A DNA stretch of 64,000 nt from contig OZ253553.1 in NCBI GenBank assembly GCA_965262715.1, forward strand, positions 1,152,001 through 1,216,000. The letters run 5' to 3'. Shown piece after piece: positions 1 through 64,000 of this stretch. The translations under genes and the position numbers were made by a program. How positions within the stretch are numbered: the stretch's first letter is position 1; every line of letters starts with the position of its first letter. The DNA is from Bdellovibrionales bacterium (GTDB taxonomy: Bacteria > Bdellovibrionota > Bdellovibrionia > Bdellovibrionales > JAUICD01). Below the pieces are notes generated by a model. That model was not told the origin of the DNA and did no database searches. It worked only from the letters and a program-made list of their open reading frames with translations.

Positions 1-294
1 GTTTGCTGAAGTTATTCATAGTTTATCCATTTAATTTTACTTATATATAATAACTTCTGAAAATGCTTATTTGACAGCTTGATGTTTATGGCAAAGGATC
101 GTTCTTCCGCAGAGCTTTAGCTCGAGGACTACGAGACTTTGCCATAAACATCAAAATACATTCATTCAAATTAAATAATTTACAATAATCTTTTATGATA
201 ATTAAAACTTTGTTGGAATATTAATCCTAAAGTGATACAACTTTTAAAAATATCTATAAACACAAAAGAGTTGTACTTGCGATTTGAAGTTACA
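1..294 (+). mobile_element. Right end of an IS30-family element (last transposase codons, 3' non-coding region, right IR)
   Basis: Near-exact reverse complement of 37102-37395; starts with GTT TGC TGA, the V-C-stop end of the 37387..38340 transposase. Confidence 0.9.
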
Positions 295-348
295 ACATAT
301 AAGACTTTAATAGTGACAATAACATTATTAATATTTATACTGGTTGAA

Positions 349-651
349 TTAGGCAACAATGTCTGTCACATTCAAAACTGTTTTTAATCCAAAAGGTCTT
401 AACCATTTATCCAAAGTTTCAGGTTTAGGTATCCTCTCCTTTGACATAAATTTATCTATAGTCTGTGGTTTTGCACTTACTATATTTGCAAAGGCAGTGT
501 TTCCCACTTGAAGGATTATGAAACGTAAAGCATCTTCAAGAGTCATAGGTTCTTCATCATTTTCCATAAGTGATAAAATATAAGCTTTTGCAAATTCTTG
601 GTCTTGCATATTTTCAATAAAATCTTTATTAAAAGAATCACTTCTTCTCAT
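349..651 (-). CDS. HTH antitoxin of an addiction module (HigA-like)
   Basis: 100 aa, C-terminal HTH-like segment (PKPETLDKWLRPFGL); overlaps upstream RelE-like gene. Confidence 0.7.
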   Translation of the reverse strand: MRRSDSFNKDFIENMQDQEFAKAYILSLMENDEEPMTLEDALRFIILQVGNTAFANIVSAKPQTIDKFMSKERIPKPETLDKWLRPFGLKTVLNVTDIVA

Positions 652-997
652 AATAAGTTCTCCAATATTTTTTAACTTTATTTATATCACGTCTTTGAGT
701 TTTTTTGTTTCCACCTAAAAGAAGCATGATAAAGCTTTTTTTATTACCAAAATAAACTCGATAACCAGAAGCATAATTTATCTTAATTTCATAAATCCCA
801 TCACCTAATGCCTCAATATTCTTTTGTCCTCCACCTGAAGCAATACGATGAATATAAGATGTTATGATAGCTTTTGCCATTTTATCCAATTTTTTAAACC
901 ATTCTTGAAAAGGTTCCTTTTCATTATCCAATCGCAATACATGAATCTGCTTTACATTCATTAGAGTTATTCCAACACAAATGTGTTTAAATGTCAA
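638..997 (-). CDS. RelE/HigB-like toxin (addiction module killer); start may be nearer 961
   Basis: Motifs EPFQEW, LGDGIYEIKI..GYRVYF, LLLGGNKKTQRRDI. Confidence 0.85.
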   Translation of the reverse strand: MTFKHICVGITLMNVKQIHVLRLDNEKEPFQEWFKKLDKMAKAIITSYIHRIASGGGQKNIEALGDGIYEIKINYASGYRVYFGNKKSFIMLLLGGNKKTQRRDINKVKKYWRTYYEKK

Positions 998-1059
998 GAA
1001 CTATCAATAGGTATATATTTTAAACAAATAACTAATAAAAGATGTTTATACACTTCTGA

Positions 1060-1205
1060 GGTCTTGTTGCAGAAGGATTTATTAAATCTAAAATCCTTAA
1101 TCAAATGAAAACTCCTGCTTCCATGATAACCTAAATAACTTAATCTCAAAAATATAAAAAATACTCAACAATATCTCTCTAGCTAAATCCTTCTGCAACA
1201 AAGCC
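1060..1205. mobile_element. MITE-like relic with IS903-like (IS5 family) terminal inverted repeats
   Basis: GGTCTTGTTGCAGAAGGATTTA (1060-1081) and its near-perfect inverse (1184-1205). Confidence 0.65.
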
Positions 1206-1602
1206 TTTAAATACTGTAAAAACAGCAAAAAATTAATACCATCTCTGACTTTTTGAGACTTCTAATAATAGTTCTGAATGTAGTCGTTTATGCGATTTCT
1301 GAAGGCATTTTGAATCCATTCGAGGAAGACCGAGGTCTTCTGGAACCAAACGTAAGGATTACCCAATTCTGTAAAAAGAAAGTATTTTTCAAAAGAGAGA
1401 ATAGAAATTGATAAAAGGTATGTAAGGCAAGGTTTAATAAGAATATTGGTCGCTCATAAATTAGGTCATAGCTTATGACTGGCAGATCATCTAAGAGGAA
1501 ACATTTTTGCTCAAGGTGAATATGCAGTCATTTTGTTATGGATGCTCTTTCATTTCATACAAACTATAAACTATTTCTACTGATAAAGGATAGACCTTTA
1601 AG

Positions 1603-2481
1603 TTAGTTGGGAAGGTTACGATAAAAATCATTAAAAATAATCCACTCATTTTTTACACTTTCTTCAGGGGATGTTACATGGGATGTTAAATAATTTATAT
1701 TATCTGCTGCATGGTTTATCTCTTGGTATTGTTCTAAGGCAATAAGAACAAGTGTTCCTGTACCTACTGCAAATGCAACAGTTACAAGTGGAGCACCACC
1801 AAAGGCATAAATGCCTCCTTTTTTTATAAGAACTACAACACCAGCTGACAAGAAAGCAGTCATCCATGAACCAATATTACCACTTCTAACAATCACCTCT
1901 CCTTCATCTAAAGTTACTTGTGGAACTATTCCTGAATATAAAAAATCATGTGTCATAATAACATTCCCTAAAACATTATTTAGAGTTTGATTTTCAAATG
2001 GAATAACTGTCATAAGGATATTTCCATATCCTCTCTTTTTCATTTCAGCTAGAAATGTAGCATCAGCACTTGCACATTGTGTTGGTTGGTCACAAACTTG
2101 ATCATAAGATGTGGAAGATGTAGGTAAATAAGGCAGATGAAAAGACAGGCCATTATCTGAAGGTCTTAAATCAGAGAATAATTGACGCACATTACGACTC
2201 AACCTTTCTCTTAAAGCAGACCTGGCCCTTCTTTTACTTGTTATTTGCGCAGATAATAAAATTAATTCCTGGTTATTAAATTTTAGAGCAAAAGGAACAA
2301 TTAAAACATCTTCTTCATTAGAAGATGGTTCAGCTACTTCTTCACATAAAGGTTGCCCAGGTGAATTTTCAAAACACTCATAATAATCCATTTGCTCAAA
2401 AGGAGTTAAAGGAGTTATTTGAGCAAGCAAAGGACTTGCTGGTAAAATAAGAAAAATAAATACAATCCAACTTTTCATCAC
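1603..2481 (-). CDS. Hypothetical exported/membrane protein
   Basis: 292 aa, N-terminal signal peptide, GGAGG RBS, hydrophobic C-terminal segments. Confidence 0.7.
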   Translation of the reverse strand: MMKSWIVFIFLILPASPLLAQITPLTPFEQMDYYECFENSPGQPLCEEVAEPSSNEEDVLIVPFALKFNNQELILLSAQITSKRRARSALRERLSRNVRQLFSDLRPSDNGLSFHLPYLPTSSTSYDQVCDQPTQCASADATFLAEMKKRGYGNILMTVIPFENQTLNNVLGNVIMTHDFLYSGIVPQVTLDEGEVIVRSGNIGSWMTAFLSAGVVVLIKKGGIYAFGGAPLVTVAFAVGTGTLVLIALEQYQEINHAADNINYLTSHVTSPEESVKNEWIIFNDFYRNLPN

Positions 2482-2739
2482 TTACCTCCTAATACATTTT
2501 AATATGTTAACAGTTACTAAAATTACAGATTATTAATTTCTTTTAATTTTTATCTTTAGGTCTACTTCTTTATATATTGCAATTAAATCGTAATTTTGAA
2601 TGTTAACTATGTTGATTCTTAATCGACTCTTTTAACTTTGTATGGTGATTATAATATATAAAATTAAAAGTCAAGCAAATACCTTAAATTTGTATTTTTT
2701 TCACAAATAGCTAGGGGCTAAAGCTCCTTTATGATCTGT

Positions 2740-3162
2740 CTACCTATCATCCAAGTACATTTCATCAAGAGCTTGTAGTTTGGAATAAAGTTCACTCCCA
2801 GCTTCTGGAAGCACTGCACCATGATCTCTTAAAAGTCCTATAATGGTTATGTATCTTTCAAAAATAAAATATCTTCGAGAATCAAAAGCTCTGGAAATAG
2901 CAATATCAAGTGATTTTTCACCAAAAAAATTTGTAGCATTCACATCATTTATACCAGCGTTCAGTAAGGCTTCAACTGAAGCTACTCTTCCCATCAGTGA
3001 GGCGCGATAAAGCACTATATCTTCATGAGAATCATTTGATTTGCCATTGATATCTGCTCCATTTGCAATGGATGTTTGAACACATTCAATATCATTTAAG
3101 CAATGCCATTGGGTAAGAGGGTTAGTTCCTTGTGCTTGTATTTCCATTGAAAAACCTACCAC
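2740..3162 (-). CDS. Ankyrin-repeat protein, probably 5'-truncated
   Basis: NGADIN, LYRASLMGRVASVEALLNAG..DVNA, LLRDHGA motifs; helicase fragment directly upstream. Confidence 0.65.
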   Translation of the reverse strand: MVGFSMEIQAQGTNPLTQWHCLNDIECVQTSIANGADINGKSNDSHEDIVLYRASLMGRVASVEALLNAGINDVNATNFFGEKSLDIAISRAFDSRRYFIFERYITIIGLLRDHGAVLPEAGSELYSKLQALDEMYLDDR

Positions 3163-3173
3163 AATGATTATAG

Positions 3174-3400
3174 ATACGTCTCTTTAAATCATTAGCAGAT
3201 GCACGAGTGTAAGATACTACAAAAATATTATTAGGTTTTACTCCTCAGTTCAACAAATGTGAAATCCTTTGCTCTATAACTTTTGATTTTCCTGTTCCAG
3301 GTCCAGTAACTAAACGAACTAAGGGAGAGGTATCCTGAGCAGCTTTAGCCTGGTTTTCTTCAGCTTCTTTGTATTCTTGAGGATTGAATTTCACTTTTAT
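3174..3400 (-). pseudogene. N-terminal fragment of a UvrD-like helicase paralogous to 20613..22661
   Basis: Manual translation AAQDTSPLVRLVTGPGTGKSKVIEQRISHLLN*GVKPNNIFVVSYTRASANDLK with an internal stop. Confidence 0.8.
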
Positions 3401-3531
3401 TTCTCTTGTCGAATTAAGGTTAGAAAGTTTATTTTAAATAACTTATTTCAAAATCACTCTTCAACTACTAAAAAGTAATTTATAATTTACTTTAATATAA
3501 CTTACAGAGTCTATTTTTCAAGTGCTTGTTG

Positions 3532-3750
3532 ACCGCAGTATCCACGCATACCTTTATTCCGTTTCACTTCTCTACAATGTGCTCTTACTACAACCTAACT
3601 GTTTGGCAATTTCGCTTATTGATTTTCCACTTCTCAAAATAGCTGAAATTTGATATCTCTCACATTAAATTAGATAAGCGACCACTCATGGAATACTCCT
3701 CTAACTCCCTTTTAAATAACTATGCAAGGAGTTCCACTTACGACTTGACT
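3532..3750 (-). mobile_element. Degenerate IS30 left end and transposase N-terminal HTH fragment
   Basis: Similar to 38180-38435 (ctcatggaatactcct, tttaaataactatgcaaggagtt). Confidence 0.75.
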
Positions 3751-3819
3751 ATCTATATCTATTTTTTATGTAAGACATGTAAGAGGTTATAAAATTGCTT
3801 TATAAAGAAAAGGAACAAA

Positions 3820-4179
3820 TTGGAAATGCTCCCAAAATCTAAAATCTATAGTATTATCAATGAATCTCTTTCTGCTGTTTGTTTTGTAATGGATTATGTT
3901 GAGTTTCATTTTGATGGAAAAATAGTTCGATCTCTTACAAATCCTATATTGAAGGTGTCAAATGAAAATTTTGAGTTTCCAGATTCGGGATCACGAGATC
4001 GGTTTTGTTCATTAATAGGACAGACTGTAATTGATATAACTTTAAAAGAAGAAGACAGGATCGAATTAATATTTAATACTGGAAATAAATTAATAATTCC
4101 ATTATTAGAATCTAAACGAATAGGACCTGAAGCGGCGCACTTTATCCATGGTTATAATCAACCAATGGAAGTATGGTAG
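3820..4179 (+). CDS. Hypothetical protein
   Basis: 119-aa ORF with AAGGA RBS. Confidence 0.65.
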   Translation: MEMLPKSKIYSIINESLSAVCFVMDYVEFHFDGKIVRSLTNPILKVSNENFEFPDSGSRDRFCSLIGQTVIDITLKEEDRIELIFNTGNKLIIPLLESKRIGPEAAHFIHGYNQPMEVW

Positions 4180-4382
4180 AAAGATGTAAAACAACCAATC
4201 AGAGATCTAAGTATGTAAAGACTGTTGCTATTTTGAGTTCAGACATGGCAGAATTTTTTTTTGCTCTCTTTAAAAATAGTCAACTATGATCGCTTAGTTT
4301 AGTTATTCTAGAAATTTTTAAAAATCCTGTTAAAAAATATTTTTCATAAAAACCATCGTGTTTCCATGGGTTAATAAAGGGA

Positions 4383-4845
4383 ATGGTGCACACTACACCT
4401 CTATATGCAGAAAACGTGTTCAATCCTGAGTTTTCAATGGAATCAACTACTTCTATCACATCTTTATCTATGTCTGAAAGCGTGCTCAAACAGAAATATC
4501 TCAAAAACTACCTCTCAATAAGGGAAATTGCAAAAGAATTTTCGTGCTCAAAAACCAAAATCAGAGACTTACTTTTAAAATACAAAATGCCATCAAAGAT
4601 ATGATAGTCGCACTTACGGCAAGAAAAAGATAAATGGTAAAACGATAGATCATAAAAGAGAGTTAAAAACCATTGAGACCATCAAAAAACTTTATATTAA
4701 AGGTATCAATCCAAATACAATAGCTAAGGTATTAAGCACTATGAAAATACCAACTAAACAGCATAAAAAAGAGTGGCATCATCACACAATTATCAATCTT
4801 CTTAAAAGAGAAAATATTTATAAACAAGAAAAATCAATAGCTTAG
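4383..4845 (+). pseudogene. Frameshifted copy of the HTH + recombinase-DNA-binding-domain gene
   Basis: Near-identical to 9545..10030 but with a short deletion between AAATGCCA repeats near 4590. Confidence 0.85.
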
Positions 4846-5306
4846 GAGGAAATTATGGAAACATTCATTAAAATTATTATAAACTTATCATTGATATTTG
4901 GATCAGGTTATTGTGCCAAAAAGCTTTGATGTCGAGGAAGCAACTGTTAAGAGGATTAAAAAGGCACTTTCATCATCAGAGCAATTTGCCAGAAAACTTA
5001 CTGGCACAAAACTGCCTTTCTAAAGTAGGATTTTAGTCTTGTCTAATAGAATAAAGTTTCTTTTGAAGTTCTTAACTTATAGATACACTTGTCTAAGCAA
5101 GATGAAGCAGGGAGGTTATGGGCTCTTAATATATTGAATTATCAAAGCGCATTTACAATAAGTCCCAGATAATTATTTGTATCATTGAGGTTCAATATCT
5201 TTGTAGGGAGCAAACTGTAATGCCATAAGTTCTTTATGTCGATGAGTAACTTATAGATATTAAAAAAATAATTTTTTTACAAAAATAGTTTAAAATATTA
5301 AAAAAG
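4430..5306 (+). repeat. ~900-bp direct repeat, copy 1 (copy 2 ~9590-10492)
   Basis: Near-identical by eye up to ...AAAATATTAAAAAAGC. Confidence 0.9.
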
Positions 5307-5539
5307 CAAAAGATAAAAGACAATTTTTTTTGGTTACACATAATCCTAACTTAGCTGTAGTATGTGACGCCGAACAAATAATCACTGCTTCTATTGATAA
5401 AATAGGAGATAATGCTGTTAATTACCATTCTGGAGCCATTGAAAATCCTAAGACAAATCAAAATATTATGGATATATTAGAAGGAACACAACCTGCTTTT
5501 GAAAATAGAGAAAGTAAATATCATAAAATAAAAAGGTAA
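5307..5539 (+). pseudogene. C-terminal fragment of an ABC/AAA ATPase (TrlF/Ppl-like)
   Basis: RQFFLVTHNPNLAVVCDAEQII...SGAIEN H-loop region; no N-terminus. Confidence 0.7.
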
Positions 5540-5983
5540 ATATTTATTCTTTGCTAGATTGAAATTTAATCTTTGCTTGGGTTGCTTTTTTTCAATTTCA
5601 TTATAATTTTACCTAATTTAATGAAAATTAGAAAATTTTACATTGTAGATGTATTTTTCAACAACTTGCAAGAGTCCCTTAATATCCTTATCCATAAAAT
5701 CTTTTACATCTCTAATGAAGTGTAAAAAAGAAGAAATTTTAATAATATATTATTAATTAAAAAAACTTAAAATTTTCCTAATTTCAGTAAATTAAAAATT
5801 AATAAAAAATTATTGTAAAAATAAAGAGGAAGTTAGAAACTGAAATGACTCAACAAGTCTTGTATTATTGTATAATACATGTTGTCACAAGTATTAGATT
5901 CCTTTACAAACACTAAAAAATTTCCTAAAGTCACTAAGTGAAACTAGCATTGGTCAACATTCTGTAAAATTTTTTAAGGTTTT

Positions 5984-6340
5984 ATGAAAAAGAGAAAATA
6001 CTTTCAACATACTTTTGAATTCTTAGTTTTAGAACATAGGCCAGATGGGGAAACTGAAGGACCAGCTTCACGTATTTTGTCATGCTTGAGTTTTTCAAAA
6101 CATGGCATGAAACTTAAAGGCCAGCCAAGATATGACAGCTTTTCAGTTATAATTTCAGCACCTCAAGATGGAGCAAAGCTTAATGCTAGAGTAGAGGTTA
6201 TTAGTGGAGATAGTCACTCCTTTGGTGTGAAATTTATTGACCCCTCACCAGAACTACTTGAAAAACTTTCTTGGTGGGAAGATGATGTTAAGGCTTATCC
6301 TGCTGTATCGCCCTCCCAAAGTGTGGATATCGGCGTTTAA
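5984..6340 (+). CDS. PilZ-like domain protein
   Basis: N-terminal KRKY, LSFSKHGMKL and C-terminal FGVKF; 118 aa. Confidence 0.55.
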   Translation: MKKRKYFQHTFEFLVLEHRPDGETEGPASRILSCLSFSKHGMKLKGQPRYDSFSVIISAPQDGAKLNARVEVISGDSHSFGVKFIDPSPELLEKLSWWEDDVKAYPAVSPSQSVDIGV

Positions 6341-9260
6341 ACCAAGTTTCAATTTCTATTTGGTCTTCCTTTGGAATTGCAAAAAGATCATATATTTTTT
6401 CCCAACATTCATTCATTTCTGACTTAGCATAGTTTCCCTTATTTTTTTCTAAGAGAATGGTATCTACACTTTTTATAATATCTTTAAATTGTTCCTCAGT
6501 TGGAACCACAATTGGAATTTGTCTAATAATATCTATTTCGGTCATAACTGTATGTTGTAAAAAATTTTTAGTAAGATATCTAATAAGAGGTGAACATAAC
6601 AAACCCAATAAATATTTGGTAATAGCACCTGTCGATGGAATTATTAAACTACCTTTATCTCCAAAGACCCCTCCAAAACTTAATTCAAAGGTGGGGGCAT
6701 ACAAACCTGCTCGTGAAAATCGAATTCCAGATATGAAATAATATCTTTTGTTTTGAAAACGAGGTTTTTTAGGAGTTCCAGCAGGCCATGTATTTCTTTC
6801 CTTTAAGATAGTTACTGATTTTTTTGACCAATCAATCCAGTAATCCACCGGTGACCAAAATAATCTAAGCTCGCCCTTTTCTGTATTTTGTTCTCCTCCT
6901 TTATCGAAGGGTACAAAATATTTTTCTCGTTTTCTATCTAAAACTTTAATGCCGTTTTCTTTTTCATCAAGTGTGAGAGAAGAAATTTCACTTTGATCGA
7001 TAATACACCTAAGATCTACATCCTTAATGTATTTTCTTCGTGCATTTGGAATAACTCCTGGTGTTTTTCTAAGAAAATACTTATCATCAGCGGTAGCTAA
7101 TCCTTGCTTTACTTGAGCAACTTGCCAAAGCTTGATCATTGGGATCCATTTTTGATTTCTCTTAATTTCAAGACCTTTAATATTACCGATTTTAGGAAAA
7201 TTAATATTTTTCTTTCTTATATAATCTTTGTATTCCTTATCAACACAAAAAAGATAAAGGGATGGAAGACCTGCTACTATTGGAAAAATATGATCTTCAT
7301 GGCTAGTTAAATCAATATCTATACCTAAATTAATATCAGATAGCTTATTTTCTACTTCTTTAGGTTTGGGCGGCATCAATCTGAGATTCATTAAATGTTG
7401 AGGAAAACTATAATTTCCTAAAGATTCTTTTAAAAGGACATGATCTTTATTCTTTGACCACGCTTTCAGTGCTGTTAAAAATTCAGGTTTAGATGGGTGA
7501 ATTGGCCAAGCATCGTAAAAGTGATATAAGTGATCATTAATCTCTTTCTCTTTGGATCTCTTCGTTATGTCAAAAATACAACAGAATACATCTCGATTTG
7601 AAAAAACATTTCTGTGTAAAGTGTAGATAGATTCAATTAAACTATTGTTAAATATTTGTTTCCTTAAATTTTTATGAGTTCTATTGGTAAGAAAAGTACT
7701 GCTTAAGATAAATAACAATTTTCCTTCATTTGGAAGTATATTCAAACTTTTTGAAATAAAACAACCATAAGAGTCATTGCTCCCTACATCAAATTGATCA
7801 GCTATCTTTTTATTCACTTTGATTCCATACGGTGGATTCCCTATCACCAGATCAGGAGCAAATTTAGAAAAATTAATAAAGAATTTGTTTTCAATAAAAT
7901 CTCCCTGTTTAACAACAATAGAGAAATCAAAGTACCCATTTGGAGCAATAGCTTTCCAAAGAGCTGGAGTTTTATACAGTTCCAAAAACATACCTAGTTG
8001 AGTGGTTTGAACTGCAAATGGATCAATATCTATGGCTTTAATGTGAGAGATAGTTTTTAAATGTGCTTGTATAATCTTTTCTTTGTTACCTACTTTACCA
8101 AGATACACATTACACATTCGCTTGTAAATTTCCCTAACAAAATGTCCTGAACCACAAGCTGGCTCGAGGACTTTCTTAGACTTCCATCCGCCAAGTGCTT
8201 TTTCAGCTCTATCAACCATAGAATTAACAATAACCGGAGGAGTATAAACATTTCCAAGAGATTTCACTTGAAGATCAAGCTCTTCTGATCTAACCAGTCC
8301 ATCCCAAATATCACCAATCGGATTATCTCTATCTTCAAAAACCAATGCTTGTGTAATAGATACACTTGACATAACTTCAACAAGAAATTCCTCACAATGA
8401 CTTGAAAAGTCTAAAACATCATATGGTTCTGCTTCTAAGATACCGGGAAAACTTTCTGCATATTTTTTAAATTCCTTTTTTATAGCTTTAGGAAATGGAT
8501 TATCTTGTCTATCTGTAATGATTTTTATAAATAAAACTTTTAATGTAAGAGACAGAGCTATGCTAGAAATGACACTTCTTATGGCTGTTTCTTCAGTTGC
8601 TTTTTCCAATGTGGGATCAACAAATGACTTTCTAGTTTCTAGTACCTTTTCAAATTTAATTTTTCGTGTTTCGAGCTTAGAAGTAGAGAAAATATAACCT
8701 TCTGAAAAGTAGCTGTTAGTTAAGTCATCAAATATTTTTTCTCTTACTATTTTTAATAAGCGTATAACTTGTTTTAGAGTTAATTGCTCCGTGAGCAAAC
8801 CTGATCCTTTTTGCTCTAAGGCTTTAGACCATAGTATTTCGTCACAAGGAGTATATGAGAACTCACCTGATCGATCCTTTAATCTTTTGTACCATTGAAA
8901 ATCTTTACCATTGGAAAGAAGAGCATAAGGAGGAGGAATAGGAAAAGATTCACCTAAGCAATAATCAAACAGTTGATTTTCATCGCTCTTACTGAGTATT
9001 CGCTTTTCACTTTTTGCTTCAACTAAGAGAATGATGCCACTATCATTTTTAAAAGCTCCGTCATAAGGTCCTTTTCTTTTTCCTCTTTTATGAACCCAAG
9101 TTTGTTCATCAAAAAACCTACTTTGACGAGGAGGGTATCCTAAAGACTCTAAATGAGGGTAGATAAGTTTACTAAATGTATTAAATTCATTTTCTCTTCT
9201 AAAATTAGAAATATTAGTTTGTTGTTTTGATTTCTTCTCTTTTCCCATACCTAAGTTCAC
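6288..9260 (-). CDS. Type IIG-like fused restriction endonuclease/N6-adenine methyltransferase
   Basis: N-terminal D..VEAK nuclease and LLSNG motif, VYTP, LEPACGSGHF, GNPPY, C-terminal TRD-like region. Confidence 0.85.
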   Translation of the reverse strand: MNLGMGKEKKSKQQTNISNFRRENEFNTFSKLIYPHLESLGYPPRQSRFFDEQTWVHKRGKRKGPYDGAFKNDSGIILLVEAKSEKRILSKSDENQLFDYCLGESFPIPPPYALLSNGKDFQWYKRLKDRSGEFSYTPCDEILWSKALEQKGSGLLTEQLTLKQVIRLLKIVREKIFDDLTNSYFSEGYIFSTSKLETRKIKFEKVLETRKSFVDPTLEKATEETAIRSVISSIALSLTLKVLFIKIITDRQDNPFPKAIKKEFKKYAESFPGILEAEPYDVLDFSSHCEEFLVEVMSSVSITQALVFEDRDNPIGDIWDGLVRSEELDLQVKSLGNVYTPPVIVNSMVDRAEKALGGWKSKKVLEPACGSGHFVREIYKRMCNVYLGKVGNKEKIIQAHLKTISHIKAIDIDPFAVQTTQLGMFLELYKTPALWKAIAPNGYFDFSIVVKQGDFIENKFFINFSKFAPDLVIGNPPYGIKVNKKIADQFDVGSNDSYGCFISKSLNILPNEGKLLFILSSTFLTNRTHKNLRKQIFNNSLIESIYTLHRNVFSNRDVFCCIFDITKRSKEKEINDHLYHFYDAWPIHPSKPEFLTALKAWSKNKDHVLLKESLGNYSFPQHLMNLRLMPPKPKEVENKLSDINLGIDIDLTSHEDHIFPIVAGLPSLYLFCVDKEYKDYIRKKNINFPKIGNIKGLEIKRNQKWIPMIKLWQVAQVKQGLATADDKYFLRKTPGVIPNARRKYIKDVDLRCIIDQSEISSLTLDEKENGIKVLDRKREKYFVPFDKGGEQNTEKGELRLFWSPVDYWIDWSKKSVTILKERNTWPAGTPKKPRFQNKRYYFISGIRFSRAGLYAPTFELSFGGVFGDKGSLIIPSTGAITKYLLGLLCSPLIRYLTKNFLQHTVMTEIDIIRQIPIVVPTEEQFKDIIKSVDTILLEKNKGNYAKSEMNECWEKIYDLFAIPKEDQIEIETWFKRRYPHFGRAIQQDKP

Positions 9261-9544
9261 TATATTTCTTTTTTTATTTCATTAGAAATAATGTCAAATA
9301 TAGGAGCTGTTAAGAAGTTTTTGAATTGCTTTAAGAACTGAATTATATTTTTATTTTTGTCATCAGAAGTCTTTCTCATAAGGCTATCCTGACAATCTCA
9401 TCCTAAAAGTCAATCTAAAGCTTCATAGCATCATCCAAATCCTATCTAATTTGTTCATAACCTGCACTAAGTTCTGAATTTGTCTTTAAAGAAGACTCTT
9501 TAAATTCTCGCATATACGAGAACTTTTATTGCCCAATACGAAAA

Positions 9545-10030
9545 ATGGTGGACGCTGGCCTTCTATGGGCAAAAAACGTACTCAATCCTCAGTTTTCAAT
9601 GAAATCAACTATTTCTATCACTTCTTTACCTATTCCTGAAAGCGTACTCAAACAGAAATATCTCAAAAACTACCTCTCAATAAAAGAAATTGCAAAGGAA
9701 TTTTCGTGCTCAAAAACCAAAATCAGAGACCTACTTTTAAAATACAAAATGCCATTAAGAAAGCCTTCAAAATGCCATCAAAGATATGATAGTCGCACTT
9801 ACGGCAAGAAAAAGATAAATGGTAAAACGATAGATCACAAAAGAGAGTTAAAAACCATTGAAACCATTAAAAAGCTTTATGCTAAAGGTATCAATCCAAA
9901 TACAATAGCTAAGGTATTAAGCACTATGAAAATACCAACTAAACAGCATAAAAAAGAGTGGCATCATCACACAATTATCAATCTTCTTAAAAGAGAAAAT
10001 ATTTATAAACAAGAAAAATCAATAGCTTAG
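9545..10030 (+). CDS. HTH plus serine-recombinase 'Recombinase' DNA-binding domain protein, no catalytic domain
   Basis: LSIKEIAKEFSCSKTKIRDLL HTH; YG...E...I.KLY..G...IA..L...PT....W....I..LL pattern. Confidence 0.75.
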   Translation: MVDAGLLWAKNVLNPQFSMKSTISITSLPIPESVLKQKYLKNYLSIKEIAKEFSCSKTKIRDLLLKYKMPLRKPSKCHQRYDSRTYGKKKINGKTIDHKRELKTIETIKKLYAKGINPNTIAKVLSTMKIPTKQHKKEWHHHTIINLLKRENIYKQEKSIA

Positions 10031-10492
10031 GAGGAAATTATGGAAACATTCATTAAAATTATTATAAACTTATCATTGATATTTGGATCAGGTTATTGTG
10101 CCAAAAAGCTTTGATGTCGAGGAAGCAACTGTTAAGAGGATTAAAAAGGCACTTTCATCATCAGAGCAATTTGCCAGAAAACTTACTGACACAAAACTGC
10201 CTTTCTAAAGTAGGATTTTAGTCTTGTCTAATAGAATAAAGTTTCTTTTGAAGTTCTTAACTTATAGATACACTTGTCTAAGCAAGATGAAGCGGGGAGG
10301 TTATGGGCTCTTAATATATTGAATTATCAAAGCGCATTTACAATAAGTCCCAGATAATTATTTGTATCATTGAGGTTCAATATCTTTGTAGGGAGCAAAC
10401 TGTAATGCCATAAGTTCTTTATGTCGATGAGTAACTTATAGATATTAAAAAAATAATTTTTTTACAAAAATAGTTTAAAATATTAAAAAAGC
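9590..10492 (+). repeat. ~900-bp direct repeat, copy 2
   Basis: Matches 4430-5306. Confidence 0.9.
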
Positions 10493-10685
10493 CTAAAAAT
10501 ATGAGAAAAATTCACTTTAAAAATACTCATTATAGTGTTAAAAATACTAATAGATAAAATAATAGAGTGAAATAAAAAAAAGATTGCTTAAGAGTTTTCC
10601 AATATTACAGTGCATTAATGCAATGCACTTAGATATATAATAGTTTTTTGTAAAGCTCATATTAAAATAAAAAAATAAGGATTTT

Positions 10686-11342
10686 ATGGAAAAAATAATA
10701 TTAGCAAATAGTATGATAACTTTGATCACAGAAGATCAACTGAAACCTATCACTCATGATTTTCTAGTTCAAAAAGATATTGTTCCTAAAGACTTTGAAG
10801 TTATCAAAGAAAAAACCATTTATGCTTTTCCTATCAGTCAAATAAGCTATACAAATGGGTTTAGTATAATAATTGAACCAAATAGGACTTTATTTCAAAT
10901 ATTGAATATACCTAACTATAAAGAAAAAAGAGAGAAACCTTTAAATTTATTAAAGGAGATTTCATCAAAATATGTAACCCTTTTTAGAGAGATATTGGAG
11001 TGCAAGTTTATAGGTATTAATTTTGATTTTATAAAGGATGACTTACGTTTTGAAACTTTTGTTGAACAATCTATAAATCCAAACAGTTCATTTTTTAATT
11101 TTGAAGGTAAAAAAAGTGATATTCAAAAGATTGATATATCTTATAGCTTAAAAGGTAAAAAATTCAATATAACTATTAATAAAATTTCAAAAAGAAACAT
11201 TGAAACAAACACTGAAGATTTTATTACATTGTTTAAAATAAATATACATTATGATAGCAAATATGACGATAACGTAGTAAATATTATTAATGAAATGGAA
11301 GAAAACTATGAAAGATCATTAAAGTTTATAGGTGGAGTTTAA
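10686..11342 (+). CDS. Hypothetical protein, TIGR04255-like
   Basis: 218 aa, IGINF motif and C-terminal NIH; first of three overlapping genes. Confidence 0.55.
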   Translation: MEKIILANSMITLITEDQLKPITHDFLVQKDIVPKDFEVIKEKTIYAFPISQISYTNGFSIIIEPNRTLFQILNIPNYKEKREKPLNLLKEISSKYVTLFREILECKFIGINFDFIKDDLRFETFVEQSINPNSSFFNFEGKKSDIQKIDISYSLKGKKFNITINKISKRNIETNTEDFITLFKINIHYDSKYDDNVVNIINEMEENYERSLKFIGGV

Positions 11343-11992
11343 TGAATTCTAAAATATATCAAACAATAATAAACTCATTTCTAGAAAATAAATTTTCTAA
11401 TGAAGGAATTAATCCTAAAGGTTTTAAGGTTATCAAAGAAAACCCCTTTGATAGAGGCATGTTTTATAAAGCCCACTATCGCTGTATTGTCGATAAAGAA
11501 TCTATAAACGACTCTTTTAATGAAGATACAAAACCAAATATAAATATAATTTATAACAATAAAGAAAGAGAGTTAAGTAATATTTTGAAAGATTTAGATG
11601 AAGAATGTAAAGAAGAAGGTTATGAAGTTTTTTCTGATAAAGTAAAAAAGAATGCTTTCGAGATGTTAGATTTTGTAAAAAATAACTCTAAATATAATTG
11701 GAGTATCTATCCGACAGAAGATCAGGAAATTGCGATAAATTGTACACCAAAAAAAGGAAGAGGGTTATTGATACTTTGTGATTCAAGAGGGAGTATAGCT
11801 TATTTTAAAGTATTTGATGGAAGAAACACTAGATATAGATGTCAGAACATTAAAGACTTTCCTTTTGATCTATTGAAAACAGAGTTAAGTTTTTTAAATC
11901 CTTATTTATATGATAATAAAAAACTAATTGATACAAGAATACAACTCAAATCTTCTTATCTTATATTGAACAATGAATATCAAATTGCTTAA
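11342..11992 (+). CDS. Hypothetical protein
   Basis: 216 aa, translationally coupled (TAATG). Confidence 0.7.
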   Translation: MNSKIYQTIINSFLENKFSNEGINPKGFKVIKENPFDRGMFYKAHYRCIVDKESINDSFNEDTKPNINIIYNNKERELSNILKDLDEECKEEGYEVFSDKVKKNAFEMLDFVKNNSKYNWSIYPTEDQEIAINCTPKKGRGLLILCDSRGSIAYFKVFDGRNTRYRCQNIKDFPFDLLKTELSFLNPYLYDNKKLIDTRIQLKSSYLILNNEYQIA

Positions 11993-12440
11993 TTATATAA
12001 ATGACGATGACAAACTTGGAAGATCTAGTTTTTCTAGAAAACAAGCAAGAAGAGCTACTTCAGGTAATATAGACCATAAGATTTTTCTTGACACAAAAGA
12101 CAGGCAAATTATTTCCGTAGATCGTCTTTTTTTGTCTTACTTAGAAAAACTGACAGAAATTCAAGACAAAAATGCTCAAAACCGATCTGAAATTGAAATC
12201 CAAAGATGGAAAAAAGGAGAACTAAAACAAAAAGACCAGCCTAAACAAAGAAGTTTTTATGGATGGGTTAGTTTAACAGCTTTAGATGCTCAACAAGATA
12301 GCAGACAGGTTAAATCAAGCCCTATTACAGAAAATCCTTATCATGCTAATATTATTCTACCTAAAGATACACATGATGCATATATATTACATACAAAATC
12401 ACTTGCAGCAAAATCTGAATGGGTTGAGAGATACAAATAA
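11973..12440 (+). CDS. Hypothetical protein, possible ADP-ribosyltransferase/RES-like fold
   Basis: LGR, ISVDR and NPYHANI motifs. Confidence 0.5.
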   Translation: MNIKLLNYINDDDKLGRSSFSRKQARRATSGNIDHKIFLDTKDRQIISVDRLFLSYLEKLTEIQDKNAQNRSEIEIQRWKKGELKQKDQPKQRSFYGWVSLTALDAQQDSRQVKSSPITENPYHANIILPKDTHDAYILHTKSLAAKSEWVERYK

Positions 12441-12646
12441 AAGAAGTTAGTAATTCAATAGAAAGAACAAAAGAGTTTTTGATCTTTATAGCAAAACTGC
12501 TAATATCATTATTTTTTAAGGTAGACAGTGGGCTTTTACAAGCAGAGAACGTGCTCATTCCATGTTATAGTCTCTATTCGATTAAAAACAAGCAAATTTA
12601 AGAGTTTTTCCCTCTTAGAAATAAACATCATTTAAAACAGGAAAAA

Positions 12647-12694
12647 GGTTCGAATTGGTGTCACTGGTGGACACTGTCGCAACCAATTCGAACC
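12647..12694. other. attP-like serine recombinase site
   Basis: Perfect 13-bp inverted repeat GGTTCGAATTGGT/ACCAATTCGAACC centred on the GA of TGGTGGA. Confidence 0.7.
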
Positions 12695-12831
12695 CTTTCT
12701 GAAATAGATTTTGAGTTTTGCTGTCAAAGCCAAGAACTTTTTAAATACCAAGAAATTGCCCCAGTAGTTAAGAAAATACTCTCTTAATAAAAATATCCTT
12801 TTTATTTATTATAAATGAAAAAGAATAAAGT

Positions 12832-12963
12832 TTATCTTCTTTTTTTTGTTGGACCTGTTTTAACTGTTTCTCTGACAGTTGTTGCAGGTCTTCTCTTTTC
12901 TGTACCATCAGGAACAAATTGACCACTTTTAGCATCTCTAGTTCTTTTTGACTTTTTAGACAT
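12832..12963 (-). CDS. 43-aa basic small protein (not in ORF track)
   Basis: MSKKSKRTRDAKSGQFVPDGTEKRRPATTVRETVKTGPTKKRR with AGGAGG RBS. Confidence 0.7.
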   Translation of the reverse strand: MSKKSKRTRDAKSGQFVPDGTEKRRPATTVRETVKTGPTKKRR

Positions 12964-13166
12964 AATAACCTCCTTTTTAAAGGTATGAAGCTTATCAATC
13001 CTTAATTTTTTCTATTTTGTCAAGATTTGTCATAGGAAATAAATTATATTTTTCAAAGTTGGTTTTATGATTTAGGTTGTGTAACTGTTCAATTTTAAAA
13101 ACAATTATCACTTTTCGTAAAAAACCCCCTTTATAAACAAGAAAAATCAACAACTTGGGGGGAAAA

Positions 13167-13340
13167 ATGGAAACATTCATTAAAATTATTATAAACTTAT
13201 CATTGATATTTGGATCAGGTTATTGTGCTAAAAAGCTTTTATTCAATATCGAGAAAGTGGCCACTAATAGGATAGAAAAAGGAGTTTCATCATCAGAAGG
13301 GCTTGCCAGAAAACTCACTGGCACAAAGTTATCTTTCTGA
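13167..13340 (+). CDS. 57-aa small protein of the repeated module (METFIK family)
   Basis: Intact paralog at 40176..40352; truncated copies at 4855 and 10040. Confidence 0.7.
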   Translation: METFIKIIINLSLIFGSGYCAKKLLFNIEKVATNRIEKGVSSSEGLARKLTGTKLSF

Positions 13341-13494
13341 TGAGTTAAGGGATAATGATCTATCTTTAATAAAGACAATCTTTCAAATGTTCTCCAGTTT
13401 GTCTAGCATTGGATTGGTAGATATTAATATATATCTTATTGAATGTAATTATACAAAATTTTAGACATCTCGATTTCACTAAGGCTTGCCGAAA

Positions 13495-13908
13495 CTACTT
13501 TTTAATAAATTTTCTTAAAAGTTGCATCCACCAAGCTGTGTTCTTTAATTTTCGTTGTATGTCGTTTTTTTTATCATGTCTATCTCTAATCCTTCCTATA
13601 TAGATTTCTTCTTCAGACCATTGCTTACACCACTCTGTCTTGCTTTCTTGGATCATATAATGGCTTTTACAAGGAAGTCTCCAGTTTCCTATTGATGGCC
13701 ATAGACTCACTGTTTCTCCATCATATTCAATTTTCCACTCGCTTCGTCCTAAAGGAAGACTTACTTCAATTCCACAACCACATGCGCATATGTGTTCAGT
13801 AAGGCGATGTTTAGTTGATATATACAACTCCCCTTCTTTCATTTTTTCCGGCATATTTTCTGTCCATATAGGATACCATGTCTTAGTTTTCATTTGATCT
13901 TTCTCCAT
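13495..13908 (-). CDS. DUF6527-like Cys/His zinc-binding protein
   Basis: HICACGCG..VSLPL...W...SLWPSIGNW...CKSHY. Confidence 0.8.
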   Translation of the reverse strand: MEKDQMKTKTWYPIWTENMPEKMKEGELYISTKHRLTEHICACGCGIEVSLPLGRSEWKIEYDGETVSLWPSIGNWRLPCKSHYMIQESKTEWCKQWSEEEIYIGRIRDRHDKKNDIQRKLKNTAWWMQLLRKFIKK

Positions 13909-13987
13909 ATCTAAGACAGATTGATATTCTTACTTGAAGTTTATATTCAATAGAATTTGTTTACTAAGGTGATGAGAATATTTCTTA

Positions 13988-15199
13988 TTACATGAATATT
14001 TTTCCAAAAGATATAGTATAATTTACTATATTATCACTCTTTTCTCGATCATTTCTATAGATTCCTTTTTTTATTTTCCACTCTATGAGAGCCAACGATG
14101 CTCCAAGCATATTTAACTCTGCTGTTTGAATGTTACTTCTATATATATCATTAACAAGCCTTTGCTCATTAGATTCTGAACCTACTTTTTTTTGTATATT
14201 TGGTACTTGATATTCTCGTTCTATTTTGACCATACCTCCGAGTTGATTATTATCTTTTCCTTCTACCTCTATTCCTATCCCTACACTCAAGTGAAATATT
14301 CCCATTTCATTACATTTTTCCTGAATTTCCCTTCGACTCTTTAAATTATCTACGGCAATAAAGACTGTTGTAAATTTTTTTAAGATATCTAGGTTGTTGC
14401 TATCAATTTTGTTTTTATATATATACAAGCCTTTTTTTCTTACATTTTTATAACGATTTTGATGCCATTCCACTTTTGTAGTATGAAGCTCGTTTTTATT
14501 TACTGCTCCAGCTAATCTAAATGCACTATCAGGTTCTATAATATCATCATCATATAAATGTAGTTCTTTAACATTTGTTTTTGCAAGTATATCAACTAAG
14601 TAAGATCCTGTGCCTCCTACTCCTATAACAGCGATTATTTCATCAGATATTTTGTCTTCTATTCCCTTTGTTCCATTGCGGTACAAACTTGTGTTCATAT
14701 ATGTAAAATTTGTATCCACATCAACTTCTGTTATTTTCCCAAGCTTTGAGGATTTTAAAATACCTGGAGTTTTACTTTCTGCATGAAAGCTAACTTCGTC
14801 TACATATGTTTTTATTTGTTCAAAATAGTCCTTGTATGATCGAAGAGTTCCTCCTTGTTTTGGCTTTCTTGACCATTTCATATATACAATAATTTCTTCT
14901 CCAAGCTGAAATCCATCAGGAAATTCTTCACAACACAATTCTTCTTTCATACTTTCTCCTTTAATAGTGTAAGGTATCTCACCGGTCCACCATACAGTAT
15001 GTTCTTTTGGTTGTTTTATTTGATTTGTAGAAGGATCAACACATAGACTTGTCACTATATCAGCTCTTTTGATTGTACTATCTTGTACTACATATAGTAT
15101 GTTTTTTGCGATTAAGTAAGCTCCGCGTATCTCTATATGATACCCTGCCTCTTTTAATCTTAACAAATCTTCACTATGACTTATCGGTGAATTTAACAT
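13988..15199 (-). CDS. ThiF/E1-like adenylyltransferase with N-terminal E2-like (DUF6791-like) domain
   Basis: IAVIGVGGTGS, LYDDD..AFR, FIAVD, NIQTAELNMLGA. Confidence 0.85.
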   Translation of the reverse strand: MLNSPISHSEDLLRLKEAGYHIEIRGAYLIAKNILYVVQDSTIKRADIVTSLCVDPSTNQIKQPKEHTVWWTGEIPYTIKGESMKEELCCEEFPDGFQLGEEIIVYMKWSRKPKQGGTLRSYKDYFEQIKTYVDEVSFHAESKTPGILKSSKLGKITEVDVDTNFTYMNTSLYRNGTKGIEDKISDEIIAVIGVGGTGSYLVDILAKTNVKELHLYDDDIIEPDSAFRLAGAVNKNELHTTKVEWHQNRYKNVRKKGLYIYKNKIDSNNLDILKKFTTVFIAVDNLKSRREIQEKCNEMGIFHLSVGIGIEVEGKDNNQLGGMVKIEREYQVPNIQKKVGSESNEQRLVNDIYRSNIQTAELNMLGASLALIEWKIKKGIYRNDREKSDNIVNYTISFGKIFM

Positions 15200-15431
15200 C
15201 GAATTTCATTCCATCAACAATAGGTATTGAATCATTTTCCTTAAGGATTCCCTCTGGTTTTTCCTTTGGCCCATCTTTCCATGTGACATCATATTCATAG
15301 TCTGGCCCTTGTTTTCCATTGGGATAGGCATAATCTACTACTTTATTATAACTTATTTTGTCATCTAAAATTTTGTATTCTCTGCCTCTAATATAAATTA
15401 AGGTTTCCTGTTTATCCATTTTGACCTCCAT
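15174..15431 (-). CDS. Multi-ubiquitin-domain (beta-grasp) ubiquitin-like protein
   Basis: IYIRGR..ISYNKVV..AY..Y.VTW..GP...EG.L.....I..GMKFDV..TDKS; overlaps the E1 start. Confidence 0.8.
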   Translation of the reverse strand: MEVKMDKQETLIYIRGREYKILDDKISYNKVVDYAYPNGKQGPDYEYDVTWKDGPKEKPEGILKENDSIPIVDGMKFDVKFTDKS

Positions 15432-15869
15432 TTAAAATATAAGAATAAGATTAATCAGAGAGTGTCAAGGTGAAAAATAAGAGACACTTTTTGATGTTAA
15501 ATCTATATTTTACTTTAGATAAAATTAGTATATCAATTTATAGATGATAATTGAACATTTAAATTACAAAAAATAATTTAATATAAGTATTTGAAATTTT
15601 TGTTAATTTTTTTTTCATCATTTTATCATAATACATTATATAAAAAATGAAAACGTCCTTTTTTGATAAAAGAGGTGTTTTTAAATGAAATATTGACTTT
15701 ATATTCGTGAAACTGATATACTAAATTTATAAATCTAAAGTAGCATCAATGAAAATACATTGTCTTATAAAATCATAAATTTAAAAAAACATCATCAAAT
15801 GAGAAAGCTGTAAAATACAAGATCTGTTGTTTTTGTTGAAGACTCTTGTTATAAGTGGATTAAGTGGAT

Positions 15870-16158
15870 ATGAAATTTGTTGTGTGCTTTTTAGCTTTTA
15901 CATTTATTTGGATATTTAACTCTCCTCAATTATTTGCTGGAAATTGTGTATCCATGGCAACATGACTCTGCTGGCCGCAGATGTGGCGGCAGAGCTGCTA
16001 GTGTAATACATGGTGGACGACTCGGAGGAGATGGTCATTATGTAGATTCCTATGGAAGAGATCGCATTTATGGTAGAGGAAATGATATATACAATGATGA
16101 TTACAACAGCGATAATGAAGATGACAATTTCTCATTTGAATTAAATGATAATGACTAA
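15870..16158 (+). pseudogene. Frameshifted small secreted protein
   Basis: Signal-peptide frame MKFVVCFLAF..LFAGNC switches near 15948 to YPWQHDSAGRRCGGRAAS. Confidence 0.45.
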
Positions 16159-16199
16159 ATGTTCATACTAAGAAAACTACAATTTAGGATGATGTTTTT

Positions 16200-18101
16200 A
16201 TGTTAAAATTAGAAAAAGTCGTCTTAGAAAACTTTAGATGTTATAAAGAAAGAAGCGATCTTATAATAGATGATGAATTAACTGCTATTATCGGTTGTAA
16301 TGATGCAGGAAAGTCTTCTTTTTTTGACGCTCTTGAAATATTCTTTGAAAATCAAAAAATAGATCAAAATGATTTAAACATTGTATCTGATTCGTTAAAA
16401 GAAGTTTCAATTTCATGTGTATTTAGTAATTTACCAGATTCTATTCTAATTGATGCTGATCATAAAACCACTCTTAAAGGTGAATATTTATTAAACAAAA
16501 ATGAGATGTTAGAAATTAAAAAGATATATGATTGTAATTTCCAAAACCCTAAAATAAATACATTTGTAATATGCGAACATCCAACTCATGAAAATGCAAA
16601 AGATTTACTTAGTTTAAATAATAGTAAACTTAAAAAAAAAGCAGAACAAATTAGTGTTGATTTAGCAAATGTAAATAAAAGCATCAATGCAAGTATTCGA
16701 AAAGCAATACGAGAATCAATAAAAAATGATCTAAAAATTAAAACACAAGATATTTCCTTAGATAAAGATACTGGAAAGGATATATGGAATAAATTAAAAG
16801 AAGAGCTTCCAATATTCTTCCTTTTTAAAGTTGATCGAGAAACTACAGATCAAGATAGCGAAGCTCAGGATCCTATGAAAGCCGCAGTCAAAGAAGCCCT
16901 TAAATTTCAAAAAAACAAATTAGACGACCTCGCTGAGGAAGTCAAAAAAGAAGTTAAAAAAATTGCTGAAAAAACTGTAGATAAAATTAAAGAAATGGAT
17001 CCCTCACTCGCAAATACATTAAGTCCAAAATTTGATAACCCAAAATGGGATAGTGTATTTAAAATTAGATTAAATGCTGATGATGATATCCCTTTAAATA
17101 AAAGAGGTAGTGGTGTGCGCAGGCTTGTTCTTCTTAATTTCTTTATAGCAAAATCTGAAATTGAAGTTCCAGAGGAAAGAAATAAAGGAGTTATTTATGC
17201 TATTGAAGAGCCTGAAACCAATCAACATCCAAATAATCAAAAGAAAATAATAAATGCTTTTATGAGTTTGGCTGAAAAATCTGATTATCAAGTTTTATTA
17301 ACAACTCACACTCCATCTATGGCAAAACTATTACCAGATAAGAACCTAAGATTTATTGAAGTTAAAGAAAAATCAAGAATTATTCATAATACATCTAATG
17401 ATAGAAAGTTATTTGAATTAATAGCAAAAGCTTTAGGAGTTCTTCCTGATCATAATGTAAAACTATTTATAGCCGTAGAAGGAAAAAATGATATTTCTTT
17501 TTTAAACAACATATCATATCTCTTTAAAAAAGAAGACGAAGAAAGCTTTTTAGACCTTAAAGAATTAGAAAATAAAGGAGAGATTATATTTTTCCCTATT
17601 GGAGGAAGTAATTTAGCCTTATGGGCATCTCGTTTAAAAGAGCTTCAAGTGCCAGAGTTTCATTTATATGACCGAGATGTTAGTACAGAAGAGAAATTTC
17701 CAAAACAAAGTGAAATAGATAAGATTAATGAAAGAAGTGGTTGTAAAGCTTTTGTAACAAATAAAAAGGAGGCTGAAAATTATATTTCTAAAAAAACTAT
17801 TCAAAAAGAAGTTAAAGATAAATACAATATTAAAATTTCCTTAGAAATTGATGATTTTATAGATGTTCCTGAATGGGTAGCAAAGAAAATTTATGAAGAA
17901 AAAGAAGAAAAGATTTGGGATGATTTATCACCTGATAAGAAAAAGGGCAAAGAGCAAAAAATAAAGAATTGGTTGAATCGAGACGTAATAAAAAATATGA
18001 ATATAGGTGATTTAGATGAAAATACAAAGAAAGAAATAAGAACATGGTTAGATTCTATAAAACAACTTTATTGTTCACAAAATAGTCAAAATAAATATTA
18101 A
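16200..18101 (+). CDS. OLD-family ATP-dependent nuclease (ABC ATPase + TOPRIM), GajA-like
   Basis: GCNDAGKS, RGSG, AIEEPE, TTH, VEGKND, YDRD. Confidence 0.85.
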   Translation: MLKLEKVVLENFRCYKERSDLIIDDELTAIIGCNDAGKSSFFDALEIFFENQKIDQNDLNIVSDSLKEVSISCVFSNLPDSILIDADHKTTLKGEYLLNKNEMLEIKKIYDCNFQNPKINTFVICEHPTHENAKDLLSLNNSKLKKKAEQISVDLANVNKSINASIRKAIRESIKNDLKIKTQDISLDKDTGKDIWNKLKEELPIFFLFKVDRETTDQDSEAQDPMKAAVKEALKFQKNKLDDLAEEVKKEVKKIAEKTVDKIKEMDPSLANTLSPKFDNPKWDSVFKIRLNADDDIPLNKRGSGVRRLVLLNFFIAKSEIEVPEERNKGVIYAIEEPETNQHPNNQKKIINAFMSLAEKSDYQVLLTTHTPSMAKLLPDKNLRFIEVKEKSRIIHNTSNDRKLFELIAKALGVLPDHNVKLFIAVEGKNDISFLNNISYLFKKEDEESFLDLKELENKGEIIFFPIGGSNLALWASRLKELQVPEFHLYDRDVSTEEKFPKQSEIDKINERSGCKAFVTNKKEAENYISKKTIQKEVKDKYNIKISLEIDDFIDVPEWVAKKIYEEKEEKIWDDLSPDKKKGKEQKIKNWLNRDVIKNMNIGDLDENTKKEIRTWLDSIKQLYCSQNSQNKY

Positions 18102-18111
18102 TAGGAAGTAT

Positions 18112-18921
18112 ATGAATACCGTTTTAGATAAAAATAATTGGCAATGTCCTTACTGTGGAATTTTTCAAATCCTTCAATATGGTGAGAATTTGAAAACAAC
18201 AGAAGAATGCAATTTAACCTCCATGAGCAAATATAACGAAATTAGCGTTCGATTGTTTAGTATTTCCTGTCTGAATTGCAAAGAATTGACACTTAATATT
18301 GATTTAGAAAAAAAAATCTATCCAAAACCAAACCTTTACAGAAAAGGTATTATGGATTTCGATAGTGGCCCCTACTTTAAAAACCTGAAATCATGGTCTT
18401 TGATGCCTGATTCTAGAGCTAAACCTCAGCCAGATTATCTTCCTAAAAATGTAATAGAAAATTATAATGAAGCTTGTAAGATTGCTGATTCAAGCCCCAG
18501 AGCTTCTGCTATACTGTCTAGAAGATGTTTAGAGGTTATGATTAAAGACTTCTGTAAAGTTGAAGGCTCAGGAACTCTTTTTGAAAAGATAGAAGAAGTT
18601 CGAAAAAAGTCTATTGAAATCCAAGAAATCACAGAAGAATCAATAGATGCCATTGATCATATTAGAAAACAAGGTAATATAGCAGCACACATACAAAAGC
18701 CAACAAATTTATTGATCGACAACGTGAGTAAAAAAGATTCTGATTTATTGATCGAACTTTTAGAAATGTTATTTCAAGAGTGGTATATTGCCAGGTATAG
18801 AAGAAAAGAAAGATTGGCAAAAATCACAAAGGCAAAAGAAAAAACTAATTCTTTTGCAACCAAGGAACAAAAAAACAAAGAAGGATCAATCCATTCAAAC
18901 ATCTCAAAGCTAAACACCTAA
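18112..18921 (+). CDS. DUF4145 (HEPN-like) protein with N-terminal zinc finger
   Basis: CPYC/CLNC, SPRASAILSRRCLE, RKQGNIAAH. Confidence 0.8.
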   Translation: MNTVLDKNNWQCPYCGIFQILQYGENLKTTEECNLTSMSKYNEISVRLFSISCLNCKELTLNIDLEKKIYPKPNLYRKGIMDFDSGPYFKNLKSWSLMPDSRAKPQPDYLPKNVIENYNEACKIADSSPRASAILSRRCLEVMIKDFCKVEGSGTLFEKIEEVRKKSIEIQEITEESIDAIDHIRKQGNIAAHIQKPTNLLIDNVSKKDSDLLIELLEMLFQEWYIARYRRKERLAKITKAKEKTNSFATKEQKNKEGSIHSNISKLNT

Positions 18922-18992
18922 AAATGAATAATGTATATTAAAAACTAGCTCTCAAAGAGATATAAAAATTGGAAAATTAAAGGAATTTTAAA

Positions 18993-19811
18993 ATGGCTCA
19001 ATTTCCTAGTTTTTCTGAAGCTCAAGTCAACTCTTTAGCTAAAATACTCGGTGAACTTATTACAGGAACACAAATTACAAATATCTTGAAAACTCATGAT
19101 ATTGAAGACAAATCAGGAGAATCCACTAAATGGAAAAGACTTTATTCGGTCTTTGTAGGGATTCAAAAAAGAGATGGATGCTCCAATAAGATCATAGAGC
19201 TTATTAGAACATCTTTTCTTGATCCTTCAGGTTTTGTTGAACGAAAAGAAGAATTTGAAAAATATCGTCAGAAGCTTAATCAAATACTGAGTTTTTCTGG
19301 ATTAGAATACGGTTCAAAGGGTCAATTTAGATACTGTTCTAAAGCTCAAACAATTGATGAGGCTGAAAAAAGATTTCAAACAATTCAATCAACCTTTAAA
19401 GAAAGAAATATTCATCCTGAAGTGTTAAAATATTGTCGTACTGAGCTTCTAAAAGACAACTTATTTCATGCTGTATTTGAAGCAACAAAAGGATTAGCAG
19501 AATGTCTTCGGGAAAAATCAGGAGTAAAAGATTTGGATGGAACTTCTCTTGTAGAGAAAGTCTTTTCAACTGAAAATCCTATTCTTGCATTTAATACATT
19601 AGAGACTCAAACAGAAAGAAGTGAACATAAAGGTTTTTCTTCTTTATTAAAAGGATGTTTTTCTATGGTTAGAAATCCAATAGCCCATCAACCAAAGGTT
19701 CTATGGAAAAATGAAGATGATATCATAGATTATTTTTCTCTCATTTCATTGCTCCATAGGAAACTTGATAATTGTGTCCCAACACAAATGCGGAAAAATC
19801 ATGGAAGGTAA
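18993..19811 (+). CDS. TIGR02391-family (HEPN-like) protein
   Basis: TKWKRLY, HPEVLKYC, FHAVFEATK, RNPIAH. Confidence 0.85.
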   Translation: MAQFPSFSEAQVNSLAKILGELITGTQITNILKTHDIEDKSGESTKWKRLYSVFVGIQKRDGCSNKIIELIRTSFLDPSGFVERKEEFEKYRQKLNQILSFSGLEYGSKGQFRYCSKAQTIDEAEKRFQTIQSTFKERNIHPEVLKYCRTELLKDNLFHAVFEATKGLAECLREKSGVKDLDGTSLVEKVFSTENPILAFNTLETQTERSEHKGFSSLLKGCFSMVRNPIAHQPKVLWKNEDDIIDYFSLISLLHRKLDNCVPTQMRKNHGR

Positions 19812-19914
19812 GTTTAACTCTTATTTAAGATATAAAAATTCAAGCTTCCAAAAAAGGCTAACATAGGCAATTACACAATTTTTATTACAGAGCCAAATTA
19901 ATAGAATATAACAA

Positions 19915-20556
19915 ATGAAGAAATATAATAGAAAAACTTTTTTTGAAAACAAAAAATGTCTTGAGTATCTAAAACAATTTAGACAAATGGTTGAGCATTA
20001 TTCAAAAAAAATAGAGCTAAGTTTATTTGAATTAGGTAGTTTACAAGTAGAAAACTTTAGACAATATGAAGAATATTGTATGAGAAAACCTGTTATAAAT
20101 GAAAATGATTTAAAAAATCTTCGTAAGCAGATCAATGAAAGATTAGAACCCATTCGTCAAATTATTATTGATTCAGAAATAAATCCACTTATTACATATT
20201 CGCCTCCTTTATTTACTGGTGTAGTTGATAAACGAATAATTGATCTTTTAGACAATATATTCAATTTAGGCACAAAAAAAATCTCATATAATTTTGTTCT
20301 TGACTATATAGACCGAGCCATAGGTGTTTACAAAAATGATCAAAGAGCATCTTTAATAAGGACCTTTAATCCTATTTTTTGGATTAAAGAACTTCTTGAA
20401 TCTGTTGTCGGTATTCCTTTTTATTTCTTAAAAAAGTCAGGATTCAGTAATAATTTAGAAGAAACTTTTTTCGCAAAAATCATAAAATTTGTAATATATC
20501 TTATTTCATTAATATCAGGAGCTTGGTTTATTATAGATAAGCTTTTAAGAATGTAA
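19915..20556 (+). CDS. Hypothetical protein with C-terminal transmembrane helix
   Basis: 213 aa, hydrophobic C-terminus. Confidence 0.7.
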   Translation: MKKYNRKTFFENKKCLEYLKQFRQMVEHYSKKIELSLFELGSLQVENFRQYEEYCMRKPVINENDLKNLRKQINERLEPIRQIIIDSEINPLITYSPPLFTGVVDKRIIDLLDNIFNLGTKKISYNFVLDYIDRAIGVYKNDQRASLIRTFNPIFWIKELLESVVGIPFYFLKKSGFSNNLEETFFAKIIKFVIYLISLISGAWFIIDKLLRM

Positions 20557-20612
20557 TTAACTTGAATTTATTGTAACGATTCAAATATATAATTGAACAG
20601 AGAATAGAAAGA

Positions 20613-22661
20613 ATGAATATAGAAATAGAATTTAATTCTACAATAAGAGAATTAGCTGAAAAAAGTCAAGAGATGGCTGCTAAAGATACTTCTCCTTTGG
20701 TTTGCTTAGTAGCCGGTCCTGGAACAGGAAAATCAAAAGTAATAGAACAAAGAGTTTTGTATTTGTTAAAAAAGGAAGTAAATGCTAATAACATTTTTGC
20801 AGTATCCTATACTCGTGCCTCTGCTAATGATTTAAAAGATCGTGTTTATAATTATTGTAAGGAAAAAAAATACAATAATGTCAATGGTGTAGGTATTTCA
20901 ACTCTCCATTCACTCGCTTTAAAAATACTTAAAATATCTGGTGTTTTTTTAAATTTTCCAGTTGATCCAAAAGTATTGGATGACTGGGAAATAGAAAATA
21001 TTTTTGATCGAGAGTTTTCAGAATTAAGTCAGTATAGTAAACGACATGCAAGCAAGATAAGAAAATATCATGAATCAATTTGGAATATAGAAGATGCAGG
21101 CGACTATTCTACATCTCATAATAATATTTCTATTACTATAACTGAAAAAGAAAAAAGAGTTTTTGAGCAATTTTACCTTTACTGGATATACTTATATGCA
21201 GCAATTTTACCGGGTGAAATTATTCGTTCTTGTGTAAAAAAAATCGAAAATAACCTTTCATGTATTAAATCTTATTTAAATATTTCTCATTTAATTATTG
21301 ATGAGTTTCAAGATTTAAATCCGATGGATTTAAAATTCATAGACCTAATCATTAAATCAGGTATTAATGTTTTTGTTGCTGGAGATGATGATCAAAGTAT
21401 CTATAGTTTTCGACACGCATCACCTATTGGACTACAAAATTTTACTCAAAGACCTTCTGCTGAATTACATATTCTTAAGCACTGTTTCAGGTGTCCTTCT
21501 GTTATTTTAAATTCTGCTGTTGCTTTAATTGAAAGATATGGAGGGCAAAATCGGATAAAAAAGCAATACATTTCAATGTATGACAGTTCTAGTCCTAAGC
21601 TTAATGGAATAGTAAAATTATGGAAATTTAAAGGTTATAAGAAAGAAGCAGAAGGTATAGCGAAGTCATGTAAAAAATTGAAAGAAGCAGGTTTGTCTTA
21701 CGATTCAATTCTTGTATTAGTAGCAAATACTCAAATGCAACTTAAAGCAATTAAAGAAGCTTTTAATGATTATAAAATAAAGTACAACTCCCCTAAAGAG
21801 AAAGATTTTCAAGATACAAAAATTGGCAGAGGTCTACTAAGTTTATTGAGACTTGTTGCAACTAATGAAGCTAGAAAAACAGATAAGAGACAAGATGATT
21901 ATATAGCTTTAAGATATATTGTTAAGAATAAAAAAGGTGTAGGTAAAGAAACATTTAATAAAATTGTTAAAACTATTATCTCAAATCAGCTAAATTTTAG
22001 AAATATTTTTGAAAATAGTTTATCTGATAATAAGTTTGATAGAAAAGAAATCAAAGTTATTTTCGCTATTCGTAAATATTTAAAAAATATAGATAGCTGG
22101 CGAAGTGCTGATACAATTGAAGAAAAACGAAATGATATAAAAAATTTCTTATCTCTAACAAACTTTAAACCAATTGAAGTTCAAGAACTTAATGAATTTT
22201 TAGATAGTTTACCTCAACAAGCAAATTTTCAAGAACTTAAAGCTTATATGGAAGCTGATACTTTGAATAATAAAAAAATAGCTGTTAAACATATTTATGA
22301 AAGGCTTGGAATTCAAGATAATATTGATACACCTCAAACAGAAGCCGTTAAAATTATGACCTTACACGGATGTAAGGGTTTATCTGGAGATGTTGTTTTT
22401 ATACCTGGGTTAGAAAAAGGATTATTACCGAATGACAAACAAGTTAATAATGATAAGATAAAAGAAGGAGCAAGAATGCTTTTTGTTGGAATAACAAGAG
22501 CAAAACGTTGTTGTGTTTTGAGTTACTCCACTAAGCGTTGGATATATACAGAGCTAAAAACTCAAGAGGCTTCTGAATATATTTCACACTTAAATAATCA
22601 ATTCGAAGATGGAGATATATTAAGTAAAATTGAATGTGAGAAAATAATAAGTATAATTTGA
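20613..22661 (+). CDS. UvrD/Rep-family SF1 helicase (GajB-like)
   Basis: AGPGTGKS, IIDEFQD, GDDDQSIYSFR, MTLHGCKGL, FVGITRA. Confidence 0.9.
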   Translation: MNIEIEFNSTIRELAEKSQEMAAKDTSPLVCLVAGPGTGKSKVIEQRVLYLLKKEVNANNIFAVSYTRASANDLKDRVYNYCKEKKYNNVNGVGISTLHSLALKILKISGVFLNFPVDPKVLDDWEIENIFDREFSELSQYSKRHASKIRKYHESIWNIEDAGDYSTSHNNISITITEKEKRVFEQFYLYWIYLYAAILPGEIIRSCVKKIENNLSCIKSYLNISHLIIDEFQDLNPMDLKFIDLIIKSGINVFVAGDDDQSIYSFRHASPIGLQNFTQRPSAELHILKHCFRCPSVILNSAVALIERYGGQNRIKKQYISMYDSSSPKLNGIVKLWKFKGYKKEAEGIAKSCKKLKEAGLSYDSILVLVANTQMQLKAIKEAFNDYKIKYNSPKEKDFQDTKIGRGLLSLLRLVATNEARKTDKRQDDYIALRYIVKNKKGVGKETFNKIVKTIISNQLNFRNIFENSLSDNKFDRKEIKVIFAIRKYLKNIDSWRSADTIEEKRNDIKNFLSLTNFKPIEVQELNEFLDSLPQQANFQELKAYMEADTLNNKKIAVKHIYERLGIQDNIDTPQTEAVKIMTLHGCKGLSGDVVFIPGLEKGLLPNDKQVNNDKIKEGARMLFVGITRAKRCCVLSYSTKRWIYTELKTQEASEYISHLNNQFEDGDILSKIECEKIISII

Positions 22662-22918
22662 AACTTCAGTAACTAAGAAAACTCTGATTTTAGCTCTGTA
22701 ATAAAAATTGTGTAATTACCTATTTAGTAGTATAAGCTTTTTTTGAAAGGTAATAGGTAACTTATGAACATAGAGACAATTGGCAAAGCATAAAATTTAC
22801 TAGTGTCGACCCCCTTTCTTCTTAGTCACTTGCAATTTCAAGATATTTGGATTAAGTGTAATAAAAAGAAGTAATTTACAAACTCCTACTATTATAATCC
22901 TAAGGAAAGGTATTTATT

Positions 22919-23713
22919 ATGGATTTAGGAACAGGGCTCGCTATTTTTGGTTCAAAGGACATTATTGTCAAATTATTAGGTCCAACTGCAGATTACTTAG
23001 GTGGTGAGTTACAATTTTTTATACAAAAGCGGATTCAAAATATTAAACAGATACTTGAAAATGCTTGGGTGAAATTGCAACAACAAGGTAGAGATCAGAT
23101 TAATGGGACTGTATCGCCAAAGGTTTTAAAGGGAATCATTAATGAAGGCTCTTATGCTGAAGATTTTTTAAGTATAGAATACTTTGGAGGTGTATTAGCA
23201 TCATCTAGAACTGATATATCTTATGATGACAGAGGAGCATATTTTAATTCACTTATATCAAGATTGTCTACGTATCAATTAAGAATGCATTATGTATTCT
23301 ATCATATTTTAAAACAAGAATTTCATGGAGAAAACATCAATTTTGGTATTGATACTGAAAGAAATAAGTTGAGATTATTTATACCTTTTTCATCTTGGAT
23401 TAAATCAATGAATTTTACAGGTAAAGAAGTAGATCAAATTGGTACTTATTTCGACCATATAATAAATGGCCTATTAAGAGAACAATTAATTGATACATGG
23501 TTTCACTTTGGAGAAGTAGAATATTTAAAAAAACATTTTGAAAAAGCTTTAGAAAGTGGAGTCATGCTTCAACCAAATAGACTTGGTTTTGAGCTGTTTT
23601 ATTGGGCTTATGGATTAGGTACAGAAAATACAAGAACTTTTTTTCAAAAAGATAAATATTTTAAAATATATGAGGATGTCACTATTGATAATAACTGCAA
23701 ACGAGTAAATTAA
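22919..23713 (+). CDS. Hypothetical protein (possibly Abi-alpha-like)
   Basis: 264 aa with RBS; KLLGPTADYLG N-terminus. Confidence 0.6.
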   Translation: MDLGTGLAIFGSKDIIVKLLGPTADYLGGELQFFIQKRIQNIKQILENAWVKLQQQGRDQINGTVSPKVLKGIINEGSYAEDFLSIEYFGGVLASSRTDISYDDRGAYFNSLISRLSTYQLRMHYVFYHILKQEFHGENINFGIDTERNKLRLFIPFSSWIKSMNFTGKEVDQIGTYFDHIINGLLREQLIDTWFHFGEVEYLKKHFEKALESGVMLQPNRLGFELFYWAYGLGTENTRTFFQKDKYFKIYEDVTIDNNCKRVN

Positions 23714-23961
23714 ATATGGAATTATAGAGGGGACTTTACTGACTTTAATTATCAGTCACTAGAGTAGAAAGACAAAACTTGAAAAATAGAAATGCAATAA
23801 AAGAGTTTAGAAATACAACTACAGGTAATACTAGAAACTTATGGAAAAGGGATAAAAAAATTAATTTAAATAAGTCTATGATAAATTTAGATTCCAATTG
23901 ATAGACTATAATATAAAATCTAAGCAATAAAAATTGAACAAGATTGTGATTAAGGTTTGTT

Positions 23962-25974
23962 ATGGATAATTTCAATGAAAAAGTAAGTTTTATTTGGTCA
24001 GTGGCAGACTTGTTGCGTGGCCCTTACCGTCCAAATCAATATAAGAATGTAATGTTACCTCTTACAGTTTTAAGAAGACTTGATTGTGTCTTAGAACCAA
24101 CAAAAGACAAAGTTCTTGCAAAAGTAAAAACTCTAAAAGGTGGTAAGATTAAAAATCTAGAACCAATTCTCAATACAATTGCAAAGCAAAGTTTTCACAA
24201 CAAAAGCCGATTTACTTTTGAAAAATTAAAAGGCGATCCAAATAACATTGCGGCAAATCTAACAAACTATATAAAAGGTTTTTCTAAAAAAGCATTGCAG
24301 ATTATTGAGCATTTTCAATTTGAAAATCATATAGCTAAGCTTGAAAAAGCAGACCGCTTATTTCTAGTGATTTCTAAATTCTGTGATATTAACCTTCATC
24401 CTAAAAAAGTCAGTAATATTGAAATGGGCTATATATTTGAAGAACTTATTAGAAAATTTAACGAGGCAAGTAATGAAGAAGCGGGATATCATTTTACTCC
24501 TCGTGAAGTTATTCGGCTTATGGTAGATCTTATTTTTCTTCCTGATAAAGACATTCTCACAAAAAAAGGAGTGGTGAAGACTTTGTTTGATCCAGCTTGT
24601 GGTACTGGAGGAATGTTGTCTGTTTCAGAAGAATATGTGAGAGAGCTTAACCCAGATGCTCAACTTGAAGTCTTTGGTCAAGACTACAATGATCAGGCTT
24701 ATGCTGTATGTGGTTCTGATATGATGATTAAAGGTCAAGATATTGAGCACATCAAATTTGGAAATAGCTTTACTGAAGATCATTTTTTAGGAAAACAGTT
24801 TGATTATATGCTTGCCAATCCACCTTTTGGAGTAGAATGGAAACCTGAAGCTAATTTTATAAAAAAAGAATATAAAGAGCAAGGCTTTGGAGGTCGGTTT
24901 GGTGCTGGCCTTCCTCGTATTAATGATGGCTCATTATTGTTCTTACAGCATAAAATTAGTAAAATGAAATCTATCAAAGAGGGAGGCACCCGGCTAGCTA
25001 TTGTATTTAATGGATCTCCTTTATTTACAGGCAGTGCTGGTTCTGGTGAAAGTGAAATACGTTGTTGGATTATTGAAAATGACTGGTTAGAAGCCATTGT
25101 TGCGTTGCCAGATCAGCTTTTTTACAATACTGGCATTCATACCTATCTTTGGATACTTACTAATCGTAAGGAAAAGAATAGAAAGGGTAAAATTCAACTT
25201 GTTAATGCCACAAGTTTTTTTCAAAAAATGCATAAATCTTTAGGCAATAAGCGTAATGAAATTAGTGATGAATATAGAGATGAAATAACACGTATTTATG
25301 GAAAATTTACTGAAAGTGAGTATGTACGTATTTTTGATAATAAAAATTTTGGTTATCATAAGGTTACAGTTGAACGTCCTCTTAAGCTCAATTTTGCTGT
25401 CAATGATGAACGTCTTGAAAAATTGAAACAGACAGAGAAATTTAAAAAATTGGCAATTAGCAAAAAACGTAAAAATATTCAAATAGCCTCAATTGAGATT
25501 GAGAAAGGAAAAACCCTTCAAAAATCAATTTTATCTGCTCTTATTTCTTTATCTTCAAAAGATCTTATTAAGAATAGAAAACAATTCACCAAATTGATGA
25601 AATCATGTTTTCAAAAAGCTGGATTTAATCTTCAGACAAATCTTTTTAAAGCTATTCTTATGACATTAAGTGAGCGAGATGACACAGCAGATATTTGTAG
25701 AAATTTAAAAGGAGAGCCTGAATCAGATACTGAACTTAGAGATTATGAAAATGTGCCTTTAAAAGAAGATGTTCAAACTTACATGAAAAAAGAAGTTTTA
25801 CCTCATGTTCCTGATGCTTGGATCGATAAATCTAAAACTAAGGTAGGTTATGAAATCAATTTCAATCGGTATTTTTATAAATATGTTCCACCTCGTCCAT
25901 TAGAAGAGATTGAAAAAGACTTAAGAGGAGTTGAAAATGAAATTGCTTTTTTGTTGAAGAATGTGATAAAGTAA
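23962..25974 (+). CDS. hsdM: Type I restriction-modification methyltransferase
   Basis: IWSVADLLRG, HFTPREV, DPACGTGG, ANPPF. Confidence 0.95.
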   Translation: MDNFNEKVSFIWSVADLLRGPYRPNQYKNVMLPLTVLRRLDCVLEPTKDKVLAKVKTLKGGKIKNLEPILNTIAKQSFHNKSRFTFEKLKGDPNNIAANLTNYIKGFSKKALQIIEHFQFENHIAKLEKADRLFLVISKFCDINLHPKKVSNIEMGYIFEELIRKFNEASNEEAGYHFTPREVIRLMVDLIFLPDKDILTKKGVVKTLFDPACGTGGMLSVSEEYVRELNPDAQLEVFGQDYNDQAYAVCGSDMMIKGQDIEHIKFGNSFTEDHFLGKQFDYMLANPPFGVEWKPEANFIKKEYKEQGFGGRFGAGLPRINDGSLLFLQHKISKMKSIKEGGTRLAIVFNGSPLFTGSAGSGESEIRCWIIENDWLEAIVALPDQLFYNTGIHTYLWILTNRKEKNRKGKIQLVNATSFFQKMHKSLGNKRNEISDEYRDEITRIYGKFTESEYVRIFDNKNFGYHKVTVERPLKLNFAVNDERLEKLKQTEKFKKLAISKKRKNIQIASIEIEKGKTLQKSILSALISLSSKDLIKNRKQFTKLMKSCFQKAGFNLQTNLFKAILMTLSERDDTADICRNLKGEPESDTELRDYENVPLKEDVQTYMKKEVLPHVPDAWIDKSKTKVGYEINFNRYFYKYVPPRPLEEIEKDLRGVENEIAFLLKNVIK

Positions 25975-26018
25975 ATAAAAAAACTTATCATATTTTATTA
26001 TGAATGGATCAATAAGTT

Positions 26019-26486
26019 ATGAAGTTCAACACATCTTTTTTACTTATTTTAATTTCGATTACAATTGCTATAATGTTTATATATATTGGATCAAATCGTC
26101 AATTGACTACATTGGAAAATGTATTATTTCAGTTGATTATATTATCTATTGGCTTAATAGGATCATTTCTTTTTGGAAGAGTTAAGTCTAAAGAAATTGA
26201 TAAACCACGTCTAAGATCCGCTTTTCGTAGACTTATTTCTCTTTATCGAAGTCTTTCTCGTATGGCTTTTATTGTTAGTGAAAATCAAGAACGAGGAGGA
26301 CAAGAAGACAAAACAACACTTTTAAAAATTGAATCAATAATTACAGAACAAATATTTGCTGTCGATGATGCAATGTTAGATTGGTATGATATAACACCAG
26401 AAGAAGTTAAAGATTTATATAAGTCTAAAAATTTATTTTTTGATGATACTTTAAGACAAACCAAGAGGGAGTCAGATAGTGAATGA
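26019..26486 (+). CDS. Hypothetical membrane protein
   Basis: Two N-terminal hydrophobic helices. Confidence 0.7.
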   Translation: MKFNTSFLLILISITIAIMFIYIGSNRQLTTLENVLFQLIILSIGLIGSFLFGRVKSKEIDKPRLRSAFRRLISLYRSLSRMAFIVSENQERGGQEDKTTLLKIESIITEQIFAVDDAMLDWYDITPEEVKDLYKSKNLFFDDTLRQTKRESDSE

Positions 26487-26919
26487 CCTTATTCGAGGCA
26501 AGGTTGCTAAAATTCTGAACTCTCGTGAGGTGGCTATAAATATTGGTTCTCATCACGGAGTGAGAGAAGGAATGTTATTTGATATTCTTGACCTTAGTGG
26601 CAAAAATATCATAGACCCTGACACAGAAGAAAACTTAGGTTCAATTGAAAGGCCAAAAGTGAGAGTTCAAGTCAAACATATAAGAGATAATTTTTCTATT
26701 GCCTCAACATTTAAAAAAAATGAGATAAATATTGGAGGTAAAGGAGGTGGCTTTGCCTTGTTATCTAAAGCATTTCTTCCACCAAAATGGGTTACCAAGT
26801 ATGAAACATTAAAAACAGCAGATCAAACATGGGAATCTATTACAGAGGATCAGAGCTATATTAAGATTGGAGACCCCATAATTCAAGTTTTTGAAGACAA
26901 TAAAGAAAAGGTTAAGTGA
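26479..26919 (+). CDS. Hypothetical protein, FlgT C-terminal-like beta domain
   Basis: INIGSHHGVREG..F.I....IIDPDTEENLG pattern. Confidence 0.6.
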   Translation: MNDLIRGKVAKILNSREVAINIGSHHGVREGMLFDILDLSGKNIIDPDTEENLGSIERPKVRVQVKHIRDNFSIASTFKKNEINIGGKGGGFALLSKAFLPPKWVTKYETLKTADQTWESITEDQSYIKIGDPIIQVFEDNKEKVK

Positions 26920-28339
26920 GTTAATAATGATAATTTTGAAACCTTACATAGAATACAAAGATTCTGGTATAAAATGGATTGGCAATATTCCTAGTCACTG
27001 GGAGACAAATAAGTTAAAATTTTTACTATCTGAACCGTTAAAATATGGAGCAAATGAGCCTGCTGAATACGATGAACTTTCTTGGCCAAGATATATTAGA
27101 ATTACTGACATAGATGAAAAAGGTTTATTAAAAAAAAAGACTTTTAAATCCATCTCTGAAGACATTGCCTATCCTTATCTTTTAAAAGATGGAGATATAT
27201 TATTTGCACGTAGTGGTGCTACTGTAGGTAAAACTTTTTTTTATTTAAAATCATTTGGCAAATCTGCTTATGCAGGATATTTGATACGTGCAAGATTTAA
27301 AAATAAAAAAGTTTTTTCAAAATTTATTTATTACTTTTCTCGTTCTAATATCTATTGGGAATGGATTAAAAGTAATTTTATACAAGCTACTATTCAAAAT
27401 ATTAGTGCTGAAAAATATTCTAATTTATTACTTCCTCTACCTTTATCTCTTAAAGAGCAACAAGCTATTGCAAGTTATCTTGATGATAGGACAAAACAGA
27501 TTGATTCTCTTATTGAGAAGAAACAACAACAGATCAAATTACTTCAAGAAAAAAGATCAGCCCTTATTACCCATAAAGTGACCAAAGGACTTGACCCTAA
27601 AGTTAAAATGAAAGATTCTTATGTGAAGTGGCTAGGAAAAATCCCAGCACATTGGACAGCTAAAAAGCTAAAGTATTTAGCAATAGTTAATTCTAGCAAT
27701 GTTGATAAAAAAACAAAAGAACATGAAAAAGATATTTTATTATGCAATTATGTTGATGTTTATAAAAATGATTATATTGACAATGGGATTAACTTTATGA
27801 AAGCTACTGCATCAGATACTCAGATAAAAAAATTTCGACTTCAAAAAAATGATGTTATTATCACAAAAGATTCAGAATCTCCAAATGACATTGGAGTACC
27901 TGCCTTTGTCTTAAAGGATTTTGAAGATATTGTTTGCGGATATCATCTAGCTCAAATAAAACCTAAAACTATAATAGGTTCTTTTTTGTTTAGATGCTTT
28001 CAAACTAAGTGGCTTCAAGCATACTTTGAAATATCTGCCAAAGGTATTACTCGCTATGGATTAAGTGTTAGCGACATCAATTCTTCTATAATACCTATTC
28101 CTACAATAATAGACGAGCAAAAAATAATTGCTAATTTTCTTGATAAAGAAACTTCTAAAATCGATACTTTAATTTTAAAAATTAAACAATCCATACAACT
28201 TTTAAAAGAATACCGACCTGCTCTTATTACTGCTGCTGTTACAGGTAAAATAAATGTTCAGAAAAATACAGAAGTTATAAAAACCTCTAGTAAAAAAAAT
28301 AGAAAAATAAAAGAAAACTATAATGACGACACAGTATAA
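26891..28339 (+). CDS. hsdS: Type I restriction-modification specificity subunit
   Basis: Two TRDs, repeated KDS..W.G.IP.HW, EQ..IA..LD, ALIT..VT. Confidence 0.95.
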   Translation: MKTIKKRLSELIMIILKPYIEYKDSGIKWIGNIPSHWETNKLKFLLSEPLKYGANEPAEYDELSWPRYIRITDIDEKGLLKKKTFKSISEDIAYPYLLKDGDILFARSGATVGKTFFYLKSFGKSAYAGYLIRARFKNKKVFSKFIYYFSRSNIYWEWIKSNFIQATIQNISAEKYSNLLLPLPLSLKEQQAIASYLDDRTKQIDSLIEKKQQQIKLLQEKRSALITHKVTKGLDPKVKMKDSYVKWLGKIPAHWTAKKLKYLAIVNSSNVDKKTKEHEKDILLCNYVDVYKNDYIDNGINFMKATASDTQIKKFRLQKNDVIITKDSESPNDIGVPAFVLKDFEDIVCGYHLAQIKPKTIIGSFLFRCFQTKWLQAYFEISAKGITRYGLSVSDINSSIIPIPTIIDEQKIIANFLDKETSKIDTLILKIKQSIQLLKEYRPALITAAVTGKINVQKNTEVIKTSSKKNRKIKENYNDDTV

Positions 28340-31328
28340 AGAAATTGCTTTTGAAAATGTTATTGAACAGCATCTTTTAGAAAAAGGGGGCTATACCAAA
28401 GGTGATCCTAAAACCTTTAATCGTTTAAAAGGACTTGATCCAAGTGTTCTATTTGCTTTTCTAAAAGAAACTCAAGCGGAGCAATTGGCCTACATTCAAA
28501 ACCTTCAAAAGGATAAAACAGAAGATATTATTATTGAATCTTTATGTCAGGCTCTAGATTCAAAGTATGAAGGATGTCTTAAAGTTTTAAGACATGGGTT
28601 TAAATGTTTTGGAAAGCTTTTTAAAGTTGCTTATTTTGCTCCAGCCAGTGGTTTAAATCCAGATATTCAAAAACTTTATGAAAAAAACCAATTAACAGTG
28701 ACAAGACAACTTCAGTATAGCAACAGACATAAAAACTCTCTTGATATGGTCTTAAGCTTAAATGGATTACCAATTGTTACATTAGAGCTTAAAAATCCAA
28801 TAACAGGTCAAACATGGCGAAATGCCATTCATCAGTACAAACAAGATAGAGATTCAAATGAGTTGATTTTTCAATTTAAAAAGAGAACATTAGTTCACTT
28901 TGCTGTGGATACGGATGAAGTCTATATGACAACCAGACTCAATGGAGATAGAACCTTTTTTCTGCCATTTAATTTAGGGAATAATCAAGGAGCAGGAAAC
29001 CCTGAAAATTCAAAAGGCTATAAAACTTCTTACTTATGGGAGGAAATTCTTAATAGAGAAAGCTTATTAGATATACTTGCTAGATTTATCCATCTTGAAG
29101 TAGAGGAGAAAAAATTTCAGAATAGAAAAAATACAGAGGAAACGATGATATTTCCTAGATATCATCAACTTAACTGTGTAAGAAAGCTTATCGATGATGT
29201 ACAAGAAAAGAAAACAGGAACAAACTATCTCATTCAACATTCTGCTGGAAGTGGAAAAAGCAACTCCATTGCATGGTTAGCTCATCGTTTGTCAACTCTC
29301 TATGATAATGCTGATGAAAAAATATTTGATTCTGTAATTGTTATCACTGATCGTTTAGTTTTAGATCAACAACTTCAAAATACAATATATCAATTTGAGC
29401 ATAAACAAGGTGTTGTTAAAAAAGTTGATGAAGATTCAACACAGCTGGCTAAAGCTATTACTTCTTGTGACCCTATTATCATCACAACACTTCAAAAGTT
29501 TCCTTATGCTACAGAGAAAATGGAATATCTATCAAGCAAGAAGTATGCTGTCATTATTGATGAAGCTCATAGTTCACAAGGAGGTGAGTCAGCTACAAGC
29601 CTAAAAGGCCTTTTGTCAGGAACAGTTATAAAAGAGGAAGCAGAAAAACAAGCCAGAGAAGAAGGGCTTCTAGATTATGAGGAAGAAATTATACGTTCTA
29701 TGAAAAAAAGAGGTCAGCAAAAAAATATCAGTTTTTTTGCATTTACTGCAACACCTAAATATAAAACGTTAGAAATTTTTGGCAAATATGGAGAAGATGG
29801 AACTCCTAAATCATTTCATCTATATAGCATGAAGCAAGCTATTGAAGAAGGTTTTATTTTAGATGTTTTGCAATATTATACAACTTATAAGACGTATTAT
29901 CGACTTATTAAATCGATAGAAGATGACCCAGAGGTTGATAAAAGGCGAGCTGCTCGCAGTCTTGCTCGTTTTATGAGTTTACATCCACATAATATCTCTC
30001 AGAAGACAGAAATTATAGTAGAACACTTTATACATTTTACTCGTCATAAAATAGGAGGTAAAGCTAAGGCCATAGTGGTCACTTCCAGCCGTTTACATGC
30101 TGTTCGATATAAGAAGTCTTTTGATGAGTATATCAAAGATAAAAAATATCGAGGAATTAAAACTTTAGTTGCTTTCTCTGGTAGAGTTCCTGATCCTGAT
30201 ATCAAAGAAATTGAATACACTGAAGTCAGTATGAATAAAGGGATTAAAGAAAAAGAACTTCCTGGAAAGTTTGCCACTAATGAATATCAAGTTCTTCTTG
30301 TTGCAGAAAAATATCAAACAGGTTTTGATCAACCTCTCCTACATACAATGTATGTTGATAAAAAGCTCTCTGGAATTCAAGCAGTGCAAACGTTAAGCCG
30401 TTTAAATAGAACTTCTATAGGTAAGGAAGATACATTTGTACTTGATTTTGTAAATAGGCCAGAAGACATTCAGGAAGCATTTCAGCCTTACTATGAAAAA
30501 ACTCTTATCGAGGAAAGAGTCGAGGTAAAACATCTTTATGAGTTGCAATCAAGATTAGATGTTCAGCAAGTTTACTATAGAACCGAAGTGGATGAATTTT
30601 GTAGGATTTTTTATAAACCAAAGAAAAATCAAACATCCTCTGATCATGAAAGAATAAATGTTTGTATTGATCCTGCTGTTATGCGTTTTAATAAATTAGA
30701 TCAAGAAAAACAAGATGAGTTTAGAAAGTTACTTTTGTCTTTTCTTGATAATTATGCCTTTCTATCGCAAATTATCCCATTTCAAGACTCAGATCTTGAA
30801 AAGCGTTATTCTTATATACGTTTTTTACTTAAAAAATTACCTAAAAGAGAATCCGGACCAAATTATTATTTTGATAATGATATTGCACTTAAATATTATA
30901 GACTGCAAAAAATCAGCGAAGGTTCGATTCATCTTGAAGATGGAAAAGGAAGTAAGGTTTCTGGTCATGTTTCTGTGGGAGCAAGCTCTTCAAATGATGA
31001 AAAAATAGAGTTATCACAATTGATAGACATTCTTAATGAACAGTTTGGCACACAGTTTACTCAAGCAGATCAGTTATTCATAGACTCTATAGGAGAGGAA
31101 GCTGTCTCTGACCCAAAGTTAAGACAAGCAGCAAAAGCGAACTCTATGGAAAACTTTGGTTATGTTTTCCGAAAAGCTTTGGAAAAACTATTTATTGATC
31201 GCATGGAACAAAACGAAGATATTACAGCTAAGTTTATGAACGAAAAAGAATTTAAAAAAGTTATAGGAAAAGCTTTACTTGAGAGAGTTTATAAACAAAT
31301 TCACAGTGAGGATACAGACAATAATTAA
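28323..31328 (+). CDS. hsdR: Type I restriction endonuclease subunit
   Basis: ELKN, HSAGSGKS, IDEAH, FTATP, QTGFDQP. Confidence 0.95.
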   Translation: MTTQYKEIAFENVIEQHLLEKGGYTKGDPKTFNRLKGLDPSVLFAFLKETQAEQLAYIQNLQKDKTEDIIIESLCQALDSKYEGCLKVLRHGFKCFGKLFKVAYFAPASGLNPDIQKLYEKNQLTVTRQLQYSNRHKNSLDMVLSLNGLPIVTLELKNPITGQTWRNAIHQYKQDRDSNELIFQFKKRTLVHFAVDTDEVYMTTRLNGDRTFFLPFNLGNNQGAGNPENSKGYKTSYLWEEILNRESLLDILARFIHLEVEEKKFQNRKNTEETMIFPRYHQLNCVRKLIDDVQEKKTGTNYLIQHSAGSGKSNSIAWLAHRLSTLYDNADEKIFDSVIVITDRLVLDQQLQNTIYQFEHKQGVVKKVDEDSTQLAKAITSCDPIIITTLQKFPYATEKMEYLSSKKYAVIIDEAHSSQGGESATSLKGLLSGTVIKEEAEKQAREEGLLDYEEEIIRSMKKRGQQKNISFFAFTATPKYKTLEIFGKYGEDGTPKSFHLYSMKQAIEEGFILDVLQYYTTYKTYYRLIKSIEDDPEVDKRRAARSLARFMSLHPHNISQKTEIIVEHFIHFTRHKIGGKAKAIVVTSSRLHAVRYKKSFDEYIKDKKYRGIKTLVAFSGRVPDPDIKEIEYTEVSMNKGIKEKELPGKFATNEYQVLLVAEKYQTGFDQPLLHTMYVDKKLSGIQAVQTLSRLNRTSIGKEDTFVLDFVNRPEDIQEAFQPYYEKTLIEERVEVKHLYELQSRLDVQQVYYRTEVDEFCRIFYKPKKNQTSSDHERINVCIDPAVMRFNKLDQEKQDEFRKLLLSFLDNYAFLSQIIPFQDSDLEKRYSYIRFLLKKLPKRESGPNYYFDNDIALKYYRLQKISEGSIHLEDGKGSKVSGHVSVGASSSNDEKIELSQLIDILNEQFGTQFTQADQLFIDSIGEEAVSDPKLRQAAKANSMENFGYVFRKALEKLFIDRMEQNEDITAKFMNEKEFKKVIGKALLERVYKQIHSEDTDNN

Positions 31329-31715
31329 AAAATATAGATTTTCCTTTAAAATTCATTCATACTGTTAAACTTTTCTTTAAATAACAAAGCCTTTGAGAAC
31401 AAATCTTTTATTAAATAACTTTGTCAAAAATATCCATTGTAGATTCTTCAACAATTCCTTTAAGAAAATGGTAACCAGAAGATTCTTGTTTTGCATTAAA
31501 ATGACTTGTTGCCACATAGAGGTTTTTAAAGCCTTTTTGATACTTTCTTTTAATTAAAAGTTTGGCTTTTCCAAACTCATAATCAACCAATATAGGTATG
31601 TTTGTATCGATTGAGAGCTTATCAAATTCTCTCTCACTAGAAACACACAAGCAATTTTTACCTTAGTTAAATTATTTTTATATTTTTTATAATTACTTTT
31701 TTTGTTTATAGAAAG

Positions 31716-31744
31716 CCCTTTGCAGGTGTAGTGTCCCTGCAAAG
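31716..31744 (-). terminator. Probable intrinsic terminator after pilin 2
   Basis: TTTGCAGG...CCTGCAAA hairpin downstream of the stop. Confidence 0.5.
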
Positions 31745-31779
31745 AGCTGGAGATAAAAAATTATCAAATTATATAACTA

Positions 31780-32409
31780 TTAAAGGCCGTTCTTTATATT
31801 TATCATGTATTTTCCAGTAGGTTTAGGTGCAACTTGACCTATACCCATCTCCCAATGATCTTCTTGTGCTCCTCCTAAATTACCAACTGCAATAATAATA
31901 AACTTAGGTGCGAATTTATCTGTGTTGTCTATCTTTGCTTCTGTAGGAATTGTGAATGTTCCAGTAGATAAATAAGTACAATCATCTGAAGTATTACAAA
32001 AGTCTTCAGTGTTTATCATGGTATTAGCATTACTTGGATTGCTTGGAACTGGCGGACCATCATAATCTGATAAATTGGTAGGTAATGTATTGCCTTGTAC
32101 CCAATTACCCGGATCTTTTGTAACTAAAGCATTGAAGCCTGTTTTATATTGAACGTCACCACTTGGTGAAAAGCCTAATTGTATAAAGTTTGATGTTGAA
32201 TATCCCCATTCAGAATTAAAAGCTATACTTGAAGTGTATATACCACCTAATATTAACTTAGGTTCAATTTGTCTGGCCTTCCTTTGATACCTTTGGTAGT
32301 TAGGTATGGCAATACTAGTTAGTATACCTATGATGACAACTACAACCATTATCTCAGTGAGTGAAAATCCTTTTTGATTGAATCTATTTTTTACTTTTTT
32401 CATAAGCAT
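31780..32409 (-). CDS. Type IVa pilin
   Basis: KGFSLTEIMVVVVIIGILTSIAIPNY prepilin cleavage/methylation motif. Confidence 0.9.
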   Translation of the reverse strand: MLMKKVKNRFNQKGFSLTEIMVVVVIIGILTSIAIPNYQRYQRKARQIEPKLILGGIYTSSIAFNSEWGYSTSNFIQLGFSPSGDVQYKTGFNALVTKDPGNWVQGNTLPTNLSDYDGPPVPSNPSNANTMINTEDFCNTSDDCTYLSTGTFTIPTEAKIDNTDKFAPKFIIIAVGNLGGAQEDHWEMGIGQVAPKPTGKYMINIKNGL

Positions 32410-32422
32410 CTACCTGTTTTAA

Positions 32423-32887
32423 TCATAAAGAGGCTATCACTTTGCCACAGAATATATTAAATAATTGGTTGTCTATTGCTTTACATTTAAGCGGTTGATC
32501 GTTTTCTAAAGTGACTTTTAAAGAGCAATTATAAACTCTATACTGCTTAAATTTGTATTTACTCGATAGATTGTTACAGACCTTCAAAATTTCTTTACCT
32601 CTAAGTAGAGCACATGATTTTTGACATATATTAATAAAGGTTGCATTGTCTCCTATGGTATTTGCTTTTTCTATATAGTCTGTATTTGGTCTATAATTGG
32701 CATAGAAGTAATATTGTGCAGCTTCAGTATCTTGCTTAAGATGTGTGGATAAAAACTTCTGATTTGCCTCCTGTGTATCTTTATAAAATTTAAGCCTTGC
32801 ATTGTTTACAAGTAATCCTAGTAAACCAATAATAACAATTGCTAGTAAGTAAAGTAATCTTCTAGGACTTGTTTTCTTTAGTTTCAT
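32423..32887 (-). CDS. Hypothetical membrane-anchored Cys-containing protein
   Basis: N-terminal TM helix, six Cys. Confidence 0.65.
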   Translation of the reverse strand: MKLKKTSPRRLLYLLAIVIIGLLGLLVNNARLKFYKDTQEANQKFLSTHLKQDTEAAQYYFYANYRPNTDYIEKANTIGDNATFINICQKSCALLRGKEILKVCNNLSSKYKFKQYRVYNCSLKVTLENDQPLKCKAIDNQLFNIFCGKVIASL

Positions 32888-32931
32888 TTTTTATTTCCTC
32901 AATAAGATCAAGAATAGAATCTCGTAGTTAT

Positions 32932-33192
32932 CTATTCTTTCCCCTTCTGAGTTATTTCCCATATACTTGCGTTTTTCTCGCTTAACAACTTCTTTACCTT
33001 TTCTTCTTTTTCTAATAGTCGTAATATGCTGTATGTTATCCAATTCTCATGTTCTATGTTATGGGCCCCTGTTTTTTGACTTATCTCCGCTTGTTTAAGA
33101 GGCTTTCCCTCATTCTCTAAAACACGCAATATAGCAATTTTTAGTAACTTTTCAGCAATATCAACAAGGTCCCTACTTAAATTCGACATCAT
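32932..33192 (-). CDS. Winged-helix DNA-binding protein
   Basis: AILRVL..PLKQAEIS..ITYSILRLLEKEEKV..WEIT. Confidence 0.6.
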   Translation of the reverse strand: MMSNLSRDLVDIAEKLLKIAILRVLENEGKPLKQAEISQKTGAHNIEHENWITYSILRLLEKEEKVKKLLSEKNASIWEITQKGKE

Positions 33193-33339
33193 CTCACTCC
33201 TTTATTTTTCAATGTTATAATTCATTGCGTGTCATACCTTTTTACCTGTTTCATGTTTCACTTCTATTTGTTTTAAGAAACCCACGCTGTGTGAAAGGGA
33301 ATAGCCTTTAAAACAATGTGGGTAATTTAACGATTTAAT

Positions 33340-33579
33340 TTATAAACTCACTGGTTTTAATGCTTTATGTCCCTGATATTTATCTTCACAAGCTCTTATT
33401 TTCTTTTCTAGAAAATTCATTCTTTTACTTAAATGCATATCCGTCCTAGCTTGAATGCTTGACAATGCATATAGATGTGAAAAAACTTTCATGCCTAAAA
33501 TACTTCCTATGCCTAAAGAGATAGTGACAGCGATGACAAGCTCTAATAAATAAACTCTTTTAAATTTTAAGCTTGTCAT
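33340..33579 (-). CDS. Small single-TM protein
   Basis: 79 aa, AGGGG RBS, hydrophobic N-terminus. Confidence 0.55.
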   Translation of the reverse strand: MTSLKFKRVYLLELVIAVTISLGIGSILGMKVFSHLYALSSIQARTDMHLSKRMNFLEKKIRACEDKYQGHKALKPVSL

Positions 33580-33604
33580 AAAAATCCCCTTTAATTAAAA
33601 AAAT

Positions 33605-33634
33605 AAAGCCCATGTGGTTTAAGACATGGGTTTT
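33605..33634 (-). terminator. Intrinsic terminator after pilin 1
   Basis: CCCATGT..ACATGGG hairpin followed by a T-rich tract on the minus strand. Confidence 0.65.
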
Positions 33635-33639
33635 TTATA

Positions 33640-34428
33640 TTAATCAACACCATTTTTAAGATTAATTAAATTTTTTGATTCATCCATGATCCATTGATCA
33701 TCTTGAGTGCCACCAATATTCCCTATTGAACCAATAGTAAAAGTAACCGTGTTTCTAGCAACATTGTTAACACCAGGCCCACTTATACCACATCCTGCAG
33801 CTGCTACTCCAGAAGGGTTTATTTTAGATGGTAGACAAGCCGGAGGAGTAGTACCTAAGGTTAAAGCACATTTTGTGTTAGCATTACCCGGCGCTTTACA
33901 TCCACCCTTAATTGTGTCTGCTTTTAGTACCACACCCTTAACATTCTTAGATGCCCCTAAAGGAACTGTGCAACCTGGAGAATTACTTCCAACAAATGTA
34001 CTAATACTACCAGGATCAGTTACTGTACAAACATGAAAAGTAGTAATATCAGCGGGAATAGATGCCTTTGGACCTGTATAACCAGGAGGTCTAGCCAGAA
34101 GATTTATATCTATACCAGCCGTACCATTGGTCCCAGTCGCACTATCAAATCCTGTTAAATACTGAATTTGACCACCTGGAGTAAATCCAATTTGTAATAA
34201 ATTCGGTGAACCTAAACCATACTCTGCTATAAAAGTTGTCTCTGCTGTGTATATACTAGCTAGCATTGTCTTTGGTTCTGTCTGCCTCGCTCTACGCTGA
34301 AACTTTTGATAATTTGGTATTGCAATCGCAGCTAAGATACCTATGATCGCCACCACAACCATCAACTCAACTAATGAAAACCCTTTTTGGTTTTTCATTT
34401 TATTATATTTTCTTAAAAACTTTTTCAT
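33640..34428 (-). CDS. pilA: Type IVa major pilin-like protein
   Basis: KGFSLVELMVVVAIIGILAAIAIPNYQ; own terminator. Confidence 0.85.
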   Translation of the reverse strand: MKKFLRKYNKMKNQKGFSLVELMVVVAIIGILAAIAIPNYQKFQRRARQTEPKTMLASIYTAETTFIAEYGLGSPNLLQIGFTPGGQIQYLTGFDSATGTNGTAGIDINLLARPPGYTGPKASIPADITTFHVCTVTDPGSISTFVGSNSPGCTVPLGASKNVKGVVLKADTIKGGCKAPGNANTKCALTLGTTPPACLPSKINPSGVAAAGCGISGPGVNNVARNTVTFTIGSIGNIGGTQDDQWIMDESKNLINLKNGVD

Positions 34429-34611
34429 GATAAGAACCCCCTATTTCATAAAAAATAAATATTGTCTAAAATAATAAATTTAAATTTCCTCTACCTTTTT
34501 TCTCTTCATCTATCTCTAGCTGCTTAAAAATTTGAAAGAAAATATGACCAAAAATATCAAAAATGTAAGTCTTCAAAGACACATCAAAAGACCAGATTCT
34601 AACTCAACTGG

Positions 34612-34774
34612 ACTGTAACTTACGTACATAAGTTACAGTGGTGCACCCTTAAAATCATTGATGTTTTTGGTCATTTTCCCTACCAATGACCATCAATGAA
34701 AAACCCTTTCAATTAACCATATCGGTATTTATTTCAATAACTTAATACTGTAACTTATGTACGTAAGTTACAGT
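34612..34774. repeat. Two 28-bp 11-6-11 palindromic sites in inverted orientation
   Basis: ACTGTAACTTA-CGTACA-TAAGTTACAGT (34612-34639) and its exact reverse complement (34747-34774). Confidence 0.9.
34719..34745 (-). promoter_or_regulatory. Candidate sigma-28 promoter facing pilA
   Basis: TTAA-N15-ACCGATAT versus consensus TAAA-N15-GCCGATAA. Confidence 0.5.
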
Positions 34775-34928
34775 GCTAAGTAGTTGAAATCATTGAAGTA
34801 CTAGACTGTCTAGTCTAGTATTAAGACAACATTTAAGTTGAGAAATTTATAAAGTTGTTGCGAATTGATAAAATGTTTGTATCTAACCAAAACAACTTCT
34901 TATATTTTCATTTTAGCGAAAGAAAAAC

Positions 34929-35097
34929 GCAAGGAAGTTTTCCTTAACATTATGTTAAATAAGAAGAGGTATCTGCCTTACTAAAAATAAATAGATTTTT
35001 GAGACAATGAGTATTTTATGAGAGTATTAGCCGTCATGCTCATTGTCCAAAAATGGCCAGAGGCTCGCCTCGAGAGGCCAGTTTATTTTTAGTGAAA
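34929..35097 (+). ncRNA. Putative structured element, divergent copy A
   Basis: Shared leader; closing stem ACTAAAAATAAAT/GTTTATTTTTAGT; inner GACAATGAGTAT/ATGCTCATTGTC. Confidence 0.5.
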
Positions 35098-35361
35098 GCA
35101 ATTGCAGATTGATAAAACATCTGTCTCTCAACAGAACAACTTCCTCTATTTGTATCTTAATAGAATTAAAATACAACAAAAGATACCTTTAAAATAGCTA
35201 GTATATAGTAGAATAAAGTATTTTATATAATTCTGTCTCCTGAAGCATTGGCGAGAGGTCAATCAGAAGTCTGCCATAACTCTAAATTACTATCTTAGGC
35301 TAAGTTCAAATAGTAGACATGGAAATGGTTTAATTACTTTTGGATCAGCCCATGGACCGGG

Positions 35362-35410
35362 GGTGGATTCAATTCGTAAGTGCAACTCTTTTGTATTTAT
35401 AGATATTTTT
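35362..35410. mobile_element. Isolated IS30-type terminal repeat
   Basis: GGTGGATTCAATTCGTAAGTGCAACTCTTTTGTATTTATAGATATTTTT. Confidence 0.7.
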
Positions 35411-35497
35411 AAGTGCATGTTGATATTAGACTTTGTAGCATTAAAAATGCTCTGCTATCTCTCTTTGAGGGTTATTATTTAAATACTTCTTGGTAGG

Positions 35498-35923
35498 TTA
35501 AGCGGCTGTGTCAAAGTGCGACTCTATATTTAGAGATCTTAATAATTCTTGTAAAGTATTAAGTGACAAGTTTGTTTTTAAAGAAGCTTCTAATTTAGCA
35601 TAAGTTTGTTGAGTTATGCCAAGTTTTTTTGCAATTTGAGTTTGAGATAGCCTTTTTTGTTTTCTTTTTCTTTTCAAAACAATGGCTAATGATATTTGAA
35701 AATCAACCATTATTGGATAAAAATTCTTGCCCTTTCTCTGCTTAGGATAAGGGATATTAAGATTACGGTCACAACAGGAAGCCAACCATCCGTTGAGGGC
35801 TTCCGATGCATTCTCCTTTGCTTTAGTAAGAGTTTTTCCTTCAGTAAAACACCCTTCAAGTTCAGGAAAGTCAACAAGGTATGATTTATCTTTTTGTTGA
35901 GTGATACGAGTAAAATATTTCAT
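35498..35923 (-). CDS. hicB: HicB antitoxin with C-terminal HTH
   Basis: YLVDFPELEGCFTEGKT..A..A.EAL; LSQTQIAKKLGITQQTYAKLE. Confidence 0.9.
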   Translation of the reverse strand: MKYFTRITQQKDKSYLVDFPELEGCFTEGKTLTKAKENASEALNGWLASCCDRNLNIPYPKQRKGKNFYPIMVDFQISLAIVLKRKRKQKRLSQTQIAKKLGITQQTYAKLEASLKTNLSLNTLQELLRSLNIESHFDTAA

Positions 35924-36141
35924 TTCTTTTTAATCCCTATTTTTTTTAAATCTTTCTTTTTAATCTCCGCTTCTTTTAAAATTTTGCTTTCTAATCCCTT
36001 ACCTAAGGATTTATTTCCATGGACAGGTACAGGGATTGTTTTCTTCCCTTTTGCCATAATATGGTGACTTCCTCTAGTTCTTACATGTTTCCAGTCACAT
36101 TTCTTTAACAATGCGACAATAATTCTTCCGGCTAAAGGCAT
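35920..36141 (-). CDS. hicA: HicA toxin
   Basis: RTRGSHH..PVPVHGNKSLGKG...IL. Confidence 0.9.
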   Translation of the reverse strand: MPLAGRIIVALLKKCDWKHVRTRGSHHIMAKGKKTIPVPVHGNKSLGKGLESKILKEAEIKKKDLKKIGIKKK

Positions 36142-36241
36142 ATTTTTATATTACAAGTTTTAATCTATATTGTCAAATATGGAACAGCAAGTATCCAAAT
36201 AGATGAATTATCTCAGAATATCTGTTACTGAGAGTTTAATA

Positions 36242-36945
36242 ATGAATAGAAAAAAATAAGTCATAAAGAAATTAAAAGACTAGTGTCAAAGGTTGTTGTT
36301 GATTGTAAAAAATTAGCAGATAACTATGTTAAAAATTGGAACCCTGTAAATAAAAAATGGCCAACAATTGAAGGAGCAGTTTATTTAAGACTTTCTGATG
36401 ACACACAAGTAGCCGTAGAACATGGATCATTGGAACAACAAATTCACATTGCCATACACGAACTACTTCTAAACATATTAAAGAAAGCAATCACTCTGCT
36501 TTAATAACATCCGGCAAGTTTAATAGTGACTTTCCATTATTGGGATTTGATATCATTAAAAATGAACATGGAGAAAGTACTGGGGTTTATAAACCAAATC
36601 GTAAGGAATTAAAGCAAGTTGAATGGATTATGAAATCTTTTCTTCATACTGATAAGTACAAAACATTGCTTAATTACTGTAAGGAAAGGAATATCAAAAA
36701 CAAAAAAAATAAAGAGCAAGAATTGATGAAAGAAAGAGATCAACTCTAGTTACTTCAAAAACAGCTTTCTAATGTACAAAGCTTTGATTTTAATGAGAAA
36801 TATCTTAAAAATATAGTCAAAGCTCTTAATTATATTCATAAAAATGACCTGGTTTCTCTTAGATCTGTCTATCATAATCTATTTCAAAAGATCATTGTTC
36901 AACCTCTGGATGAATCAAAAATACAGCTTAAATTTGTCTTCAAAG
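36242..36945 (+). pseudogene. Internally deleted large serine recombinase
   Basis: AVYLRLS..GSLEQQ catalytic start, LGFD..ELKQVEWI recombinase domain, C-terminal LRSVYHNLFQKIIV..IQLKFVFK in separate frames. Confidence 0.75.
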
Positions 36946-37101
36946 TGAGCCACTTCCATCTCGACATGCTGCTATTAAACCTTGCTTGATTCCATGGCTA
37001 TGAGCTGTTCCAAAAGTTACAAGACCATTGCCAGATAAATCTAGGATAGATTGAACAGCTGCTGCATCACGTGGTGAAATTAACGATAAAATATTATTAT
37101 T

Positions 37102-38439
37102 CGTAACTTCAAATCGCAAGTGCAACTCTTTTGTGTTTATAGATATTTTTAAAAGTTGTATCACTTTAGGATTAATATTCCAACAAAGTTTTAATTATCA
37201 TGAAAGATTATAGTAAATTATTTAATTTGAATGAATGTATTTTGATGTTTATGGCAAAGTCTCGTAGTCCTCGAGCTAAAGCTCTGCGGAAGAACGATCC
37301 TTTGCCATAAACATCAAGCTGTCAAATAAGCATTTTCAGAAGTTATTATATATAAGTAAAATTAAATGGATAAACTATGAATAACTTCAGCAAACCATCT
37401 TTTGTCTATGAAACTCATTAGGAGTTAGAAAACCTAAACTCTTTCGAGGGCGATGGTTTAAAAGAGACTCAACCTTTTTTACATCCTTAGAGGTGACTTC
37501 TCTAAAATCTGTCTTCTTTGGAAAATACTGACGGATTAAACCATTCGTGTTCTCATTTAAACCTCTCTGATATGAACTGTAAGGATGTGCAAAATAAACT
37601 TTACATCCAGTATATTCACTGATCTTCTCATGACACGAAAACTCTTTACCATTATCCAAAGTCATTGTATGAACAACCTCTCCTTTAAGAGCTTTAGAAA
37701 TAGCATGAAAAACTGCCTCAGATCTCTTAGATTCTATTTTGACAATCCTCGTCTTCTTAGAACATCTATCTACCAGCGTGACTAAAGCTCCTTTATGATG
37801 TCTACCTATCATTAGATCACCTTCCCAGTCTCCTATCCGAAGCTTCTTATCTACTATCTTAGGCCTTTTATCAATGCTCACTCTATTCTTTATCTGACCC
37901 CTTTTATCAAATCTACTTGTACCATATCGCTTCTTGCGTTGCCTCTGACATCTTAAAAATTTGTAGAGATCTCCTCCTGATTGCTTATCTCCAAGAATAT
38001 GCTGATAAATACTCTCATGACTTATAGACAAACCTTCTCGTTTAAGAAAACCGGATATCTGTTCCGGACTCAAACGATCACGAAGAAACCTCTCAAGCTT
38101 ATTAATGACTTTTTGTGTTATCTTTATATGTCTATGAGAGTTTTGAAGACGATCGACTGCTTTTTCATGGGCTTGTTGAGGACGATAACCTCGCAAGCCT
38201 TTGTTACGATTCAATTCCCTATATATGGTGCTTTTATCTCGACCTACCTGAGTAGCAATTGAACTTATTGATTTTCCACTTTGCAAAAAAGCTAAAATCT
38301 GGTATCTCTCATGTTGGGTTAGATGAGTGTAATTGCTCATGGAATACTCCTTTCATTATTTAAAGAGATTGATTAGAGTATTCCTCTAACCCGCTTTAAA
38401 TAACTATGCAAGGAGTTGCACTTGCAACTTGAATCCACC
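37102..38439 (-). mobile_element. Complete IS30-family element, 1338 bp, 3-bp target duplication (ATT)
   Basis: IRs GGTGGATTCAAGTTGCAAGTGCAACTC / CGTAACTTCAAATCGCAAGTGCAACTC; ATT at 37099-37101 and 38440-38442. Confidence 0.9.
37387..38340 (-). CDS. IS30-family DDE transposase
   Basis: HTH STIYREL.RN, GDWEGD, DNGKEF, RGLNENTNGLIRQYFPK, RPRKSLG. Confidence 0.95.
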   Translation of the reverse strand: MSNYTHLTQHERYQILAFLQSGKSISSIATQVGRDKSTIYRELNRNKGLRGYRPQQAHEKAVDRLQNSHRHIKITQKVINKLERFLRDRLSPEQISGFLKREGLSISHESIYQHILGDKQSGGDLYKFLRCQRQRKKRYGTSRFDKRGQIKNRVSIDKRPKIVDKKLRIGDWEGDLMIGRHHKGALVTLVDRCSKKTRIVKIESKRSEAVFHAISKALKGEVVHTMTLDNGKEFSCHEKISEYTGCKVYFAHPYSSYQRGLNENTNGLIRQYFPKKTDFREVTSKDVKKVESLLNHRPRKSLGFLTPNEFHRQKMVC

Positions 38440-39278
38440 ATTTACTCTTATCAACCTTCTCATGTTTAGACGAGTTATAGTAGGACCTTTTGGAAATCCA
38501 AGATTATCCAGAAAGCTTTCAAATTCACTCTCTGAAATCAGAAGACTTCTAATATTCATATCTTCCATAAAAGATAAAGTTGCTGAATATTGAGCATCTG
38601 TAACGTAAGCGTCTTTCCTAATAAGTCCTCTCAAATACTTAAATTGGCTTATATTATCAATTGTTTCTTTTTTCAAATCCTCATCATCTAATGGAAATAT
38701 TCCAACCCTATGAAAATCTTCTGGATGAGTTACTCGAGCAATGGCATAAGCCTCAAACACAAGAAAAAGTAATGGATCTGTTTTATTGGAACTTCATTCT
38801 GATGATTGATTCAAATTTGTGTTTACCCTATCTCGAGCTCTTAAATAACGATCATTTGCATTATCAATATCAGCAGTATCCGTTTCAATATGCTCAATGT
38901 CAATCCAGTCTATCTTTCCAGATTTAGCCAGTTCTGTGATTTTTTGAGCATCAGATTGCTCAGAGACAATCGTCCCTTGATAGTCTTCAAGCAATTGATT
39001 TAAATAAGCCGCAGTCTCTTCTGTTTCATAATTTCTTTCAAAAACATCCACAACTTCATTAGGCTCAATAGTTAGATGTTCTGTAAATAAAGTATATACT
39101 TGCCGATCACCTATCTGAATGACTTCAACACCTTCAATGTCTGAGTTAGAAAAAATACAAGCTTCTGTCTGAGCAAGCACTGACTGATAACTCAACAAAC
39201 TCACCATATAAAAATTTCCTAGAACTCATAGTAAATACCTCCTTTATCTTGCATGCTGTATAATATTACAAATTATAA

Positions 39279-39293
39279 GCAATATACATACCA
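39279..39293 (-). promoter_or_regulatory. Candidate sigma-54 promoter
   Basis: TGGTATGTATATTGC (GG-N10-GC) ~50 bp upstream of the 39229 start. Confidence 0.5.
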
Positions 39294-39375
39294 AGTAAAT
39301 GAATGTAATAATTTTCTTAAACAAATATGATCTTATAAGTTTATAATACCTTAAGGTGCCATGAACCATAATTAC

Positions 39376-39490
39376 TTCAAAAGATCATTGTCCAACCTCT
39401 GGATGAATTAGAAATACAGCTTAAATTTGTCTTCAAAGAAGACCCTTCAATCTCTCGCATGTATGAAGACTTTTATTGTATATCGAGAAA
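39376..39490 (+). pseudogene. C-terminal stump of a large serine recombinase
   Basis: Repeats 36883-36945; continuation matches 9480-9545 and 53078-53132. Confidence 0.7.
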
Positions 39491-39499
39491 GCTAAAAAA

Positions 39500-39745
39500 A
39501 ATATTTCCTTAACATTATGTAAAAAAAGAAGAGTATCTGTCTACTCAAAATAAACAGATGGCAAGGATAAAGTTTCCCTAACATTGTGTTAAGAAATAAG
39601 GATATCCTCCCTACTAAAATGCATTAGGCTTTCTAGGCAGTAAGCTATTTGCCGACAGCGTAAGCCTGTCGGGCTTACTGCCAGAAAGTGACCAGAGGTC
39701 AGATGCATTTTAGGGAAACAGAAGGCTGGTTTATTTTGAGTGAGA
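39500..39745 (+). ncRNA. Two nested copies of the putative structured element
   Basis: Outer stem 39543-39555/39729-39741; inner complete copy ~39561-39718. Confidence 0.55.
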
Positions 39746-40192
39746 TTGGTGGACGCTGGCCTTCTATGGGCAAAAAACGTACTCAAACAGAAATATCTCA
39801 AAAATTACCTCTCAATAAGAGAAATTGCAAAGAAATTTTCGTGCTCAAAAACCAAAATCAGAGACCTGCTTTTAAAATACGAAATCCCATTAAGAAAACC
39901 TTCAAAATACCATCAAGGATATGATAGTCGCACTTATGGTAAGAAAAAGGTGAATGGTAAAACAGTAGATCACAAAAGAGAATTAAAAACCATTGAAACC
40001 ATCAAAGAGCTTTATCTCAAAGATATCAATCCGAATATGATAGCTAAAGTATTAAGCACTATGAAAATACCCACTAAACAGCAAAAAACAAGCTGGCATC
40101 ATCATACAATTATCAATCTTCTTAAAAGAGAAGGTCTTTATAAGCAAGAAAAAACCAACAAGTTAGGAGGGAATAATGGAAACATTTATTAA
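39740..40192 (+). CDS. HTH + recombinase-DNA-binding-domain protein (paralog of 9545..10030)
   Basis: High identity to 9545..10030 with an N-terminal deletion. Confidence 0.7.
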   Translation: MRLVDAGLLWAKNVLKQKYLKNYLSIREIAKKFSCSKTKIRDLLLKYEIPLRKPSKYHQGYDSRTYGKKKVNGKTVDHKRELKTIETIKELYLKDINPNMIAKVLSTMKIPTKQQKTSWHHHTIINLLKREGLYKQEKTNKLGGNNGNIY

Positions 40193-40352
40193 ATTTATTA
40201 TTATAAATACATCATTGATATTTGGATCAGGTTATTGTGCTAAGGAGCTTTTATTCAAAGTTGAAAAACTAGCTACTAATAGGATAGAAAAAGGGCTTTC
40301 ATCATCAGAGCAATTTGCTAGAAAACTCACTAACACAAGATTATCTTTCTGA
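40176..40352 (+). CDS. 58-aa small protein (METFIK family)
   Basis: Manual translation; AGGAGG RBS; paralog of 13167..13340. Confidence 0.7.
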   Translation: METFIKFIIINTSLIFGSGYCAKELLFKVEKLATNRIEKGLSSSEQFARKLTNTRLSF

Positions 40353-40554
40353 TGATTTAAAAAATAAGAATGGCACTTATTATAATAATAAATAGAGATA
40401 GATTTGGGTTTTTATTAACTTGTATAGTGTTTTAAAAGCTCTTGTATTTTTTATATATCTTGGAAAAGTTATCGATACTATTTAATAGTTTTAAAAATTC
40501 ATTATTCATGCCCTTAACTAAGCCAATCAATACATACACATACATTAAACAGAG

Positions 40555-41253
40555 TTGGATATGCCTAAAAGACGGGACATTCGTTTTGTCTCTAAAGTTC
40601 CATCTTGTCGGTATATATTGACAAATACCTACATTTTGGAACATTATTATTCTATGGAGAGCCAGAGCCAAATAATCATAGATCTTGCTCATTCCCGTGG
40701 GCTTATCCGTCCTCGAGACCTTACTGAGCGTGGATTGCCTCGTGTTATTCTCACTCGTCTAGTACGTCAAGGGTTACTCATTCGAGTGGGAAGGGGCCTT
40801 TATGCTTTACCCAATAGACCTGTGACAGAAAATATGTCTTTAGCTGAAGTTTCTCGTAAATATCCACAAGGTATAATATGCTTGTTGTCAGCATTACGTG
40901 TACATGAACTAACCACCCAATCCCCGTTTAAAGTTTGGTTAGCTATTCCTAACAAAGCCAGATCTCCAAAAATGGAATATCCACCTCTACATATTGTGCG
41001 TTTTTCTGGAGCAGCTCTCATTGAAGGTATTGATGAACATCAGATTGAGAGTGTTTCTGTACGTATTACCAACATCGCTCGTACAGTAGCTGATTGTTTC
41101 AAGTACAGAAATAAAATTGGCCTTGATGTTGCGCTTGAGGCTTTAGAAGAAGCATGGAATAGTAAACGCACTAATATGGATGAACTTTGGCATTATGCCT
41201 CAGTATGTCGAGTAGCTAATATTATGCGTCCTTACTTAGAGAGTCTAACATGA
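40555..41253 (+). CDS. abiEi: Type IV TA antitoxin AbiEi family (start likely 40654)
   Basis: L.RVGRGLY, CLLSAL..HELTTQ.P, RTVADCFKYRNKIGLDVALEAL. Confidence 0.9.
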   Translation: MDMPKRRDIRFVSKVPSCRYILTNTYILEHYYSMESQSQIIIDLAHSRGLIRPRDLTERGLPRVILTRLVRQGLLIRVGRGLYALPNRPVTENMSLAEVSRKYPQGIICLLSALRVHELTTQSPFKVWLAIPNKARSPKMEYPPLHIVRFSGAALIEGIDEHQIESVSVRITNIARTVADCFKYRNKIGLDVALEALEEAWNSKRTNMDELWHYASVCRVANIMRPYLESLT

Positions 41254-42167
41254 GTGAAAGAAATATAGCTGCTTCAGTAAGGAATCGATTACTCAATCTC
41301 GCAAAAAAAACCAAACAAGACTTTAATTTACTAGTTACTAAGTATTGTATTGAACGCTTGATGTATCGTCTCAGCATTTCTGAATATGCTGAACATTTTT
41401 TGTTAAAAGGAGCTTTACTATTCGACTTATGGTTCGACATTCCTTATCGTTCCACAAGAGACGCAGATTTTCTGGGTCTTGGCTCTTCTGACTTATCAGT
41501 TATCGAAGATATTTTTAAGAAAATCTGTAATCTTAACTCTGAAGATGGAGTGATATTTAAATCTGAAACTGTAAAGGTTAAAGCCATTCGCAAAGAAGCT
41601 AACTATCCAGGGTTGCGAGTCACTTTTCTGGCAATGATTGAAAACATGAAATGTTCAATTCAAGTTGATATAGGTTTTGGAGATATAGTTACACCTAGCC
41701 CCGAGGACATTGAATATCCTACAATTCTGAATGAATTTGCAGCACCTAGATTACGAGCTTATTCATGTTATACTGTAGTTGCAGAAAAACTTGAGGCTCT
41801 AACAAAACTTGGAATAGCTAATAGTCGTATGAAAGACTACTTTGATCTATGGATTCTGTCTCGTCACACAAACTTTGACGGTAATATACTCCGCAACTCT
41901 ATTCATGCAACATTTACACGTCGAAAAACAGAGATACCCAATGAACTACCTTTTGGGTTAACTGAGGCCTTTGCTCAGGATATTCAAAAGCAGACGCAAT
42001 GGTCTGCTTTTTTACAAAAAAACTCTCTTGAATCATTATCTCTAAAAGATATTGTACACTTTCTTTCTGGCTTCTTACAGCCAGTAATCCAGTCAGCGAG
42101 TACAAGGGGCTTATTTGATTTCTTTTGGACAAATGGTGGTCCGTGGTCACCTAAATCATATAATTAA
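41250..42167 (+). CDS. abiEii: AbiEii nucleotidyltransferase toxin
   Basis: LLKGALL, R.TRDAD, AEKLEA, NSRMKDYFD. Confidence 0.9.
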   Translation: MSERNIAASVRNRLLNLAKKTKQDFNLLVTKYCIERLMYRLSISEYAEHFLLKGALLFDLWFDIPYRSTRDADFLGLGSSDLSVIEDIFKKICNLNSEDGVIFKSETVKVKAIRKEANYPGLRVTFLAMIENMKCSIQVDIGFGDIVTPSPEDIEYPTILNEFAAPRLRAYSCYTVVAEKLEALTKLGIANSRMKDYFDLWILSRHTNFDGNILRNSIHATFTRRKTEIPNELPFGLTEAFAQDIQKQTQWSAFLQKNSLESLSLKDIVHFLSGFLQPVIQSASTRGLFDFFWTNGGPWSPKSYN

Positions 42168-42427
42168 ATTGACACAATCAAATTAAATTCTCTAAGATTA
42201 TCTATTTAGTGAACAATTGAAGTATTGTTTGAATAGTTACTGGCTTTAAGTCTTCAATTTTATGAATGAGATGGGTGCAACTTTGTTTGATTGAATCTCT
42301 GTCTATTAAAGTAAATGCCGTTTCATTCTACTTCAAACTCTGAGCAAATTAAAAGCACAACTTATGATTCACTCTTTTGAAAAATAACACTCGTTTAAAG
42401 CAAGAAAAAGGTTCGAATTGGTGTCAC

Positions 42428-42621
42428 TGGTGGACGCTACACCTCAATATGTAGAAAACGTGCTCAATCCACAGTTTTCAATGAAATCAACTATTTCCAT
42501 CGCATCCTCATCTATCTCTGAAAGCGTACTCAAACAAAAATATCTTAAAAATCACCTCTCAATAAGAGAAATTGCTAAGAAGTTTTCGTTCTCAAAAACC
42601 AAAGTCAGAAGCCTACTTTAA
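42428..42621 (+). pseudogene. Truncated HTH/recombinase-domain module gene
   Basis: Matches the N-terminal part of the 4383 and 9545 copies. Confidence 0.75.
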
Positions 42622-42736
42622 TAAAAGTTTCCCAATTTCTTCAGTGCTATATAGCTCAGTTGAGTTTTTTCCGATTTATTTATAAGTCAAACCACAATAA
42701 GTTTATCTTTCATCAAAAAAGCACTTTAGAGAGAAA

Positions 42737-43420
42737 ATGGTTCTAAAAAATTTGATTATATCTTTCTGTATGCTCCTTTTAATAGGAAGTTTTCATAGGC
42801 AAATGTTTGCCAAAGCAACAAACCAGCCTATAGTCCTTCAATTTCAGGTTTCTCATACAAGAAATACTAATCAAACATCTCTGATCTTTAAAAACAAGAC
42901 GGTAGAATTTGTCACAAATGTGTCTCAAATATCCAGTCAAATGCCATCATCTAGTAAAAATAACTCCATCCGTCTAGGTCATTTTCATACTCCTTTAAAT
43001 GACCGATTTGAACTTCTAAAAAAGAAGATACAAGTCTATCAAAGGCTTTTAGAAAAAAAAGGAAAAGGCATTGATTTGAGCAAGGCAATGAAAGCTACAG
43101 GTATTAATGATTTTGATATGGACCCTCATGCTCCCATCATTCGTTTGGGCATGAATGGACAAAGTATTGAAGTGAGAGAATCTAATCCTTATTTTAAATC
43201 TCTACACAGAATATTACTTGATGCTCAAAAACATAAATGGGATTGCCTGTCTTGTGCTGAGTACAAAAAGGATGGAAAAAATATCGTCAGGACTTTTAAA
43301 AAGAAAGGCCGTCAAACTGCATCAGCAGTTTTTTCTAAATCTCATTTACAATGTCTCTATTTAAACAAACGACGTATAGAATGCCTAGATCAGCAATTTG
43401 GCTTATTTGAATTGGAGTAA
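42737..43420 (+). CDS. Hypothetical secreted protein
   Basis: Signal peptide; 227 aa. Confidence 0.7.
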   Translation: MVLKNLIISFCMLLLIGSFHRQMFAKATNQPIVLQFQVSHTRNTNQTSLIFKNKTVEFVTNVSQISSQMPSSSKNNSIRLGHFHTPLNDRFELLKKKIQVYQRLLEKKGKGIDLSKAMKATGINDFDMDPHAPIIRLGMNGQSIEVRESNPYFKSLHRILLDAQKHKWDCLSCAEYKKDGKNIVRTFKKKGRQTASAVFSKSHLQCLYLNKRRIECLDQQFGLFELE

Positions 43421-43438
43421 ATATAAAGGATTTCATTT

Positions 43439-45433
43439 ATGAAAGGTATTTTATATACAACTTGGATGATCATCCTGCTCAAGGGATCTGTCTGTTTTGG
43501 CCAAGCTATTCAAAGAGATGTATCTAATTGGCTAGTTAGTATTAAGTTAGAACCTAAACCTCCTCCTTGTTATAAAGTCAATTGCCCTGGTTATCCATAT
43601 TCTGATGGAGTTATCACATTTCAAAATGGGAAAGTAGATATTTCTGCCTTTGTGGAACGTGCAGAAACTCTGCTTCAACAGTCTGATTATCAAAATAATC
43701 TATTTTTTGAAAATTTACAACATGCTTTTAAAATATCTGTGAAAGATTTATGTCATGTTGAAACATATTCTGAAAATCAAATTCAATCTTGTGAAACTGA
43801 GTTCGAAAGATCTTTGGAGCAAGCTGAAATGCAACTCCGAGAATCACAAGTTGATCGTATTTTATTACCAAACACTTATGATCCTGTTGGACATCTTTCA
43901 GATCAAGTTGTTAGTAAGGCACATCAAAAACTCGCTTTAGATTGTTTAACTGCTTGTAGTGATACGTCTATTTCGTCCTTGCTTAGTCATGGAAACCAAG
44001 ATCAATATCAAGAAGCCGTTCGCAGGCTTTCTGAAAAAGGCCCTGATTGCCTTAAAAATGCCCTAGCTGCTTTAGGTCGACAAATTCAAACAACCAATGA
44101 AAGCAACCTTTTGCCTAACAGTTGTGAAAATGAAAGAGGCCAGCAAAGAAGGGTATGTAACAGATGGAAACATAATGAACAAATTATTATAGGAAGACTC
44201 TCAAATCTTACTGATTTGATCCTCTCTCAAACATCTTCACAAGCATTGCAATCTTTAGATACTTGTTTGGAAAATCAAACTTCTTTTTCTGCTTTAGAAG
44301 AATTTTTAAAGGACTTAGATGATGAGATGCTTTGTCGTCCTTATCAAAAAGGGGAAGAAAGATATATTTCTGTATGGCCAGGTCATTATAAACTCAAAAG
44401 AGAGGGTGATGGAAGTTATACAGTTTCTCTTGCTATCAGCTTTGCTCCGGCAGACGATTATGATAATAACAGTCATGTCCCAAAGAATCAGGTTAATTCC
44501 TATTATAAGGAAAAAACAAGAAAATGTTTAAACGAAGCCAGTTCAAAAATACAAGGTCCCAATGGAGAGCAGTTAAATATTGTGATTGAAGATGTTCATC
44601 AGGATTCTTGCCTTCCAGAAAAGCAAATTTTCATCACAGCTAAAAACGGATACACAGATACAAGCTATTATGCAGCAGATATTATTTGTCCAACCATAGC
44701 CCATGAAATTTTGCATGACCTAGGCCTTTTTGATAAATACAAAGAATCAAGCAGAGGATATTTCGTTGATGTAGAAACAGGTATGGTTTTAGAAACAGAA
44801 GATATGAAAGATTATAATATTGAAGATAGAAAAAACTTTGTGTTTCAACCCAAATTTAATTGCCGTGTGACACAAGAAGAAAGCTTCATGGCTATTCATT
44901 TAACGAGATGGAATAGATCTTTCCAAGTTTCTGGAAGAAGAGAGGATCATAATGCTTATTCGTTTTCATTGTTAGATCCTGCAGAATTTAATGCCATTTT
45001 GTATGGTAACTGTACAAAAAGAGAAGACGTTCGCATTTTAAGAGAGTGTTCCAGATTAGCATACACCACAAGTTATCTTAATAGAAGTAGTCGTGAGGAT
45101 AACTGTCCTCCTTTGAAAACAGAATGTGAACGTCAAAATGTTCAAGGAAAATCTCTAGCACAAATTCAAGCAGAAGAAAGAATTTTATCCAGACGAATAA
45201 ACTCACTGAACTCTCATATTAATAATTATAGTAGCAAATTGATGGCCTTAGAGCAAATGGATAGACAAACAAGAGTGCATGGCCCAGACTTTGAATGCAG
45301 TTACCGTAATGTTGACATACATGAATGTAAGGAATTTCTAGAATGGGGTATAAAGCAAAATACAAGAAAAAAAGACGGCTTAATACAAAGGCAAGAACGA
45401 CTATTACAGATCATGCCAAGTTCTAACCCTTAA
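43439..45433 (+). CDS. Secreted Cys-rich protein with HExxH zinc-metallopeptidase motif
   Basis: Signal peptide; TIAHEILHDLGLFDKY. Confidence 0.75.
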   Translation: MKGILYTTWMIILLKGSVCFGQAIQRDVSNWLVSIKLEPKPPPCYKVNCPGYPYSDGVITFQNGKVDISAFVERAETLLQQSDYQNNLFFENLQHAFKISVKDLCHVETYSENQIQSCETEFERSLEQAEMQLRESQVDRILLPNTYDPVGHLSDQVVSKAHQKLALDCLTACSDTSISSLLSHGNQDQYQEAVRRLSEKGPDCLKNALAALGRQIQTTNESNLLPNSCENERGQQRRVCNRWKHNEQIIIGRLSNLTDLILSQTSSQALQSLDTCLENQTSFSALEEFLKDLDDEMLCRPYQKGEERYISVWPGHYKLKREGDGSYTVSLAISFAPADDYDNNSHVPKNQVNSYYKEKTRKCLNEASSKIQGPNGEQLNIVIEDVHQDSCLPEKQIFITAKNGYTDTSYYAADIICPTIAHEILHDLGLFDKYKESSRGYFVDVETGMVLETEDMKDYNIEDRKNFVFQPKFNCRVTQEESFMAIHLTRWNRSFQVSGRREDHNAYSFSLLDPAEFNAILYGNCTKREDVRILRECSRLAYTTSYLNRSSREDNCPPLKTECERQNVQGKSLAQIQAEERILSRRINSLNSHINNYSSKLMALEQMDRQTRVHGPDFECSYRNVDIHECKEFLEWGIKQNTRKKDGLIQRQERLLQIMPSSNP

Positions 45434-45595
45434 ACATTTCTGAAAAAATTTTCTAGATTTCACCAGAAGTGTGATATTTTATCGTAAGCCTTTATCTGCT
45501 GAGAAGTTTATTTCAGAGGATAAAAATTTCGGTATAAATTTCAGTATAAAAGGAAAGAAAAAAGTCGCCAGAGGCGAGATGCATTTTAGTGAGAT

Positions 45596-45882
45596 TGGCG
45601 GAGTAGCTGAAGTATTGGATATCTCCACTTATGACTCCAGCTATGTATCTTTATTTATTACACATTTTTTTAATACTCCAGAAAAAAAACTCTAAAATTT
45701 TACGGAAACTTTATGTTGATCTTAAGCTTTCCACTCGTGATATTGAAAGACTCACCCAATTTTCATGGTCAAAAAGCTCTATTTTAAGGGCTTTAAGAGA
45801 GCACAAAATATTTACGCACGAATTTTTAAAAAAAGAGGAAGTAATAAAAATATTCATTAAAGTTATTATAGATATATCATGA
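45596..45882 (+). pseudogene. Divergent HTH remnant following a junction core
   Basis: LRKLYVDLKLSTRDIERLT..WSKSSILRALREHKI resembles the module HTH. Confidence 0.45.
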
Positions 45883-46076
45883 ACCAACTAAAAATAAAGA
45901 ACCAGAGGACAAAAATTGTAAGTTAAGTTATAAAAATTGTGAGTAAAGATGCCCTTTAAACCCTTATATTTTGAATTTTCAATCCTTAAAATCAATTTTA
46001 AACGTACTTTATGACATAAATGCAATTGGCATAAATCTTGAAACAATAAAAATGATTTTTACAAAAACAAGAGGAA

Positions 46077-47076
46077 ATGAAAGTTATGAAACTTTTTAGG
46101 AATACTTTGGTTTTTAGTTTATTTATTTATAGCTTTGCTTTACCTGCTTTTGCTCAAGAGGCAATAGATTTGGAATTAGCCAAACTGATGGAAGCACAAA
46201 ATGTCGGTGAATCAAACATAAGAACAAGAGAATTACATGTTTTACCCATGTCCAATGATTTGGTGTATCTTGGAGACTTTTTCAATGAAATGTATTCATT
46301 ATATAATGGTAGAGGGCGACCCCCATATGATTATGATGTGAACAATGATCGTATTATCACTTATCGTATTTATGATGTTTCTTTCTTAGCAAATGGACAG
46401 CAGAAGTCTTTGATACTTGGCATTGAAGAGAATAAGGAACATTCTTCTGCAGAAATACTTCAAAAAGTCAGAGCTATTTTGGGCAAAATGCCGGAGAGAT
46501 GGTTAAGTAAAGTGCATTTTATTAGGATAAAAAGGGAAACTAATCCTAACAGAAAACATGGTCAGTTTAAATTAACTGGAGGGGCTCCTTTTGCTTCTTC
46601 TCGTGGTTGTAATGCATGCAGCTTTTGGCAACAAATGTTTCCTCAAGTATCAAAGGGTTAGCCATACAGGTAGAAGTAGAATGGAATTTCATCATTACAA
46701 CACAATTCAAGTCAATTTCGATTATTCTCAAAGGGAATCTGCTGAGTATAGAGATCTTGTTACTAAAACAATGCAACATGAATTGGGACATTTGATTGCA
46801 AGACACTCTGAGTATGGGTATTCTAGCCAAGAGTGGTACGATGCTATCGTAAAAGATGGTACATTTACTTATGGAAATATTAGAACTTCTGAAGATGATA
46901 GACATTATGATATTGAGCAAGACTTTGCTGAAACAGTGGCTATTTACTTAACAACATATAGAGGATTTTACAATGACCCATACATCAACACGCTAGAGCC
47001 TGCAACAGACTATCGCCATCGATTTGCTATTTTGGATAGAATTATGGGCATAGATGAAATGAAGAATGCCTTATAA
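46077..47076 (+). pseudogene. Frameshifted secreted zinc-metallopeptidase-like protein
   Basis: Signal-peptide ORF 46077..46661 overlaps ORF 46591..47076 with HELGH...EQDFAE. Confidence 0.6.
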
Positions 47077-47094
47077 ACGCCCATTAAAAAACTA

Positions 47095-47245
47095 GTCGAG
47101 GGGAATAGGGGAATTTCACCCCTAAACCCTCACAGAATCGTGCGTGACAGTCTCCCGTCACATGGCTCTTATCATTAAAACCCTTGCCATGACAACACAA
47201 GCTTCCGCAAGTCTCTTTAGCCATTTGCAAAACCTTCTAAACCTT
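47095..47245 (-). mobile_element. Group II intron 3' remnant (domains V and VI plus end of the RT gene)
   Basis: GAGCCATGTGACGGGAGACTGTCACGCACGATTC-TGTGAGGG..GGGGTGAAATTCCCC..CCCTCGAC. Confidence 0.85.
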
Positions 47246-47249
47246 CTTC

Positions 47250-47382
47250 TCATTCAAATTAAATAATTTACTATAATCTTTCATGATAATTAAAACTTTG
47301 TTGAAATATTAATCTTAAAATGATACAACTTTTAAAAATATCTATAAACACAAAAGAGTTGCACTTGCGATTTGAAGTTACG
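47250..47382 (+). mobile_element. IS30 right-end fragment
   Basis: Matches 163-293 and the reverse complement of 37102-37233. Confidence 0.85.
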
Positions 47383-47419
47383 AGATCATTTATCCTAAAT
47401 AAACTTAATGAGTTAACTA

Positions 47420-48913
47420 ATGATAGAAACCATTACTTTTGCACAAAATGAACATTTAATACAAAAACCTGAAACTATAAAGAGAGAATTAGGGCAGTAT
47501 TTTACAAATCAGACAATAGCTAATTATATGGCTGAAATGATTCATCCAATAAATGCACCTATTGTTCGTATCTTAGATGCTGGAGCGGGGACAGGAATAC
47601 TCACCATTTTTTCTGCTATACACTGTTTGAAACTGGGACACAAACATATTCATGCTGTTTTATATGAAATTGATGAAGATATTTTGTCAAATCTCACAAC
47701 GAATATGAAGTACCTAACTTATATATTTAAAAAACGGGGAGGCAAATTTACTTTCAAAATTTACAATAAAGATTTTGTACTAGCTAGACCAGATAAAACT
47801 GAAAAGGCTTTCCACATATCTTCAATTAATCCTCCTTATTTTAAATATAACTCTAAAACTTCCCCTTACGCGAAGGCCACTTCTGATCTATATAAAGGAA
47901 ACCCTAACATTTACGCTTCATTTATGGCTATAGTCTCTTCCTGTCTAGCCCCTAATGGTCAAATGATTGCCATTGTTCCTCGTAGCTTTACTAATGGCCT
48001 CTATTTCAAAGGTTTTCGTCAATATATGAATCAGGTAATGAACCTAAATAAAATTCATATTTTCAGAGCAAGAAATCAGGTGTTTAAAGAGTTATCTGTA
48101 TTACAGGAAAATATCATTTGTTGTTATACCAAATGTAACCAGCAATCACATATTGAAATTTGTGCTTCTACTGGATACAAAGACTTGAAACAAATAGAAA
48201 AAAACCGATATTCAGAAAAGCAAATCATTGATAGATCCACAAAACACGAAATAATTAGGATTCCTGAAACTTCAAAAGACGCAAAAATATTAAAAACTGT
48301 GGAAAAATGGCCAACTAGCTTTCAAGAAAATGGCTATTTTATATCAACAGGACCAATCGTTGAATATCGTGCTAAAAAATATATAACCAACTCAAAGGAA
48401 AAAAAACATTCTATACCTCTATTAAAAATGCATAATATTAAAGCTTTTCAAACTAAATGGACTGGGGATAATAAAAAGGATGCTTATTTCAAATTGATTG
48501 ATGGTTATGAAAAACATATCTCTATCAATCAATTATATGTAATTTTAAAACGGTTCAGTTCAAAAGATGAAAAGCGTCGTCTTATCGCTGCAGTCCATAA
48601 CCCACAAATTATAAAAAGCAACCTACTAGCTATGGAAAATCATCTTAATTACATAGGAAGAAGAGATGGGCCATTAAGTTTATCCGAAGCTTATGGTCTT
48701 GCCACTCTTTTTAATTCTACACTTATGGATAAATATTTTCGATGTCTATCTGGTAATACACAAGTGAATGCTACAGAGATTAAATTATTAAAAATGCCAA
48801 CCAGAAAAACTATTTATCAAATAGGAGAGTTATTTCTAAAAAATATGGAAACTACTCAGAATAAAATTGACAGCATTATAGATTTCTATTTAGAAGAAAC
48901 AATAATCACATGA
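47420..48913 (+). CDS. Type II N6-adenine DNA methyltransferase (BsuBI/PstI-like)
   Basis: [32 protein letters not shown]. Confidence 0.9.
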
Positions 48914-49863
48914 GTAAAAAAAGAAAGTTGATTCAAGCTCAAGAAATACTTAAAGCATTAGAATTACCTAAACAGCAATACAATAATCGATCTGCTTGGG
49001 TGTTTCTAGCGTTAGCTCATATACGTCCAAAAGATAAATGGCAAAATGCAAAAGCTCCTTTATTACCAACTGTGGATATTATGCAATTCATCCGTGAACA
49101 CTATGACCAAGACTACAAACCAAATACAAGAGAAACTATCCGGCGTCAAACACTTCATCAATTTGAACAAGCGAGAATAGTTGATAGAAACCGTGACAAC
49201 CCTTCTAGAGCGACTAACAGCAAGAATAATAATTATTCGCTAAACCAAGCTGTTATAGAAGTGCTAAAGAGATATCCAAACGATAATTGGAAACAAAAAA
49301 TTAAGGAATATAAGGAAGATTTGCCAAAACTCCAAAAGATATATAAGCGCATTTTAAACAAGACAAAAATTCCAGTAAGGCTTCCTAGTGGCAAGAAAAT
49401 AAAATTATCACCAGGGAAACATAATCAATTACATAAAGACATTGTAGATGAGTTTTGCTCACGCTTCATTGGAAGTTCAGGAATAATACTTTATATAGGT
49501 GATACAGCTAAAAGTCGAAATGAAGGCGGTAAATTTATGGTATTAGAAAAAAAACAATTAAAAGCTCTAGGTATTCCTACAATATTACATGAGAAACTTT
49601 CTGATCTAATAGTATATGATAAAAAAAGAAAAAGGATATTCCTTATTGAAGCTGTTACCAGCCATGGACCAATATCACCAAAAAGATATATTGAAATGGA
49701 AAAAATATTAAAAAACTGTAAGATAAAAAAAATATATGTTTCTGCCTTCCCAGACATCAATGAATTCCGCCGACACATTATGGATATAGCTTGGGAGACA
49801 GAAGTATGGATAGCAGATAATCCAGATCATATGATCCATTTTAATGGAGATCATTTTTTATGA
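48910..49863 (+). CDS. BsuBI/PstI-family restriction endonuclease
   Basis: [48 protein letters not shown]. Confidence 0.9.
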
Positions 49864-49867
49864 ATAT

Positions 49868-49917
49868 AAAAATATCTATAAACACAAAAGGAGTTGCACT
49901 TGCAATTTGAAGTTACG
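49868..49917 (+). mobile_element. IS30 right-end fragment
   Basis: AAAAATATCTATAAACACAAAAGGAGTTGCACTTGCAATTTGAAGTTACG. Confidence 0.8.
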
Positions 49918-50250
49918 TATAAATATTAGAGGTTTATAAAAAAATAACTTACAAGTTTTTAAAAAGTTTCTATTTGTGAACTTATGGTTGTGTAAGACGG
50001 TTTTGAATGAGGCTTTATAAGTATTTTTTTTTATTTATGCAACAACGTCTATCAAGACCCATAAGTTCAACTAGGGATTTAGCAAAACCTTCTGTAGATC
50101 GCAATTTTAAACCAAATACATCTCTCTAACAAATTAAGGCCACTTTATAAAAACTATCTGTAGATAAGTAATAGGTATTAAAAAAAATTTTCTTCACATT
50201 CAGTTTTAAAATATAGAGAACTGAATTATTGACTTAACTTTTGCAAGGCA

Positions 50251-51456
50251 TCAATCAGACAACTCATCTCCAAAACGACTTATATAATCTTGAAATGTAA
50301 AGCCCTTTGCTTTTTGAAGATTGCCATCCTCGCAAAAATAATAAATATCTGGAAGGTTGATCCCATTAAACATGTGAGCTTTAACAAAAGCATAGCTCCC
50401 AATCTCTTTAAAGATGACCTTAGAACCTATTTTCAAAGGCTCCTTAAAACTCTGAATTCCAAAATGATCAAGTGAATATAAACAATTACAACCTGCAAGG
50501 GCATATACATGATCTCCATTTTCTTTTAAAAATTCAGGCATAATCTGAAATTCTAAAACTTCAGGTAAATGATTCACAGTAGTATCTAACAAAGCCACAT
50601 CTTGATTATCCCTCTTGAAAAGATCAATAACAGAAGTAACTAAATAACCTACTTGTTTTACTAAAGAGGCACCTGGCTCCATAAATATCTCTTCAAAGTT
50701 ATCATATTTATTTCTTATGTAACTTATCAATTTTGGAAAAATATCAATATTGTCGGACTGATCTAAATAATACCCTCCTCCTAAATTAAGCCATTTAAAT
50801 TTTTTTAAATGATCTTTTAATATAGATTCAACTTTTTTAAAAGTTTCCTCTAATTGAGAAAGATTAGAGTTCATATGAGAATTATGAATGTGAATACCTG
50901 TGATTTTCCTAGAAAGTTCAGGATGATTATCTAAAAAGTATAAAAATTTATTTAATGGAACCCCTAATTTTGGAGGCATGTTATCAGAACCATAATCATA
51001 GTTGAGGAATACCAACTCTGAGTCTAAGCGCATCCCATACTCAACATGAGGTAAAAGCTTGTCTTGAAAAGATGTTAACTGCTCAAGTGTATTGAAGCTC
51101 ATAAAATTAATATATTTATGCAAATTATTCCATTCTCTTTCTCTAATAGCAGGACTAACATATAATATGTCTTTCTTCATATTTGCTATCCCATGACGAG
51201 GCAAATCAGAGATCTGAGTTTCAAAGAGAGAGCTTACAGAAAACCCATCTATAAAAGGAATGAGGTCTCTAAGTATTGTTAAATTGGATGCTGCCTTAAC
51301 AGCATATAGAAGCTTACAGTTTGCTCGATCCATCAACTGTCTATGAACTAATGCTTTCTTCCTGAGAAGAACTCTATCAAAAACAAAAAATGGAGTAGGT
51401 AGTCCCTGTAATGGTTTATGATGAGAACCAATAAGAAAAGAGTCAAACATCCACAA
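50251..51456 (-). CDS. PLP-dependent decarboxylase, carboxynorspermidine decarboxylase-like
   Basis: TPFFVFD, LYAVKA, SSLFE, KLG, LNLGGG, MEPG, AGCNCL..D, FNGINLP. Confidence 0.8.
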   Translation of the reverse strand: MWMFDSFLIGSHHKPLQGLPTPFFVFDRVLLRKKALVHRQLMDRANCKLLYAVKAASNLTILRDLIPFIDGFSVSSLFETQISDLPRHGIANMKKDILYVSPAIREREWNNLHKYINFMSFNTLEQLTSFQDKLLPHVEYGMRLDSELVFLNYDYGSDNMPPKLGVPLNKFLYFLDNHPELSRKITGIHIHNSHMNSNLSQLEETFKKVESILKDHLKKFKWLNLGGGYYLDQSDNIDIFPKLISYIRNKYDNFEEIFMEPGASLVKQVGYLVTSVIDLFKRDNQDVALLDTTVNHLPEVLEFQIMPEFLKENGDHVYALAGCNCLYSLDHFGIQSFKEPLKIGSKVIFKEIGSYAFVKAHMFNGINLPDIYYFCEDGNLQKAKGFTFQDYISRFGDELSD

Positions 51457-51612
51457 CCCTAAACATTAGATTTCAAATTATTCTTTATTTAATTATATAT
51501 TTTCCAATATTTTTGTAAAAGATACTTTGAAATCATGTTTCTTCGCGTTATTGTCAATAAGAGATTTCTAAATCATTAAACAGTTAAAATGCTATATAAA
51601 ACTATAATTTGT

Positions 51613-51810
51613 TCATTTAACTGAAATGTCAATTTTACTTTGTGCTGCTTTTAGATAGATATCAAGAGAATGATCCACAGCATCTACAATAATTTTTAAA
51701 TAATCATCCTTTGACTTGCCAAGCTGTGCCTTTTCTAAAGAATGGAGATAGGCAAGCCTATCTACTTTAAGGATAATAGCTAATGGATATCCCGTCATTA
51801 ATAAAATCAT
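51613..51810 (-). pseudogene. C-terminal fragment of a Fic-family protein
   Basis: ILLMTGYPLAII..DRLAYLHSLEKAQ; the catalytic motif is missing. Confidence 0.6.
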
Positions 51811-51921
51811 AAAGTGAAAGATTTACAAGGCACAGGGGTTGCCTATTGCCTATGAAAGATGCCTGACATAATTCTCTAATCTTTTATATACATATTCTTT
51901 AAATCTTTATGCAACAAGACC
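51810..51921 (+). mobile_element. IS903-like end fragment
   Basis: TAAATCTTTATGCAACAAGACC matches the TIR of the 1060-1205 element. Confidence 0.6.
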
Positions 51922-51929
51922 ATATTGTA

Positions 51930-52927
51930 TTAGTTCTTTTCTTTTGATTGTGAACTTAAACTTTCTAGTTCCTTTATATCTGCTTGATCAGCCTTAATAG
52001 CTTCAAACATCTTTCTTTTTTGATCAAATTCTTCATATCGAGATTCTGCAAGTTTTTTTGCCACCTCTGCTTCAATCTTACCTGAATGGGTAAGCAATTC
52101 CTGTTCATTAAATTCTAAAAATGTATTAAGTTTTTCTTCCCATTGATCCATAGTTATTGTTTGACGATTTCTTGCTTGAAGTTCAGCATAGTCAAGGTAC
52201 ATGGTCACAATGTGATTGAGTTTTTCTACTTCCTTATGATCAAGATAGTTTTTAGAAATAGCTACATCAGACTTGCGAGAAATGCTTCCCTTCCAAGAAG
52301 TAAGTCCCATGTTAGGTTTTTCAGGATCACAGCGATTTTCAATAATTTCTGCATCTGTCTTGCCTGTAATAGCCCAAAGCATTTTATTTTGAACTTTTTT
52401 AAAGAAAAGTTGGGCTTTTTCACTGTCTTTGTCATAGTCAATGGCTGTGGTGTATATGTCCTTAATCTTTTGATAAAATCGCTTCTCTGATGCCCTAATA
52501 TCACGGATGCGAGCAAGCCACTCATCAAAATAATCCCATTTGTCGGCTTGTTTCAATCGTTCATCGTTCATCACAAAGCCTTTAACAAGGTATTCTTTTA
52601 AAGTGGTTGTGGCCCATTGACGAAATTGAGTGCCTCGAGGTGACCTGACCCGATAACCCACAGCTAAAATAGCATCAAGGCTATAGAAAAAAGTCTTGTA
52701 ATTTTTACCATCTAAGGCAGTTGTTAAGGATTCCTTAACAACTGAATCTTGAGATAACTCCCCATCTTCAAAAATATTTTTTAAGTGCATGCTGATATTA
52801 GGCTTTGTAGCATTAAAAAGCTCTGCCATCTCTTTTTGAGTCAACCAGACTGTGCCATCAAAGGCATGTAGTTGAATTTCGACCTTCTCATCTTGTGTTC
52901 TTAGAGGATGATCTCTCCCTTATTCAT
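51930..52927 (-). pseudogene. rhuM: RhuM-family DNA-binding protein with 5' frameshift
   Basis: WLTQKEMAELF, VGYRVRS.RGTQFRQWAT, RIRDIRASEKRFY; apparent 1-bp deletion near 52902. Confidence 0.8.
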
Positions 52928-53132
52928 ATTCACACCTTCATCTTTTCATACAAACTTCTATTTTTTTTATTTCTTCAAGGTATTCATGCATTTTAAGATT
53001 TTATGATTTTTAACTTAGGTTTTAGCAAAAAAAGAAATTTTTAAATACTATTTTTTGAATATTTAAATATTGTGAAAAGAAGACCCTTCAAGTTCTCGCA
53101 TGTATGAGGACTTTTATTGCACATTGTGAAAA

Positions 53133-53287
53133 AAGATAAATTTTCCCTAACATCATGTTAAAAAACGAAGCATATCTTCCCTACTAAAATGTATCTTCTT
53201 TCTAGGTAGTCAGCATTTTATTGAAGGCGTGAGCCTTCAGGCTGACTGCCAGAAAGTCGCCAGAGGCGAGATGCATTTTAGTGAAAA
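53133..53287 (+). ncRNA. Putative structured element, copy B, abutting the tRNA 3' end
   Basis: Stems ACTAAAATGTATCT/AGATGCATTTTAGT, GGTAGTCAGC/GCTGACTGCC, TGAAGGC-GTGA-GCCTTCA, TCGCC-AGA-GGCGA. Confidence 0.6.
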
Positions 53288-53363
<76 letters not shown>

Positions 53364-53494
53364 ATAACGTTTACTTATAACCCTATTATAAGACTTTGTA
53401 AAGCATAATACCATTTAGATATAAAGATATGTAGAAAAGAGAAAACTATAACCTTAATCTTAAATATATAAAGGTATAATTTAAATATTCTTAC

Positions 53495-54898
53495 TTAATC
53501 AAACTCATTATTATTGAGCTTTCTAAAATAGTCATTTGTGGCTTTTTGTACCTTAGGAAATAATAACCAAACAGCAATAAGGTTAGGAACAACCATTAAA
53601 CCATTGGCTACATCACTAAAGTTAATGATGACACTTGAAGACCAAACAGAACCTAAAACGATAAATAAACAGAATAGTATTTTATAACCCATCAAATAGA
53701 ACTCTGTATTTTTTTTATCTTTAAATAAAAAGTGAGTCACTGATTCTCCATAATACGCGTAAGTCAATGCAGTAGAATAAGCAAATAGAGTGACGATAAT
53801 AGGTAGAATATAGTTTCCAAAACCAGGAAGCGCAGAATTAAAAGCTGCAGAAGTTAAATCTACTCCCCCTACTCCTGTCATATCTTCTGACATCCAAACT
53901 CCAGACATTAAAATTACCAGAGCTGTCATAGTGCATATAATTACGGTATCAATAAAAGGTTCTAATAAGGCCACTAACCCTTCTCTGGCAGGGTATTTTG
54001 TGCTAGCTGCTGCATGAGCTATAGATGCAGTGCCAAGACCCGCTTCATTAGAAAAAGAAGCACGCCTTGCTCCTTGCTTCATCACCTCAGCAAATACGAC
54101 TCCAGTAAAACCGCCTACAGCAGCTGTGCCGTTAAAAGCATCTGATATAATTTGTGCAAAAAGGCTAGGTACTTCAGAAATATTCATAAAAATAACCAAC
54201 GAACAAGCAATAATATAAACAACACCCATAAAAGGAACCAAATAACTCGCAATCAAACCAATTCTCTTAATACCACCTATAATAACAACACCAACCAATG
54301 TGGATACTACAATACCCGTTAAAAGCTGAGGTATTCCAAAAGAAGTGTTTAAAGACTGTGCCATATAATAGCTTTGAAATAAGTTGCCCATTCCAAAAGA
54401 ACTGATCATACAAGCTATCGCAAAAAAGATGGCCAAAAACTTCCATGATGGACCCAATCCATTTATAATGTACTGCATAGGTCCACCTAAGACTTTTCCT
54501 TTGCTATCGATATCCCTGTACAAAACACCTAGGGTGCATTCAGCATATTTTGTGGCCATTCCAACAAGGCCAATCAAAATCATCCAGAATGTGGCGCCTG
54601 GTCCTCCTGTCTGAATAGCTATAGCTACACCAGCTATGTTTCCGAGACCTACAGTGCCAGATAAAGCTGCCGAAAGTGCTTGAAAATGTGTGATTTCACC
54701 AGGGTCTGTTTTCTTATCATACCTACCACTTACAATCTTTATAGCATGTAAGAATCCTTTTAATTGAATGCCCTTAAGCAATACAGAGAATAATAGACCA
54801 GATCCTACTAAAAGAATAACTAAAGGTAGGCCCCAAACATAATCAACAGCAGCTTTTAAAAATAAATCAATACTTATAGTAATGCTTTCAAATGACAA
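53495..54898 (-). CDS. Alanine/glycine:cation symporter (AGCS family)
   Basis: LSGTVGLGNIAGVA, GGPGA.FWM, GGPM.Y, FSNEAGLG. Confidence 0.92.
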   Translation of the reverse strand: MSFESITISIDLFLKAAVDYVWGLPLVILLVGSGLLFSVLLKGIQLKGFLHAIKIVSGRYDKKTDPGEITHFQALSAALSGTVGLGNIAGVAIAIQTGGPGATFWMILIGLVGMATKYAECTLGVLYRDIDSKGKVLGGPMQYIINGLGPSWKFLAIFFAIACMISSFGMGNLFQSYYMAQSLNTSFGIPQLLTGIVVSTLVGVVIIGGIKRIGLIASYLVPFMGVVYIIACSLVIFMNISEVPSLFAQIISDAFNGTAAVGGFTGVVFAEVMKQGARRASFSNEAGLGTASIAHAAASTKYPAREGLVALLEPFIDTVIICTMTALVILMSGVWMSEDMTGVGGVDLTSAAFNSALPGFGNYILPIIVTLFAYSTALTYAYYGESVTHFLFKDKKNTEFYLMGYKILFCLFIVLGSVWSSSVIINFSDVANGLMVVPNLIAVWLLFPKVQKATNDYFRKLNNNEFD

Positions 54899-55026
54899 AA
54901 TATCCTCTTTTAATTAGGAAATAGCATATTTCTGGTTATAAAAGTCAATAAATAACTTTAATTATAGCATATTGCATCACTTTTATGAGATTTATACAAG
55001 TAAATGCCACCTACTGAAAGATATGA

Positions 55027-55998
55027 CTATTTAGGTGGATTTTTTTCTTTAGTTTCGGCTTCTAAAGCTTCCTTTTTTTCTTTTTCTTGTTGAAAAAGAT
55101 GTGCAAACTTGTTCACAAATCGATTTGCTGTCTTTTCTAATTGTATAAATTCATCAGTCGCTCTGAATTTTAAGGAACTTATCTTACCTACACTCAGATC
55201 TTCTAAAAATCTCTGAAAAGCATAGATAGGTCCTGCCACTCGGTGAGAAATAGCTACACCTGAGAAAAATAAAATAACCATAAAAGCAATACTCACAAGA
55301 CAGTAGATGATAAGAAAAGTAAGAAGTATTCCTTCAAGTTCCTGGGCGGACTGTTCCAAATTGCTCGACTCTATTTCCCCAAGTGCTACTTTAAGAAAAG
55401 TGTAAGAATAAATACCCGCAATAACAGCAAAAGCACCTCCAAATAAAACCAACCGTAGGCAATAACGAAGTTGATACTTTTTATCAACCCAGTAGCTTTG
55501 CCTTAAATTGGATTCAGGCCATAAATCTTGGCCCTCTGTCACAAAGCCATAGAATATAATGATATACCCCACCCATTGCAATAGATCTGCTAAATTAAAA
55601 ATAGGAGAGTTATAAGAAAAAACCGAAACAAAAACAAAGTCAACAACATGCCCCCAGTAGATACGATCAGTGATATTACCTAAAATACCACCTAACAAAA
55701 TAGACATCCCAATTCTTAAACAAGGCACCTTTAGAGGTAAAAAAATCTGTATCACTATAAATATAAATATTAAAAATCCTCCACTTGTAGATAGAGAAAC
55801 AATACGTAATATAGGCGGCAAATTAGAAAAAAAACCAAAAATAGCTCCAGGATTATAATGCAAGGTAAATCCAATGGGGCCATAAAATTGAATGCCAGAA
55901 AAATCCAAAAACATGTATTTGGTGACTTGATCACCAAACCAAACAAGTGCCACAGGTAGTATAACTAAAAAAAACCAATCTCTCTTTTTAATGAGCAT
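55027..55998 (-). CDS. lspA: Lipoprotein signal peptidase II with C-terminal 2TM/HAMP-like extension
   Basis: DQVTK, NPGAIFG, GGILGNITDR, VVDF, FNLAD. Confidence 0.85.
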   Translation of the reverse strand: MLIKKRDWFFLVILPVALVWFGDQVTKYMFLDFSGIQFYGPIGFTLHYNPGAIFGFFSNLPPILRIVSLSTSGGFLIFIFIVIQIFLPLKVPCLRIGMSILLGGILGNITDRIYWGHVVDFVFVSVFSYNSPIFNLADLLQWVGYIIIFYGFVTEGQDLWPESNLRQSYWVDKKYQLRYCLRLVLFGGAFAVIAGIYSYTFLKVALGEIESSNLEQSAQELEGILLTFLIIYCLVSIAFMVILFFSGVAISHRVAGPIYAFQRFLEDLSVGKISSLKFRATDEFIQLEKTANRFVNKFAHLFQQEKEKKEALEAETKEKNPPK

Positions 55999-56029
55999 AA
56001 ATCACTTTTTATTTTGTTAGAAAATAAAT

Positions 56030-57541
56030 TTAAAGTTGTTTTTTTTCTACATAAATTAAAGGCGTAAAATCTCCGTTTAAAGACGGTTGATAATTTATAA
56101 CCCGTTTATGAACAATAGATACATCTGTATGATACCATAGAGGAATAATCGGAAGATCATCTATAATAATTTCCTGTACTTTTTGATAGATGGCTTGTCT
56201 TTTTTGAAGAGTTTTTACCTGAGAACCTAATTCCAATAACTCATCTAATTCATTGTTTTTATAAAAACCTCTATTTCTACCTTTAGGAGGAATCTCTAAA
56301 GAATGAAGTGCTATTTTATAGATCTCAGGGGAAAGAACACCTACCCATGTCATCATTGCCATCTGGAAACGCCCAGCTTGAATATCTCCATAATAAGTGG
56401 CCCATTCAAAACTCTGCAGTTGAGTGTTTAACCCAGCTTTTTGAAGCTGGTTGGTAATCACCTTACCAATTTCTACAGAAGAAGACTTATTAGACGTTTT
56501 TAATAAAAGAGACGATTTCAGTTTTAACCGATTAAAAATCTCTTGAGATGCTTTTAGGTTGTATTGTAAACCTTTGATTTTTTTATGAAAAAATGGATTG
56601 TCAGGAGTTAAAAGAGACGTAGCAATTCTTCCCAGCCCAGAAAGTTTAAATTGAATAATCTCATCCCTATTAAGTGCTGTAGAAATAGCTCTTCGGACAG
56701 ACAGATTAGATAGCACTGGGTCCTTTAAGTTCAAAAGAAGATAGCTAACTTTTAATCCAGGGTATTTAAATATTTGAAAATTTGTATTGTCTGTAAATTC
56801 TTTTATTTTATGCACTGGCATCTCTGATTGAATGATGTCAAGTTCCTCTTTTAGAGCTTTGAAATAAAGAGTATTATCACTTCTAATAACTTTAAATATG
56901 ACATTTTTTACTTTAGGCACTGCAATATGATGTTGTTCTCTTGCCTTAAGTATAATTTCATTAGAAGATTGTTTTTCAATACTAAAATGGCCACTTCCTA
57001 TAAGGTGCTTAGAAAAATCGTCTTTATATTTTGTAACAATAGCTTTAGGTAGTATCTTAATGACAGAAATATCTGTAAATAAAGAAAAGGGAGCACGGAA
57101 TCTAGAAAGTATAAGCTGAACTTGAATATGACCATCCTTATTATCGACTTTGAACTCCTTAATGAAATTAAAAGCGCTTTTAAAAGGACCTTTTGTCGTA
57201 TACTCTTTCAGTGAAAAGAGGATATCCTCTTTTGTAACAGGAGACCCATTTGAGAATTTCAAGTTTTCATGTAGATCAAAGGTGTAGGTTAAGTTATTAT
57301 AAGTCCAGCTTTTTGCAGCATCATTTACAGGTTTGAGCTCTGGTCCTATACGAACAAAACAGCTAAAAAGAAGCCCCGCGATATATTGTCCATTAGCATC
57401 TGTTGTAAAGCGTGGGTCTAGTGTTTGAGGCTGGCTTGTAATTGCTACTTGTAAAGTATCTGATAAGTCTCTTGAACCTGTGCAGGAAATAAGCGCAAGG
57501 ATAAAAAAAATACATGCAAAAAAGTTTAAAAACTGGTTCAT
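56030..57541 (-). CDS. Peptide ABC transporter substrate-binding lipoprotein (family 5)
   Basis: Lipobox, PQTLDP, KFSNGSP, IGSG.F, VRRAI, DLPIIPL. Confidence 0.9.
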   Translation of the reverse strand: MNQFLNFFACIFFILALISCTGSRDLSDTLQVAITSQPQTLDPRFTTDANGQYIAGLLFSCFVRIGPELKPVNDAAKSWTYNNLTYTFDLHENLKFSNGSPVTKEDILFSLKEYTTKGPFKSAFNFIKEFKVDNKDGHIQVQLILSRFRAPFSLFTDISVIKILPKAIVTKYKDDFSKHLIGSGHFSIEKQSSNEIILKAREQHHIAVPKVKNVIFKVIRSDNTLYFKALKEELDIIQSEMPVHKIKEFTDNTNFQIFKYPGLKVSYLLLNLKDPVLSNLSVRRAISTALNRDEIIQFKLSGLGRIATSLLTPDNPFFHKKIKGLQYNLKASQEIFNRLKLKSSLLLKTSNKSSSVEIGKVITNQLQKAGLNTQLQSFEWATYYGDIQAGRFQMAMMTWVGVLSPEIYKIALHSLEIPPKGRNRGFYKNNELDELLELGSQVKTLQKRQAIYQKVQEIIIDDLPIIPLWYHTDVSIVHKRVINYQPSLNGDFTPLIYVEKKQL

Positions 57542-57844
57542 AGTTTAATCTTAGATATCTTAAAGTCTAGCTTTTTATTAACTATAGGTTTATTTTCAAA
57601 GTACAAACATTTTAAAGGACTTTTTTAATAAAGTCTCTTTAAAACTTTAGGAGGGCTTAAACAGAAAGAAATAATAGAGACTTAGAGTAATTAAGCCAAC
57701 TCAGTTTTAATGTGTTGAGGAGATAGATAGAAATTAAGGACCTAACTCCAAAACTTGATCTTTCATTTTTTTAGATAAATATCCGACTTATATTTAGGTA
57801 CATTCATTTAACCAATAAACAGTACTCATCAAGAGGAATAAGAA

Positions 57845-58639
57845 ATGAACAACCTAAGATGGATATTCTTATCTGTTTTTTTATTGTTTTTAAGCATTGG
57901 ACACAACAAGCTAATAGCTAATGGAAATAACGATAGAAATACACAAAGAGGAGAACTCTTTAATAATGAAAGTGAAGAGATATGTGACCAAAGGCTTGCT
58001 CACATCACTGCTGACTATGGAGGTAATTTTTATGTTTTATGTCTGGAAACAGATGAAAATAATAGAATAAAAGGTTTTCATTACAATACTTACCGTAGAA
58101 AAACCTCTGAATTTGTGAATGGCAAGGCTTATAATGAAGATGAACTGGGGCTTCATAATTGTACACCGTCCCATTTGAACAAAGTTTCTCATGAAATGCC
58201 TTTAAGAAACCAAAACTCTCAAGCCACTCTCAATAACACTAATACAGTTTCTAATCAGCTGTCCTTAAACAACGACGTCAATTTTCCCGTAGCTGGAGAT
58301 AACACTAACTTTGAGAATTGTATTTCCAATCAGACAATTGATATGGGTTCTACAATCGGTTTTAGCGCCTTATATCTTCAAACTTCACACTTTAGTGTTG
58401 ATCAAGGAGGTTATTTATATCTGACATATCTTTCTTCTCCATTTGACAGATCTTATGAAACCTTAGGTCTTCATTTATTTAAATACAACAATAACTGGAT
58501 ACTCAGTGATCTGAATAATCAAAGAATTACAGCCTTAGATGTTGACTTAAACAAGCCTTGGTATCTAATTAAAGCTTTACCCTCAGGTATAAACGACATT
58601 CGTCCTATATATGAAGAAGATCTGTCAGTAGATAAATAA
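57845..58639 (+). CDS. Hypothetical secreted protein
   Basis: Signal peptide, RBS. Confidence 0.7.
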   Translation: MNNLRWIFLSVFLLFLSIGHNKLIANGNNDRNTQRGELFNNESEEICDQRLAHITADYGGNFYVLCLETDENNRIKGFHYNTYRRKTSEFVNGKAYNEDELGLHNCTPSHLNKVSHEMPLRNQNSQATLNNTNTVSNQLSLNNDVNFPVAGDNTNFENCISNQTIDMGSTIGFSALYLQTSHFSVDQGGYLYLTYLSSPFDRSYETLGLHLFKYNNNWILSDLNNQRITALDVDLNKPWYLIKALPSGINDIRPIYEEDLSVDK

Positions 58640-58709
58640 ACTTCACTTTTGTTTTGTAAAATAATCATATTTTATCTGTAATATTCTCCATTTGTTGTCT
58701 TATTTAAAA

Positions 58710-59174
58710 TTAAGATAACCTGTGTTTATCTGTTAATCGAAAAACTATTGGAAAAGTACATAAAATAGCACAACCTAAATCATATATGGCGCAAAGATAG
58801 GCATACCAATTTGGCATTGTTGCTAATGAAAGTAATGTCATACCATGTAATAGGTCAACGATTGTATGAGCTATAAATCCTATAGCTAAGTACCTCAAAG
58901 CTATGCGAGGTGTTTTATTAATAATGATTATAGCAAATAATAAAAAACCAACAGCAAGAACCATGTTAAGCCCACCATTGAAATTTTTAATAATAGGATC
59001 ATCTGCTATTGCAAACCCAATATATATACTAGCAATGAGGACCAACATCATTGTAGCAAATTGAACAAGATGAAGCTCTGTCCTTAAAATGGAGACTTGA
59101 CCCTTTGCTGTGACTGTCAAAAAAGTCAATCTTATAAGATAAAAAAATAAAAAACCAAAAATTAGGAAAAACAA
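58710..59174 (-). CDS. Hypothetical integral membrane protein
   Basis: About five hydrophobic segments. Confidence 0.6.
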   Translation of the reverse strand: MFFLIFGFLFFYLIRLTFLTVTAKGQVSILRTELHLVQFATMMLVLIASIYIGFAIADDPIIKNFNGGLNMVLAVGFLLFAIIIINKTPRIALRYLAIGFIAHTIVDLLHGMTLLSLATMPNWYAYLCAIYDLGCAILCTFPIVFRLTDKHRLS

Positions 59175-59594
59175 TTTACAAACTTTATCTTAATAAAAAC
59201 CACTAGATTCTTCTTTTTTCAATATTGTCTTAACTCATCTTACGCAAACTTTATAACTTTAAGATATCTGTTGCTTGTTGATTTATCCAAGTTAAACTTT
59301 GCTTGATTACCATCTTTTTAGAATCCATGAGGCCGGAAATCTGGCAGCCTGTTTATTTTGAACTTTTCCCTAATTTTTTTCTCCCACCAAAAGGTAACCG
59401 GTTCCCGGCAACCGTATGTCTGATTGCCAAATGAAAATAAAGCTTAACAAGAGAATACAGCTTATAATTTCAATATGTTGCCTTGAAATGGCAACATATA
59501 ACTTCTAGGGTTATGAAAGTTTTTCATATTTTTATATTAGAGTTATGAAAAATTTTCATGCTGGTTATAGAAAGCTATAAAAATTTCCTGACCT

Positions 59595-60557
59595 ATGTTA
59601 ATGTATCTAGTTATTATGAAACCTTTAGAGTACCCATCTTTAATAGTCCAAGTGTTCTCTTTGACTTTTTTGAGTTCTTTATTGAAGGTGGACTCTGAGT
59701 TTCTTGAACAGGCCAGAAAGGTTTTTGCAGATCCTAATGCCTTAGAGTGGGATTCTTACCTGCAACATCAGACTCAAATAGAATACCTTAAGCGTCATCT
59801 TCCTGATAGTGTCCTATCTCAAATCACAAACATGATGTGGTCTGATTTTTATTACGGTCGAAATACGAAAGAAATAGAAGATAAACTTTTACCTCACTTG
59901 AATCGAATATCTTCGGCGGAATACCAGTTGATTCAACCTACTCGCCTCCGAGCCATATCTAGGTTTAATTTGCATTTTGAGGGGAAAGAATGGGAAGTTC
60001 AACAGGTCAAAGCTCATAACTTTGAACAAAATGATGCTCTTTCAACTGAATATCAACAAGATTTTAGAATAGAAGGGGAGCGAAGGTTCAAAGAGTTGCA
60101 TCTAGGAGACATCTCAGAAACTTTAATTAGGATTCTTCAAAGCCTAGCTTCTCTTATTCATACATACAACTCTGAGATTTTAAATCTTGAAGTTTCTGTC
60201 CATTTTATGAGAATCATTAAACGGCCTTGGAGCTCTCAAGTTGTGACAAATTCTCCAGAAGGAATTCATCAGGATGGAATGGATTTTGTTGTTCCTGCTC
60301 TTGTTATTGAAAGAGAAAATATTCAAGGAGGCCAAAATTTGATTTATGATGCCAGAGGAGTTCCTTTAAGAGAAGATGGAAATCCTAATTTTAAAGAGCA
60401 CCCTCCAAATAAAGAAATTATGTTACTTCCAGGTTATGGACTTTTACACCAGGATCAAGGCAGCCCTCTTTGGCATAAAGTCACTTCCATTGAACTTCAA
60501 GATCATTCAATAGAAGGATATCGATCTATCATTGGAATTGATTTTCAAATAAAATAG
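59595..60557 (+). CDS. 2OG-Fe(II) dioxygenase family protein
   Basis: NSPEGIHQDG, LWHKVTSI, YRSIIGID. Confidence 0.8.
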   Translation: MLMYLVIMKPLEYPSLIVQVFSLTFLSSLLKVDSEFLEQARKVFADPNALEWDSYLQHQTQIEYLKRHLPDSVLSQITNMMWSDFYYGRNTKEIEDKLLPHLNRISSAEYQLIQPTRLRAISRFNLHFEGKEWEVQQVKAHNFEQNDALSTEYQQDFRIEGERRFKELHLGDISETLIRILQSLASLIHTYNSEILNLEVSVHFMRIIKRPWSSQVVTNSPEGIHQDGMDFVVPALVIERENIQGGQNLIYDARGVPLREDGNPNFKEHPPNKEIMLLPGYGLLHQDQGSPLWHKVTSIELQDHSIEGYRSIIGIDFQIK

Positions 60558-61004
60558 TGCTGTTGGTTTATTTTTATGGCCAATGCCTGACACCATGTCT
60601 GACGTATTTTAGCAACTGACCCTACGCAAAATATATTTTAAAACAGAGTTTTCTAATGATTTATTTTTGTTCATACTTATTTAATGGACAAAAAAATACT
60701 TGATATTTACATCTGTATTTTTAGTATACTCTAATGTACTAAAAAAGAAAAAGTTAAAGAAGCTCTCTATTATTCTAAAATAACAAAAGCATCAAAATAT
60801 TTATTTGCATCTCCTACTATCAGAGCTGCATTTTTAGGAATAATAGGAAAAAATTCAACATTTCTAAACCACTTTGGCAAATAATGAATATATATTGTTT
60901 GTTTTATACCTGTGTTTATCTACTTTTTCTTTTGCCAATGAGTCAATCTATTCTATATAGATCAGTAGTTAAAATCTAATTACACCCTTTATAGCTGAAA
61001 TGAG

Positions 61005-62042
61005 CTAAGATAACTCTGGAAGGACAATTTTATTGTCTACACCAAAGATCATAGAAATAAGAGCAGCCCTCGTCCACATACCGTTCCTCTCCTGTCGCCA
61101 GTACATTGCGCGAGGATCATTGTCCACAGCAATGTCTAACTCCTGACAGCGTGGCAAAGGATGCATGATCACACAGTTATCACCAATAAGTCTTAGATGC
61201 TCCTCTCTAAAAAAGAAGTTCTTAATAGATGGGTCCGGCACTGTATCATCTTCGTATTCTGACTGAATACGTGTAATATAAATAGCGTCAGCCTCACTAA
61301 TAGATTTTTTAAAATCTTGTGTTTGAGTAAAGTCTATCCCTTCAGAAACAAGCAATTGATATATATCTTCCTTGATTTGATAAGCTTCAGGTGAAACAAG
61401 GAGTAAACGTACATTTTTAAATAAACAGAGAATTCGTATCAAAGAACGAGTGGTACGGCTTCTTTTAAGGTCCCCTACAAAACATATAGTCTTACCCTCA
61501 ATGTTTCCACTGCCTTTGAAACTCCTCATCAAAGTATAAATATCTAATGCTGCTTGTGTTGGGTGTTCATCAGGCCCACTACCTGCGTTAACAATCGGAA
61601 CTTTCCTAGGACTTTGATCAAGATGTTCAGCCACATTCTCACTCAAACCGGGTATAACTGAACGTATAATCATTAAATCCGCATAACTTGAAAAAGTCCG
61701 CAGAGAATCTAATGTGCTTTCTCCCTTCATTTCAGAACTTGTAGAAGGATCTCTGATTTCTAATGTCTGCATGCCTAAAATATGACACGCTGATTGAAAT
61801 GATAAGAATGTACGTGTAGAAACCTGGGTGAAATACAACATCACACGTTTTTCATTCAATAATCCTTTAAGATAAATCAACCCATCTTTAGACTTATCAA
61901 ATCGCCGAATATGATTTGTCACTCTATAAAGATACTTTAAAGTGGGTAGGTCAAACTGACTAGATTTTAAAATATGATACAAGATGGTAGCCCCTGTTAT
62001 TAAACTCCCCCTTAGATATAATATAAATATTATGGTTGTCAA
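61005..62042 (-). CDS. pyrB: Aspartate carbamoyltransferase catalytic subunit
   Basis: STRT, KGES, HPTQ, GDLK.SRT, MHPLP. Confidence 0.92.
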   Translation of the reverse strand: MTTIIFILYLRGSLITGATILYHILKSSQFDLPTLKYLYRVTNHIRRFDKSKDGLIYLKGLLNEKRVMLYFTQVSTRTFLSFQSACHILGMQTLEIRDPSTSSEMKGESTLDSLRTFSSYADLMIIRSVIPGLSENVAEHLDQSPRKVPIVNAGSGPDEHPTQAALDIYTLMRSFKGSGNIEGKTICFVGDLKRSRTTRSLIRILCLFKNVRLLLVSPEAYQIKEDIYQLLVSEGIDFTQTQDFKKSISEADAIYITRIQSEYEDDTVPDPSIKNFFFREEHLRLIGDNCVIMHPLPRCQELDIAVDNDPRAMYWRQERNGMWTRAALISMIFGVDNKIVLPELS

Positions 62043-62081
62043 TACTTAAAAATAGCCGAATTTTAAGATAAACAAGGATTG

Positions 62082-63806
<1,725 letters not shown>

Positions 63807-63887
63807 TTAACTTTTCTCCTAAAGATTCTTATGCTCTCAAATTTTTTAAGCAATAGTCAGTAAGAGAGTAGGAAAATGCCTTATAAT

Positions 63888-64000
63888 CTAAATAATTTCA
63901 CTCTGCGCTTTAGTTAAATCCAGGTTAACACTTGCTCCCATTGCCGAAGAAATAGTTAGTTTTTTTAAATAAACTCCCTTGCTTTTATCAGGTTTGGCCT
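63888..64000 (-). CDS. rplA: 50S ribosomal protein L1, C-terminal part (partial)
   Basis: Manual translation AKPDKSKGVYLKKLTISSAMGASVNLD..EII*. Confidence 0.85.
   Translation of the reverse strand, partial: AKPDKSKGVYLKKLTISSAMGASVNLDLTKAQSEII

Follow-up and report, generated by a model that had tools for sequence, protein, structure and literature searches.

The tail ORF and the island array around it

An open reading frame of 161 aa lies at 9545-10030 on the plus strand of the window (the whole stretch of 64,000 nucleotides that was analysed), and it is here called an integrase tail. Its first 30 residues are a linker encoded by the P' arm, residues 31-65 form an HTH, and residues 87-149 correspond to a partial second Recombinase domain of the winged-helix type. 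Pfam profiling of the ORF gave Recombinase PF07508 at residues 101-152 (E 2.9e-6, above the cut-off) and HTH-type families over the N-terminal half (the best 5 of 11 families), and the predicted model, with a mean pLDDT of 88.6, is extended over residues 1-30 and folds into an HTH at 31-65 and a hairpin with three helices at 87-149. PF00239 was not found by Pfam in the window, and the only two PF00239 matches of the genome both lie outside it; as a stand-alone 161-aa protein without the N-terminal Resolvase catalytic domain, the product is not by itself an LSR. The first-pass annotation had described here an HTH and Recombinase protein lacking a catalytic domain and had proposed profile and structure prediction as the check, and both agree with that description.

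The start of the ORF coincides with an att core, TGGTGGA, at 9546-9552 (plus strand), which is identical to the antisense 3' end of tRNA-Ala, and the crossover is predicted at about 9551-9552 from the dyad symmetry of another site at 12665. As had been noticed before, the ATG overlaps this core and is in frame with a recombinase stump ending in FYCPIRK. The stump (9461-9544, plus strand) is formed by the last 28 codons of an LSR, the remainder of which is deleted, with the frame open for just these 28 codons after a stop, and it doubles as the P arm of the island on the left. At 9545 two islands of a tandem array adjoin, the P arm of the first being joined to the P' arm of the second, and for this reason the stump and the tail stand in frame. 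A natural fusion of LSR and tail from the window's clade (P0035, partial) aligns without a break to 9467-10018, that is through stump, core and tail, at 50% identity. The junction is of the same kind as two tandem junctions of relatives (L079 and L080), but here the LSR is nearly all deleted. One contig spans the 9546 junction without differences, though it may itself be the source sample; joints were looked for in the compared contigs and none was found in them.

The window is a decayed tandem island array beyond the 3' end of tRNA-Ala(TGC) at 53288-53363 (minus strand), which is the likely target and whose 3' end supplies the core, and a search of the genome found no intact LSR left. The LSR remains, all on the plus strand, are a relic at 36250-36968, internally deleted and frameshifted, which keeps the catalytic start, part of the recombinase domain and the coiled-coil end, a C-terminal stump or P arm at 39372-39494, and another stump or P arm at 53076-53131, which is followed by a dispersed repeat copy at 53132-53287 (53076-53287 in all). 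Further tails had been announced at the cores 4384, 39747 and 42428, and the cores and copies do exist there, in a damaged state. The copy at 4383-4844 (plus strand) has lost its frame through a deletion of 23 bp between two short repeats and belongs to a duplicate of about 950 bp that is 94% identical to 9544-10511, the copy at 39740-40192 (plus strand) is open with 22 linker residues missing, and the relic at 42427-42621 (plus strand) retains linker and HTH with a stop after 64 codons. The weaker copy suspected at 45596 is indeed an HTH relic (45596-45850, plus strand), only of a sibling, HTH-only type of tail without a Recombinase domain; the best-kept copy of this sibling type has frame 2 at its TGG core. 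An additional core, overlooked before, was found at 12665 in the attP-like junction of a sibling element at 12647-12695 (plus strand), which reads GGTTCGAA ... core 12665 ... TTCGAACC and has a T-loop-like motif 5 bp farther out than in the tRNA. The segment 12647-12790 holds a perfect attP-like dyad and then a short tail relic of a third type, and a second copy of its right arm is present at G000:C1:2037881.

A hydrophobic ORF of 57-58 aa had been reported at four places as following the tails. It is intact at 13167-13340 (57 aa, plus strand), where it comes behind only the final ~36 nt of a tail gene, and at 40176-40352 (58 aa, plus strand), where it overlaps the end of the tail. The copy at 10040-10208 (plus strand) has a strong Shine-Dalgarno and is frameshifted after codon 24, and the copy at 4855-5023 (plus strand) carries the same frameshift.

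Some other features of the genome were also recorded. A dispersed repeat of about 150 bp has about 328 copies genome-wide (286 of them at least 100 bp long), many in tandem runs and several adjoining tRNA genes, and the copies in the window are at 34935-35064, 39563-39718 (plus strand, between P arm and core), 45561-45592 and 53132-53287. The right end of this repeat resembles the end of a P arm, and at 39563 and 53132 it separates the P arm from the core; the 150-250 bp between LSR stump and core (beyond 39494 and 53131) were considered as a coding linker and rejected because they consist of this repeat. Defence cargo is present at 6288-9260, 13495-15199, 23962-31328, 40555-42167 and 47420-49863, and its types are ThiF/DUF6791 with DUF6527, AbiEi/AbiEii, Eco57I-like, and type I and BsuBI/PstI restriction-modification. 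HTH-only sibling tails, with the same small ORF after them, were found near G000:C1 41442, 54424, 91051, 947992 and 2821898. The minus strand of G000:C1 23694-95400 probably holds another tandem array, on the far side of the 3' end of the tmRNA; the same GGTTCGAATTGGTGTCAC arm adjoins the tmRNA there, and on the antisense strand lie six copies of the partner ORF together with HTH-only tails. Four tandem tRNA-like units, whose anticodon is unresolved, stand at G000:C1 2198524-2198863 directly before tRNA-Trp.

The tail family in Bdellovibrionota

The tail profile matches 151 of the 301 genomes of the phylum Bdellovibrionota, to which the present genome too probably belongs, judged by its named relatives and by Atlas clusters. 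For the survey of homologs 120 regions were fetched around tail matches and joined to six earlier loci, and after removal of one without a match 125 regions were available. A downstream tRNA or tmRNA was present in 47 of these, and in all 47 the closest such gene lies antisense and turns its 3' end toward the tail. The trinucleotide TGG was found within a 19-position window at the predicted N-terminus in 116 of the 129 homologous tails, against 26% of random windows, which is not a chance result. In relatives the LSR lies at one end of the island and reads into the antisense 3' end of the tRNA or tmRNA, and the tail starts at the other end. Just one of the 116 tails has a stop between core and HTH, in a count for which matches with good scores had been chosen.

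The arm in which the tail begins could be identified by a motif. CGAA is found at +25 in 34 of the 116 tail arms and at +24 in 7, while the T-loop of the tRNA has it at +20; the motif is not visible in the 9546 arm itself. The distal motif of LSR sites is known to lie 5 bp farther from the centre in attP than in attB (PMC11722253), and the equal shift found here therefore places the start of the tail within the P' arm of attP, the joined LSR gene carrying the same 5-bp attP/attB offset. As a separate observation, the sequence left of the tail core is identical or almost identical to that left of the tRNA core over 17 to at least 40 bases in five regions (L124, L132, L175, L139 and L094), which is unusual for serine integration and may represent insertion into a duplicated tRNA end.

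The first-pass annotation took the tail for a small protein in its own right, produced from the inserted island, an att blocker or directionality factor, with the left arm setting its start codon or a fusion. Such a protein would be in keeping with the 140-180-aa stand-alone proteins of this type that gene callers often list, with the many islands that retain an open tail without an LSR, and with the ATG, GTG or TTG present at or after the core in 28 of the 30 frame-1 tails. The frame relative to TGG varies, however, among the 116 tails (56 in frame 2, 30 in frame 1, 30 in frame 0), and among 113 short-ORF copies 35 lack any ATG, GTG or TTG ahead of the HTH. In frame 1 every base except C before TGG yields a start codon, and an A precedes TGG in 15 of the 30 frame-1 tails and in 41 of 81 others (p = 1.0); Shine-Dalgarno strength is likewise not enriched in the frame-1 tails compared with the others (p = 0.6). 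At 9545 the ATG has no Shine-Dalgarno (+2.2 kcal/mol, where the partner ORF has -9 to -11), and its position on the core is incidental. The tail is thus not a separate gene with its own translation start, as an RDF would be, and its frame follows the LSR at the far end of the island, as given in the next section. We consider a free-standing factor with its own start codon improbable. Of the proposed influence of the left arm the fusion holds and the start codon does not, and the view that expression depends on the recombination state seems to have been right.

Values of dN/dS from 0.10 to 0.33 among seven tails (one pair being saturated) show that the tail is under purifying selection. They also speak against a functionless read-through by-product or a relic of truncated recombinases, an explanation to which the present genome, with most copies decayed and the intact LSR absent, would lend itself. 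The tail is moreover present in half the phylum as counted above, it comes in addition to a complete LSR, and its frame has been maintained through at least six switches; for the family this explanation is largely refuted and has very little probability, and it applies only to the decayed copies seen here.

The partner ORF was analysed in the same regions. An ORF of 40-90 aa with a hydrophobic N-terminus comes after 48 of 130 tails (about three of these ORFs appear unrelated by eye), and it often overlaps the tail stop or starts within 25 nt, with a Shine-Dalgarno. It forms two subfamilies, 13 members of the 48-ORF set matching the 13167 protein at E <= 0.01, and among 18 copies examined in this genome 7 are behind a tail or tail end, 8 behind an HTH-only sibling and 3 behind neither. 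Its dN/dS is 0.26-0.55, and it has no family match in Pfam, PHROG or Atlas. It is a conserved and tightly coupled neighbour that encodes a small predicted membrane protein. So close a coupling would imply translation up to the tail's end, in agreement with a transcript made from the circle, and since some islands carry conjugation genes the partner protein may have a role in exclusion or transfer. Complete islands (L028, L092, L108, L111, L118 and L158) often carry a separate resolvase of about 200 aa with an HTH, some also an AAA_25 (RepA-like) gene, two regions (L180 and L178) have VirB8/9/10, coupling-protein or relaxase genes, and a 13-kb island of the window's clade (L084, 1053-10986) has a mercury-resistance operon and metal efflux genes.

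Frame agreement of tail and LSR, and natural fusions

The relation of the tail to the LSR was tested by reading frame, because, if the two are parts of one gene, the tail must have the frame in which the LSR at the opposite end of its island runs across the tRNA core. The first set was made of 15 regions with an LSR crossing the core, from which L002 was left out because its three tails are decayed. All 14 islands, each under 20 kb, were concordant, the frame of the joined circle being uninterrupted to the tail stop and 662-727 aa long wherever the LSR frame had at least 500 aa. The second set was chosen afterwards from LSR positions (3 LSR candidates scored per genome) and gave 16 further pairs, the nearest tail being used; one LSR cut by a contig end and one tail without a core were excluded, and all 14 evaluable pairs were concordant, with three cores placed by hand after automatic mapping had failed, one of which shares TGG only.

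In both sets together the LSR runs across the tRNA core, so that the att core lies inside the integrase frame, and one frame is shared across the core in 28 of 28 islands (16 in frame 2, 7 in frame 0 and 5 in frame 1) from 27 genomes and nine targets (Ala, Arg, Asn, Asp, His, Met, Pro, Val and tmRNA). The chance of concordance is about 0.42 per island and none of 200,000 shuffles was as good, although related islands are not independent in this figure. At least six frame changes are required on the tree of 24 LSRs, and the concordance is therefore not a single inherited state. The distances of LSRs and tails are weakly correlated (rho 0.24, p 0.006). L084, close kin of the LSR relic in the window, is also concordant, although its right junction is not a recognised tRNA.

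Out-of-frame cases were met where an LSR end abuts an adjacent tail, at the tandem junction L031 and the left end of L111, and in L040 the farther tail is in frame 1 against frame 2 of the LSR; foreign arms in tandem arrays can thus lie out of frame. In L031 (G010:C96) and at the left end of L111 the LSR end overlaps the tail, which may be a foreign arm or an arrangement of the frameshift type. Among 38 tRNA-bounded islands, taken from loci chosen for good tails, 24 have an open tail and no long LSR frame at the tRNA end, which leaves room for a function of the tail by itself. The idea that such islands provide a short leader in the frame of the tail was not supported, that frame being open in 9 of the 24. 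A small resolvase was also considered as the catalytic partner; it lies closely behind the tail in few loci (L006, L100, L122, L145 and L171), and the frame test favours the LSR.

Natural fusions of LSR and tail span 671-793 aa. The 752-aa fusion P0027 has PF00239, PF07508 and PF13408 (zinc ribbon) and then the tail, so that Resolvase, Recombinase, zinc ribbon and coiled coil, as in an LSR, are found in one chain of the joined gene. A 737-aa fusion (P0076) belongs to the same subfamily as the LSR relic of the window, a subfamily in which Pfam does not call the zinc ribbon, P0175 has 671 aa, and at least 4 open frames of 753-793 aa are among the 150 genome matches listed. Of 50 homologs of the LSR part of P0076, 3 end in a tail and 25 match the antisense-tRNA peptide pattern; integrated LSRs end in a short antisense-tRNA peptide. 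Tandem arrays give LSR-tail fusions in the chromosome (L078-L080), and in the tandem junctions L079 and L080 the fused tail also fits its own LSR farther on. A complex prediction of the C-terminal part of the LSR of L084 (residues 335-570) with its own tail scored 0.00 and is neutral.

The LSR gene and its attP

The agreement of frames and the natural fusions, by which the island ends rejoin in frame, make it very probable, as far as sequence comparison can tell, that these islands have an LSR gene split by its own att site. The explanation preferred here, which we hold to be somewhat better than even, is that 9545-10030 is the distal part of an LSR gene which contains its own attP and whose rejoined form is likely proficient in integration. 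With attP inside the gene, insertion into the tRNA gene parts the enzyme from the tail. Integration at the 3' end of the tRNA would leave the catalytic four-domain enzyme at one end of the island and the tail, with its HTH and second recombinase domain, at the other, and excision would give a predicted circle in which both parts are rejoined into one protein of 660-790 aa, with one transcript from the circle possibly giving the long enzyme and the small protein. Integration would then cut the enzyme back to four canonical domains with a short variable end. The tail may add DNA contacts near attP or raise the integration activity in another way, and the shortened chromosomal form may be less active, which would stabilise the inserted state as in the Mx8 tyrosine integrase. 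We favour the long form as the more active one in integration, since it is all that an incoming circle is able to encode and since the Mx8 integrase behaves in this way. The split on insertion and its reversal on excision probably switch the activity of the enzyme, and the tail may promote integration as part of a long isoform, which is the reading preferred here.

The same split gene could serve other ends. The tail may be a transcription regulator, which, fused on the circle, would act through its HTH domains to repress the promoter of the integrase or to govern transfer genes, with catalysis unchanged. Its pair of DNA-binding domains joined by a flexible linker (pTM 0.59 for the tail model), the matches of its HTH to regulators and a CRISPR-repeat binding protein, and the VirB8, VirB9, VirB10, coupling-protein or relaxase genes that some islands have upstream of the LSR would suit this role. 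The second domain, however, finds its best matches in LSR recombinase domains, which bind att DNA: among solved structures its sequence is nearest to the recombinase domain of the SPbeta integrase (E 5.7e-9), and the top Foldseek rows are also LSRs, yet weak (E 0.08 and above; fold matches at E >0.07). We regard a regulator as unlikely, though less so than the directionality role taken up next.

The directionality of LSRs is usually attributed to separate RDF proteins, which are difficult to find. The tail could be a built-in factor of this kind, favouring excision or blocking re-integration after the first circle, and inspection of the complete islands brought up no further conserved candidate for an RDF. 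LSR-tail fusions also arise in the chromosome through tandem arrays (L078-L080). Engineered C-terminal integrase-RDF fusions do act on attL x attR (PMC11722253). Against this, an incoming circle could encode the long form only, which must integrate, and known RDFs bind the integrase near its coiled coil, whereas the tail consists of DNA-binding folds; we give a built-in RDF a low probability. A broader proposal, which is tentative and rather doubtful as a whole, is that the islands can do without a separate directionality factor: their att site would toggle the two-domain tail with its coupled membrane micro-protein as a circle-only operon which sets the direction of recombination, tandem arrays would build chimeric integrase-tail enzymes in the chromosome, and the family would read the tRNA T-loop as its attB motif and would have moved among at least nine tRNA/tmRNA targets.

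The split LSR gene has several precedents. In the ssrA islands of Dehalococcoides (McMurdie 2011), which are tandem, the 3' end of the CcrB-like serine recombinase DsiB always overlaps the tmRNA att site, and the authors speculate that DsiB reaches its full form solely on the circle or next to a further island (PMC3146451). The portion of that article cited here does not identify the missing 3' fragment, whereas in the present islands it is an HTH with a second recombinase domain, frame-tested in 28 islands and nine targets. Streptococcal ICEs in rumA have att inside the integrase gene (PMC4701971); their target is a protein gene and the cited passage does not give the nature of the alternative C-terminus, whereas tRNA and tmRNA are the targets here. 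In Mx8 (Magrini 1999) attP lies inside int, and integration swaps a C-terminus of 112 aa for 13 aa with a fall of activity (PMC4701971), but this is a tyrosine recombinase, and in the present family the canonical LSR domains are left in one piece while an additional module is taken away. The 'suicidal' integrases of SSV1, pTN3 and pT26-2 are also split by their own att, and chimeric integrases from neighbouring elements are possible (PMC8371274); as described there these archaeal tyrosine recombinases are cut into two inactive halves, while in the serine recombinase found here the catalytic part remains whole, with all canonical domains on one side. Canonical LSRs such as SPbeta and LI share the catalytic, recombinase, zinc-ribbon and coiled-coil domains and the 5-bp attP/attB offset with the present family, and the second domain of the tail is homologous to their recombinase domain, but in the cited account they have a separate RDF gene and no att-encoded tail (PMC11722253). 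An att site inside an integrase gene is therefore already known, and in the open literature searched we found such precedents and no publication naming an HTH and recombinase tail.

For the phylum the finding means that a widespread family, with tails in 151 of 301 genomes, would alter its own C-terminus at each recombination event. When LSRs of this family are taken from genome sequences for use in engineering, the protein obtained would be the truncated one, which may be under-active, and many database entries called '150-aa recombinase family proteins' would be gene ends rather than genes. The tails are at the same time precise markers of island ends.

Follow-up and report, generated by a model that had tools for sequence, protein, structure and literature searches.

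The structured element at positions 53142-53289 of the window, that is, of the whole 64-kb stretch of DNA analysed here, is with high confidence one copy of a dispersed mobile repeat, of which the 2.94-Mb genome containing the window (G000) holds 450 non-overlapping copies. We propose, with a probability of roughly 0.4, that it is a non-coding selfish repeat whose folded + strand, probably as RNA, is copied 3′-end first by a reverse transcriptase (RT) supplied from elsewhere. The repeat is dispersed, is gained or lost between relatives, maintains its fold, exchanges helices as modules, and joins its targets through a fixed 3′ end and imprecise junctions. Small folded repeats are a known kind in bacteria, and how most of them move is still open; this family offers diverged copies by the hundred, paralogous sites without the element and scars of the type described below, which make the choice between RNA and DNA testable. 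If the RNA route is true, this would be a kind of non-coding retroelement not found described for bacteria in the literature searched, and the same searches, which covered papers open without subscription, supplements excepted, returned no description of this element. The reach of the results is limited by the host, an uncultured lineage, and by the finding of the family in one genus.

Within the window, copies were located at all four sites given for them in a preliminary description of this DNA, and every stem quoted there was found at its place; in the nested pair at 39500-39745, the P1 strands of the outer copy pair around the inner one. The features are as follows:

53142..53289, + strand: full copy, with the leader motif from 53142 and a short A-rich tail
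53183-53196/53269-53282, + strand: P1 closing stem of the 53142 copy
53206-53214/53241-53249, + strand: P2 long arm of the 53142 copy, mid-helix
53257-53269, + strand: P3 short hairpin of the 53142 copy
53288..53363, - strand: tRNA-Ala(TGC), its CCA end adjoining the element 3′ end on the opposite strand
39573..39721, + strand: inner full copy of the nested pair
39504..39558, + strand: 5′ part of the outer copy, with the P1 5′ strand at 39543-39555
39722..39742, + strand: 3′ part of the outer copy, with the P1 3′ strand at 39729-39741, adjoining an att/tRNA-end remnant at 39747
34939..35100, + strand: full copy of the 162-nt class, with a 14-nt insert in P3
34858..34915, + strand: left unit of a ~58-nt direct repeat, now decayed, that lies on either side of the 34939 element
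35102..35159, + strand: right unit of this decayed ~58-nt direct repeat, beginning right after the 3′ tail of the 34939 element
45561..45594, + strand: 3′-only fragment, followed by an att/tRNA-end remnant
9488..9585, + strand: empty allele, island-end sequence joined straight to an att remnant without the element
39435..39490, + strand: island-end sequence, common to 9488-9543 and 53076-53131; filled-site flank
53076..53131, + strand: island-end sequence at the tRNA; filled-site flank
39740..40192, + strand: serine-recombinase C-terminal remnant (PF07508), a neighbour outside the element

The three full copies score 121-154 bits with the covariance model, and the fragment at 45561-45594 is identical to 53253-53286 at 33 of 34 positions. 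A contig from run X2, which belongs to a study other than that of run X1, spans 50089-53278 with 0 differing letters, and mis-assembly of the 53142 copy is therefore unlikely. Joints in the run contigs were considered as evidence of excision and discarded, as they link paralogous copies and are uninformative in this respect. An Rfam scan of the window recovered only tRNA-Ala and a group II intron end, and the element had no match at gathering or E-value level, in agreement with the earlier view that it belongs to no known family; the best sub-threshold Rfam match on the copies reached 21.5 bits against a cut-off of 43.

The copy number derives from 534 raw matches of an iterated profile, which amount to 2.1% of the genome, with 0 matches in the reversed-genome control; removal of opposite-strand overlaps leaves the 450 copies, comprising 309 full, 93 5′-only, 42 3′-only and 6 internal ones, to which 40 short 3′ motifs can be added. 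The repeat unit measures 148 nt, or 162-164 nt in a longer class, and mean identity between copies is 70%. Both strands are used (242 copies +, 208 -), and 499 of the 534 raw matches touch no ORF according to a crude ORF caller. The 226 intergenic loci are sense (75), antisense (43), convergent (51), divergent (47) or mixed (10), and 34 same-strand clusters contain at least three copies. The share of copies on the leading strand (106/178) equals that of genes (965/1654), indicating no separate replication bias, and such a bias of the element was dismissed as accounted for by that of the genes. Copies interrupt Avd-like genes, a CRISPR-like array and other copies. The 5′-only class is partly a product of such nesting: 34 of its 93 members stop at model positions 107-109, most of them followed by a nested copy, and the outer halves of nested pairs make up many of these copies. 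The CRISPR-like array (G000:C1:482099-483062), presumably I-F, has a 28-nt repeat and spacers of ~32 nt, lies beside a Cas1 match and carries a ~155-nt element in its last spacer position; two related sites, at 490461 and 476744 of this contig, share that layout. A second repeat of ~190 nt often precedes the element throughout the genome, for instance at C1:1645830-1646018.

The window itself is a stack of defence islands at tRNA-Ala. Family searches detected dense defence genes at 13988-31328 and 40555-52844, namely a ThiF-family protein, an AAA ATPase with UvrD helicase, type I restriction-modification, an AbiEi/AbiEii pair, a BsuBI/PstI system and a RhuM-family protein. Serine-recombinase tail remnants start at att-like junctions (4383-4842, 9545-10030, 39740-40192 and 42427-42618), an inverted-repeat att-like site lies at 12619-12700, and the genome contains five more pieces related to the group II intron 3′ end remnant at 47093-47206. 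Upstream of the 34939 copy, at 34612-34664 and 34747-34799, are two palindromes of 28 nt separated by 135 nt.

Three of the four window sites adjoin att or tRNA-end remnants, and the first reading of the element was that of an RNA, or of an attC-like folded substrate, dedicated to the recombinase of the islands. The scatter of copies over the whole genome refutes this idea as a general explanation, and we regard it as extremely improbable. The location at recombination junctions proved to be a local accident of the window: the att/tRNA-3′ motif ends only 6 of the 450 copies, 3 of them in this window, a copy lies within 400 nt of just 1 of the 10 recombinase-tail pieces in the genome, and tRNA ends attract islands and repeat alike. 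Moreover, the same island-end sequence is empty at 9488-9585, an att allele, and filled at 39435 and 53076. The element had also been placed downstream of the recombinase, whereas the recombinase remnant beside a copy lies downstream of that copy, the 53142 copy has a divergent ORF of the RhuM family on its left, and a Pfam scan of 51 window ORFs identified recombinases as C-terminal remnants only. An attC-like role is contradicted by the mixed orientations given above; the array of integron attC sites, with one orientation and one site per cassette ORF, was not found, and tyrosine recombinases number two per genome. Scatter independent of att sites, which the preliminary description had named as evidence against its own reading, was indeed observed, in a family that is not a known Rfam or REP one.

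The range of the element is narrow. Of 151 genomes of the order, the covariance model matches three, G000, G001 and G004, and leader motifs number 307 in G000, 763 in G001, 9 in G004 and 0 in both G002 and G003; each of 400 further genomes of the phylum yielded 0-3 occurrences of the leader pattern, as its control did. The G004 genome is filed under another genus and bears its copies on three contigs (C1, C4 and C11; L264-L268), in which syntenic proteins are mostly 80-99% identical to those of G000. Judging from this similarity, these contigs are probably mis-binned, and the range is therefore read as one genus. A Bdellovibrionales MAG that gave 113 of 118 pattern loci was not counted as a further genome. 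At two sites the element is present in congener-like contigs and missing from G000, and it turns over at ~90% identity between relatives. Leader-pattern matches in metagenomes (11), viruses (2) and other taxa (5), together with a weak locus in genome G021, were rejected as copies (at most 28 bits), and phage and plasmid records contained no match to the element. One congener-like contig carries a tandem array of ~31-nt units (L265:5200-5650) that is absent at the matching G000 site.

The 53133-53287 sequence folds with a stem that closes the structure, a long arm containing bulges and a hairpin of five pairs (z -8.15 on the + strand and -5.54 on the - strand). The junction of the element has 3, 0 and 0 unpaired bases. 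Hammerhead ribozymes and retrozymes have a conserved unpaired catalytic core at their junction; this identity was discarded given those 3, 0 and 0 bases and the lack of an Rfam match. In an alignment of 51 of the 118 representatives, 95.5% of cells are paired and 30 of 42 pairs changed on both sides (23.2 in shuffled and at most 10 in slid alignments), with a covariation of 0.47 compared with 0.19 shuffled and at most 0.085 slid. The pairing kept under sequence change and the three-way junction of the preliminary description are thereby borne out, in a constrained fold that modestly favours the + strand.

Since relatedness between copies could inflate covariation, linkage was also tested. Across 118 copies, the two strands of one helix displayed a normalised mutual information (MI) of 0.62-0.81, even for the P1 strands ~80 nt apart, and different helices gave 0-0.43; adjacent segments reached only 0.13-0.26 on the 3′ side, and pairs on the 5′ side up to 0.43. 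Linkage thus follows base pairing and not distance, copies trading helices as modules with both strands together. The arm at one orthologous site is identical at 31 of 46 positions (67%) compared with 175 of 195 (90%) in the rest of the copy, and the arm of the relative occurs exactly twice in G000. Within-helix linkage, the 97 helix combinations among 118 copies and this arm swap together indicate that helices are exchanged as modules, mismatched products being rare. Template-switch correction of palindromes could create covariation without selection; it would not be expected to keep fixed bulges. The mosaic of helix modules is also a caution, as a repeat with many copies can covary strongly without this pointing to a functional RNA gene.

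Strand-specific features were partly as first described. On the + strand, G-U pairs outnumber A-C pairs (27 vs 9 positions, p=0.004; 144 vs 70 cells), though not absolutely, and GNRA apical loops, although lacking in the 34939 copy, are present in 73 of 118 representatives, with GNYA loops in a further 17. G-U excess and GNRA loops pick the + strand; they do not separate RNA from single-stranded DNA (ssDNA), whose fold is as strong (z -8.19), and the + strand is the stabler one in only 68 of 118 copies. The TAACA..TGTTA leader had been described as a hairpin; it displays no covariation and has a perfect partner in 40 of 118 representatives, and is therefore better regarded as a sequence motif. 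As the leader is kept in every full copy, an RNA of the element would have to include it. A sigma-70 promoter role was rejected, no clear -35 box standing out upstream of the leader in a comparison made without a shuffle control. The leader was also compared by eye with the dif arm and LexA box motifs, and discarded as either because of unfit spacing.

An empty paralogous site was available for 34 of the 235 blocks having both ends; three rows were left out (two CRISPR-array matches and one misaligned window row). Of the remaining 31 pairs, 11 carry a duplication (1-91 nt) and 20 a deletion (1-79 nt), so that the target change spans -91 to +79 nt with no fixed-length duplication; as these pairs are paralogues that partly share ancestors, they reveal a pattern and not a count of events. 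Insertions start with an A-rich 5′ linker of 3-55 nt, and the 3′ end is fixed, its tail mostly carrying 0-19 extra nt. One 5′ junction recurs with 3′ deletions of 1, 23, 23 and 59 nt. Among 109 isolated copies, 10 lie between long direct repeats, two of these being CRISPR repeats; shuffled pairs gave 0. The 24 nt past the tail recur upstream in 51 of 237 cases, compared with 17 for a control probe, and remnants of right ends occur just before the leader in 24 of 183 flanks (2.9 when shuffled); in the Bdellovibrionales MAG loci the same test gave 6 of 108 compared with 1.2, which equals the shuffle maximum. In arrays of the form (X-element)n, spacer X precedes the first copy in 8 of 9 tested and follows the last copy, near-full, in only 2. 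The element 3′ end adjoins 6 of 35 tRNA/tmRNA genes, four doubtful tRNA calls being left out, where 0.34 would be expected, and 26 of 2302 ORFs. No target tetramer common to the insertions was identified in flank logos or empty-site pairs, and a general rule of a hairpin after the 3′ end was rejected as weak (6% vs 2.7%). Four tandem tRNA-like units with an unusual anticodon call lie directly upstream of tRNA-Trp (G000:C1:2198524-2198863).

These scars fit neither a transposase with fixed duplications nor a Y1 enzyme, and their raggedness suggests that the element is probably selfish and copied off one folded strand, which may be RNA. That a non-autonomous repeat passes through a folded single-stranded + intermediate is, in our opinion, probable; that this intermediate is RNA handled by an RT is put forward more tentatively. 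A free DNA end, situated at a fork, within a resident copy or where a tRNA ends, would prime on the 3′ tail, and copying would then run to the A-rich 5′ end. Host repair would rejoin the product at a position that varies, so that target sequence is deleted or duplicated, and template jumps would yield head-to-tail and nested composites as well as helix mosaics. Only correctly folded copies would be copied again, so that helices stay paired. The part of PMC2881922 drawn on here lists duplications, deletions, extra nucleotides and template jumps as products of target-primed reverse transcription, and by analogy the fixed 3′ end, loose 5′ end and extra bases of our junctions suggest scars of this type. 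One-ended ssDNA transfer could leave similar scars, and later deletions could mimic ragged insertion, the pairs not being alleles and several having a common ancestor. The excess of G-U over A-C and the GNRA loops favour a + strand RNA; G-T pairs and GNNA loops suit ssDNA too. Searches of G000 and G001 found no mobiliser. In G000, RT matches are two group II-like, one an open ORF of 465 aa, and one retron-like, whereas G001 (90% complete, one contig) has none, despite more leader motifs than G000. The retron-like RT lies near the tRNA-Asp copy and was set aside as mover, being a single neighbour only; Rpn nucleases and Cas1 were set aside as they are present also in G003, which lacks the element. 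The Rpn-like PD-(D/E)xK family accounts for 47 ORFs or fragments in G000.

The absence of an RT match from G001 would suit a folded ssDNA intermediate, which needs no RT. According to this rather unlikely alternative, an HUH-type or rolling-circle enzyme nicks at the 3′ tail and transfers one end, the other being settled by replication or repair. One fixed and one variable end, co-moved upstream flanks and (X-element)n arrays fit one-ended transfer, the DNA fold is equally strong, and similar tandem and nested forms appear among the REPIN clusters treated in the portion of PMC3116915 consulted. A suitable enzyme, however, is hard to point to: G001 has no Y1 transposase, G000 has one of IS200 type (PF01797), and none of the 20 genes flanked by copies on both sides appears nuclease-like by eye, except an IS1634 transposase. 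Neither a common target tetramer nor a replication bias beyond that of the genes speaks for this route. That transposase raises the question of whether the element is a MITE moved or rearranged by the IS1634 family, for which long variable direct repeats are described in the excerpt of PMC2266710 available to us. Family matches number 42 in G000, 12 in G001 and 3 in G004, all three on an element-bearing contig, with none in G002 or G003, and the IS1634 direct repeats here measure 49-331 bp. The family therefore tracks the element, although a common distribution within one genus amounts to a single observation. We hold this explanation to be very improbable, as IS1634 termini differ from the element ends, two thirds of the empty-site pairs have deletions, and covariation ties the right end to P1 instead of the left end. 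G000 contains ~40 IS1634-family copies of several subfamilies, for example at C1:132321-133973.

That no mobiliser was found would agree with an RNA or DNA structure useful to the host, such as a terminator, a stabiliser or a protein-binding site, which ordinary recombination and gene conversion would spread and homogenise in the absence of its own mobiliser. Between co-oriented genes, sense copies outnumber antisense ones (p=0.004), some orthologous sites have kept their copy although its arm was exchanged, and 21 of 74 neighbour genes are common to another genome. Nonetheless, all orientations occur, copies interrupt genes, the array and one another, the family, found in one genus only, turns over at ~90% identity, and the polarity of the 3′-tail junctions would not be expected from homologous recombination; on balance this account is improbable.

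Among known systems, bcr1 and REPINs are the nearest in manner of working, the element being a non-autonomous repeat with a fold. In the extract of PMC3184786 on which we rely, bcr1 of the Bacillus cereus group is ~155 nt long, non-coding and lineage-restricted, with positions not conserved between relatives. The element is likewise ~155 nt long with a branched fold kept by compensatory changes; bcr1, in the same extract, is a cruciform with 5-bp direct repeats in each case and has been shown to be transcribed, whereas the element has an asymmetric three-way junction, a sequence leader, swapped helix modules and no fixed duplication. NEMIS-like MITEs, as far as this extract presents them, are also small, non-coding, folded and presumably moved in trans, but the element lacks the fixed-length target duplication of MITEs. 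Its end-to-end similarity is weak (~9 of 13 positions), with outermost left bases that vary in G000, and its ends match none of the IS families inspected (IS1634, IS30, IS5, IS256 and IS3-type); rve and IS110 had no match in G001. It shares with IS1549/IS1634 duplications of tens to hundreds of bases and an abundance of the IS1634 family in G000, yet its ends differ, deletions outnumber duplications and it has no transposase ORF. With REP, REPIN and BIME sequences, to the extent covered in the cited portion of PMC3116915, it has in common hundreds of extragenic copies, tandem clusters that include flanks, and insertion into or beside copies; a REPIN is an inverted doublet of short REPs, in contrast to an asymmetric unit of 148 nt, and neither G000 nor G001 revealed a RAYT-like Y1 gene with copies on its flanks. 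The fixed 3′ end, variable duplications and deletions, extra nucleotides, head-to-tail jumps and co-moved flanks resemble non-LTR elements as portrayed in the cited part of PMC2881922.

Contrary to non-LTR elements and SINEs, the repeat is bacterial, has no poly(A) tail, and 5′ truncation, usual in retroelements, is not dominant, 5′-only copies exceeding 3′-only ones. The comparison with SINEs draws on their general properties: the junction pattern of a fixed 3′ end, variable target change and extra nucleotides was found, as judged from paralogues, and a partner RT in every carrier was not (3 RT matches in G000, 0 in G001), nor was one sharing the 3′ end of the element, which is known here from DNA alone. 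New here are the swapping of helices as paired modules, the junction pattern, the abutment on tRNA/tmRNA 3′ ends and the enrichment of Avd-like genes beside copies.

In G000, 12 of 19 Avd-like genes lie within 400 nt of a copy, compared with 362 of 2304 genes (p=4e-6), and leaving out the five interrupted ones the proportion is 7 of 14 (p=0.003). Apart from these PF05635 genes, no recurrent neighbour was found in both G000 and G001; their assignment rests on matches to PF05635, TIGR02436 and PDB 2GSC, and not on a single-sequence model (pLDDT 57). The section of PMC10053308 that we cite likens PF05635 to the DGR Avd protein. The interrupting copies belong to one element lineage, and an expansion of Avd-like genes is also seen in genomes or contigs in which no element was found; these genes may be a target or a fellow traveller of the element. 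A more specific and quite unlikely version of the RNA route is a bacterial SINE, in which a three-way-junction RNA would borrow an RT to enter tRNA ends and its own copies, switch templates between helices and use the Avd-like protein as RNA chaperone; if true, it would provide a function for the 23S-rRNA-intervening-sequence protein family. In 5 of the 31 genomes compared, Avd-like four-helix-bundle genes reach 11-19 copies; a hairpin spans their start site, and repeats of short units border them on either side (L285, L283, L289 and L284).
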